A stretch of 64,000 nt of DNA from Thalia democratica (lineage: Eukaryota): assembly GCA_965202585.1 (NCBI GenBank), contig OZ241826.1, positions 62,248,001 to 62,312,000 of the forward strand, written 5' to 3'. Below, in pieces: positions 1 to 64,000 of the stretch. Each line of letters opens with the position of its first letter. Position 1 is the first letter of the stretch. A program made the position numbers and the translations under genes. The notes beneath the pieces were generated by a model. The model had not been told where the DNA came from, searched no databases, and worked only from the letters and a program-made list of their open reading frames with translations.

Positions 1-377
1 AATGATTAAGGGCATAGGAAGGGTAAATCACTTTGCTCTTGATTTTATTTTGTTGAGTTTTAACTAAGCTACAATTTGCTTTTTACAAATTAAAAAAAAA
101 ACAAAAAAATTTTTGAGATATAGTAGGAGAGTATAAGAGGTGTTTTATGAAAGGAGAAAATAAAAATGACAAATAACTAGAAATTACTAAAAATATATGT
201 ACTACTGTGTTTTTGAGTTTATGTCAAAAATAAAAAGTGAAAAATTAAAATCAAATGAGTAACTTGTGCTTATATGTTTCATTTGACATAATAAAAACTA
301 TGTTTCTTTAAATTATTATAAGTTATTATATACTTAAATTCTAAAATTTAAAAAAAAAATTTACAGTGTATACAAAC

Positions 378-823
378 CGACAATCAATTCCAATTGGAAC
401 AAATACAACATGATTTGAATTAGAAGGAATGAGTGATTGAATTCTTCCAAGTCGAATTAAGCTGTTTTTAATTATAATAACTTATTAGTTCAGTAGTCCA
501 GCATTAGTATATAGTATGAGTTTTAAGAATGGTATATAGAAAACAATATAAAATTTAAAACTGAATATATAGAGTAATTTACTAAAAAATAATATAAACA
601 TTACTCCAAAAAAATAGTATTAGTAAATTTGTTACTACATAGCCTAAATCTAGTTAAAATAAAATTTTATTTACAATTACAAATTTTATATTGCAATCAT
701 AAGACTCATTTAAGATGGCAAAACTAATTTAAGTATAGCTTGAATAAACAAATAATCTTACCTTTCAGATTTAGAAAATCCTGAAGTAGATAGAAAGTTT
801 TCTAAATCAAGTTTATCAAACAT
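378..823 (-). CDS. First two coding exons (823-762 and 461-378) of a gene running off the left edge; weak resemblance to the DNAAF9/C20orf194 N-terminus
   Basis: ATG at 823 preceded by an in-frame TAA; donor GAAAG|gtaaga; acceptor aaacag|C; phases match (AG|C). Product MFDKLDLENFLSTSGFSKSESLIRLGRIQSLIPSNSNHVVFVPIGIDCR resembles my recollection of human DNAAF9 SCSRLRQVQSIL...LGIDSRY. Exon 2 could instead end at 365 (ACT|gtaaat). Confidence 0.5.
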
Positions 824-1565
824 TTTCGATTAATACAGTCCAAATATTTTTTTAATCCTTAATTTTGTTGTGAAAAATTGAAACAATTGTTTAAGAAAAA
901 ATTAAAATGTAAATATATAAGTTTTTCATAAAAAGTTAAAATATATTATTGCTTTATAGTATAGCAGAAAAACAGATTAAGTAAAATTTATGTTTCTTTT
1001 TCAAAAACAATATCTTGGATTATACGTTTTAGAAAAAGAAGAAAATATGTGCATGATCGCAACTAAGGTCAATGGACTGGTGTGGAGAAAGACCTTTCGG
1101 TTATTGAGCTGTGCACCATTTGCTTGTAACCAATACTTTGAGCTAACTTTAAAACAATAATGAAAAAACATAAATAAATAGTTAAAAACTAAAAAAACAA
1201 TTGTATATAAACTAAAAAAGAAACTATTAAAGTTTAAAAATAACCTTTTTTAACCCAATACTGCCAATATTGACCATAAAAATCATAGTCTACCATGGGC
1301 TCCACACCATCTTCTCCCCTAGATTTCTATTTTCATGATCATTAACATTCAAATTTTGCTTGTTGCCCTTTCTACAAGAGCAACAACAAAATATACAACA
1401 AATAACATAAAACTAAATAAGAGGGGAGAATTGGTAATGTCACTACAAATAAAATATTTAGTATAATCATTATATTGTTAGAGCAACATGTATTTTAAAT
1501 AGTGTCTATAAATTTCAGTATATGTGATTGTAGGTAGGTAGAAATTTAAAAATATCAAGTATTTG

Positions 1566-2290
1566 CTAAAGGGTATAGGGGTAATTTATTCCAATATATT
1601 TTAACTTGTCTAATAAAATTTTTTTACCCACACAGTCAAAGACCTTGCTCAGATCTAATAAAACAGCACAAACTGCATTTCTCTTATTAAAGAAGGACAA
1701 TGTACTTTCCACAAACTCTGACAGAGCTAAGGTAGTAGAGTGTACCTCAATGAATCCAAACTGAGAAGAATTCAATATATTGAAATTAGTTTGTAAAAAC
1801 AATTATACATGACTTTTTTTATAATTTGTAAATATATGACAAAAGTGAAATTAATTGATAGTTTCCTGGAAGTGTTTTTGAACTTTCTTTAAATATAGGT
1901 ACAACTTAAGCTAATTTTAAACAATTTGGGTAATTACCTTCCTGAAATGCTTGTTTAGTTTGTTTTATTATAACTTGAGCTATATGATAGTTTATTTTCT
2001 TTAAGATTCCAATAGAAATATTACTACACCACAAGCTTTATCTGAACTTAAACTTTGTATGATACTAATTATTACATTTTCAAGTACATCAAACCAGGCA
2101 GAACTTTTATAGTAATTTTTTAGGCCATTTATAGAAGAGTTAAGATAAAATTCCTTTTTTGAATAAGTTTGTTTTCCAATATTGGCAAAATGTAGGTTTA
2201 AGTTATTTACAATTTCATCTGGATAAACAAAAGATTTTTCATATATTTCAAGTTTATGGTGAAAAAAATATGTTTTTTTCTGTCTGTTGT
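1566..2290 (-). mobile_element. Degenerate CR1/L2-clade LINE reverse-transcriptase fragment
   Basis: Minus-strand translation gives EIVNNLNLHFANIG, EGNYPNCLKLA*VVPIFK...PGNYQLISLL and QFGF...HSTTLAL...VLLDLSKVFDCV...ILLDKLKYIGI, which are typical CR1/L2 RT motifs, interrupted by stops and frameshifts. Confidence 0.85.
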
Positions 2291-3033
2291 TAACATAAGT
2301 AACTACCTTCCAAATCTCTGCTGAATTTTTATTACTCCTTTAAAGTTTTTTTTCAAAATACATTTTTTTGAAATTTTTTTAATTTTTGTAAATTTGTTTC
2401 TGTAAACTTTATATTCTTTTATTTGGTTTTTATTACTAAAGTTATTTATGCAAAGCATTTTGTAAAGGTTGTATTTATGTCATAGTCTAAAATGGTACTT
2501 TGTTTTAAACAAGCTATAAAAACTTATTTATTACAAAATCTTTCATAAAATAATTAAACTTTAATAATTAATCACTTTCATTTGTAAATATAAAGTTATT
2601 ATATCCCTGTTTATAATAAAGTCTTTTTTCTACAGCTGTATACATTTAATTTAAATTATTTGTTAATAAAGTTGCACAATGACCTAAAGATTTTTTTCAC
2701 TTCTATGGTCCATTGACCATACATTCAGTTTTTTTAAATTAAAAAGTGGAACTTTCTTACTGGCTATTTTAAAGGTTGTTTTAGCTTGTAACCTAGCAAA
2801 TTTCAAAATTCAAGTTTTAGGTAGAGTATTTATTGAGAAGCTTACTTTCATGTACGTTAAAAACTTCTTAAAATTACATATTAAGAAGCTTTTTGATTTA
2901 AGCTATTTCTTAAATCATATAAATAATAAAGAAAAAATATTTAAGAAATATTTTTTTTTAATAAGTTTAATAACAAATAAATAAGATTGAGGAGATTAAC
3001 ATTTTTGTCTGTCGAAACAATTGTCGTCAATAA

Positions 3034-4452
3034 AACAGATATCTCTCTTTATTAGGCGTAGTCCATGAAATACATGATGTTGAGACGATAATTAAGATAT
3101 TTGAAAACTTTTGTAGGTACAACCGTATCGACGAACTTGACAACTGCGAAAGAATAAAATTTATCTTATGGTCCAATGTTTTACCTCTTGATGAAATGTT
3201 TATTTTTTTTGATTCAAACACAACTGAACATAGAAATCTCGCTAATTTAAAGTTATTCCTACGTAATTTTTTTACGAGAAATAGTGAGAAACTTAAGCAA
3301 GAATTCCGCAAATTAGAAGCCGAATTTGCCGAACTAAAACGCAGAGCAGAGGCTAGCCAATCTTCGCAAGAATTACGAAAATTAGCAACCAAATTACGCG
3401 AATTAACAACCAAATTAGTCGAACACAATCGCAGGAAAGCTGCTTTAGAATCAAAATTATGCCTAATCATTAAAGCTGCCATACCGAATTATGACGTCAC
3501 AAGTACAGTATCACGCAATGCAACGATAATATCTACTAAGAACCAACGTTCTGAGCAACCACGGCCAGAATCGCCAAGGCCAGAGTCATCGACCAGAGCC
3601 AAAGATCAAAGCCATGCCAAACAGCACCACAACGGGCAGTCCCAACGGTCAGCGCAATCGCAGCAAGAATCCACAGGGCCCGAGTCAACGGTCAGCGCCA
3701 CCGAAACCAGTACCTATGCTACAGCGCCAACGATCAGAGCCATCTCAGCCAGCACCAAAACGGGCAGTCCTAACGGTCAGCACAACCGCAACCAGCACCA
3801 GAACGACTAGAGCCAATGGCCGCTTCAGATATGCCTTCCGTCAAACCGAAAAACGCAAGGAAATTATCCTCGTCGACGACAGAAAGCACAGCAGCGACTA
3901 CAAACACTTCTTCCAACATTAGTTCGGCTGACAGAATCACGAAAGTTGTCCCTTTCTCTAAACAAGAGCACATCAGCGATGCCAAACAACGACGAAACTA
4001 AAAATGTTAGGCCCGATCGCGAAATCTTAACAAAAAAGAACATTTCTTACTCTAAACGCAAAACGATTGCGAATAACAAAAAACCTTTAGAAATTAGCTT
4101 ACAGCAAATTTTTAAAACAAACCACGAATTAGTTTGGTTTATATTTCACAAATGGCGTTTTAAAGCCAAAATATCTTATAAAAATATTGAAGCACGCATT
4201 TTTAAAAATAATCGCGAATTATTTTAGTTCATTTTCCATCGATGGCGCTTTAAAAATTTTAATATCGAAAGTTCTTTAAACACTATCGCACGTATTTTTA
4301 AAACTAATCGAGAATTATTTTGGTTCATTTTTTACCGATGGCGTTTTAAACATATTAAAATTGAAATACTTGTCAGAAACCGTTGCAAAACTTTGAGTTT
4401 TTGTTCAGACGCTATTTTTCACCGCTGGAAAATTAAACTAAGATATTATTGA
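3034..4452 (+). pseudogene. Gag-like ORF with coiled coil, Q/S/N-rich linker and C-terminal FxxW repeats; two in-frame TAG stops (3808, 4225)
   Basis: Frame 1 is open from 3034 (after a TAA) to TGA at 4450-4452 apart from two TAGs. The second TAG occupies a position that is TGG (Trp) in the neighbouring repeat copies. The N-terminal segment aligns by eye with the Gag-like core of the 61686-63377 ORF. Confidence 0.6.
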
Positions 4453-5673
4453 AACTTTACTGTTTATTAACTCTTACAGCAAAACGTTAAGACCACCAAA
4501 AAAGTAATGAACTTTTAAACGCAAAGTTAAGGCCACCAAAAGAGTAATTTATTTTATTTAATTATGGTAGGCAACTAGTCTAAGAAGCTTTCTGAACAAA
4601 GCTTAGGACGAAATCGAGTCATAAGAAATTGAAGGAGTATTTTTAAAATTTATTCTTTAACTTAAAATTTTATTTTGAGCTCTTACTAATATAAAAAATT
4701 GCCTTAATTTGTTAAGCTTTATTTCAATTTGTTTTTTAATAACAATTTTATGTTCAAACTTGAACTATAAATCTACAGTTGTACTATAGTAAACTTAGTG
4801 ATTGATGTTAAAAAGGTTTATTACCTTGTTTTTTGTTGTTATACACTTCAGCTTACTTATAAACACACAATTTTTATAAGGTCATTTGAGCTATTAAAAA
4901 TCTTATTCAACATTTAAACGCTAACAACAACTTTGTTTTTAACTTTTCTAGAATATTAAAGTTTTAAAAGTTGTACAAAGTTCAAAGCTATATATTTTTT
5001 ACGAAAACAAGTCTAAACTTTTGAAATGCTTGTAACTGCTTTTTTTGTCAACTAACTTATGTTGAATGTGAAATGTTTTTAATATACTAAAAGTTTATAT
5101 AACGAATAATTAGCTTAAACTGAAGCTATAAATTTTTTTTAAGTTTCTTATAAACATACTTAAAAGTACTTGAAAATACTTGAAATAGTATTTTCTTTAT
5201 GTGTTTGCTTAAACTTTTTTTTAACTTCGCACGAAAACGGCTCGAGAAATCGAAAGTCGTCAACAAGTCGGCGAAGGTGACAAAGAGATCTGATCCACCA
5301 TCAGCAAAGCGACCTAGTGGAGTACAGATGAGGAGACCGAGAATGCACGAATAGCGTCTACGGGAAACAACGACTCACGAGCACTACTGGCGAATAAAAT
5401 TCTAAAAATTCTTTCATTTTTTTTCATTTTTGTAGATTGTTAAATTTTTTTAATTCTGCGCGTCATTTATTAAACTCAAAGCATTTACAAAGAAAAATAA
5501 TAGTTTTTTACAAATAACAAGATATAAGTCGACGATAGTCGACGGTCATATTACATTTATGCTTCTATATTAGAAGTTTTTTTAATGTTTTTTACAAATT
5601 CAAAAATAATTAAAGACCATATTTTCTTAGAGATAAGTGTGAACTCCAAAATAGCGGGTTTAAGTCGAGAGAA

Positions 5674-6158
5674 TGTAACAGCATGCGCTGTTCTTTCTTC
5701 CTTTTTTCTCAAAAAATTCTTAAGTTGAGTAAAACGCGAGTTTCTGGGCAGTCTAGTTTTACCTTTGTACTTATAGTATATTGTTTCAAAAGATTGTGTT
5801 CGCCTCGTACTTCTTGTACGAAGGCGACTGTTTTTTATATAAACTTGTGAATTGCAGTAGCTTATTTGTATATTTGTTATCGTGTTATCGCAGTGTATAT
5901 TCATTTTAATACTGTTTGTGTTTCTAGACTCGATTTCTTTATATACAATTACTTAAGCATTCTAACAATCTAACTATTTAATTAAACTAAGCTTAAAACA
6001 TAGTCTAAGTTTAGTTCGCAATTCATTAAGTCGACTTAGCTAAATAACTTAGCTAAGTCATATCTAAATATTTAAGATTTAAATAACATCACCGATAATA
6101 TTTATAACGCGCACGGAGTCAGATAATAACCAGCATTGCGTAAATATAAGTATTAACA
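5674..6158 (+). repeat. Candidate 3' LTR of element A
   Basis: Begins TGTAACA after a purine tract, ends TATTAACA, ~485 bp, contains TATATAAA. No second copy in the window to confirm the boundaries. Confidence 0.4.
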
Positions 6159-7506
6159 TCATTCGGTCGATTGTTAAAATCACAACTCTAAATTTTAAAG
6201 TCAAAAATACTTTTATTTAAGGTTTAAACTAAACTAATTACTAATTTAAAAGTATATTTCAGTAGTGACTTCATAAAAAGTGCGGAGCAACGATCTAAAT
6301 TTTTATTGTTACCTTTTGCTAAATGCAGTTTATTTTAAAAATTCGAAATAACTAAAATGAAGCATTTTATTTAATTAGTGAGATAGTGACTTCAGGTAAT
6401 TTATGTTGTTTCACAACGCTTATGACGTCATCATGCATCCAACTAGTATTTTTTGTTTTTACTGAAAAAAAAAATTTTTTGAAATTACGACGAGCAGATT
6501 CTAAGAATTTCTTTATTTATAAGCTATAGTTTACAAATTTATTAGTTCACGAATTTGTTCATAGTTTTTTTTTACTCAGTCGGTCTTTAACATTAATGAA
6601 ATACTCAGTTACAACTAAATTCATATTCTATTTGAATAAGAATTTAATTTTAACTGAGGAACTCATTAATCTCATTGATTAATTGAGTAAAATATTGTTT
6701 TATGAAAAAGTTCGTGAATGTATAATTTTGTATTTATATTCTTGGATTAAAACTAAGAATTTTGATTGTTACTCTTGAAATAAGCGAATAGTATTACCTA
6801 TAGTTTTTTTTTAAACATTTATTTTTTTTGAATTAATGCATGAGTTTTTACTTTGATTTAGACAAAAAGTACTTTACTTGATCAAACTTTAAAAAAACTT
6901 TCCATGCTAAAAATATATGCCTAATTGAACTTTGTTTACAGAATAATATATCTGATATTAGAAGTTATAGGTCGTATTTCTGTCGACGGGTTGTAAGTAA
7001 ATTACAGGAGGTAAAAGTGTTAGAGACTAGTCAGAAAGTTAGTTATAGATATTTAAATGTAAACAAATCCCAATTAAAAAACAACATTTTTAAAAACAGT
7101 TTTTAGATATGTCTATGAATTTAAGGAACAACGAAAATGATAACTTTACAAGCAATTAAATCAAAAACTAATCAAACTATTTCAAGAAAATAGTAAATTT
7201 ACTTATAAAAATATAAGTACAAATTAAGTAAGTTCTTTTGTTATTGAGATACTAATGTAACAAACTAAAAAAAGATAGCTATGGGGTTATGCAGTATACC
7301 AAAATCAACTTTAAACAAGCAAACTTAAACATCTAAATCAGTGTTTCCAAATTAAAAACAGTACTAAAACTTACTAAGTTTATCGGTCTTTAGATTTTAC
7401 ACAACAGCTTTTCGAGATACTTTACTACCTGTTATTGAAGCTTTTTTTTTTAATAAGTCGTTTAAAGTTATACTTAACTTATCTCTGTGCTAGGTATGTT
7501 TGTACA

Positions 7507-7625
7507 TGTCCTGGACAAGACGTTAATAGGTATCCGTGGTGTACGACTTCGATAACCGAAAGTTTCTTCGTTCACCAGGTCCTAGGACAAAATGTCTTAA
7601 GCGTCTTTTTTTGCTGTTCAATAAA
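7507..7625 (+). repeat. Short interspersed repeat, copy 1 (second copy at 33187-33305)
   Basis: TGTCCTGGAYAAGACGTTAA...CGATAACCGAAAG...CACCAGGWCCTAGGACA...AATAAA is shared with 33187-33305. Confidence 0.75.
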
Positions 7626-10600
7626 CTATATGTAGACTATATAATAAATAAAAAATAGCTTTTGAGTTTTTATTAAACTAATACTACTACATAGATTTTA
7701 TATACAAATATTAATTTTTAAAACCCACAATAAACTGAATGTAACAACCATCAAAGCTACATATTTTGTTTTAATAAAAGTGAGCATTTTTTAATTATCA
7801 TAATTTTTTATATTAAGAAATTAAAAACATCTAAAACATATTAAAAACACACAAACTTAATTTAGATCTGCTTATTAAAAGCATTTTTAATCTTTAACTA
7901 GTTTGTATAAATATAATGCAATTGCAGATCTTGTAAAGCTGTTATTTATAGTCTCTTTTTTTTTCTTTTTTTTTTTTGAAAAAGTTTAAAGTTTACTTAA
8001 AAAAATTAAAAAGTATCCTTTTTTTCAGCACTTGGTCTCATATGTATTAATCAGAAAAAATTATAAGAATTTAGATCATTTAAAGATAAATTAAGTAAGA
8101 TGAGAACAAAAATGTTATAAAGCACAACAAAAACAAAATCTAAAAAGTAATTTTTGATAGAGTAAAAAAAATTAAAATAATTAATAATTAAATTGCAGTG
8201 AAAATTTAACTAAAACTAAATACTAAGTCTCTTTTCTCAACAAAAAATTTTAAGTAGAAGAAATCTAATCAAAAATAACTGCAACTGTAAAAGAAAAAAG
8301 TTAACGATGACTCCATACATTAACAACTAACGGTGTATTTCTATAGTCAATTATTGATTAAAGTAGAGAAATGGCAATGTTTCTTTTCGCCGGAAAATAT
8401 TTAGCTTTTTATTTTTTTTGCGGACCGGAACTGTTAGAAAAATACCTTAACGGGATAAATGTACAGGCCGCAAACAGTAAAAGAAATCGTACTATAAAAA
8501 TAAAGCTGCATTGAAATAATCATTCAATAAGCATTACTTTTTATTAAAAAGCAAATTAAGAACCCTTTTTAAAATAATTATTATAAAAGAGCTAAATTTA
8601 GTTTTGGCACAAATTTTTTTCAAAACAAAAATAGCATCGAAGGCCAGAGACTTCATTTAGCGGACCGTACATTTCCCAATTACTGCAACTTTCAACGAGT
8701 AAACCTCAAAGTTCATAAGTAAACCTCAAAGTTCAGAAAAAGTTCAAGGATAACTTTATCTAAGTATCTTACTAACAATAAAGACGAGCAAGTAGAAAAT
8801 AAGTATTGTAGTTTACATCTTGAGTTCGAACTTTTTAAGTTTGCACGCACTTCCCATTGAATTCACACTTTTTACCAGTAAAACGTGGCAACTTTTAATT
8901 TAAATAGTAATTAATAAAACAAATTTATGTTTAAGGTTTGTTATGTTAACTTAAATAAAAAGAAAAAATTCAAAATTCCTAATTATAAAACAATAAAACT
9001 AAAAAAATAAACAATAGTTTAGTTTACATCTAAAAATTTAATGACGAAAAATAAATAAAAAGCTGTTAAATACCCTTAATAAAACTTAAAGATTAAAAAC
9101 GAGCAGAGTAAGTTACATAAGCATCATTATAGTTGAAATATCGATATAAAAAATTGTCAATGTTTAAAATCAAGTTTTTAAACAAAAACAACAAAAAGTG
9201 AAACTTACGAATAATTACTTCATAGTATCAACTTAATACTAAAAAAGTATGTCAGCAAAAAAATATTTATAAGTAGTTTAATAATTCAACTATTATTGCT
9301 TTATTATATCTAATAACTCAACAATAATAATGTTTTTGATGGGTATTTATTTTATGTTTTTAGTGGTTTTTACTTCTTCATAACATTATTGGCTTTTAAC
9401 ACATAGAAACTAACCAATCAAAAAACAAATCATCATTTCTTGGGCCCTTTTCGTTGAGTTCGCACGCTTGGATTTTCTTCAAAGAGCAAACTGTAGAGGA
9501 ATATTAATGTAGTCAAAATTTAATGAGAGCATTTTAGTTGCAGAACCCAAATAAGAAAACTAATCTAAGTCTACGAAATGAACAAAAGCTTATTTGTCCA
9601 AAGTGTTTTTTTATAATAAACAGTCGGTTTATACTTACACATTTGGCATTGTTTATAATTTAGACAAGTTGATTTATAACATAATACATTTCATTTAGAT
9701 TTGTTTGGTAAATTTCCAAAAAAATGATATTGAATTAGTTTTGACTTATAAATTTGCTATATGCTCTCTTTTCGTTATAAAGTGACTAAAAACTAATAAT
9801 GATTTTTATGTTTAGTTCTATGTTAAAGGAATAAGCTACTAAAAACTTTAACACTTGTTTTTTGTTACTTTTTTTTAAATAATTAGCTTAAATTCTCAAA
9901 TTTTGCTAATATCAAGTTGTTAAAACTGGGTATGGTAAAATAATAAGTTTCATTTTAGCACGCTTAGTTACTACAACTTTTTTTAACTAAAACTAACAAA
10001 CTTTATTTATTGTTAATTTTTAGTTTAATGATTCAAACTTATCTTAATCTAATTAATTATCCAATATTTTACAAAAATAAATAGTTCATGTATCTAATAA
10101 AGTTTGTTATTATAAAAACTATTTGCAATAAATGTTTAGCTTTAAAAAATCATTAGCTGGTATTTCACTTAATTTACTGATTTCTTCATTAAGTTAAAAG
10201 TATGTCAAAGATTTCATAAATTATAAAACAATTATGGGATTAAAATTACAACTTATATGAACCAACATGTAGGAAAGTTAAGTTAAAAAAATATTTTATA
10301 GCTTTATATCAACGATGTTAAAACTACTGTTTGTTAGCATTATTACGTCACAAAGATTGTGTTTGTTATTGGCGTTACTGAAAAATCAGAAAATTTAAGT
10401 TGTCATTTAAGCCGTGATTTTTTTATTTTTTGAAGATTACTTACATAAGTTGATTTGTATTTAAGTCATTTGAAGTGTTTAGACAACTTTGTTATTCAGA
10501 ATAGATTAATATTTTAGATAAATAACAATGAATTCAAAAGTATATAAACATTTTGCAGTAAATATTCGGAAGGTTTTTTTAATTGTCTAAGTATACATCA

Positions 10601-12163
10601 AACTCTGTTTAGTAAAAAGTCATACAAGCTTGTTCAAAAAAGTTCAAGCGAGTAAAACTAAACAGAATTAGTTTGTGTTTTTATTTAAAAGGATTTTTTT
10701 TCAGAAATATAACTAAAACCAAACCAGTTTAAAAATAATATTTTAAGAATACACTTTCTTTAAACTTTTTTAAATCGGCTAGTTATAGATACGTTTGGGT
10801 CAGCCAAGTTTTAATTAAATTTTGTATTTTTTTACTTAATGGAGAGGACTTATCAAATTAATATGGATATTAAAGATTTTTTTAAGATCTAGGTTTAGTA
10901 ATAAAAATATTTCATTTGTATTATTTGTATAAAAAAAGTTTCTGTTAGAATTATACTTGTAAAAAATATACTAGTTATTACTTTAAACAAGTTATCCTTA
11001 TAAGTATAAAAAAGTTATAAAACTAAACATTTAAGCTTAAACGTTTTTTAAGCTAGAAAAATATTTAGTAGCACTTTAGGATTAGAAGTAAGAATAAAAT
11101 TTTAAATTATTTTAGTTTAAAAAATTTTTGAAAATTAAAAGTTTAATTTTTTAAATCACCATATGAAAACAAAATTTATAAGAAACATAGTTAGTAAATT
11201 TATTTATCTATGTAAAAATATTTTAACGACTTTAAAGTAAGACTGACGCCCATTTAGCAAACAACTTTTATTTTGATATTTATAAATATATAAATTTTTT
11301 ATCGCTTTATTTTTGTATATAAAAATAAAATACAACTTTAAACTTTAGAGGCCTAAAGTATCTTTAAGTTTAGTGTAAAAAAAGCTTTTAATAACGCATT
11401 TTTATTTTTTAAAAGTAATAAACACAAACTTTTTAAACTCTAACCCTTCTTAAACTAATGCGTAATTATAGTAAGTTAAAAAAAAAAACTTTATAATATC
11501 AAAATGTTTAATAATTAGCAAAGTATATTTAATACTAGATATACAGTAGTTCTTTAACATCAATTATTTTTTAGGTAACCCTCAAATGATTATCAGAAAA
11601 ATTTAAACTTAAGTCAGTTATTCATAAAACATTTTATCAACTTGCACATGGTAGGTTCTAGATTGGCTCGGAGAGTCAATTTTACACGAATCGTCTTTTT
11701 ATATGAGTCGTCACTTTTGTACGGGTTTCATTTTGCACATATCAATAACTTTACGTTTGTTTCAAGTTTTTGAATTTCAACTATTTAAAACTAACCATTA
11801 AAACTTACTTTGCTAATGATATAAAAAATTTTAATTTCTTCAAAAAGTTAAAGATATTCATTACAATAAAAATTACAACAACTTTAACTTAATATAGCAT
11901 AAAACTAAAACAAAGTTTTATTTTATTTTTAAAATTTCAAACCGAAAGTAATCTTTTATAACAAAATTGCTTTTGTTTTAGTTAAATTATTTTTGTTTTT
12001 TCCCGTTGCTTAAGAATCAATACTGGTACAATAAAGAGAACTCATTACAAAAAATAGTTTTAAAATAGTTGTAATCATTTTTTTTTCTAGTTTTAAATGT
12101 TAAAAGTTTAGGATATTTTCACTTAACATACATAAATAGTTTTGTTTTGAAACAATTTTTTAA

Positions 12164-12664
12164 GGAGAACGAGTCAATTATGCACGAAGTGTCACTTTTG
12201 CATGAAGACACTTTTGCACAAAGGGTCAGTTTTGCACGAGTGATAATTTTTCACGAGAGTTAAAAAAATTTAAATGATAAAAAAATAAAATAAGTAAACC
12301 AAAATAAATTAATTAAAAAATTACCGACCAAGGGTAAGGGGTTGCAAGTATTATAAAACAAAATTTAGAAATAATAAGAAAAACAAGTAACCGATCAAGG
12401 GTAAGCGTTGAGGGTAACAGTGATAGTTATAAAATAAATAAATAAACAAATAAATAAATGATACTAAAAAAAATTTAGAAATGCTGATCAAGGGCAAGGG
12501 TTAGGGGTAATAGTGTTAGTAAAAAAGAAAATAGTTAGTGTTTATAATAAAATAAAATAACAAGTTTTAACCCGTCCAAAATTGTTTTCGTGCAAAAGTG
12601 ACTCTTCGTACAAAAGTGTCATTTCGTGCAAAAGTGTCCCTTCGTACATTTTGACACTTACCCC
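12164..12664. mobile_element. MITE with long imperfect TIRs (TTTTGCACGA subterminal repeats); same family as 26294-26772
   Basis: Left end has repeated TTTTGCACRA, right end the reverse complement TCGTGCAAAA; internal CCAAGGGTAAGGGTT repeats; flanked by TTTTAA on both sides. Partial ends of the same family occur near 11650-11760, 13895-13975 and 51660-51715. Confidence 0.75.
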
Positions 12665-14112
12665 TTTTAAAGACTTGTAGAACTTTAAATTTTCTAAGAA
12701 AGAGAAACACCTTTAGCCAAAAAAAAAATAACGTAGAAAAAGCAGTTGTGTTGTTTTCCGACTAAACTAAAGTTTTGAATTTTTTTTAGGACTAAACGTC
12801 TAAGCTCTGAAATTTAATTTATGGAAAACTAAAAAGTTATAAGTGATTGCCATTAAAATAACACTATATTATTTACACACACTGTTATTTCAAAAGTTTC
12901 ATACTTCTTAACTGTTTCTCCCTTTTTGATTTAAAATTCTGAGTAAAAGTTATACCATAGTCATCGCAGCAAAGTAATTTTTTTGCATCTTAAGTGGCAT
13001 ACATAGATTTACGAGGGAGCAAAGATACAAACTAATCTAAAAAAGGTTTTTTAAGCAAAAAAAAAAACAATTACTTCAAGTATAATAAATAAGCTTAGCT
13101 TAAAACTATCTCCGGTAACATTGAAGTGTTTAAATATTTGTTCGGTAAAAACTTAATTTAAGTCATGTTTTGCATTTTCATAATAAATATTTGAAGTAAC
13201 TTATGTATTCTGTTCTTACAAAATTACTTTAAAAACATAAAGAACATTACTCAAGGTAAAATTACAGTTTTTGATTTAGTTTTCAAACATAAGTAAATAT
13301 CCATTTAAATATACCAAATGTTTCATTATATTTTCTCACTGATAAAGAGAGAAATTTTTTTAGGTATATCTACCACATATATTGTCAAGTTTTTACTTTT
13401 TTGAGTGAAAATACAAAAGTTTAAGTTATATACATTAGATTATTTGTCTAACTGTATTATAGAAAATTAAGTTGAACTAAAATACTGTTTAAAAAAGCTT
13501 ATAAAAATATTTAAAGCAAATTATGACTTTAAACTTATATAAAACACATATAAAAGTTTCTAACAGTTTTAAGACAAGTAAGTTAAAAAAATGACCTTTT
13601 ATATTTTTTGTATATCAATAAACACGTTAAAAATTTTTACAATGTATAAGTTTTTCTTCGAGAGAAGCTATAGAGTATATTGTATGTTACAAATAGAATA
13701 TTTTTGTTTACATGGATAAATTAAGCTAAAAAAGCAAGAAAATTATAGTTTTTCTTTATAACTTCTGACTCATTCCAAACTTTAAATATAAATTAAAGTA
13801 TAAGTAAATTTTTCTGCTTTTAAAAATACTTAGTTTTTTTAATATCTTAAGCCTTATAAACCTCGTGTTTGAAACCTAAAAACAAAAAAATGTGTATAAA
13901 GTGATGACACGTGCAAAAATGACATTCTTATAAGAGTTTCACCCGTAAAAAACGACACTCTTATATAAAAAAACCTTGTATGTTTCTTGTATTCTTATTC
14001 AAACAACTGAGCTAAATACTTGATAAGTTTTTTAAAAAAAAAACTAACCTAATAAATTTTTGTAATTCAAACCTAGGAAAATTAAATATATCTTTTTAGC
14101 TTTGCTTTAAAC

Positions 14113-14376
14113 CAGGTTTTCCTAAGCTTGTTTTTTCAAATTGCCCCTTTAAAGAAATTAAAAAAGATATGGCCCCATCCAACAAATTACTTAAAAAAAT
14201 ACCACTAAAACCAACTTAAACCCTTTTTTTGCTCTTCATCATCAACTCCAGAATATCTAATGTAAGTTTGAAATTATGACCTCGTGGCCCCCCTTTGGCC
14301 CCTTTGCTGCTCATGGCCTGCTGAGTATCTGTCATAGCACCCTAATGGGCCACTTGGCCTACTTTGGTAAACCCTG
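14113..14376. mobile_element. Non-autonomous hAT-type MITE
   Basis: TIRs CAGGTTTTCC / GGTAAACCCTG; exact 8-bp TSD CTTTAAAC at 14105-14112 and 14377-14384. Confidence 0.85.
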
Positions 14377-15059
14377 CTTTAAACTTACTTTATTATCATG
14401 ATAAATGTCGTAGGATATTAAAAATTTTCTTGTTGATTGTCTTGTGGTCCAGTTTAGTGCTATTTTAGATAGCTGGAAAACATCACATTTTTGCCAATGA
14501 TTCCCAAAAACATTACTACAAAGTAGTTAAAAAATTTGAAATAATAATTAAACAGTTTTAATGAACTAAAGAGTTATTGATACTGTAAAATAAGTAGATT
14601 TTATTAGGGGTCGTCAATTGTTTTAGTCGACGAGACAGACTTAACAAAAGAAAAACTTAACGGACTAGACTTGTTATACATACTTTTTTAGGACTGCACA
14701 AAGAAAAAAATAGTTATATTAAAATTAAAAGACACTCTTTAAAAGTAAAACTGTAACAAAAATATCCCTTAATAAACAGTAGCATGATATAAAGATAAAA
14801 TGACAAGCATATTTTAAAATATTTGTAGTAAAAATATTTTTTTTGTACACAGTTCTTAATTTAGATGGTGTTTATTTTGTTTTGACTTCAGTTTAAGTAA
14901 GTAGTAATAAACGAAGTAATTGTAGTAGAAATATTTTATGTAAGTCAGTTTTATTTTGAACTTTTTTTAATTGTTTTCCATTCGATTTCAAATATTAAAA
15001 TATAGTCCTAAACAAGAAACTTAAGTATAGGAACTAGAGATACTTTAATTTTTTAAGTT

Positions 15060-18000
15060 ATGAAAGACACGATTGAAATGCAAGAGAAGGCTAGCAGCAA
15101 GAAGAAAGATGGAACAAAAGCACTTGGTCAGAGTATTGTGGGTCAGTTCACTCCGGTCATCACTGCTGTAGCACATGATTCGGACATGACTCAGACTAAC
15201 AAAGAAACAATGGACAGGAAGTTTACTGCATCTGAGCTCGCTAACCTTACGCTTCACCAGGTTAGAACTAATTTAAAGGACAAAATTCAGGTAGAACTAA
15301 GGAAATTTATACATACTAGCGAAGAATTTTTAGCTAATAATTTTTAAAAATACTCTAATTTTTTATTATGTTTTATGTAGTTACCAAATAACAAACTAAA
15401 TGAGTAATTAATCTAACAACCAAAGATTTTTTCTAGTTTCTAAAGTGTTATAGTTCAGGAATTTTTATGAATTATAAACAAACTGGAGTTACCTAGTTAG
15501 AGCTAAAAAATTAAATCTAAAGTTTCTTAATACAAATAGCAGATTAAAATCAAATAAAATAGAACATTTAATAAAAAGATAAAATATTAAAATTCAAACT
15601 ATGATTTAGTAGGGGTATATACTTTTTAGCTATCGCGTAATCCTTGAGGCCTGAGTTAAGGGATTACTTTTAGTAGAATTAAATACAGAGCTAAAGCTCC
15701 TCTTAGTCTTATTGTTATTTTTTATCAGTGAACGCTTAGAGCGTTTGTTGTTTGGGGCAAGATCTACATTTTCCTACTCAATGGTTATAAAAATATTCAA
15801 GAAAGTAAATATTAAATACAAAAAATAAATATTAATATTCTAATTTTATTATGGTATGTTTATATAGGTGAGAAATCATAAAAACCAGTTTTACAGTTAC
15901 ACTTAGTTTAATCTTCGTAAGTTAAATTAATAAAACCAATTAAAAAACAACAATTTATAAAAAAGAAGTATACTTAACAGATACATGTTGGCACTAAATA
16001 AAATGTTAGTTTAAAAACAACTTAATAAAATAAACATCAACCGCCAACACACGAAAATGGCCGAAAACTAAAATTAGAATTTAATAAAAAATGGGCGGAT
16101 TTCTCACAACCGAACAATGAGTCGAACTTTCTTTTTTTTATATAAGTTTTTTATAAAAAAGACTAAACCTATAATTTTGGTTTAAAGTTAAACATTTACA
16201 ATTTTTAAAATTACCTAGCTTTTTTTATTTACACAGAGGTACGAGACACGAGATTTATTTTATTATAATTTATTGAAACACAGTTTTTTACCCAAAAAGG
16301 ATTGTTAAAATATAAATAGTTCATGACTTTTATATAAAAAAAAATTATAAAAACTTATTAATAAACAGTATTTTCAAAAAAAAAAACGGTATAAGTCTAA
16401 CAGAGCTTAAGCCTAAATCTTCGTATGCCGTGAGATAAGCTCAAGTTAACATATAGGTTTTATCATACCACTTCGGTTGCGACTGACTGTTCAATAAGAA
16501 CACAACTCGAGTTTCAGTCTACTTAAAGCTTGTAGTCTGATGACCAAACGTTTATTTAATGTAAGTGGTAATATTTTAAGATAATTTACTAAGCGATACC
16601 GTTCCTTAAATTGATGCTTAGATGAAAATTTGAGCTTAAAGAGACGTTATGTTTGTTAAAAGCTATAAAAGAGTTCATAAATACACGCAGTTATTTTTTC
16701 AGACTTTAATAAACAATAAGAGTTAGAAACTAAATATTTTTTTAAATAACAAAGATGTAAAAAAATTAAAACAAACATATAATAGTAATCATCAAGAGAA
16801 CGGTTCAAGTAAACAACAGTTACAAGTAAAAAAGTTGTTTTAATAATCTTTTTTGTATAAAATTTTTATTTATTGGTGTTACGTACTTAAAAAAAAAAAA
16901 TTTTTTTTAATGTTATGCTACTTAAAAAGACTTTGTTAAAATTGTACCTAATTTTTGTTCCCTGACATAAACAGAACATTTAGATAATCTATTTCTCGGA
17001 CTAAACACAATGAAACTTAAAACACGTATATATTTACGCAATTTTAATTATCAAAATTTTATTTACGTATATCAAATTTACTTTGTTTTATTTAATACTT
17101 TAATTTGAAAGTTTTCATATATTCAGAAATTTGTAAAACTTTTTACCTCAACTAAAAAATGTTACTATGCAAAAATTTTATAATCAAATAGTATTAAATT
17201 TTAAATAACTAATTAAAAAAAGAAATTTATGAAGAAAGAGTTTTATATAAAATACTTATTTTGCAAACAACAAAGTTATAATAAAAAATAAAACTTCAAA
17301 TGGTAGTTTTTTTTCTTTTCTAAATTAACTTTAAAATTATTTGCATAACTAATTCTTTGAAAACTATTGCTATTTTCGTACTAGTAAGTTTATAAAAAAC
17401 GTATAACCTACAAAGGTAACAATAATGTATGAAATTAATTTTATTTATAAAGTTATAATTTATGCACATAAGAATAGTTTCTTTTCTATATTTTTACAAA
17501 AGTGTTTGAAACTATTATAAGAGCTTTTAACTGTATTATGTATTCAAAAGTTATAAAATAGTCATGGAAATTTTTAAACAAAGTGCAATTTTCAAATATA
17601 ATGCTTTAGTTATAATATAAGTAAAAGCTAATTATCTAAATACATTTTAACTTAAACCAATCAATTCAAAATTAGCAAAACAAACATAATTTATTTACAT
17701 TTAGTAAAATACTAAAAAACACCAACTTTGTGATAAACAAATCTAAAAATCTTAAACGTTACTAAATACAATATGAGCCTATTAGTTAAACAATAAAAAA
17801 CAGTTCAATTTGATTTTTTAATAATTTAAAACACATTTTAAAAAAATTATAAAACGTTAAGTGTATCAAGTTTGAATAATATTTCAAAAAACTATATACA
17901 ATTTTTCTTTGAATAACTTCATTACTTATAGTTTACTTTTGAAATATAATCAAACAAGTTACTAAATACTGGCCGAGCTTCAAGACTAGTTGCAATTAAA

Positions 18001-21000
18001 TGTAATTTTTTATAAAGTTTTTATCTTTTTAGTGATAATGCTTTATGTTTTCACAATTACATGTAACTTTAATAAAAATTAAGCTAGTAAATGATATTTT
18101 TGCATGGTTAATATTTATTAAAACTTGCTTTATAAAGTTATAATACAATGGAATTTGAAATAGTAAGTTGAAAGTAAAAAACTAGTTATATGGAAGTTAA
18201 GCAAACTTTTATTTTAAGTAAACACTTTAGGTGCAAGCAATCTTTATAAATTTATTAACTATTAAAGCATCAAAGTTTGTAGAAAGACTCCATAGTTGGA
18301 AAAGACTAGAATTTTTTCGAAACTTGTTTAAGTTGATGAGGGCCTACAACCAAAAATAAAAACTTAAATTTAAAAACATAGAAGTTTGTTTGGTAAAGAT
18401 TTAAAAACGAGAAGTTTTAAACATTTTTAGCATTTTGAACTTTAATTCATGGTGCAGAGCTTTGTAAAGTAAACTTTCACTTAAAGATAGTCAACCGCCA
18501 GCTTTGTTTATAATTTATAATATAATATTAATAAAACTTTTATTGAAAACATATATCATCAGTTTCAATGATTGTTATTGTTTAAAATCATTCAAAGTCA
18601 TCTGAGCTGAATAGTTTAATAAGCTTTTTTATTTTAAAAAGCTTAAAATTGCTTCACATTTGCTTATATTTTTATACTACGGTTGTCAGACATAAGATAA
18701 TTTATAAAAAAAAATTGATACGAATTCTAATGATAGCAAAATTTAAAAATGATTTAAAATCTATAATGATATAAATTAAAATAAAGGTAGCACGTGAAGG
18801 TGATATCTCATTAATGGACAAGCTGTTAGAAAAGTTTCCACAACACCAGCGTAAAAAGAGGTTAAACCAGTATGACGATTCGAAGCTTGCGACAATTCAC
18901 TATGCAACTAGGTACTCGCATTACCATATGATGGCATACCTTATTAAGAACGGAGCAAGTTAGTACATAAAAGTAAATATTTAAGTAATTTTTTGACGCA
19001 ACTTATCAACGATTTTTACTAGTCTTGAAATAATTCAAGAAAAATTAGGCAAATTAAAAAAAAATTAGCATGAATAATTTTTGCAAAACTATATAAATCA
19101 GCTCTCGTTTAGGATTACTCATTAGAAAACAAGTTATAATATCTAAAAACTTCTAGATATAAATCTTTATATACTTTTTCTCTTTTAGACGTTCAAATAA
19201 AAGGGGAAGATGACATAACTCCCTTACATTTTATAGCAAAATATAAGAAAAAAAAACATACAGATGGTGCTGAAGAAGATGTAAGTATATATTATGCTTT
19301 AAACAAAACTGCTGTTTTGTATGCTTATTTTATTAACTTAAAACTTTTTAATACCACAAATAAACAAAAGCAAAGAAGTTACTTACATTTATTTCTTAAA
19401 GAACTGATGTATTAAACATTTTTTTAAAGTATTTATAATTTATAATTTATAATTTTCAAAATCTATGTTATATAAATTTTCCACTACAGTTTTGTAGGCG
19501 TCGATATATATAATATTTAGAATACTACATTATACATGTAACAAATTCTTCTGTTACATTCAAAACTCAACAGTTCTTTGTTATAAACAGAGAAATAGTT
19601 CAAATGAAACTTTTGTATATAAAAAACTACCATTCATCTTTATGTTATTGAGCCTTTTTTTTTAGGAAGATAGACAAAATTTACTAATTTTTTGTCGCAT
19701 TTTGAAATAGTATATTCAAAGATCAGTATCTGTCATAAAAAAATGATTGATTTTCTGCCAAATTCAGTTCAATTTAAAAGTTTTGTATGTTTTGGTGTTA
19801 CAACGAATAAATAAAAGTACCAGGTTTTTTTTTTGATAAAATTAATGTTCATCATCTATATTAAAATCCAGTTTCAATATTTCGTTTTTAAAAAAGATTA
19901 GTTTGAAATTGGCTAACGTTTAATATAATAAAATCTTAAAACAGCGTTTGTTTACCTGCATTTAAAGGTTAAGACAAATAACCTAACTTACTGCTTTGTG
20001 CTACCTGCTGTATTTTCTATCCCTTTGTGAATTTAATTTCTTAACAAACACTTAAAAACAACCATGTTTTCTCTTTGCATTTACATAGTTTAAATTCATG
20101 TGTTTTGTCCGATATTTTCTAACTGTGATAAATTATTTACCTTTTTGTGTTACACAAAAGTTTTAAATTCTTATGAAATGTCGATAAAAAATTTTCTCTT
20201 AATTTAAGCAAAAACATTTTTATTTTTGCTTTAAACGTTAAGCAAAGTGGTGGTTTGGAGCTCAATATTTTTTTTGTTTTCTTTTTGCTTTTAGCGCTCT
20301 GCACAAACTCGTGCTTGTGACCTGCTTTAACTAACTGTTTTTCAATTAACTTTGTTTCAACTGTTTAAAAAATATACTGATTTTTATATACTTTTAGATT
20401 ATGTTGATTAGTTTTACAACTTGACAACAAATTTATGGTGACCCAAGTTTATGTAGCACATAATTCTTGATTTCTATCCATTGCGTAGTTTACAATGTGC
20501 AGGCCTAGCTCAACATCTACATATTGGACTATTATAAATTTAGACTCCTAAATGGTTTTAAAGTCAAACTTAATCTATAAACTTTAAGTTTTTTTAATAA
20601 TTTTATGCGAGTACTTAACTTACTTTTTAATTGCTAACCATATCTGTGGAGTCAAAATTACTACCTTTTAGTTTATTTTCTTTTTTCGTCAAAATAAAAA
20701 GTCGGAATAAAATTCAAGTTTTTGTAATGTAAAAGCTTTTTTGTGTTAGGTCAATTTGATTATGTGTAGTCGATATGTAAACAAAAGTTATATTTTAGAA
20801 ATTTCTATACTTAATTTACAGCAGTTTTTAACCAAATAAGCGATTTTATAAGTGAAAAATAACATTAAACTCCTTCAATATCTGTTTCAATTTGCCTTTA
20901 TTCTTTTTTGGTCAACTTGTTTAAGAATTCAAAATTTTAATCAGTTGTAGTTTCAAAGTAGTTCTTTGTACTAGTTATCTCACATCTATAGCTATTTTAG

Positions 21001-24000
21001 CAACGTTATTTTGTTTGATTAGCTTATCTACACTTAACTTAATAAGAAAACTTATTTTTATGATCATATGATCATTTTAAAAGCAAGTTGATGTTGAAGT
21101 CTAGGAGATCTTTAATGAATTTTTAAGTTGATTATATCTAATTTGTTTGATTGTTTAATATAAAATTTTTCATATTGTTTGTACATGTTCTTCAAATTAA
21201 TGTTTTTTGAAGAACAAAAAAGCGCTCAAAATATTTGGTCCTAGGATCTAAAAAAAACTTTTCGATTATCGAGTCGAACACCAACTGGATACCTTTTAAC
21301 GTCTTTTCCAGGACTAATACTTTGTTTAAACTTTCGATTGGGTTTAATAGACCTTAGCTATTTGTCAGCAAAATAAATACCCTTACATTTTAAACCATTC
21401 TTAAACACAACGGAACTTTTCCTTTAATAAATTTAGAAAATTATTTTAATTGCATAATTATTTTTCAATCTTTTTTATTATAATCATCTTTATTGTTTTT
21501 ACTAGTTAAGAAAGTTTAACGAAATTGGTTTTATAATTTTTTAGTTATTTAGATTTTAATCGAATTCATATTTTCCTTTCTCAGAGTTTACTATTGTAAA
21601 TTCTATAATTCTAACGATGTTTTTTTTTTACTAATAACGATATTTGTTAGAGTATATCAAAAGTAAAAACAATATTCAGACACTGAGTATTTTGTATCAC
21701 TTTATTACATAAAAGAATAAAAACACAAAAACGAAAACTTATAAGATTTTTTGAACTTACTTGTATGATTTAGAAAAACTTGACTCAGTTCTGTAAATGC
21801 CTGTTTATATATATGATAGTTAGAAGTTTTTATGTGATAAACGCAAAATTTTAAATTGTGCATTTCAAGTATACAAATTTTAACTTACTAGTCTGAAAGT
21901 TGTATGTTTAAATGAGCGACTCTTGGGTTTAATAGATACTGGTGTTTATTAGTTTTATTAATTTAAACTTTTTTTTGAAATCAATAATATTTTTCTTAGA
22001 AAAAACTTTGTATTTTTTCCTTTTAATGTGTAGAATTGTGTTTATTTATAATGGAAAAATGCTAACAAAGCAACCTTAGCTAAAAAAGATCTCGAAAAAA
22101 GTTTTTTTTTGGAGACAATACTAATATCAATTTTATATTTAGACGAAGGTAACGTCGTTTGACTCTAAATTGGGATCTTCAGGCCTTTACAATATAATTA
22201 TGCAATTATATTGTAAAGGCCTGAAGATCCCAATTTAGGGTGAATCGACGTTGCTTTTGTGTAAATAAAATTATAATTAAAAGTAATGTCTGAATTTGAA
22301 AAATCAGAAACAGTTTTTAAATTTATAATCTAATAAATCAATTAAAATAATAAATTATATTTATATCTAAACTTATCAAACTACTAAAATTAAAACAGTA
22401 AGTTTATATTCATAAGGCAAGCTTAGTAAGTAGTATTTTGTTTTTAAATTTTAAATAATTTTAAAGTGTCTTGGTTTAATTAATTACTTTAATAAATTAT
22501 TTTTTTTATAAAAGAACAGTAGGCTTAGCATTTTGGTAATTTAAATGTTAAAAACAGTTACAAATGTCTCCTTATTAAAAACCGTTTTTCTTTTGCCAAA
22601 ATTCTACTTATTGCCCACTGAGCAATTGAAATCGCGTACTTTGGAAATCCTGACTTATATATATATATATATTAATAATATTATAAATATTATTGTAAAT
22701 ATATATATATATATTGAAAAAATTGTAAAAGATTTATCATTAAATAAAAGAAAATAAAGGCAGCAACCCTGCCTACATAATCAAAACATGTATTTAAAAA
22801 GAACAAAATCTACTAAATAATAACAAAAAAAATAACAACAAAATAAATCCAAAAACAAGAACAAACAAAGCAAAAATAAGTTAACTTGTACATAAGTTGT
22901 TATTTAAAAAAGGCTAACAAAAATTATTCAATTTTAGTTGAAACGTCACAATGTGTTTTTTTGTGTGATTCTTTAAAAATCTTACTTTGTTCTTTATTTC
23001 GTTCTGAGGAGATGCATAAAGCATCGAAACTAAGTAAACGATTTGAAAATTAGCTGTTTTTTATATTATAAATAAATATATATATGTATATCAATGCACT
23101 GTTAAAATTCTTTATTGTATCATATTAATAAAAAATTAGTTGTTTTAATATGAGTTTCAAAAATATCCGAATGTTATATTTTTATCTTAAATAATTGTAC
23201 GTAACGACTATAAGCTTTGTTATACAAAATTTAAAAAATATATCAAACGTAAAGTTTTTATTAAAAATTAAAAATTAGTTCAACATATAAAATATTTAAC
23301 TTAATACAACAGGATGACGGGTCAGATGACGAATTGCCAGCCGAAGAGTCGATGTCATGTCTCCATCTACTTGTTGAACATGGTGCCCAACTTAATGCCA
23401 AAGATGCCATGGGTCTGACTCCACTTCATCATGCATGCACGAGAGGGAATACTTCCGTTGTTCGAGAACTTGTAAACTGCGAAGGTATAGGGTTAGAAGT
23501 TCGTAAGTTTAAAAACTTAAATTAGTTAAAACTTTTAGCTATTTTGTAATTAGAATTTCTAAATCATTTTATTCTCAAAATAAATACATCGTCAATAAGA
23601 ATGAAAATTTAAAACATGCAAAGCTTTGAAGAGAAGGGACATCAATTTGTGTACTTAAAATGTTTTATAATACTTTAATACCTATACGTGTATATGCAAA
23701 CTCTACTCTTACGTTTTTATTTTTTATAAAGTTATAAAACAGCTGAGTATACCACAAATTATTTTCTTTAAAAACAACGGAAATTCTTAATACTTATTGA
23801 CAATGTACATGATAAATTTGTGCTAACAAAACTGTTAGCAATGCAATTTTTTTTTTTTTAAGGTATAATACTTTAATTTTGATTTAAATTATAGTCAAAA
23901 AATATAACTTTATTAACTAAAAGCCTGTATGAACAAAATATTACTTTAAAGTGTAAATACTATTAAACTTAAACTGATCATTAACTAAGAAAAACTGTGT

Positions 24001-27000
24001 ACTGCATATCACCTTAAACATCCTTCCAGCTTTAAATAATCAGTATTTAAGTAAAAAAAAAGTAATTAAAAACTAAATGGTGTTGAACTATATTTTAGAT
24101 TAAATTGAAAAAACAACTGTAGATAATTTTTCTGGTACATTCGTGTTACGTACAAGCTTAAATGATAAGAAATCAGAGTAAAGAGGTATAAAAAAATAAA
24201 AATAAACAGATCACAGACAACCAAGGGATGTCACCTTTGCACTTAGCCTGTTTATACGGGCATCTAAAAATAGTCTCTATCTTAGTTGACAATGGTGCCA
24301 ATCTCAGATGCAAAGATAAGGATGCGACTACACCACTTCATCTTGTTTGCGCTGAAGGAACACTTGATGTTAGTTTTTATGAAAAAAGCGTTGCTTAAGG
24401 TGTAAATGGATTATGAAATTTTGTACAAAAAGGTTTACTTTTTATCTACAATTTGAGATAACTAAATAAAAATTTAAATATTTTTAATTTTTTAGAATAC
24501 ATTGGTTAAACCTTTGTTTGACTATTATCAAACAGTGCACATTCCAGAATAAATACTTTTTTTTAGTTTTAATCTTTAAAGTAAACACAAATATTTTTTT
24601 ATAGAAATTCACGACAAATAAAGTAAGTAATAAGTCTTACCATTTTTATAAACACACGCATAATATTTTGTAACGAGTTTAAAAAACCTTATAAGTCGTA
24701 TTTAATGCAAATTGCTCATTAAAGAACAAAGTCGCTAAAGTTATTATACCGTTTTTAAGTTTGTATCGGTTTAAACTTTTCTAAAAAATATCTAAAAAAT
24801 CTGTAAGTCTAATTAATAAGATTATGATAGTAAATAAAAATTAAAATTGTTAAAAGGCTTGATTTAAAATTACTATTATTCAAAACTTATTTCAGCTGTA
24901 CCTCAAAAAACAATTTAAACTTTAGTAAACAAAAAATGCGCATGTAGATCCAATTAAAAAGATTATGATAGTAAAACATTTTTTTTTGATAAGTTAAAAG
25001 AAAAATGAACTATAACACTTAATTATTAAAATTTAAAAAATCTATATTTGAGTTATCCGAATTAATATAGTCGTCCTAAAAAAGGGTCAGAAAATAAGAT
25101 TATTCTAAAAAGTTAATTTTGCAGTTTTACGATAGTTTATAATCTGAATAAGTTTTGTACACTTCAGTGTTTTTTCATTATTTTGTTAGTAATATGCTAG
25201 TAAAAGTTAAGATTTATATAAAAACTATATTTATTCTTTCAAGACTTTGTTATGCAAACTAAGTTTTGATCAAGTGCTTAAATAAAAACCTAACAAGATA
25301 TATAACAGTCATAAAATTAGCAGTTAAACAATTTCTTGTTTAAATATACTAATTAATTAAAGTGTTTAAATACTATTTTTATGACTGTTACATATCTTTT
25401 TAGATTTTTTTATTTAAGCACTGACAAGGTTTTTGACCGTAACTTAGTTTGCATAATAAAGTCTTGAAAGAATAAATGTATTATTTCCCCTCTAGTAGTT
25501 GAGATCTCTTTATTTGTTAAATCAAATCATACAAAATTTATATAAGTTAGTTATATAGTTGGTTTAATAGCTAAACAGATAAAAAAACGTTGTACAAAAG
25601 TAAATACGTAACTTTTTATTTAATACTATATATTCTTATAATATTAAAAGAACAGTAAAATTAATTTTTAATGAACTGTATATAAACTGAACATTAAGAA
25701 TTTTATTTTGACAAAAAAATCAAAACATGTTGACTTAGATTGAATTTTTCTATAACTGAAGACTTAAAACTGCATATACATTAGATAGCAAAACTGTTGC
25801 TTGAAAAAGCGGATCTTGAATGGGAAGAATATAAAAGAAAGATGATTTCAGGAGAAGATGACAAAAAAAATAATGAAGAACAAAAAAAGAAGCAGCATAA
25901 CAGGCATATCAGCATTCCTAACAATCGTCAAGAGGTATCTAACAACTGGTTAAGAGATAAAGGTTATTAGTTTCTTTTTATCCTATCTTTTTTTTATAGT
26001 AACAAGCTAACTTATTTATTAAATAAGTTGTATCGTAAGTTTTTTATAGAGTTAATATCTCTATCTTTCTTTTCTGCCGTTGATAATCATTTCTAATACA
26101 AATTAACTTATATAGTTTTCTAAAAAAACGGTGCTTATGAATTAAGTAATGTTCTAAATAGTATTAACATGTTACTGAAGTAAAACATTTTTAAAATGTA
26201 TAACAATGGTTTTATTAAACTTAAGCTAACTTAACTATAATAATAAGAAATAAATGTTTAACACACAGGTACACAAATAAATATACGTATATAGGGGACG
26301 GGTCAAGTATTCACGAAGAGACTTTTGCACAAAGGGTAAATTTTGCGGAGTGAAAACTTTGCACGAGAATTTTAAAATGATAATGCTATTAAAATAAAAC
26401 TAAAGTTAATAAAAAAAGTTACTGACCAAGGGAAAGGGTTAGGGGTAACAGCTATAGTAAAAAAAAGTTAAATTAAACTAAACAAATAGATATAAGTTGT
26501 ATATATAATTACTGACTAAGGGAAACAGTAGAAGTAAAAAAAATAAAATAAAAAGTAATAAATAAAGAACAAAAAATAGTAGTAAAAAAAATAAAAAACA
26601 TACCAAAGGCAAGGCTTATGGGTAACAGGGTAGTAAAAAACTAAAGAACAAATTAATAAATGTAAAATAAAAAAGTTTCAACTCGTGCAAAAGTGTCTTC
26701 CTGCAAAAGTAACGCCGTGCAAAAGTGTTCCTTGGTGGAAATGTGTCCCTTCGTGTATTTTTGAAACCTACCTACGTATATATTAATGAAAAAAAAATAT
26801 TTTAGTAAAAAAATATTAAGACGAAAAAAAGTATGACCGAGTATAACTTTAAATACTTCAATGTTTTATTTTAAGCTCTATAATTAAGTTTTGTAAAATA
26901 AATATATATCGTGTAGATAAATTTTGTATAAAACTTTTGTTAGGTTTAATAATGATGATTTTGGTATATTTTTTGTTTTAAAGACTACTAGTAATTATAA

Positions 27001-30000
27001 AATTAGTATGTTTTTTTAAATTATCTACAATACCCTTATAGATAAGTAGTTTTATCTTAAGCTTTTATTATTTAATGCAAAATCTAACAAAAAAGTGTTC
27101 TAAATATTTTTTTTGATAAATGATAAATACAAAGTACTTTATAAAGCATTTAATGTGTTGTGAACACAGTTTTCGAACTAAAAGTATAGAGTTAAAAGTA
27201 GTTCTAGAACATAAAGTATTTATTCCATAATGTATTTTGTTTTTAGACTGATTTTTAAATTTAAATAACTATACTTAGATAAATTGAAAGCTAATAATAA
27301 CCAAGTCATAAATTTCCATTTTCAAATAATATAGTTTTCTATTTTATCTCATGAAAAGTAGCACAAAATACCTACAAACAAACATAAGTCAGCGTCAAGG
27401 TATAAAATTTTACATAAAAAAATTGTTAGCATGTTTTTCAATTAAATTTCCAGCAAACAAATTTCTGTTTAAAAAACTGATATGTATTTGTGGCTTAAGT
27501 TCTTTTCGGAAATGCTATAAGTGATTTTACAATTTATTTTTACTAAAAGATAAAATTTAATTTCATAAACTTAAAATAAGTTGTTTGAAGGTAGTTTGCC
27601 TTTTTTTTCAGCAGATATTGCACAGTTTTGAATATTGTAATCTACTTGTAAAAATATTTGTTTTTAAAAACAATAAAAAAAGAATGTCTCAATTCTTTTA
27701 CAAAAACTAAAAACAACAGTTACAAAGATATTTTCTTTATTATTAAACATTTTCAATGCTTAACAATAAGATTCTATTTGAATAAGCAATGGAAATGTTT
27801 ATATAACAAATGAAAGATCTTTGTATATGTTTTTTTTGTTTTTGTAAAAGAATTGAGACAGTTTTTTATATGGTTTTTTAAGCCGGTTTTATTATTTTAT
27901 TTTCATCATACTGCTTTTTAAATTTAACGATCCAATGTTTATAGTTAAAAATTATTCTGAACACTGCAAATGATACATTACTAAAAACATTTAAAACAAG
28001 TTTTTACAGCTAATATAGTATAAATTGAACTTAGATGTTTTACGTGTTATTTAAAATGAGCTTTTAATAATAATTGTGCATATTATAAAACATCTCGGAG
28101 TTTAGGAGATCTACTATAGTTCATATTTACATACAATTGAGTATCTAGTTACAAGATGTAATATGATAAAAACTGAAGAGTTGACCTATGTTAAAAACTT
28201 TTGTAAAGCTGTAAGAGCTGTAAGGTAATCTTTTAAAGTATTAAAACTTAGTATAGTTCTTAATTTAAAATTATTTGCTTCTAGGTGGTTCAGCAGAGTT
28301 ACTGCAGGAAGTCGATAGCGAAAAAAATCTTCCTCTTCACCTTGCTATTGAGAATGGACACCTTTCAATGGTTGAGTTTTGCTTGCAACAAGCTGAAACT
28401 GCTGGTTTGTAATTAAACTTAATATTAAATTTATTAGTTCTTTTTAGTTTTAAAAAATATTAAGTTAATTTTTAGTGAAAGTTAGTTTGTTAAAATTGAA
28501 CGGTAAACATTCATTATTTTTTCAAGTAAAGTTGAGCTGAAATTAGAAGCTTTACTAACTCAGAATTTTTTTAGTTTTTCAAAAAAAAATTAAATAGTTT
28601 ATTTAAGATACAACCTAGGTAAATGTTTAAGTATGCTTACTAAATAAAAAATAAAACTGTGACATAAACTTGAGTAAGTAGATTAATCTTTTTTTGTATA
28701 ATTCTTTGTTTATTTATTAGATACTTTTTTTAAGCTAGTCTACAAGATCCGAATCTGTTTTCAATGTTTAGTATTAGCTAATTTAAAGTTTTAAGAAAAA
28801 ATTAGACTTTGTAAATAAATTACACTATGTATATAACATTTTTAATTCTTTCTACCTATTTATTATGTTCTAAAAAGCAACTAATATAAATCAGATAAGC
28901 AGTTTCTGGTTTATTGATTTTTTATTCAACCAACTTTGTTATCAAATAATGATAAAACTATTCATAAACTAGTTTATTAAGATAAAAACAACCACAAAAC
29001 TTATTATTATTTAAAAACTTTATGTAATTAAAATAAATAGTATGTCATGAAAAGAAGAAAGCAAATTACCAGTCATTTACAACCTTTAACTAATACGATT
29101 AAACAAAAATGCTAATAAAGTGGCAGCAGAAGATTTACCTTTTGATTTTCATTGAACATTTTTGTAACTTGTATATCAACAAAAAAAAATTATAATTTTT
29201 CTTACCTTTAAAATATAGATAAAATAAAATTGGTAAACTTGCTAATACTGTTGAGTTTTTTGTTGTGGGTGGTTAGCTTAGAGCTTTTTTTTTTTTTTGG
29301 CGAATTTTTGTTATAAAGTTAGTTTAGCAGTTGTATTAATATGAACGTTTTATTTCTACAAAAATAAACCCTGTCTCTTGCTCTTACCAATACTTTAAAA
29401 TCAATTTTCAGATCAATGTTTTAAAAGTTGAACTTAATTTAGAAAAATTTGTAAGTCAATAGTTTATAGTTTCCAAATTAATGATATAACTAATAGCTCA
29501 TATAGTTTTTACCTAGTAATCTAAATAGATAAAATGCTAATTTACAGGACTCGACAACTTGATTCTAAAGCAGCGCAGTGGAGGATTTTCTTGCCTCCAT
29601 TTGGCAGTGCAATCAAACAGCTTAGAAATAGTGAAACTACTTTTAGATAAAGGTTGTGATATCGATGTAAGAAATTTGCAGCTTGCAACTCCACTGTATC
29701 TTGCCTGTCAACTCAATTCTCATCCTATCATTAAACACCTGCTCGACAAGTAAGTTGATAACTTTACTCACTTTACAAGCTTTAGAATACTGATATTAAG
29801 AAAATTAATGAATATTATGACAAGCATGTGTTTATAAAATTTAAGAGCCACTTAATGGTAAAATAATTTCACTCATAAACTAAAATATTAATTTTTCTTT
29901 TACAAGAATTCAAAGTCTTTTGAAACTTATAACTGGAAAATGAGACTCTAGTTTAAAATTTTAATTTTTAGTTTTACCATAAACCTTATTAAGACAAACT

Positions 30001-33000
30001 AAGCTTTTACTATAACTTCAGACTATAAATATTTTTTCTAAGTAAAGCGCTATTAAATACTTTATCGTAGTTGAACTTATTTAAATAAAAAATTGTTCTT
30101 TAATAGTTTTTTTTTATAATGAAGATTTTTGTTTTAAAGTTCATATTTATTTATGTTTTAAAACGTTTTACTGTTGATTTTTAAATATCCTGAACAAGAC
30201 ATTAAACTTTATCAGTTGTGTATGACCAAAATGTTTTTTATTACACCAAGTCCCTAGAACAAACTTTTTGGGCACATATTTTGTCGTTTAAAAACAATTT
30301 AATTGTAGAGTCATATCTAAACATTATCAATACAATGATACAAACTTCACAATGATTTTGTCTGTTTTCAAGTACTAAAACATTTGTTACTTTTATTTTT
30401 AATAGTATTGAAACTTTCAAATAAACTAATACTATCTTTATATATGTTTTGAAATGCTTTAAAACTTTTAGTATAGTACAATTTGTTTAATATTTTGGAA
30501 CAAGAAAAACAGCTAACCTTATAAAACCTGCTTATGGAATTAATTAGTTAAGACAAATTAATTAAAACAAACTGATTTTTTTTTTTTAAATAAGTTCTGT
30601 AAATTGATTTTTATTCATGAAATAATTAATTTAATTATCAGAACAAAAAAGTTACAAAATAATTGTTATCACTAACAGTTGCTGATTGCTATAACTTTTA
30701 TATTTAGTCAAAAATAAATAGAAATTAATATAGAAATTAAATCGAAATTGACATAAATTGAAATATGTCAATAATAAAAACTATAGACCAACAAGATTAC
30801 AAACAGAAAAAAAAAACTATTGTTAAATTATTTTATACTACTGATATTTTACTAACTATACTAGGAAAGCAAACATTGAACTAAAAGATTCGGATTTTAC
30901 CACTCCACTGCATGTTGCAAGTAAACACGGTCACTTGGAAGCAATTTCATGGCTTTTGAAATTCAAATGCGACGTTACTGAGACCGATAAAGACGACAGG
31001 ACTTGTTTAATGTGGGCAGCAGATGAAAACCAAACTGAAGCCATAAAGGTTTTTTTTTAATAATTTTAATGTTTTTGTTGACAGTAAATATAAAGAAATA
31101 GTTGTAAAACCTTAAAAACACCTAGATAAAATACTAAAAGGAACTTACTTTTTATAAAAGCATTAGCTAAAATTTATCGTTTTTAAGAAAATGTATCTAC
31201 TAAACTATTCTTTAATATTGTATACTACTTGTACTAAATCAGTATGAAGTTAGAACTTTTTAGCCTGATTAGTGTCATTACAATTCAAGTTCTCATAAAA
31301 ATGGTATAATTTATCTATATTTAGTATTCATTTCACGTTTTAAAAACTAACCAAACATGAAATTAATTAAGCTATTTACTATTGAAGCAGATTTTTTTTT
31401 TTTTTTAATTTATACAAATGTTTAAACCTTACCTAAGATGTTTAATTATAGTTAGTAAAACATAGTTTAATAGTAAGTATTTTGTTTAACTGCATATATG
31501 TTTTTTTAAATATTAAAAAGTCACAAAATGTCTTTTAAAGATGTTGCTGCAAAAACCGAAAATCAGATTAATGATAGAAGAAAGAGATAAGTACAACAAC
31601 ACTGCTCTTCACTTAGCTGCTACTAAAGGACACACTAACACTGTTAAAGTAAGCATAATCTATAATTAGTTTTGTACACTAATAGTTTGTAATTAGACGT
31701 ATTTAGCATAACTTTTGCTTTCTAAGTTTGTGCTTTAACAATTTTTTTTGTTCTATAAAATTAATAATCTTAGTTTTAAGAATCGTGTTTTGTTTTTTTT
31801 TACTTGTTTTAAAATATAAAATCATTTGTGTATTTTGTGAATGTTGTGTTCAAATATTTTTTTTTTAATAATATCATATACTTTAGTTGTTTGTAAAAAT
31901 ACTAAACTCATCAAAAGCAAAAAAAAAGTTCTTAAGAATGAAATTAATTATAGCAAATATCGTGTAATTTAGGCATTTCTTTTTAAAGCCTACACTTCAG
32001 TAGACATGTAAATTATATTACAGGGGGTAAGAAGATTTTTTAAAATATTTTGCATTATTCTCGATAATTTATGATACTTATTTTAGTTTTAGAAAAATTT
32101 ATAATAAAGAGACAATTAAAACGTAGTAAAACGGTAAATTAAATACGTGTTATGATTTCTATTGGGCAGAAAAGTTTTATTTAATAATATGCTAGCAAAG
32201 TTTTTGAAAGTTCGGATATAACTGCTATAGAGCAGAGTTGCCATAACCAAGATTAGTTAAGGCTATTCGAACGCGGGTACTTTTATGCAATTTAAGAATG
32301 TTAGAAACAGTTATAAAAATTATTTTGATAGCACAAAATATACGTTTAACAACCGCAAGAATTAAGAAAACTTTAATCATGACAATTCTGTTCAAAATCA
32401 TCTAAATTGATTATGATAAATCTCCATCTACAAATAGTAAGTATGCTTAAAAGCACTGAATTAAGTATTTAAAAAAGTAATTAAACCTATATATACTTTT
32501 AAATATGTTTTCTAAAATAAAAGTTTTATATACCTTAATGTGAGTTTATTTTAGCAACAGTAACTTTCTATGTAAATATTTAACAAACATATCATTAAAA
32601 TCTATTAATTATTTATAAGTCCGGGGTTTGTAAAACTTTTGAAAAGTTAAATAACACGCAAAAATTTAAATAACTATTTGTTTCTACAATTCAGAATTTT
32701 GCTTTTAGTTACTGCTAGAGTTTCGGGCATCAGCCGACATGCGTAATGACGATGACCGGACCACATTGCATATGGCTTCTTTGAATGGTCATCATTCAGT
32801 AATTCCCGATCTGATCAGAAGAGATCGGTCCGTTATCAATGTCGGAGATGAGGAGAGCAATTCTGCACTTCACCTAGCATGCATTGGTGGAAACACTCAG
32901 TGTATACAAGTGTAAATTTGTTTTTTAGTTAAAATTAAAATATTTTTTGCAAGCTTTACTTTTTCCATACGTAATATAAAATGTAAGGAATTGATCTTAC

Positions 33001-36000
33001 TAAAAGAAGTAATAAGTTGTTTTTACAGTAATCTAGTTATTTAAAAACATTTTTATTAAAATATTTTTAAATTTAAAAGTTGTAAAAAAACTTAAATATA
33101 TTTCTATATTAACAAAACTGATATATTGATAACTTAGTTAATTCTTAAGTTAGACAATTTGAAAATATATAAGTTCTTGACTGTCCTGTCCTGGATAAGA
33201 CGTTAAAAGTGTATCCAAGTGTTGTGCGACTCGATAACCGAAAGGTTTTTTGTGCACCAGGACCTAGGACAACATATTTTTAACGTTTTTTTGTCGCTGA
33301 ATAAATGATATTAAATATAATCAGTCTCGAATACTCCAAGTTCAAATAGAATAATCTAATAAGGTTATTTTTGAAAAACAGTAAACTCTATTATATTTTT
33401 ATTTATTTTCTGAATCTAACACTACTCGAAATCAAACATATTTTTTTTAGATCGTAATAAAAAGTACTTTGCTTTTTTTTTTGAAACTTTTAATACAAAT
33501 TCAGTAAGTTCTTAAATTTTAGTTTAATACAACTTGGCGCAAATATTGAGCTTCGAAATGCTAAGCAGTGGACACCTCTAGACTGTGCTGCAGCATATGG
33601 GTGGGAAAAAGCAGCCAAAGTTTTACTTGAGGCAGGTGCTAGTGTACAACCTCGAGGAAAAATAAAGGTAAATTTGTTTAGATATTTTTTTTAATACCAC
33701 GTCAGAATAAAGCTATTATTGTGTTAACGCATAAAGGTTTTATAAAAAATAAAACTAGTACATACAACAACAAAAGCTGCTAACAAAAAAAAATAAATTT
33801 AAACTTTAAGGATAAATTACTACATAACCTTTACAGTTTTTGTAAATAGCGAAAACTCTAATTAAAGTCAAAAAGTAATCTTAACATAACTTTTCAATTC
33901 TTTTTTAAGGTATGTGCTCTGCATTTAGCAAGTCAGCGAGGTCATGTTGAGCTTATACAGCTTCTTCTGCAATGGAAGGCTGATGTTACTTTTCGTAGTG
34001 CTGACGGAAGAAACGCTCTTGACTTTGCTCTAGATCACTCACAACGTGATTGCGTTCACGCTTTAATTAAACATGAATCGTGGCAACTTTCTTTAAAAAA
34101 CGCAGTAAAGAATCCTATTACTGGTTTGTGAAGGATTTAAAGAAAGCTTTTGAAATGCGATTATAAAAAGACTTTCAAAAAAATTAAAAGTATTTTCTAT
34201 CTCTACCTCCTAAACTTTATTAAGTTATTATTATAGAACATTATATTAAGTTAGTTTTTTTTTACAAGTAACATATATTTATCAATTTAAACTATACTAC
34301 CGATAATTAAAAGTAAGCAAAAGCAAATAATTTATTTAATATGAAATTTCAGTGTTAGGGGTATAAACAGAGGTTCTATTTAAATATTTTTTCCTAAAAT
34401 AAACAATAAAAAATTTGAATTTTTATTTCTTGATTTTTACAGAGTCATAAGGTCAATCATAAACTAGATTATGAGTAAACACTGATACGACTTCAATTAC
34501 TAAAAATATATGTACCTGTCTAAATGTTAAATACATTCAAAGTTATTTAAAAAGCAAAACACTTTTTAACAAACTTTGAGAAGTTCTTGAAATATTTTTT
34601 TCTAATATGACATATTATAATTACAGTAAGGTTTAAAGTTTCTGTCAAACTTGTATGTACGTTAGGATACAACAATAAATTCATTTATTGAAAATATTCT
34701 TAAATTTTATTTAAGCTAGTCGGTTGCAAACATTTTAATAATGCCTAGTGAATTTTTCATCTTAAGGCATAATAACTACTCCAATGAGAAAAATGATAAA
34801 AAAGATGGAAGACATGGCAGAAGTAGTTTGCAACCAGTGCGTTACAGACAATGGGAAGAAACCTGAAGATGAAGATTTTGCTGTTAGTTTTTTAATAAAG
34901 CAGGCTATGCTGATTATTAAGAATTTTGTAAACAAGTTTTTTTATGTTTAGAAGTTTTACACCTTTATTAGTATTATACAACTTAATAAATAACTTTAAA
35001 TGTAGTAGTTTCATAAAACTCTATTACTGAATTGTCAGGCTTTAATAATAAAACTAAAAATTAAACGAAAAATAATTAAATTTAATAAATTAAGTTTGAA
35101 AAATTAATTATTAAGTTTAAATCAGAGTTGTTTCGATATAGAAAAATGTTGTCTATTTTTCTACTCTGTTGTATTTTTTAGATATTGCATAGCACAAAGT
35201 ATATATGTAGTTCGCTCAGTCTTAAAGTTATACTTATTAAAAACTAAACTGTTAAACTTAGTTTTTACTACACCCTGCTTAGCATTATGTATCAAGATAA
35301 AGCTGTATATAATAACTTTTAAAAAATAATAACTTAATGACAACTCAAAAAAATAAAGCAGTATATTTTTAAATTTAAATTTCAATATAATAAAATTTAT
35401 TATTTACTTTGATAAAATATAGATTAGCATTTCTTATAATTCAAATCAAATAACCTAAAGATTTTATGAAAAAAAATGTTAGTAAGACAATTATCATTAC
35501 AAATACTTATGTTATGTAAATAGAATTTTGTTCTTAGGTTTTTACTAAAAAAGGTACTTTTACTTTAGTAACTTATAAGAAAGTTATTAAATAGATAATT
35601 TAATATGGTCCTTGCTATACATTTAAAACTTTTTAAAATCTAATTTATTACAGAATAACTTTTTTTTTTGTACTCCTATTTTTGTAAAGTTTTTAAATAA
35701 ACTAATCTTTTTATGGTATTTGTATAGCTTTCTTTTATTTCTATTGTTTCAGCAAATTTAAATTCTGCCAACTAGAGCTGAAACATTAGTTTTTGTAATG
35801 TGTTGCATGTTTGTATAGTTTTATAAATCTTTCTAATTAACTTAAATAAGTTCATAGTTATCTTTGTATAGAAAATTTTAAAATGATTTTTTTAAGTCTA
35901 TAAGTTTTTATCTATCATCTGCTTATCATGTTGTGCTTATCATCTATTTTCAAACCATTCACTGCTTAAATCATTTTTCAGGTCTTAGTTCCAGTTTAAA

Positions 36001-39000
36001 GTAGAAACTTATCAAATAAATGTTTTGTAGTCGATTTTTTGTTTTTAAAAATAAATCCTTATAACTGACTGTTTCTTAATTTCGACAAAAGCGAACTAAC
36101 CCCACTGATCTTTAATTAATAACACTAAATTGCCCTCAACTACAGCGTTTAAAGACTTAGGTATATACAAATCTAAAAAATTTGAATAGTGCAAACATAC
36201 TAAATGTATTATATATAACAAATTCAACCACTACAATCCTACAAAATTATAAAAATGTTTTAATCTAACTCATTTACCACTCCGACGAAGTTATATATAC
36301 TATATATTAGTTCTAAGCTGGAGTTGAAAATTCCACTTAAGTCCCTAAATCATAATAAGATGTTTACAAAATTTAAGCGATACAACAAAAATTAACACGA
36401 TTAATATGCTACCGTTGCAACATATCTTGATAACATATTAAGAAAGATTGACTGAACTTGTTTTGAAGTCTCTGGGTTATAGAAGATCGGAATCTAATTT
36501 TTTTTTTTAGTTGTAAACAAACTCGTTTTTTTATTATATATAAATTTTTCTCAAAGTAATTATGCGTTATGAATAAGTTAAAATAAATATTATTTTAAAA
36601 CCGTTTTCAAAACGGCCAGTGGCAAATTTCTTTTTTTCATAGAGCAATGAATTTGTGAAACAAATTGTTTAATATATTAATCTTTGAAAACATAAAGTTA
36701 AAACTTTTTGCAAGAATAAAGTATTCAATAAAAAAATTACTTTTATAACGATTAAATACTACTAATATTTAAATCTGTTGTAGTTACTTTTTTCCTACGC
36801 TTCTCCCTAAAAAAAACTTTATTGTTTTGTCAACTTTTTTCAGTTTGTTCGTTTCAAATTTAAAACTTCTAAACCGTGTTGACTAGTTGACCTTAAAGTC
36901 TGTTATTACTAAATGTATTAAATATTTTTACGGTATCTTTATGAAATCTAATTACATTTAAATGTTATGTTAGCTTTTATGTACGGAGTTTTAATTTTAT
37001 TTCAATTTAAATATTTAAATATGTTGTGTGAGTACTTTTTCAATTTTTTGAGTGTTTTAAATTGTTTATTTTTTTATGTACCCTTTTTTTGTTGTGCTTT
37101 TTGTTTATGTTGCTCGGGTTCTGGTGTCTGAGTCCAACATTTGCAAAATAAACCACAAAAAATACTAAATAATTATATATGATTTTAATTCATATTGAAT
37201 ACCAACTTTCTTTATAAAAACATTAGAGTTTTCCGAACTAAGCAAATCTGCTAATTTCATAATTTGACAGTTTTTTTGAAAACTTAAAAATAAGTTTTAT
37301 TTGTAAATATGCTAAAAAATAAAGTTATTAGTAAACGTTTTCATATGTGAAGCTTTAAATATGCATAATTTTTTTAGGTAACGCTTTTATACGAGTTTTT
37401 TGATGATACATACGCTTGTAGCGAATGGATGGAAAAAATCGAAGCTTCAACAGCAACAACAAGACCTTCTAGTGGCAAAGATCACGTCATATCAGAAACA
37501 ACAGCGCTTTTAATGGAAGAAAACCCTTACACAGTTCATAATTACTTTTTAAACAAAACTTTAATATAGCGAATTGGGTTTAAACAAGTAAAAATTAGAG
37601 TTTTAAAATAGTTTGATTATCAACTTAGACCATTTCTAAAAAGTTTTAACCAAGTCGATTTATCTGATTAAAAAAATTACCAGGTTTATGACGAACATGA
37701 TGCCTTAACAAAAGAAGCTCATACATATGATAAAAACACAGACCATTTAAAAGACAACCATCCTCTTGCAATAATGGTAAGATTTTCTTTTAAGTTAGTT
37801 TACTTTAGTTTTAGTTTTATCTCCAACAATACTAAGTAAACAATACTTGTAACTTTTTTGTTAAAAATTTTACATTCAATAGTTAAGGGGCGTCAGTATT
37901 CCTGTGATGAAGTTCAAAGCGCTGGTTTTAGTAAAATAAAACAAGTATCAAATTATTATTATAACATTTTCATAATTGTATAGATAGTTTTCTACAAAAG
38001 TTTGCCAGTTTGAACTTTAATTCACAATTAACTAACAATTCAAATAATTATATGTTTTGTAAAGTTTTCTTTAAAAGTATCGAGTGAATTTTTTAAGCTT
38101 TAGATAAAAAGTGTGTTTGTTTTTTATTGTTGTATGGATTTATAAAAATACTATGTTATTGTTTGTTTAAATATTTGTTCAGTATTTTGTGACACTTGTA
38201 TTCTAATAGAATATTAAGAATGATGATAAGTCTGTGTAATCATAGGTTAATGCAAAATGTGAGAGATTGTTGGTACACCCGATAGTAACAGGTTTGCTTA
38301 ATTACAAGTGGAAAAGATTTGGTCGGTATGTGTATTATCTTTCATTATTGTTTTACACCACATTTGTGGTACTTTTAAATGTCTATATGATGTCTCTTCC
38401 TCCCTTTTATAAGATTGAATGGAACCAGCTGATAAGCTACAGAGAGATGCTAAGTGAGTATTTTTAGAAAACTTTAATTAATTATACTGAAATACATATT
38501 AAATACTTGGATGGGTTTAAACACTCATTATCTTAATTTTTTGATAATTTCAAATTTATATATTTGCTTACATTATAATTTTTTTTTATTTACACATATT
38601 AATTATAACAACAATATTAAATACTTCTTAGTGAACTTTTTTTTAATTTTTGAGGTTCAATATTAATTGTATTTTAGATAATCAATCATAAAAATTATAT
38701 AAGAACTTAATTGTTAATATCAAAAATTAAAAATAGAATTAATTAATAAACATCTTTAATAAGCATTACTAAAAATACTATTACATAAAGTTTTTTTTCA
38801 GATACTACAACCAACGAGTGAGTTATAATTTTTTTAATTTTAATATTTTAAAACTTTATACCAAAGTTAGCTATAAATGTTACAAACTAAAAAAGAAAAA
38901 TTGTCAAACTTTTTTTTTTTCAATTTTCTAGCAGGAGTCGCGAGGTACTTTTTAGCTGAAAACAATCTAAAAATAAAACGCTTCTGTTAAAAGATCCTTA

Positions 39001-42000
39001 CAAAGTCTTCCACACTCAAAGTAGTTTAAAATAATTGTATTTACATTATAAAAATACTCGTATAAACCACATTTTTGATAAGATAATCAATAAAACAGCA
39101 CTAGTAACTAGTATTTTATATATATAGAGCCTAAGCGTATTTTTATAATGTAACCACAATTGTTTTAAATTACTTTGAGTGTGGAAGACTTTTTTATTAA
39201 GTGCTGCGCGTGAGCAATTTTTACTAAGACATTTGACCCGCGACATGTAATAGGCTGCTGATTCCTGTTTTAATAATTCTATACAAAAAGTTTTTTTTTT
39301 TTAATTAAATGTTAGACTATTGAAAGTAAAAAGTTTATATATAGTAGTACAACAGTTTTAAGTTATTTGTAGACTATAAAAATCCCCATACTTTCACAAA
39401 ACGATAAACTAAGTAAACATTAACTTGTTAAACAATCACAAACAAGCTTATTGTAAACAAAGCATGGTCGATGTGTATTCTGATGTTATTGTTGAGTTAA
39501 AAGTTACTTTAGTCGTATCCTTGTAGAACTTTTAATAAAATTGACAGTTTGTTATTGATTCAAAAAACTTCTGTGAAATTTTCTATTAAAATATCGTAAT
39601 CTGAATTGTTTGCAAATGTTTTTTCTTTTAAAAACTGTCTTGAAATATGTGGTAATTCTTTTTATGCAAATAGAAAGCTGTTCAACGTTTCTAATAGCTT
39701 TGCGTGAAGAATTTCAAAACTTGAATGCTTTTTTAATATACTATGTTTGTATGTGTATTAAGTCAAGACTCAACATTATGTTCTTATTATCAGTTTACAC
39801 ATTGCATGCCTATTTCGATAAAACAATTGCTGTTAAGTTTTACTAGTTAAACTAAACTGTTTACTAAAATGATAGATTAAACTTTCTTAATTATTGTGTT
39901 ACAATGTTTTACTCGTAAAATATAGCTTATATATTATTGTTTCTTCTTTTGTTCAAAGATTAATGGCAACTAATAAAAGGTTAAACATTTATTTCTGTGT
40001 TAAAATTTACTTAATTAGTACTTAATGTCATACTTTTATTTGGTTAGTTCTAATGAAAATGAATTCAAGATAGGTAGTAGAAATCAATATTAAATAAATT
40101 ACTATAAAAGACAAACTTTGCAAGTACTAAATCAATACCTTAGTTGACAGCTAAAACAACCAAACTCTTAAAACAATCTAAATGAGTTTGTGAATTAAAA
40201 AAAACTAAGGTTTTTTTGTAATCTCTTTATCAAATAGTATAAAAATGCAAAAAATATAAAACAAGCAGTAAATACTTTATGCGTATATTATACTGACCTT
40301 AATAGTTTTTATGAGATTAATAAACATACAAATTTATAAGTTTTTCAATTTTTATAGGAAGGTTAATACTAGTTTGACGCTTAAGTTAATTTCTCGTGTA
40401 TATATTACTATTCGCAGTTTTTAGAAAAATAAGTCGAATGTTTTGCTTGAATATTAAGCTGTTTAATATAAAAGATAAGTTAAAATTAAAGTTTCGTAAT
40501 ATTTTACACACATGATAAAATAAGGTTATCTATTGAATACAAATGAAACAAACTAATACTTTAACTTTATATTTTATTATTTTATTTTTAATTAAATATT
40601 TTAGTACAGCATGTATATTTTACCGTTCTGAAGTGATAGAAAAACATCCTGATCTTATTGGATGTCAGATAATTCCAAACGTCATTCTAAACCTCAGAAT
40701 CGTTATTTTAGTATTCACAGTCATAAACTTACTAAGAGAGGTAAATTTATTTACTTAATTATAGTATAATTTAATAATCGGAAAGTTTTTAAATATAAAT
40801 AACATAAAAGTACTACTATAAGTACTAAAAATATTATTTCAATTTTAATCTTAAACATAAATATTTACTTTACAGTTTATTTTAAACTTTCTGAAAGCTT
40901 ATCATTAAATCATGATTTATCTGTACTAAAAATATTTTTTGTTACCCAATTAAATATTTTTTGTTTAAAAAAAGATTTTAAAGAAGAGTTTTTGTTATTG
41001 TTCTACTGGAATTTGAATCCTGTGTTAAAAAAGAGCAAGAGTCTTTTTTATTTTTAAAGAAAAAAGGGTCTACATTTAATAAAAATAACACTAACTTTAT
41101 AATAAAATTTTTCCTGAAAAAACGAGTAATCAATCAAGCATAAACAAACCAACAGTATCAAATATTTTTTAAATTTACTTGATGTGTATTGTAAAGGTTT
41201 GCAAACGTTTAAAAGTCGTTTTTCATTGCTTTAAAAGTTACAACATTTTTATGAAAAACCAAAAGAAACATTCTACTTGTATTTTGTTAACCAATTTTTT
41301 CTTTAATTTGATCAAATAAAACTTGTTGGTTGTTCAAATATAATAATTTAGCTTTCTCTAACCATTAAATACAATTTTTTTTTGTACTATTTTAAGTTTT
41401 AAAGATTTTTTTTATAACTAACTTTTGTTTGCTTTATTCATTTTACGAGTAATAGTACTTCGGTGATCGTCAGCAAAGCTGAGATCTTTTCACCATTATA
41501 TAAAAAGTATTAGTATACTTTATGAGTCAAAATGAGGACCAAACTAGAATGAAAATGTCGCATGAATAGTTATTGAGCACCTTACGGTGTAGTCTAGTGC
41601 TTATTATGCTGTTATGTTCTATACTCCGGTTGGAAAACTTTAGTCGACGGGACAGAGGTCTTTTGTACATAAAGAGGCGAGGTTATTGGACATAAACTTA
41701 AGTGGTCCTTTTACTTTTCTAAAATTCTACTGAAGTAGAGATTTTAGTTTTTTAAGCACCTAATTGTAACAATATAACAGGGGTCAGAAAATTACGACCT
41801 GCGAATGATATAGGTGCGGCCCGCGAGTATGACATTATATTAAATGTAAAACTGCGGCTCACAAACATGTAAAATTGGCTCGCAAAAGAAAATTTTGAGT
41901 CATTCACTTGATATTCTTGGGTTTGAAACTATGAGCAAAGCAAAAAGATATAAGTATAAATAACGAGAAGTTCAAAGCTTACACTAAACATTTTATGCCT

Positions 42001-45000
42001 GTTATCGTGAGTAAAAAATAATATACAAATGCGGCTCACGAATACTTTTATTTTTGAACTTAGCATGCGACCACTAAAGCCTACGATCCTTGCAATACAA
42101 CTATAAAATTAGTACCAAAATTTACACTCAACTTATTTTTATTTACATGTGCATTTTTATTCCAAAAAAATTATCAACTTACTTGTTAGTACAAACTTTT
42201 TATGATTAAGAAGTTAGTTGCGGGCCGGATCCTACTCGCAGGCAGTATGTTGTCCACGCTTTTTATCAAACAAAATTGGTTGAATTAAAACTAAATTAAG
42301 CTGAATTTTTTTATCTAATTTTGTTTTGTTTATAGCTAGTAGAAAATTTTTCGAAATTAAACAAAAAATATATATTAAAAGTTTATTTTTGCATTTATAG
42401 TTTAGAAAGTTCTAAATTAGTTGTTTCAGAAGGTCATAGAAAAAATAAACAAAAACTTAAAAGTATGATTAAGTACCTTTAAGTCTGAGGTTTAAGAAAT
42501 AATAAAATCATTATTTTTTTTATACTAAAACTAATCCATAATAAAAAGCTACTTGTTTTTTGCACAAGTAAAACAAACTATCAGCAAACCATTTTAAAAT
42601 CTTTTTAAATTATTTTAAAAATAGAACTTGTTTCTAAGACTCTTTTTTTTTTTGATATCGAACTTTTAACTTCAAATTCATTGCTATTACAAAAAAAAAT
42701 CTTTTTTTTTTATTCTCGATTAAAGTTTCAAGATATATCTTTAGAATAATTTTAAAAGGGAACACTATAAAATTTAATAACTAATCAGTTTCAAAACTAA
42801 AACTGTGAAAAAGTATTTCATTAAATTTTTGGTACTATATTTAATTTTTAAGTTAGTTATATTCAGGGGCCATTTTAAAATTCTGTAAAACTTGGAATTT
42901 ATGTGTAGAAAAATTGTTGTTTATATGTTTTTTTTTTTAATCATATAATGTTATTCATAATTTACAAACAAAGAGTGGGGTATTTTGTAACAAATTAACT
43001 GAAAATATTTCATGATTTATAAATTTGTATTAATTTTACATTAAAAAGTATTTGTATTTCTTAATGTTTTCTACACTTAAATTTATAAACTATATCTTCA
43101 GGCATTCCAAATGCTAGGACAAAAGTGGAACTATCTTGACATTACGAACGCGATAGAATTAGCATTGTATATATTATCCCTATTGGTAACCCTTAATTTC
43201 AATGCGTTTGCAGTTGAAGAAGGATTTATGAAACTTGTGAACGAAACTGATACAAGCATGATCGATCTTGAAATTCTTAACAATCTACAATGGGATACTG
43301 GTTTAAGACAGGTCAGACTAAAAACATTTACAATTTTTTTTTTTACTGTATACAAAAACTATAAGTAAGATTGTTTTAACCAAAAACTAATCAAATACAT
43401 TTTTTTTAAGAAAGTTGCATAATCAATTAATGTACATCTTCAACATTATTTATAACTTAATAATTTACTGAAAGTTTTTCGTCTTTAAGAAATATGTATG
43501 CGTTAATTTGGATTATAAAATCAAATTTATTATAAAACTTGCAGTTTTTCTCTAGGGTTATATATAAGAAAAGAGTAGTACTTACGTTGTTAAAACCTAA
43601 AAGTTTTTTTTAAAACCTTACACCTGTTATGTATCATTTATTAAATCTTAATCGTGTGGCACTTTGAGATGAAATTTAAAAAATTTTAAATATCTCACCA
43701 AATATTATCCATTAAAAGTAGTAATAAACTGAAAAGAAACATGTCGACAGCTGATAAACACCACATAAACAATACTGATAGTAAAATCGTAACTAGGTTA
43801 CCATATTTACTTTATTAGCAACTAAAAATAATTTCACGTCATTTTAAATTTACTAGTATTTTATGTATGGGTAACTCGTTTTGTGTTTGTAAGAAAAAAA
43901 ATAAAAACCACAAAGTTTTAACGAAAACTTAATGCTTTTTTTATAATTTATTAGACTACTTAAAACGGCTGTATACTCTGTAGATTTTTAAGAATTTTAT
44001 TTCCCGAACTAGACTAGACGTATTATTTATACTTCAAACACACTTATAACTAATACTTTGGAATTTAAAAAAAACTGTTTACCTTATACTTTATAAGCAT
44101 ATTTCAATATATTATAGTTTAAATAAACTCTAAACAAAACTAACTAAAAACAGCATGGTTATTTCAAGTTAATTTATAACTGATAAGCTTAAGAAAAATA
44201 TTTATATATCATCACGATTCAAGCTAACTTTTTTATTTATTGAAATCTAATATACTAATTTAGTTAAATGCTTGACATCTATTATGACATGCTAAAAAAT
44301 TAACTCAGTTATACTAGCTCTAGCACAAAGTTATTTTATTGTTATTTAGTTTTTAAATTTAGTGTAAGATTAAACTTTTATACTTAAAGTTGCTTTTTAT
44401 AGATTTTTTTATTGCCCTATCAAAAATACAATCTAATTAGATCAGGGTCAGTAAACGAGCCAAATGCAGCCTGCAAATTAGAATTATGCGGCCAGCGGTG
44501 TAATTTTCAGCTGAAAAAACATACTTAAAAAATAACTTTGAAAGCGGGTTTTTGAGAAAAAAACTTAAAATTAAGCTTCTAATTTAAAAATTAGTGAATT
44601 TTATTGATGGATTATTATTTATTTTATCTTATTTTTGGCTTAAAATAGTATTTTTTGTTGATTAGTAAAATTATCTTAAGTACCTGCAAACCGCAAAAAA
44701 TGTTTGCTATAAAGTGCGGCCAACAAACACCTTTTTGTTTTTTTTGATTTGTCTATCACTTATAAAAGGCACAGACCCTTAAGTTAGGTAGTTTTAAAGT
44801 ATTTATCCTATTTAACTCATTTTAAAAGATAGCATAAGGTGCAAACACTTTATCTGAGCAAAACAAAGTTTTTGTTTTATACAATTATTTTTAAGCACTT
44901 TCAAAAAAGTAATAAAGATTTTGCTTGTTTATCTTAAGTATTTTTTCGTAAGTTATATATCGCTGAAGTAAAAACCATAAAGGTAGCTATTTTTTGTAAT

Positions 45001-48000
45001 TAAAGTACAACTTTAGGAATGGCAACAAGAGGTAGGAGCGTTTGCAGTTTTTCTCTCGTGGATGGTTCTTCTTCTGTTTATTCAAAAAATTCCCAGATTA
45101 GGAATCTTTGTAGTTATGTTTACTGATGTTATGTGGACTTTTGCTCAGTTTCTTTTTGTATTTATTTTTTTCATATTTGGTTTTGCATTCTCATTCACGA
45201 TTCTAATGGGGAATCAGGTTATTATGTTTTTTTATAAGTTAATTATTACTAATAAAAGTTAGTTCTAAACAGTCGTTTTAAAATTTTTATGACATCTGTA
45301 TAGAAGCAAAGATCTATCATGAAAACAAAGCTAAGTAAAAAACTGATAAAATTCTGTTGTGAGTATCGCAATTCTAAATTTATATTTATTTGTTTAGTCA
45401 ATTGTTAATTGAACTATTGAAAAAAAGTGGTCTAGCTTGAGTTTTTTTTAATTTTCATTTTTTAATCAAGCTAAGTAGTTCGGCAATCTACAAATCTTCA
45501 AAATAAAGTTTTGAAGTCCAACTTAAAGAACTTAAGTTATTTTGATAACTATACAAACTCACTAAGAACTTGCTTCGAGATAGTTAATGTAGTGAAACAC
45601 TTTGTATAAGTTATAAACTATTTAATGGAACAACTCTTGTAAATATTATAAACGTAAAATAAATTCTTTATGATCAAATATATATTTCAAATGTCTATAA
45701 CTTTTTTGTAATAAAATGTAGTTGATTTTAAAAAAATGCTTGAACATTATTGAAAGAAGTTTCCGTTTGTCTTGATTTTAATAAAACTAACTATTTTATT
45801 CGAAACAGTCTACTCATTTCAATAAAGTTTTTAAAAGCTGTTAACACATCTATAAAAATAACTTTATACTTAATTCTCAATAGTTTTTATTATTATAATA
45901 ATGTATGTTTAAATATATATACGAAACATTCATAGTTAAAGATAAAAACGTTTTTTAATTAAGTTAAAGTCATAGAAGTGTTCTTACTTTTTCATAGAGT
46001 AAAAATATTGTATTAAGCTTACAAGATTTCTTAAAAAGTTGCATAGAAAGATATTAAACAAGGTACTAAAATCTTAATCAATTTGTTTAATTTTAAGGTT
46101 TTATAAAGAGAATACAAATACAAGTATTTATCACAAAAACACTCAATTTTTTGTATTTGTTTTATAATAATTTACAGTTATTTTCATAGTGTTATTAAAG
46201 GCATAATATTAACAGTTGGTATTCACGAATTGGTACGAGTCACTTATAACAGTTACTGTGATGACCATTGGAGAACTTGATTATGGATCAAAATTTTTTG
46301 AGTCAGATAATTATTTTCAAGTGGTTGGTTTAAGATTTTTAAATTAAGTTTTATTGCTTAAACTCCGATAATTTTTTTAACTATTTTTCTAACACAAGCG
46401 GTTTGTAGAAGCAAATAATTAATTATGAAAATATATAGCAATAAAAAAAAAGAAAGTTATTTTAAAATCAAGTTTTAATTTTCAAAGACTCTTGCGTATA
46501 CTTACTTCATAATACACAAAAAATTAAAGAAAGTTGCTCAAAAAAAAGTATAATATGAATTCTATTTATTACTTAACAAAAACAGCCGTAAATGTCTCAC
46601 AATACTTTTTTTAATCGTAGGTAGTTTTTTTCTTAAGTGGAATTTGAAGCTTGTCTTTTTTTTTTTACGTAAAGTTTTTCAAACAAACGTATGAAAAGGA
46701 TAAATAAACTGGTTGTATGACAGTTCAAATTCTATCAATTCTGAGTTATTGTCAATTGTTTTATTTATCAAAAACAATTAACCATCCTAGTAAGACTAAT
46801 TAGACCTACATGATCATACCTTTTTAAAGTTTTAGACATTTTTTAAAAAATTGATAAATATATTTTGAAACTTATTAGAATGTTGTAGTTTTTTGTACTT
46901 TTATGTAATCTCAAATTTTATGACTTTATAAAACATTTGTACAGTTTTTTTACCTTCATATTATAAAAATTAGACCTACATGAGCATTTTTTATTTTTTC
47001 AAATACATTTTTTTGAGGTGTGGCCCTTTAAATTTTATAAGACAATTGTCAGAATTTGAATAGTCATATAACTATATAAACTCATATTTTTAAGTTTTGC
47101 TATCCTACTGAAAACCTTAAACTATAGCTTCAACAACTCTTTCTTTTAACTTTTATTTATACTCTTATCTTAAAAAATTATAATTAGTTGATGTGTTTAT
47201 AATTCAATAAAAAATATTGGTGACCTTTAGTTTTTTTTTTGCAGTTGTACAGCAAACAATGCAGTTTTGTCCTTTTTAGTATTTTTCTCATCATGATGAC
47301 AATCATTATTATGAATCTGTTGGTTAGTTTCACATTGTAGTAAAAATTTAATTATTTTTTATTATACAATAAAACTTTAAAGGTTGGTTTAGCTGTCGGT
47401 GACATTATTCAAGTTCAAGAACATGCTACTCTAGAAAGACTTTCCATGCAGGTATATTAAATTGTTGAGATTTTTATTACTAAATATTAAATTAAGATTA
47501 ATTTTATAACTAACTCTCGTGACGGTTTTTTTTTCATAGTTTATACAAAAATTCTTATCCTGAAAATTTCTTTATTTACAAAAAAAAACAAGTGAAAAAA
47601 ACCAAGAGGAAGTATAAAATTATTAGTTTAATTTATTTTTAATATACAGACAGAAAAAATGGTTAAAGAGTCTCTTAGTTTAAAGTTTTTTAGTATTGTC
47701 TATACATAGATAGTGTTAATATTATTATCTGTCATTAGTTTTATAAGAAAATGTTTTATTTTATTAAACTAAGTATAATGTACTTTTTTACTTAACACTT
47801 ACTTATGTATATATGTTCCACTATTTTTTTAGATATATAATTTTAAACAATATACCAAATTCCTTGTATAGCCTATTTGTTTTTCTAAAAACATACGTTT
47901 CAAATACTAAGCATAAGTTAGCTTTATTTGAAACGACACCCAGACTCTTATATTTTAGCTTTTAAGCTATGCTATAAAGTATAAACATCATAACTAAAAA

Positions 48001-51000
48001 GTTAACTTGATTTTTTTTAAATATGTTGTTATTTAAAAATTAAAGTTTTATATATTTTATTCTACGACAAGAAAATCTAATAATCTTAAAGTCTATTTTT
48101 GCTTCTAGTATTTCATAAAGTTTTGAGCAAAAACTTCATACGGTTTTTTTGTTCATTAACGTCATTAATTATATTATAATTTCCAGAAAAACCGGAAAAT
48201 ATGTAAAAACAAAAGACAATAACCGAATATATTATGTAAAGTAACAATAAAAAAAAAACACTTCGTAATACTTTTAAAATCCATATTACTATACAAAAAC
48301 GATATAAAATGAAAAAAAATTAATAAAATATTTTTTCTGATTATAATTTATGTATAAGTATATACTATTTTGGGAGAACGTTGTTACGAGAGTAACTTAT
48401 AGTTTTTGTAGACTTTTAAATAGTATTTAAGCACACATGTTTTTTATCGAGAATTAATTGTAATTGTTAAATGTAGTAATACTTTAAGCATGTTTAAATA
48501 CAACATAATTGTCATCAATTAAACAGTTTGAAAAAAATAAAGTTTAATACGAAACATGTAAACAATTTTCAGGTGGATTCTTCGCTAGAAGTTGAATTTG
48601 GAATTCCAGCGTTCATGAGAAAATCAGTTTCTTTAAGGAAACAAAAAATATATGTAAATAAGTACAAAAGATCAAACTTTGTTACAAAAATGTTTCGGGA
48701 AGACGGAGAAATGACTTTTGAAATGTTGAGCAAAGCAGTTGCCTCTGATGACTCGGTAATATTAAAACGTGTAAATATATCAAAAACGAAACATTTCGTC
48801 AAATATCTTGATCTTTGTATGACTAAAACTATTTTGATATAAGCCTTTATTTTTTATGTTTTACTACATAAGTTGTCAAGTACATACTTTTGTTATATAA
48901 AAATTAAGTTAAAACAACAAGTTGTTATACAAATAGGTATATAAAAAGTAGTTATCTTTATCTTTTACAGTATGAAATTCTTCAAACTAGTTGAAATAAC
49001 TAGCCTTAAGTTCAAAGAAAAGTTTTTTTTTTTCATATAAAAATAATTTTATAAATGAAGGCATTATAAAAAAAATACTACATAACTTATTAGATCAAAA
49101 TAACTTACTTATTTTATTGCCCTGGAGTTTAGGTAAAGTTAATTTTATAAGTCTTGTTTTATATTAATGAATTAATGAAATTATTCTTTCAAGTAAAATA
49201 GTAAAAAAAAGTATTAAAGAAAGTGTAAAATAAATTCTTGAAAGAAAAAATTCATTATTTTTCCTCCAGTAGTTGAAATCTCTCTATTTGTTTTCTTAAA
49301 ACCAAAACATATAGATAATACTAATGAATTAATGATGAGTTAAAAACTAAAATCGTTTTCGTATAATTCTACCCTGTTAAAAAAAAGTATATATATTTTC
49401 TCATAACTAGAGTTTTTTTGACGTTTTTTCGTTTATTACTTTCAATAGAATTTTTTAATTTAAAGATTTATAAGATATTTTTTAATTTTTAATAGGTAGT
49501 AAAATATAAATCAAATAAACTTTACTTACTTAAAGTATAAATAAACGAATTACAAAACGAACTCTTTTTATAAGAAATTACTAAATTAAGGTTACTTACA
49601 GTTTATTTTTATTGTTGTCTTTAAGACAGGTATGGCACGTAAAATTATATAGTTTGAATTTCTTTAAGAACTAAAGGTTTTTTTGTTATCATTTTTTTGC
49701 TAATTATAGTAAGTTATAATTTTGAAAGGATAAACCAACGGCATTATTTTAATTCATTTTTTTAAACAAGCTCAAGAAATTAAACTTTTCAGAGAACAAA
49801 TCTTGATTGTAACGACTTTAATAGGATGATACTTTTAAAATACTTTCAATTATAAACATATATGCATTTAAAAAACTAGCAAGTTACAAAACAAAAACGT
49901 AAATCTTAACTATTTTTTAAGTAAAAATGAATTATTAACTTTCGAGAAAATTTTAGATAAAGTACTAGTATTTTAAGTTTATACTTTTTTTTTTGAAAAA
50001 AGAATAAATTAAGTAACTAACCTTTTAATAGTTACTGAAAACTAATTATTATATTCTTAGAATATTTCTATTTAAAAAAATCTATATTTTAAATAATAGT
50101 AATAATATGTACATATAAGGTAAGACATTATTAACTATGCTAAGTATAAACCAAAATAAAGTTAGTGTCGCTGTTCAAGTATTCTTTATAATATTTTTTT
50201 ATGAAATATTTTTATAAGTTTTATATGTTTTGATTTATTAAAAAAAAATACAAAGGTCTCTACTTCTAGAGGAGAATTGATACAGTTTATTCTTTCAAGA
50301 ACTACTTAGTAAACTAAGTTTAGGTCAAAGCATCGTCAGTACTTATATAAAAAATCTAGAAAATAATGTATTATTTTATATAAGTACTAACGAGGTCTTT
50401 GACAAAAATTTAGTTTACTAATTAAAGTCTTGAAAGTACAAACTATATTTTTATAAGTAGTAGAGTCATAGCTTTTTTATAAGTCGATAAAAACAGACGG
50501 AAAGAGATGAAACAATTTCAACAACCGACAAAATTTTAACAAACATAAATGCTTTAAAAAGTAGAATAGCTGATCTTATGACTGATCAAGTAGAAATGAA
50601 AGTAGGATTGAGAGGAGTCAGAGGTCTTATTAGAGATGTAAGACGAGAAGCTCAAAACCATGTCAATGTTAGTTATTTATCATTTCCTGATTACAATTTT
50701 TCGTTGAAGGAATTTAAATTTGTTTTGTTTTTCATTATTTTTTATTATTTTTACAAAGTTGTAAAAACTATATTATATGATATAAAATAAGAGTAAGTAA
50801 TTGACATTTGTAGTTCGAAATATGGTAGTTCGAAATTTGTATGAACGAGACTGGTCAAAATAATTAGCGCCTTCTTTATATTAAAACTATAATCTGAAAA
50901 TTTTCCTGACTTTGAGTCTAACGGAATTTGATTTAACTTTTCTGTAGTTTTTATACAATTTTTAAAACACTAACTAGTTTGAAAATTGATTAAAAATATT

Positions 51001-54000
51001 TTCAAATTTTTTCTCAGAAAATTTTAGAACTATTTTATATTTAATGTTTTTTTGTGTTAGTTTAAAGCAGTTGAAAGTATAAATTTGTTTTTAGATTGTA
51101 AGAATCAGATTAAAGAAAAACAGTTCATAGACAAATTTTATAACATTGTGAATTTAGTTTAAGTAAACATTTATATGTCTAAAAGCTAAAGTCATTACAT
51201 CCAAGTTATTAATACTTTTAACTTAAGTGTAGTAAGTAGTAGTAACACTAGTAACTTAAGTGTTTTAGTTTAAGTGAATATACAATCATTTTTTACGAGA
51301 AAAGGTATAAGTTTTAAAATTTTACAATATGACGACTTTTATCTAGGATTAGTAAATTTAAAGAAAAAATGTAAGTTTAGATTGTTTATTGATAGCTTTT
51401 TGAATCAGAAATCTTACTTGTACTAATAGATTAACTTGTGCTTTATAACTAACTTTTTAGTCTTAAATTTTAAACACAAAAAACATGTGATAAGACGCAG
51501 CACAAGAATTTTGAAAACAGGAACGGGTCACAAAGTAACTTTTAACGGAGCTTAAACTGTTCTCCTTAATAACTTTTATAATTTTATTTTATTTAAAACG
51601 TTTTTTTTTATATAAAAAATATATAGTTTGCTTGTTCGTTTTAAATTAGATCTTTTTGATTTAAAAAGTTTCAGTACGTGCAAAATTGACGCTCCGTGCA
51701 CTTCTGACACCTACTCATATAAAATATGGTCAAAAACGTGAAAATTAGAAATAAAGTCTTTATGTAAATACAGAGTTAAATAAACTAATTTAATAAATAA
51801 AATTTAAATATTCAGCATATATGTATGTTTCTATATACAAAATGTTTTATTAATGTATATCTTGTTTTACTTTATCTTTAAAGTATAGACTACAATAAAC
51901 CAAATTAAACACATAAGCATTATAAAAATACTGATATTTTTTAATTTTTACTAGGCGGCTTCAAATTTATCTGTTTAATTCTTCGAAGTTTTAATAGCAA
52001 AAGGCTAAAAGGGAGTTTGAGTTAACATACACTACATGTTGTATCTAAATAATCTGTCTGATAGTATCTGAGTTTTTATAAGCAGTTGACAGTAAAAACT
52101 TAAATTTTTTGTTTAGTTTTATAAATTAAAACTTAATTTTAAAGTAAAAAAACTAACTTTTAAAATCTCAAAATACTAATAGGTTTAACTAGGTACTTAG
52201 TTTTACAGTATTTTGTATTTATTTTTATTTGTTTTATTACCGTTTTCACTTGTTCATCCTCATAACGACGGTTCATAACTGTTTATATAATTAAGCAACC
52301 TTGATTGGAAAACTTATAAATGGCATTATAACATCAATAAAACTTAAGTCTTAGTTGTTTTAAAAGTGAAATAAAACCAAAGTATTAAAATTATAGAATA
52401 GTACTTACATGCTAAGTAACTTGTTTAGGTCTTATTATCTTTTTTATCGGAGTCTAGATGGTTCACAGCGATTTAATTCAAACTTTTACCTGACTCTTTT
52501 AAAGTTAATTCTTGTACTTTCTTATAAAGTTTTAGAACTAAGTTATAACATAATAACTAAAGCTTGGTACCAACTACTTTGGTAACTAAACGGACTTAAT
52601 ATTAAAGAATAAATAAAGTACATGCTTTACAAAGACCTGCCAAAACGAAACTTTAAAAACACCTTTTTTGGTACTAAGAAACCATCTATTTATTTGTTAA
52701 TGTATGTCGTAAGGACCAATGTTGTAACAAATTATTTTGTATAAAATTAGTTATTTGCTCGTTTAAAACTTTTTTATAACTTATAAACTAAATTTAAGTA
52801 TATAGAAATAATACCATAATTTTATACTACTTATTTTTCCATCATTTTTAAGATCGGTAGTGTTGTTACATTTTTTAAATTAAAAAAAGGCATATGTAGT
52901 TGATACACTACAAATAAATTATTTTTTATCAATAATCGACAAAAAATTAGAATAACATAAAACAACTGACTACATATAAAGCTATGTGTTTTTTTATTTT
53001 AACAAATGCCCCAATTAGAAATAATTAAAAGATTACAAAACTAAAATAACAGTTAATTAACAAACTTTTTAAACCACAACAAATAGTTTATTAAACATGT
53101 TCTTAAATTTATGTTCTTTTAAAATTTAAAGTGAAATAATGTACTTTATTTCAATGACCGAAAGGTCTGTCTATACTTCAAGTCCCTCCACCATGTTTTT
53201 AAGCGTCAATTGCAATGTTGTTTTCAGAAAAAACTATTATTCTAAAAAATACCTAAAGTAGTCGTTTTAGTAGAATACTTAACTTTTAAAAGTTTTATAA
53301 AAAAAGATTATTTAGAATTAAATCATAAGCTTGTCATAAAATCTTGAGTATACAGGAGTTGAAGTTAGACCTAACATCTACTGGGTCTAATCTAAATGAG
53401 AGGATAGATAAAACGAGATTAGGGTTAGTCGAAAAGACTGTAGAGGAATCGAATACGACTAGAGGACGAGTTGATATAACAAAGGAACTTGTAGACTCTC
53501 TTAGAAATGATGTCGATTCAACAAAACAACAGATCGAAAAAGTTTTTTTTGTTGTTTTTAGATTCGATGTATAATTTTAAATGTATAAATTTAGTAAAAC
53601 CATATCAAAATTTTTATTATCTATAACATACTTGTAATTTATTAGAATACATTAATTGTGCCATTGTTTCCCAAAATGTGAACCTAAGTAAAGTATGCAC
53701 ATTGCACATGCGTATAAACACTTTTTTTGGAATAAAAAAAAAGTTGAGAATAAAATATAAACAAAAAAGGTCGTTAACTATTGTATCAGTTATGAGTTTT
53801 TACTCTATCTTTGGTTTATTCTTAATTAACTAAAGCACATTTTTATTTCATAAATATGATCTAATACTAGTTTACAAAGATGTTTCTTTAATGATATACT
53901 GTACATAGATTTATAGTTATTAAGAATCACTGGTATATACAACTTTGCCTAAAATTTGTGCAAAGTTCAAATTTAGTTTTTCTTTCAGATTCGAGAAATT

Positions 54001-54168
54001 TTTGAATACCAGATGGAGCGTATAGTTACATCACAATGGCTTGAAATGGAGGAAAAAATCAAAACAAGTTTAGAAAAAAAAGTAGAAGAAAGTCAGAAAA
54101 AAGTTTTAGAAAGTTTAGAAGAAATGAAACTTGTGCTTGTTAAGGAAAAATTTATGACTAATGTTTAA
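15060..54168 (+). CDS. TRPA1: TRPA1-like ankyrin-repeat transient receptor potential cation channel, 28 coding exons, ~1423 aa
   Basis: Hand-spliced exons, all GT-AG and phase-consistent: 15060-15260, 18787-18958, 19189-19280, 23313-23498, 24210-24368, 25785-25962, 28285-28404, 29548-29749, 30865-31048, 31541-31648, 32709-32911, 33523-33667, 33910-34123, 34767-34882, 37378-37533, 37684-37776, 38246-38453, 38802-38817, 40605-40740, 43102-43311, 45017-45217, 46216-46320 (or 46323), 47245-47322, 47383-47451, 48573-48755, 50497-50667, 53356-53541, 53989-54168. Contains 17 TPLH-type ankyrin repeats, TPMRKMI, HPLAIMV, HPIVTGLLNYKW, pore TIGELDY and the TRPA hallmark MNLLVGLAVGDIIQVQEHATLERLSMQV. 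Exact orthology among cnidarian TRPA paralogs is not established. Confidence 0.93.
22138..22265. repeat. Foldback inverted repeat (probable MITE) with perfect 35-bp inner arms
   Basis: 22165-22199 is the exact reverse complement of 22204-22238 around a 4-nt loop ATGC; outer arms match at about 21 of 28 positions. Confidence 0.9.
25227..25480. mobile_element. MITE with long TIRs and TA-type ends (Tc1/mariner-like)
   Basis: TTTATTCTTTCAAGACTTTGTTATGCAAACTAAGTT vs AACTTAGTTTGCATAATAAAGTCTTGAAAGAATAAA, with further inverted similarity inside. Confidence 0.75.
26294..26772. mobile_element. MULE/Mutator-like MITE
   Basis: Long imperfect TIRs with TTTTGCAC repeats; exact 10-bp flanking direct repeat TACGTATATA at 26284-26293 and 26773-26782. 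9-10-bp TSDs are typical of MULEs. Confidence 0.75.
33187..33305 (+). repeat. Short interspersed repeat, copy 2 (see 7507-7625)
   Basis: Same conserved blocks as 7507-7625; lies in intron 11 of the TRPA1-like gene. Confidence 0.75.
36060..36560 (+). mobile_element. Degenerate CR1-type LINE 3' fragment
   Basis: Broken translation LYILYISSKLEL, IQQKLTRLI, Y*ERLTELVLKSLGYRR matches the CR1 ORF2 C-terminal pattern (LY..Y.R.KLEY; VQRRATRLI; YEERL..L.L.SL..RR). Confidence 0.75.
41778..42092. mobile_element. hAT (Charlie-like) MITE
   Basis: Begins CAGGGGTC, ends GATCCTTG; GCGGCCCGCG/GCGGCTCAC subterminal motifs; near-perfect 8-bp TSD CAATATAA/CAATACAA. Confidence 0.75.
44443..44780. mobile_element. 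Older hAT-like MITE
   Basis: CAGGGTCAGTAAAC start, CAGACCCTT end, internal GCGGCC motifs; TSD not clean. Confidence 0.45.
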
Positions 54169-55280
54169 GAATATATATTCTAAGAATCTATGTTCATTTT
54201 AAATAATACATATAATTACATAATAATTTATTTACTAGAAAACTGCAAAAAAATCACAACGACCAAGTTACTCTTACAGTTATATAATCATCACTCTAAA
54301 TTTACACCAAATTTCTTTCAAATATATAATGAATACTATATGAAAACATGTAGTGTAGATGTAAAATTATTTACTTATTATTAAAAATTTACATTTTAAG
54401 CATTTAGTAAAATTAAGACAAGTTTACGACCTCATTTGTTATTTATACGTGTCTGTAGTTTTCTTTAGTCAAATATACTTCAAAGTACTTATATAAAATA
54501 ATTTTAGCAAAGAAATAATTGTTAGCTTTTTACATATAAATCGCAATTATAAGTTTTTTTTTTCTTTGCTACTTTTCAAAAGCTTTTCTTGCTCGAATTT
54601 TACTTCATGTGTTTTTTAGTAGTACTTAAAAGCTTAAATTCTATTTTTACACTAAATCAACATAACTATAAAAGTGATTGTGTAATTGTTATGACGTTTT
54701 TTAATTAAGTAACTACGGTAAAAAAGATTATCTGACACACTTTTTATCCACATATTCACTAGCTTTTATTTATGTTTTTTTTTAAGTATTTATTTAAAAC
54801 TTAGTTGTTTATCTGTCAAAATTTAATTGAGACGTTTAAAAAGTTTCAAAAATTAGAATACATATTCTATATATTATTTTTAGCTTTTTATTATATTTTA
54901 AAGATTTTTTTTTTACTTTCATGATAACTTATGTAAAACTTTATACAAACAGTGTATAAAATTTTGCATCACGACATTTTTGTTAATAATTAGAAATAAA
55001 ACGTAAAATGTGCTTTAAAAATTTATATTAAAAATAAGATGTCAGACTAACGATTTCTACTAGTGCATACAGAGAATGCTTAATTTTTTTTATTATTTGC
55101 TCTTGATCTTTTTTATTTTACAGGAAAAAGTTTATTAAAAAAATATAACAAGTTTTTATCATCAGACCAAAAGAGTTAAAAAGAAAAAACTCACAGCTAA
55201 AAAATGATGAACAATGACGTATAAGCTATATAGTTTGATTGCAACACGAGCGAAATATAAAGTATATTAGTACATACTTT

Positions 55281-55836
55281 TGTCGCTAACCGAGGCTTCT
55301 ACTTATACACTTTAGGGGCCTGTTTTATAACGAAACGTGCGCTCTAACTTGTATAATAGAAGTCCCCAAGATAACGCTTATATTATAGTTGACTTAAATC
55401 AACTAATATGAATTACTTACTATTTACTAAAGGTTTAATAAATCAGTTACTTATACTAATTTAAACTGAGTTCGAATCTGTGATCATGATTATATTTACA
55501 ATGAATTTGCGAAACGAAAAGATGATAAAATACTGCACAACATTACACTAATAAACCAAATTATCAATTTCTTTTGAAAGACGACAATCTCGAATAAAAG
55601 AAACTAAACACTAAATGTTTAAACCAAACTCAAAAAGTATTCTAAAATCGAAATCAATTCGACAACAAGATTGAAACCATTAAAACTTAAGTGCAGCGAA
55701 AAGCTGCACTGAGTTCAGACCGCTGCAAGGCAGTAGAAACTAAAAGAACTCTAAATTACTCGAGATTGTTGAATTTATACTCGCTTGAGAAAAAAGAAGA
55801 AAGTAAAAAAGAGATAATTACTGCGTAAGCGGTACA
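55281..55836 (-). repeat. 3' LTR of element B
   Basis: Direct repeat of 57818-58503; adjacent PPT GGTGAGAGGAGAAAA (plus 55837-55851). Confidence 0.9.
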
Positions 55837-56137
55837 TTTTCTCCTCTCACCTTCGTACTTTAAGAATTTATTCTTGGTTTTCCGAAAAAAAACATTAATT
55901 TTTATTCATTAACACTTGTAAGAATGCTTAAAACTTCCTATATAGAAAAATTAACGAAAAACGACCGCCGACTTTTATCTCCTTAGTTTAAAAAGCATTA
56001 ATTTAAAATACACAAAATTAATAAAAGTATGATAGTGTTTTCAAATTGACAGACAAATGTAGAAAGTTTAAAAAATTTCTTCGCCGCTGGAACTCGCTCC
56101 CTTGTACATCTCCACGTCGTTTGACCGGTTCATGCTG

Positions 56138-56320
56138 ATCCGTCTCCTCGCCTCACCTAACGGTCTGTTGGCGCTACGGATTCCGTCTCCTCGCCTCACC
56201 TTAGCGGTCTGTTGGCGCTACGGAATCCGTCTCCTTGCCTCACCTAAACGGTCTGTTGGCGCTACGGAATCCGTCTCCTTGCCTCACCCAGCGGTCTGTT
56301 GGCGCTACGGATTCCTCTGA
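56138..56320. repeat. Tandem array, four ~43-44-bp GC-rich units
   Basis: Unit ATCCGTCTCCTYGCCTCACCTAACGGTCTGTTGGCGCTACGG with small indels, followed by a partial fifth copy. Confidence 0.9.
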
Positions 56321-57802
56321 TCCGTCTCTCTGTACATCCCCTCGTTCCTCTCCTTGTACATAAAACTCGGTCTCTTCGTACCGCTCCTCGCCGATTCGTT
56401 TCTCGAGCCGTTCGTGCGAAAGTGCAATTAGAATGTACGTCACTACTTGATATCAATTTTAAAAACAAGTTAAAACATTAAAAAAATTTAATTTACAAAC
56501 TTATATGCCATTAGTTAGCAACAACATTACATTAGTCAATTAGTCTATTTATATTTTAACTTTAAAGATTGTTAAGTTTTAAAGCAATTAAGAAACATTT
56601 TTGGCTCCAATCAATACACAGTAATTCTCTACAAGCCTTAAAATAAAAAACATTTCACATTTTACACGAATAAGTTGACAAAACAAGCGTTCACATGCGT
56701 CTCAAAAGTTTAAACTTCTTTTCGTAAAAATATAGGCAGTGAACTTGTACTGATTTTGAAAACTTTAATATTCTAACAAATTTTAAACAAAATTGTTTTT
56801 TATTTTCAGATTTTAAATACCGGGTAAGACATTTAATAGCTCGAATGACCTCGTTAAAAATGATTTTTTGTAAGTACGGTTAGATTTAAAACAACAAAAA
56901 ACATGCCAATAAAGTTTGTTACAAGCAATTAACAAGGTCACTGTAAAACAACTGTAAATATTGTAATTTAAAATTTGAACATAACATTGTTGCTAAATAT
57001 AAAATTAAACTAAGCTTAATAAATTTAAGACATTTCACTTTAATAACCGATTATGCACTCGAAAACAAGTTTTAATAACCTCATACAAGTATTTTTACCA
57101 GGAAGAACGAAAAAACAACAATGTTTTTACATGCAGTTTAATAAGTTTACTATCCGTTATAGTTCAAATTAAAACAATTGTCTGAAAACAAAACAATTAA
57201 ACTTTACAGTTGCTAACTTTTATAGACGTTTAAAACTCTTTATGTTATACGAAAGTTTTATTATTAGAAGGCTTTAATTTCATTTAATTTTTAGCGAGCA
57301 TTTCTCTTTTAACAAAATGTTTAAAACGATTAAACTATATTTAATTAATTTGACGAGACGGCGGAACAACTTAAAAACAAGACTAACTTTTGTTTCAACT
57401 TGCTCGTACAAGTTTTACAATTCACTTTAAAAAACGCTTCAACGATGAATTGCGATAAAATCATACACTACAAATACATTTTAGTTCTAACACATGTCGG
57501 TTAGCCTTTCCCAAACCACTTTAACATAAAATTAAACACAATAAAACTAATTACCATTAGAAAAAACAACTCAAATCTATCACAAACTCGAACAACTTAG
57601 TTGTTTTTCCAACTAGAAATTTTAAACTCATTTTTATAAACTTTACAGACCTGATGACTAGGTTAAATAAACGCCATAAAGTTTATCAAATTTATACTAT
57701 TATTAAATCAAGTTTATTCCACTCTGTCCCCATGTCACCATCTAAAAAACGTAGAAATTTTAATGAAGGTATCTGTGTTCAATTCCAGCTATAACTAACT
57801 GG

Positions 57803-57817
57803 ACGTCCGGGTCATCA
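57803..57817 (-). promoter_or_regulatory. Primer-binding site of element B, tRNA-Trp-like
   Basis: TGATGACCCGGACGT immediately after the 5' LTR; close to the classic tRNA-Trp PBS TGGTGACCC(C/G)GACGT as I recall it. Confidence 0.7.
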
Positions 57818-58503
57818 TGTCGCTAACCGGGGCTTCTACTTATACACTTTAGGGGCCTGTTTTATAACGAAACGTGCGCTCTAACTTGTATAATAGAAGT
57901 CCACAATATAACGCTTATATTATAGTTGACTAAAATAAACTAATATGAATTACTTACTATTTACTAAAGGTTTAATAAATCAGTTACTTATACTAATTTA
58001 AACTGAGTTCGAATCTGTGATCATGATTATATTTACAATGAATTTGCGAAACGAAAAGATGATAAAATACTGCACAACATTACACTAATAAACCAAATTA
58101 TCAATTCTTTTAAAAGACGACAATCTCGAATAAAAGAAACTTAACACTAAACGTTTAAACCAAACTCAAAAAGTATTCTAAAATCGAAATCAATTCGACA
58201 ACAAGATTGAAACCATTAAAACTTAAGTGCAGCGAAAAACTGCACTGAGTTCAGACCGCTGCAATGCAGTAGAAACTAAAAGAACTCTAAATTACTCGAG
58301 ACCAGAGTTGGTAAAATGCTAATAATTACTATGGTAATTCAGCAATGAAGCGTATAAACTTTGGTTTGTTTTAAGTTAGTAATTTCACGCTCGAGTAAAC
58401 AAAGCAGAGCTTTTTAACATGTCTGCTCGAGACTGTTGAATTTATACTCGCTTGAGAAAAAAGAAGGAAGTAAAAAAGAGACAATTACCGCGTAAGCGGT
58501 ACA
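57818..58503 (-). repeat. 5' LTR of element B (contains a 123-bp MITE)
   Basis: Direct repeat of 55281-55836 with an insertion at 58303-58425. Confidence 0.9.
58303..58425. mobile_element. Tiny hAT-type MITE nested in the 5' LTR of element B
   Basis: Absent from the sister LTR; 8-bp TSD CTCGAGAC at 58295-58302 and 58426-58433; imperfect TIRs CAGAGTTGGTAAAA / TTTTAACATGTCTG. Confidence 0.85.
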
Positions 58504-58900
58504 CTTTAAAATTTATTTTTCTTTTCTATATCTTAGAACTCTATAGATACTATTCATTAAACTTTCTAAAAATTAAATATGCTTTACTCGCTACCCACTA
58601 GCGTTTGGTTAAGTTTGTAATTTTAATTTTGTTAAAATTAATAATTTACTACTGCATTTACATTTAGATCAATTAAGCTTAATAAATTGTTTTCTTTTTT
58701 CAAAATTCTTGAGATAAATGTATTTTCAGTTAACTACAGCTATTTTAGCTTATAGTGTAAATACAAGAGTTTATTTTGTTGATAAAAAACCATAATCGTT
58801 CAGCTATGGAAAAGAAGCAACGCTTAAAATGAAAAATAAAAATTATGTCTAAAGAGCAAGCGAAAAGATATATAACATCCGAGTTTTTTGGCATTATAGC

Positions 58901-59442
58901 TTTAACCAAATCGGTTATCTTAATGATTTTTTATGTTTATGTCTTAACTACGTGGCCTCCAGTAACTTACTAACTGACAGCTTTAGCTACAAGTAGGTAC
59001 AATTATAAGTTACAAAACTGTTTTCTAAGTTATGAATAAAACACACTTTGAATAAATGCAATTTACTTTATTTTCAATAATAGTTCTTAGTTCAGAAGAA
59101 AGAAACTATTAAATCACGATACAAATAAAATCTATAAAAAGTATCAACAATCGTAAAGTTATATAAATACTAACATCAACTCCGCGATGTAGACGTTTTC
59201 TTTATTCTCGAAACTTGAATTAAACGTTGAACTTAATCGTAACTTGATCGTACCGCGGAATAACTAAGCAACTAACGCGTATTTGAAAGACAAACGCAAA
59301 TATATACGCATTGAAATGAAATTAACTCCTTGAAATAATAAAAATGTTTGTTTTTAATACAGGAAGCACGTCACGAAATCTGCGTAAAACAGTTTACAAC
59401 ATCTGCTTTAAAATACGAAAATGAGATGTTAATATTACTACA
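58901..59442 (-). repeat. 3' LTR of element C
   Basis: 542-bp direct repeat of 63451-63993; minus strand reads TGTAG...GGTTAAA. Confidence 0.92.
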
Positions 59443-60382
59443 TTATTTCTTTTTTAATTATAAATTTAGTGTTTAAAGCCTGGTTTTAAATAATTTAAAT
59501 CCTTAAAATCCTACTTAACTTTAAACTTTTTTTAAGTGTTAAAAGCGCGGGTGAAAAAAAGTAAGAAAAAGAAACTGTATTTCTTATTATCTCAAAAGTT
59601 ACATAATTTACAAAAACTTAGATAAAACGCAACATAAAGACAAAGTAAGTAACAATGATAGTCATTTAGTTGTCCTCAGGCTTCTTATCCTTGGGGTTCT
59701 TGTCCTTGTGCCTGTTGTCCTCGGGCATCTTCTATTCCGGCATTTCTCTTCCGATTTCTTCTTCTACGGTGGTTTATTTAGCAGGAACGAATTGCTTTAA
59801 TTCGCTTGTTCTTCTCTAAACTTCAAATTCAAAAATTCATCGAAGTCACTTGTTGACATAGAAAAAATTCATCTTTTCATTCTCCAGCATTGTAGTATTA
59901 ATTCATTATACAAAAATAAGCAGCTAAAAAAAAACTTTTGAGATATTCTTCCAAGAAAGTTCAGTAAAAGCTATTATGTTACTTTGCCAAAAGACAATAA
60001 CGAAACTGTCAGTATTTACTTTTAAACCCACAATTTTATACAAAACAAAAAAAAATTAAGCATTTAAAGATGCATTGAATAAAGAATTAATAGTTTAAAA
60101 CACATGAAACATTTCAATTTTATTTTTAACGTAAAAAAAAAACATATTTTCTTAATATTTAACTCGCAGACTTTAATAAACAAAATAGATAACGTTTTCT
60201 TTAAGATATTTTACAAAACAATTAGCAGTATTTTCATGCAAAAACTTTTATAGGATTCAAATACAAAGTACTTTTTTTTAAAGCGACACAAAACTTATGC
60301 ATTATAGAAATTTATTTAGAGAAAAATTTGGTGAGTGCTTTTTTTCGATCGTTAACAGTCAAAACTAAATGGGAGTTGAAAG

Positions 60383-61065
60383 CAGTGGCGTCGCGTGGTA
60401 TTTTTCTTAGGTGGTGCAGAAAAAAAAAATCCGAGTTAAAGGTGATCGGTTTGCCTCTGCTCGACTTGCTTCTTCTCGAGTTGCCTCTTCTCGAGTTGCT
60501 TCTTCTCGAGTTGCTTCTTCTCGAGTTGCCTATTCTCTAGTTGCTTCTTCTCGAGTTGCTTCTTCTCGAGTTGCTTCTTCTCGAGTTGCCTCTTCTCGAG
60601 TGGCTTCTTCTCGAGTTGCTTCTTCTCGAGTTGCTTCTTCTCGAGTTGCCTCTTCTCGAGTGGCTTCTTCTCAAGTTGCTTCTTCTCGAGTTGCCTCTGC
60701 TTGAAATTCTTTTGCTCGAGTTGCCTTTGCTTGAATTGCCTGTGCTCTGCTTAGCTTTGTTTTCGTTTTTTGTTTACAATCGCTTGCGGAATGATACTTA
60801 AGCATGTACTGTTACAGGTAAATTTTCAACTTAGCTTATTTACCGCAAGATATTGATTTTGCGGTAATTCTTGAATAAATGATACTGTTTTGAGTTCATT
60901 TGCGGCAGTCAGCTAAGAGTTTGCGGCAGTGAAGTGAGCAAAATGGTCGTTTTATAAGCGATTTTGTTTTAAAAATAACGAAAACATTATAGATACTTAA
61001 TTTTTTCTAACAAAATTTTAAGGTGGTGCAGTTGCGGCAGTGCAACACCCCACGCGACGCCCCTG
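60383..61065. mobile_element. Non-autonomous hAT element nested inside element C
   Basis: TIRs CAGTGGCGTCGCGTGG / CCACGCGACGCCCCTG; exact 8-bp TSD GTTGAAAG at 60375-60382 and 61066-61073. Confidence 0.9.
60452..60738. repeat. 15-bp minisatellite (GTTGCTTCTTCTCGA)n inside the nested hAT element
   Basis: About 17 units including degenerate ends; explains the RVASS and LELLL ORFs in the ORF track. Confidence 0.95.
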
Positions 61066-61685
61066 GTTGAAAGTACTTTAAAATTCAAAATTTATAGGAA
61101 AAATTTATCACGAGTCGAATTTGAAAGCTTTAAACTTGTACTTGATTATTTTACGAGCAAAAAAATGTAGAAATTTAATTTTGTTTTAAAATTAGAGTAA
61201 AATGTAGTTACTTAAATTTTAATATAAAAATAGGCTTATTAAACTTTTTTATTGTTTAATTGTTATGTCTTAGATTTTAAATAATATTTCAGTTACCAAA
61301 CTGTAATTTATAATATAAAAAACTTTATAACACATCATTAAAAGTAAAAAAGCTATAAACTATACAACTCAGAAATTTTATTAGAATAGAATACAAAATA
61401 AATACGCTTAAAAGTTTCTTTCATTTTAACTTCTTAAAAAGTTACCTGAGCTTAAAAAATATTTAAACAGATTTTCATGTTAATAAAAAGTTGCAATTTT
61501 TTACCTTTATTAAAGTCTGTTTTGTTAATTTTGTAACAGTATTTATATTTTATCTTCAAAGGGCTTTATGATAAATGTTAAAACTTTTAGACCTGCTATT
61601 AGTAATTCTGACTCATTTTTATTCTGTGTTATAATTTCTTTTTTGTCAAAGGAATTAAGTACTGTCAAATTGTTTTTCTCTTTAG

Positions 61686-63377
61686 CTAATATGTTGCTTG
61701 ATACACTAGTTTCTGATTTTGTTTTTGAAGAATTGTAATAGCCTGAGTCTTGTTTATAACGTTTAAGCTACAATGTTGGCACTTTATTTTTTGGTTCGCT
61801 ATCATGTTTTTTATTGTAACTGCTATTTTTCTGCTGTTGGTTTTGATGTTTTTCTTTGCTAAGTTTACCTTGTTTTGCTGTAAAAGCAAAAGCTTGCTTA
61901 TAAGCTCTATTAGCTTTTTTTTCTGCTGTTGGAGGTCACTAGAATGATGGTTTGCGTCAAATATTTTTTGTTTAAAATTTTGGTTGTAGTTTAAATTCTT
62001 ATCTACAGCATACTTAGACCCTTGAACTGCTCTACCATTAGGACCTGTCACATTTGCGACTTCTGGCATGTTGTTTTTACCTACGACAATATCAAACTTG
62101 ACTTTCTCTCTTTGCGCAAGAGACCTTAAGAATTTGTTCGGGTTGTTTTTTATGATAGCTGTATAATGAACAAAAATATCGCTGTTCTGATCATCACGAT
62201 GAATAAAACCGTAACCTTTGCGAACATTAAACCATACTACTTGACCAGTTACTCCAATTGCTATAGTATTTTTGGTTATCTGAGCTCTTTCTTTGACTGT
62301 TTGTGACGCCTTATTTATATTATATGTTTTTGTGGGTAAGTATTGATGACATGACAAACACTGTGCTATGTTTACATTATTACTACTATTCCCATTGTAT
62401 GATTTTCTTGGTTTAAATTTATCTCTATTTTGATTATGTTGACCATAATTGTAATTATGATTAATACCATTATCTCTTAAATTAAAATTTTGTTGATGAT
62501 TAGTACGAACTTGCTTGTGGTAATTTATTTTAGACTTATAATGATTTTGCTCATACTGCTGTAGTCTATCGTAACTAACTTGCTTAGGTATTAATTCGTT
62601 TTCTTTATAAGCATTCCATATGGCTTGTCCTTTTCTTTTAAAAACTTCTAAGCTTTCATCAAAATGTTCCCTAATCTTATCTTTGATCGAAAAGGGCATA
62701 AAGTATGCAAGAAAAAACTTAATTCTGTTCTGATCTGGACATTTGGCCAAACTCACGGCTGTAGCAAATATTTTATTAAAGTTTGTACAATCATTCCAAA
62801 TTGGGATTTTATCTAAAATCTCAGCTAACTGATTGTCCCTATTGATAAAAAAGTTTTTTAAAGAACTGTAATTTCTTACACCTCGTTCTGTCATTTTATA
62901 ATAGTCTGACAACTCTTCTCTCGGCCAAAACCCAGTTAAAATTTTATACTTTTCTGTATTACTAGAAATATTTTCATTTAACATTTCCTCCTCGAAAAAA
63001 CTAATAATATCACGAGGGTTTCTTACAAAGTCTAACCTTTTAAACTTTTTACTCAGTCTTTGCGCCTTTAATGTGTCGCTAAAATTGTTAAAATTATTTT
63101 GATTACTATTTTTGTAATCATCGTAAAAAGGTTCGCGTTTTTCTAGCATCGCACGTTCGTAATGTAGTGATCTAGACTGCTTTAATCTATTATTTAACTT
63201 TTTTATTTGCTTTTTCAAAATTCTTAACTCTTCTTCATTTGTTAGCTTCTTAACTTCGCTTAATTTTCTAAATTGTTGTTGAATGCTGTTTGACGGATAA
63301 AATTCAGCATTATCATTCATCATTTCTGCTTGATGAGAATTATTAAGATTGATATCGTCATTGTTGTTTGTGTGCAT
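61686..63377 (-). CDS. 563-aa Gag-like protein fused to a Y-box (YB-1-type) cold-shock domain
   Basis: Intact single-exon ORF starting ~55 nt after the PBS. Parts: N-terminal coiled coil; Gag/capsid-like helical core (~63023-62600); N/Q/Y-rich linker; CSD at ~62255-61998, [86 protein letters not shown], essentially colinear with YB-1; C-terminal coiled coil. Confidence 0.9.
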
Positions 63378-63431
63378 TTATTCTGTTGACTGCTTAAAGA
63401 TTCCTAATCAGAAGATTCAAGGTTCTTAAAA

Positions 63432-63449
63432 GACACTGCGTGGTTTCCA
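63432..63449 (-). promoter_or_regulatory. Primer-binding site of element C, possibly tRNA-Arg
   Basis: TGGAAACCACGCAGTGTC begins 1 nt after the 5' LTR; its complement ends CGTGGTT-T-CCA, similar to the 3' end of tRNA-Arg(TCG/CCG) as I recall it. tRNA identity not verified. Confidence 0.65.
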
Positions 63450-63450
63450 C

Positions 63451-63993
63451 TTTAACCTAATCGGTTATCTTAATGATTTTTTATGTTTATGTCTTAACTA
63501 CGTGGTCTTCAGTAACTTACTAACTAACAGCTTTAGTTACAAGTAGCTACAATTATAAGTTACAAAACTGTTTTCTAAGTTATGAATAAAACACACTTTG
63601 AATAAATGCAATTTACTTTATTTTCAATAATAGTTCTTAGTTCAGAAGAAAGAAACTATTAAATCACGATACAAATAAAATCTATAAAAAGTATCAACAA
63701 TCGTAAAGTTATATAAATACTAACATCAACTCCGCGATGTAGACGTTTTCTTTATTCTCGAAACTTGAATTAAACGTTGAACTTAATCGTAACTTGATCG
63801 TACCGCGGAATAACTAAGCAACTAACGCGTATTTGAAAGACAAACGCAAATATATACGCATTGAAATGAAATTAACTCCTTGAAATAATAAAAATGTTTG
63901 TTTTTAATACTGGAAAGCATGTCACGAAATCTGCGTAAAACAGTTTACAACATCCGCTTTAAAATACGAAAATGAGATGTTAATATCATTACA
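63451..63993 (-). repeat. 5' LTR of element C
   Basis: 543-bp direct repeat of 58901-59442, followed on the minus strand by the PBS and the ORF. Confidence 0.92.
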
Positions 63994-64000
63994 TAGCATT

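Follow-up and report, generated by a model that had tools for sequence, protein, structure and literature searches.

Gag proteins are commonly regarded as having an unchanging nucleocapsid end, made up of a zinc knuckle or a basic tail. In the CsRn1 clade of Ty3/gypsy, comprising CsRn1, PwRn1 and AgCR, Gag exhibits the signature CX2HX9CX3C (CHCC), and the elements share a 4-bp target duplication and the tRNA-Trp PBS TGGTGA(G/C)CCCG(T/A) (PMC2582038). A second group of interest, the TR-GAGs (named in PMC8704663 and PMC13570524), comprises terminal-repeat retrotransposons of plants that contain a GAG domain. They resemble the element C presented here in being bounded by LTRs, in having a gag ORF only, without pol, and in being presumably mobilised in trans, whereas they differ from it in being described in plants. 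To our knowledge, TR-GAGs keep the usual Gag architecture, with no captured host RNA-binding domain.

With regard to structure, the closest described proteins are the capsids of Arc, dArc1, PNMA and Ty3, whose two-lobed all-helical fold gives the best structural matches to the core of element C. Unlike this mobile element, Arc and PNMA are host genes that arose by domestication and are present in single copy, and they have no detectable sequence similarity to it. LINE-1 ORF1p, an RNA packaging and chaperone protein, combines an N-terminal coiled coil with a single-strand nucleic-acid-binding domain. It offers a working analogy to element C, in which a coiled coil is likewise followed by a cellular-type nucleic-acid-binding domain, but ORF1p has no capsid lobes, belongs to non-LTR elements and shows no homology. 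Vertebrate PNMA-like proteins with a cold-shock domain (CSD), namely P0054 and the Pseudophryne corroboree proteins P0057 and P0060, also exhibit a capsid domain followed by a Y-box-type CSD, but they belong to another Gag family (Pfam PNMA) and their annotation is that of ordinary genes. None of their CSDs groups within the CSD clade of the elements, and this capsid-CSD fusion, seen in frog and fish proteins, is therefore an independent one. A literature search on capsid or Gag proteins with a cold-shock domain found nothing relevant.

The DNA analysed here is a single 64-kb stretch, hereafter the window, which is very AT-rich (21-32% GC per 2 kb), contains no N runs and has few long ORFs. 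A tRNA scan of its 64 kb detected no tRNA genes, and an Rfam scan gave no matches. It looks like a repeat-rich piece of a eukaryotic, probably animal, genome. The original prediction was that two LTR elements in it, A and C, share a Gag-like core and carry different, host-derived modules at their C-terminal ends. Both this observation and its interpretation are partly supported. We consider it likely that element C is a CsRn1-like Gag-only LTR element in which a host-captured CSD replaces the CHCC knuckle, and that element A is a decayed relative of its N-lobe. The coordinates of the features are listed in Table 1.

Table 1. Features of elements A, B and C in the 64-kb window.
Feature	Position	Strand	Remarks
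Element A, coding remnant	3034-4452	+	72% identity to P0226, an intact relative, over its residues 193-655
Element A, N-lobe-like core	3034-3300	+	Residues 7-78 of the frame align to the first of the two capsid lobes in the C family
Element A, core peptide	3088-3267	+	Frame +1; frame opens at 3034 directly after a stop, without a start codon
Element A, coiled coil	~3270-3480	+	Within the coding remnant
Element A, S/T/P/Q-rich low-complexity stretch	~3480-3950	+	Within the coding remnant
Element A, FxxW ('FIFHRWRFK') repeats	4138-4452	+	Coded by a 96-bp tandem repeat
Non-coding tail downstream of element A	4697-5580	+	Inverted, but otherwise collinear with the internal part of LTR element B
Element B, ORF-less LTR element	55281-58503	-	LTRs 55281-55836 and 57818-58503
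Element C, 3' LTR	58901-59442	-	98% identical to the 5' LTR
Element C, non-coding interior	59443-61542	-	~2.1 kb; 15-bp tandem array, purine run
Element C, displaced C-terminal tail of the protein	61543-61917	-	Other frame; 86% identical to P0001 residues 486-609
Element C, ORF	61686-63377	-	563 aa; only long ORF of the window
Element C, core peptide	63008-62841	-	Within ORF 63377-61686
Element C, 5' LTR	63451-63993	-	543 nt, begins TGTA

Element C exhibits the anatomy of an LTR element, as had been predicted. Sequence comparison places its 98% identical direct repeats at 58900-59443 and 63450-63994. Read on the minus strand, its LTRs start with TGTA and end with TTAAA, and they are bordered by the 4-bp target-site duplication GCTA (63994-63997 and 58897-58900). 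The 5' LTR is followed by a G and then by the PBS-like sequence TGGAAACCACGCAGTG, which places TGG one base past the LTR, and the 3' LTR is preceded by the purine run AAAAAAGAAATAA (59443-59455). The PBS-like sequence TGGAAACCACGC is a poor fit to the tRNA-Trp PBS of the CsRn1 clade; against what we take to be the tRNA-Trp sequence, 11 of 16 positions match. The gag-CSD frame is the only long ORF between the LTRs, where PR, RT and IN are absent. The non-coding interior, which includes 18 copies of the 15-bp tandem repeat (60451-60724), contains no ORF longer than 97 aa and no pol. The prediction that neither element has pol also holds for element A within the window. Element C is probably a recently inserted, non-autonomous, gag-only LTR retrotransposon of the Ty3/gypsy type.

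The protein encoded by element C comprises a short coiled coil, a two-lobed core (aa ~95-270), an N/Q-rich linker and a CSD at aa 377-445 (Pfam PF00313, E 6e-19), so that the Pfam match and the ORF bear out the proposed layout of coiled coil, core, low-complexity linker and CSD. The nearest solved relatives of this CSD, according to a PDB sequence search, are the vertebrate YB-1/YB-2 cold-shock domains (1e-30). In comparison with P0001, P0254 and P0002, the ORF changes frame in a homopolymer run near 61914-61917, which displaces the last ~123 residues of the family into another frame; the displaced tail meets a stop at 61768-61770, and the family stop lies at 61543-61545. The window copy is young, but this comparison shows that its tail has already been damaged.

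For residues 95-275, AlphaFold modelling from 11 aligned sequences yielded a model of nine helices with a pLDDT of 74.9. When this model was compared with the PDB by Foldseek, the top three matches were bilobed Arc capsid domains, from rat Arc, human Arc and an NMR structure of Arc (probability 0.99, 0.98 and 0.93; 143-147 columns; E 0.04-0.14), and further matches included the Arc C-lobe, Ty1 CA-CTD, MLV CA and dArc1; no match reached E 0.001, and whole-domain TM-scores were 0.36-0.43. A fold search of BFVD placed several retroviral Gag proteins in the top 15 (E 0.7-1.6) and five Gag proteins in the top 25, at E about 1. In Pfam searches and in PDB sequence searches with two profiles, the core matched no Gag, and the PDB returned CSDs or coiled coils only. 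The model supports a Gag/capsid-like, two-lobed all-helical domain, as the original prediction had proposed, and the stronger argument for Gag comes from the sequences of the relatives with CHCC and protease described below rather than from the fold. The more specific suggestion of a DUF7041-type core did not hold: neither DUF7041 nor Retrotrans_gag nor PNMA matched A or C in Pfam even at E 10, and no Gag family reached the threshold in A, C, P0226 or 40-odd relatives. Among 22 relatives, DUF7041 matched the same lobe of P0137 alone, below threshold (E 0.032; 15 bits, where 28 are required), and the suggested family therefore points in the right direction.

To identify relatives of element C, we used a profile that was checked to contain no CSD columns. 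It retrieved 117 representative clusters among 1.84 billion proteins, and the family exceeds 100 clusters at 50% identity, many of which are fragments. All relatives of the A and C proteins come from ENA, Logan, JGI or MERC assemblies, as unannotated short contigs, and the MERC run accession on one of them presumably denotes a marine metatranscriptome; scans of metagenome, viral and genome contigs gave no match to their DNA context.

The family exhibits different modules at its C-terminal end, as had been proposed for the lineage. A CHCC signature (CX2HX9CX3-5C), which is absent from the window C protein, is present in P0017, P0072, P0073, P0080, P0105, P0159, P0174, P0178 and P0182, and it forms the end of Gag in many of the longer relatives. 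It occurs alone, with a CSD in P0017, or with a protease in P0159 (E 6e-6). In the latter, core residues 13-197 are followed by CHCC (CX2HX9CX3C) at 201 and then by LLVDTGAGVSIIP...ILGIDFL, a retropepsin with a DTG motif that Pfam assigns to gag-asp_proteas below threshold (E 0.004). A CSD without CHCC is present in C, P0001, P0002, P0010, P0013, P0016 and P0020/P0236, and P0079 exhibits two KH domains (E 1e-17). The protease link of P0159 and the KH domains of P0079 are each seen in a single short contig for which chimeric assembly is possible, and a word search with the Gag region of P0159 matched only P0159 itself. P0011, P0231 and P0233 share a Cys/His-rich module without a Pfam match; Pfam did not detect zf-CCCH in it, and we therefore refrain from naming it a CCCH finger domain. 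Other Gag relatives, without an extra domain, have the conserved end Q(G/K)N-x2-P-x3-Q-stop.

The CSD appears to have been captured once, yet it occurs on at least seven distinct Gag branches. The nine CSDs carried by elements group in a single clade (SH-aLRT 96), which is nested (98) among cellular CSD proteins without a Gag core. This placement points to a single capture, with a host Y-box-type gene as the source, in agreement with the predicted host-type character of the CSD. In the tree of the cores, forms with a CSD are scattered among those with CHCC or without an extra domain, a pattern that requires at least seven gains or losses of the CSD. Forcing a single CSD-bearing core clade cost 477 log-likelihood units and was rejected (AU p 1.5e-6), in a test for which the CSD group was named only after the tree had been seen. 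We favour the movement of the CSD between Gag lineages by recombination over many losses.

The Gag of element C is likely closest to that of the CsRn1 clade. Common features are the helix-rich Gag, the CX2HX9CX3-5C signature of the relatives, the DT/SG protease after Gag, as in P0159, and a 4-bp duplication, GCTA in C and CTTT in the neighbouring element B (55277-55280 and 58504-58507). The LTRs of element B have TGT...ACA ends and are about 98% identical, the second with an insertion of ~125 nt. Read on the minus strand, element B contains the purine tract GAAGGTGAGAGGAGAAAA and the PBS-like sequence TGATGACCCGGA, which approximates the published tRNA-Trp PBS of the clade at 10 of 12 positions. 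Element C differs from the CsRn1 clade in having no pol, in carrying a CSD in place of the CHCC knuckle and in the poor tRNA-Trp fit of its PBS-like sequence.

Element A proved to be a more degraded locus. Its intact relative P0226 is a 655-aa single ORF in which an N-terminal region of ~190 residues precedes the core, and the core is followed by a coiled coil, an S/T/P/Q-rich stretch and, finally, three to four FxxW repeats; the predicted architecture of core, coiled coil, linker and FxxW module is therefore real in that relative. The window copy lacks the first ~190 residues, has stops at 3808-3810 and 4225-4227, and changes frame at ~3720 and ~3940, so the FxxW repeats are in frame with the core in P0226 and not in window A. 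By its sequence, element A is a 5'-truncated, frame-shifted pseudogene copy of a separate 655-aa ORF family. Its coiled coil follows the core at the place taken by the second capsid lobe in the C family; this second lobe and the knuckle are both absent. The tandem repeat underlying FxxW was detected by TRF at 4192-4366 (1.8 copies). The view that it is a mere non-coding satellite was rejected, as its frame is open in P0226, P0065 and P0227 and contains one stop in the window. Pfam gave no match for the FxxW repeats, and therefore nothing in the sequences marks the host origin that had been suggested for them.

A self-blastn of the window found no direct repeats of at least 60 nt involving positions 1-9000, other than internal low complexity. 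Because element A has no flanking direct repeats within the window, the description of two LTR elements is true only for C. The non-coding tail downstream of A matches element B (4697-5083 with 57035-56643 at 74%, plus two short further blocks), and this collinearity hints, circumstantially, that A-type repeats are the interiors of LTR elements. A decayed non-LTR reverse-transcriptase remnant adjoins A on the left. A possible splice acceptor lies at 3036-3038, at the start of the A frame; a spliced host gene with an exon from this point was considered, but no upstream exon is present in the window.

Whether the cores of A and C are related at all has to be weighed against chance, or convergence, between helical segments rich in N, K, I and F in an AT-rich genome, with A as an unrelated repeat family. 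The by-eye alignment of the two cores finds no confirmation in the pairwise comparison of the translations by BLASTP, which returned coiled-coil noise and the core pairing at E 0.83, but it does at the level of family profiles. An hhalign comparison of A with an alignment of 14 C relatives paired A 15-78 with C 120-179 (E 0.053), which is the originally predicted register, reached independently. With the A family and a more diverse C profile of 22 members (down to 15-35% identity), the register was unchanged and the P value improved from 0.017 to 2e-4 (P 2.2e-4, probability 45%), a gain that argues against coincidence, although the hhalign probabilities across runs, at 1-45%, leave room for it. 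Core-only HMMs were used for scoring, because N-rich tails in the larger whole-length HMM lowered the score of A. Scored with the C-core HMM, window A reached 13.5 bits and P0062, an intact relative of A, reached 19.9 bits, scores that none of 3000 shuffles matched, and the reciprocal A-core HMM exceeded the 95th shuffle percentile in 18 of 28 diverse C-family cores (empirical p < 0.05) and reached p < 0.001 in five of the 28; this significance may be overstated, since residue shuffles destroy local sequence structure. The families also share an order of motifs, a coiled coil followed by K-x-L/F-x-x-L and then by F-E-x-x-C, and the KH variant P0079 weakly reaches the A core by tblastn (E 0.17). 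Chance would more easily accommodate the absence of A-type proteins from the 117 clusters matched by the C profile, the absence of a second capsid lobe, a knuckle and an LTR in A, and the fold model of the A core. This low-confidence model (pLDDT 47-74) predicts strands where C has helices, and its matches, which include SerRS and ING4, are confined to helical hairpins without any capsid, so the structure search does not identify A as a capsid. On balance, the shared stretch of ~65 residues is above chance and probably reflects distant homology, which becomes apparent at the family level and not from the two window sequences alone; an origin by chance or convergence is unlikely. We accordingly retain A as a likely decayed offshoot or mosaic with the first capsid lobe only, and not as a second working Gag. 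The proposed lineage of gag-only LTR elements that exchange accessory domains is partly supported by the C family, in which the modules vary, while A does not provide a second clear example.

The role of the Gag-CSD protein is also open to other readings. It could be a parasite or inhibitor of an autonomous relative, poisoning particles by co-assembly in the manner of restriction factors derived from gag. Ty1 p22, a restriction factor that consists of a fragment of Gag CA-CTD, is indeed among the fold matches of the C core, and in the core phylogeny forms with a CSD are repeatedly found next to closely related Gag forms ending in CHCC or QGN, as expected of an inhibitor that has to remain compatible with the protein it targets. 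The gene nevertheless belongs to an element whose LTRs are intact and 98% identical and which is bordered by a target duplication, and C itself therefore transposed recently; the many diverged multi-copy clusters are, moreover, typical of a proliferating element. Inhibition as the explanation of Gag-CSD is thus quite improbable, though inhibitor and helper roles are not mutually exclusive. Alternatively, C could be a domesticated host gene for a capsid-CSD protein that happens to lie between two solo repeats and is not mobile. The frog fusions P0057 and P0060 (PNMA + CSD), annotated as ordinary genes, set a precedent for this, and the core and CSD frames of window C are open. Such a gene would hardly be expected between two repeats that are 98% identical, in one orientation and bordered outside by the same four bases, with TGG near the inner edge of one repeat and a purine tract at that of the other. 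The ORF is, in addition, frame-shifted and stopped in its tail, and clustering at 50% identity divides the family into more than 100 clusters, many of which are fragments. We regard domestication as very improbable.

For the preferred reading, in which element C is a non-autonomous CsRn1-like element, the following mechanism may be envisaged. A host Y-box-type CSD would have been captured once and would have taken the place of the CHCC zinc knuckle in the C Gag. The Gag-CSD protein would assemble via its capsid lobes, and its CSD, judging from the anatomy of the protein and from general knowledge of Gag nucleocapsids, may bind or chaperone the RNA of the element. Protease, reverse transcriptase and integrase would be supplied in trans by an autonomous relative. 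The nucleic-acid-binding end of Gag would constitute an exchangeable cassette (CHCC, CHCC + CSD, CSD, KH or Cys/His-rich), whose exchange would most likely occur by recombination between co-packaged element RNAs. Taken as a whole, and only tentatively, this would describe a lineage, probably of marine animals, with a CsRn1-like Gag and a swappable end, in which the CSD spread by recombination, RNA is packaged via a cellular fold and pol is borrowed.

If this is true, the family represents a natural experiment in which a retroelement capsid works with differing cellular RNA-binding folds, such as CSD and KH. It would bear on the evolution of packaging specificity, on the ways in which non-autonomous elements keep up with the elements that help them and on the origin of fusions between capsids and RNA-binding domains. 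Based on the mechanism that we infer, this Gag family may also offer ready natural templates for RNA carriers built on capsids.

Proteins combining a capsid with a cold-shock domain (CSD) also occur outside the family of element C, the gag-only LTR element whose Gag is fused to a CSD. Three proteins from the database searches, P0054, P0057 and P0060, the last two from the frog Pseudophryne corroboree, carry a PNMA-like Gag capsid domain and a Y-box CSD within one protein. Their CSDs are placed outside the clade of element CSDs, and the capsid-CSD fusion arose independently in them. Among the cellular proteins closest to the element CSDs are P0019 and P0021, in which an AKAP7-type 2',5' RNA ligase-like domain (PF10469) is fused to the CSD, a domain combination that is unusual in Y-box-like proteins. 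The CSD-less Gags of the element C family (P0005-P0008, P0070-P0073, P0078, P0082, P0085 and P0107) share a conserved C-terminal motif, Q(G/K)N-x2-P-x3-Q, with the stop right after it, which could be a candidate site of gag-pol frameshifting or read-through.

Element B is a complete, ORF-less, LARD/TRIM-like LTR element. Its purine tract is strong, its PBS-like sequence closely resembles the published tRNA-Trp PBS of the CsRn1 clade, and one of its LTRs carries an insertion of approximately 125 nt. Elsewhere in the window, five stretches of 180-280 nt align with themselves in reverse-complement orientation (74-82% identity) and are therefore foldback or MITE-like palindromes, some of which show kinship to each other (25389-25545, 49229-49313 and 50210-50452). 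The dispersed repeat families, with 69-80% identity, show no kinship to elements A, B or C. Two short ORFs possibly resemble host exons; neither matches Pfam, and one contains a membrane-helix-like stretch.

Features of the window and their coordinates
Feature	Position	Strand	Detail
Non-LTR (LINE-like) reverse-transcriptase remnant	1566-2458	minus	decayed
ORF antisense to element A core and coiled coil	3027-3482	minus	151 aa
Dispersed repeat family	7507-7631 / 21214-21314 / 33187-33311
Dispersed repeat family	12201-12662 / 26312-26772
Short ORF, candidate host exon	15060-15347
Self-reverse-complementary stretch 1	22113-22291
Self-reverse-complementary stretch 2	25220-25486
Self-reverse-complementary stretch 3	27663-27881
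Self-reverse-complementary stretch 4	39002-39192
Short ORF, candidate host exon	43111-43368
Self-reverse-complementary stretch 5	50280-50448
Element B, whole element	55281-58503	minus	LTR ends TGT...ACA
Element B, target-site duplication			CTTT
Element B, tandem array	56138-56315		44 bp

Immediately on its left, element A, a 5'-truncated copy of a 655-aa ORF family, is adjoined by the LINE-like remnant, of which a 78-aa piece (1566-1802, minus strand) matches RVT_1 with a sub-cut-off E-value of 3e-4. This remnant may mark the point at which element A was truncated. The antisense ORF probably results incidentally from the repetitive codons of the coiled coil. In the A-type copies P0065 and P0227, the first ~350 residues are exchanged for an unrelated N-terminus of 75 residues, with the junction at 'IKNQRSEQ'. 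As some copies thus have a swapped N-terminus, the A family, too, is itself mosaic.
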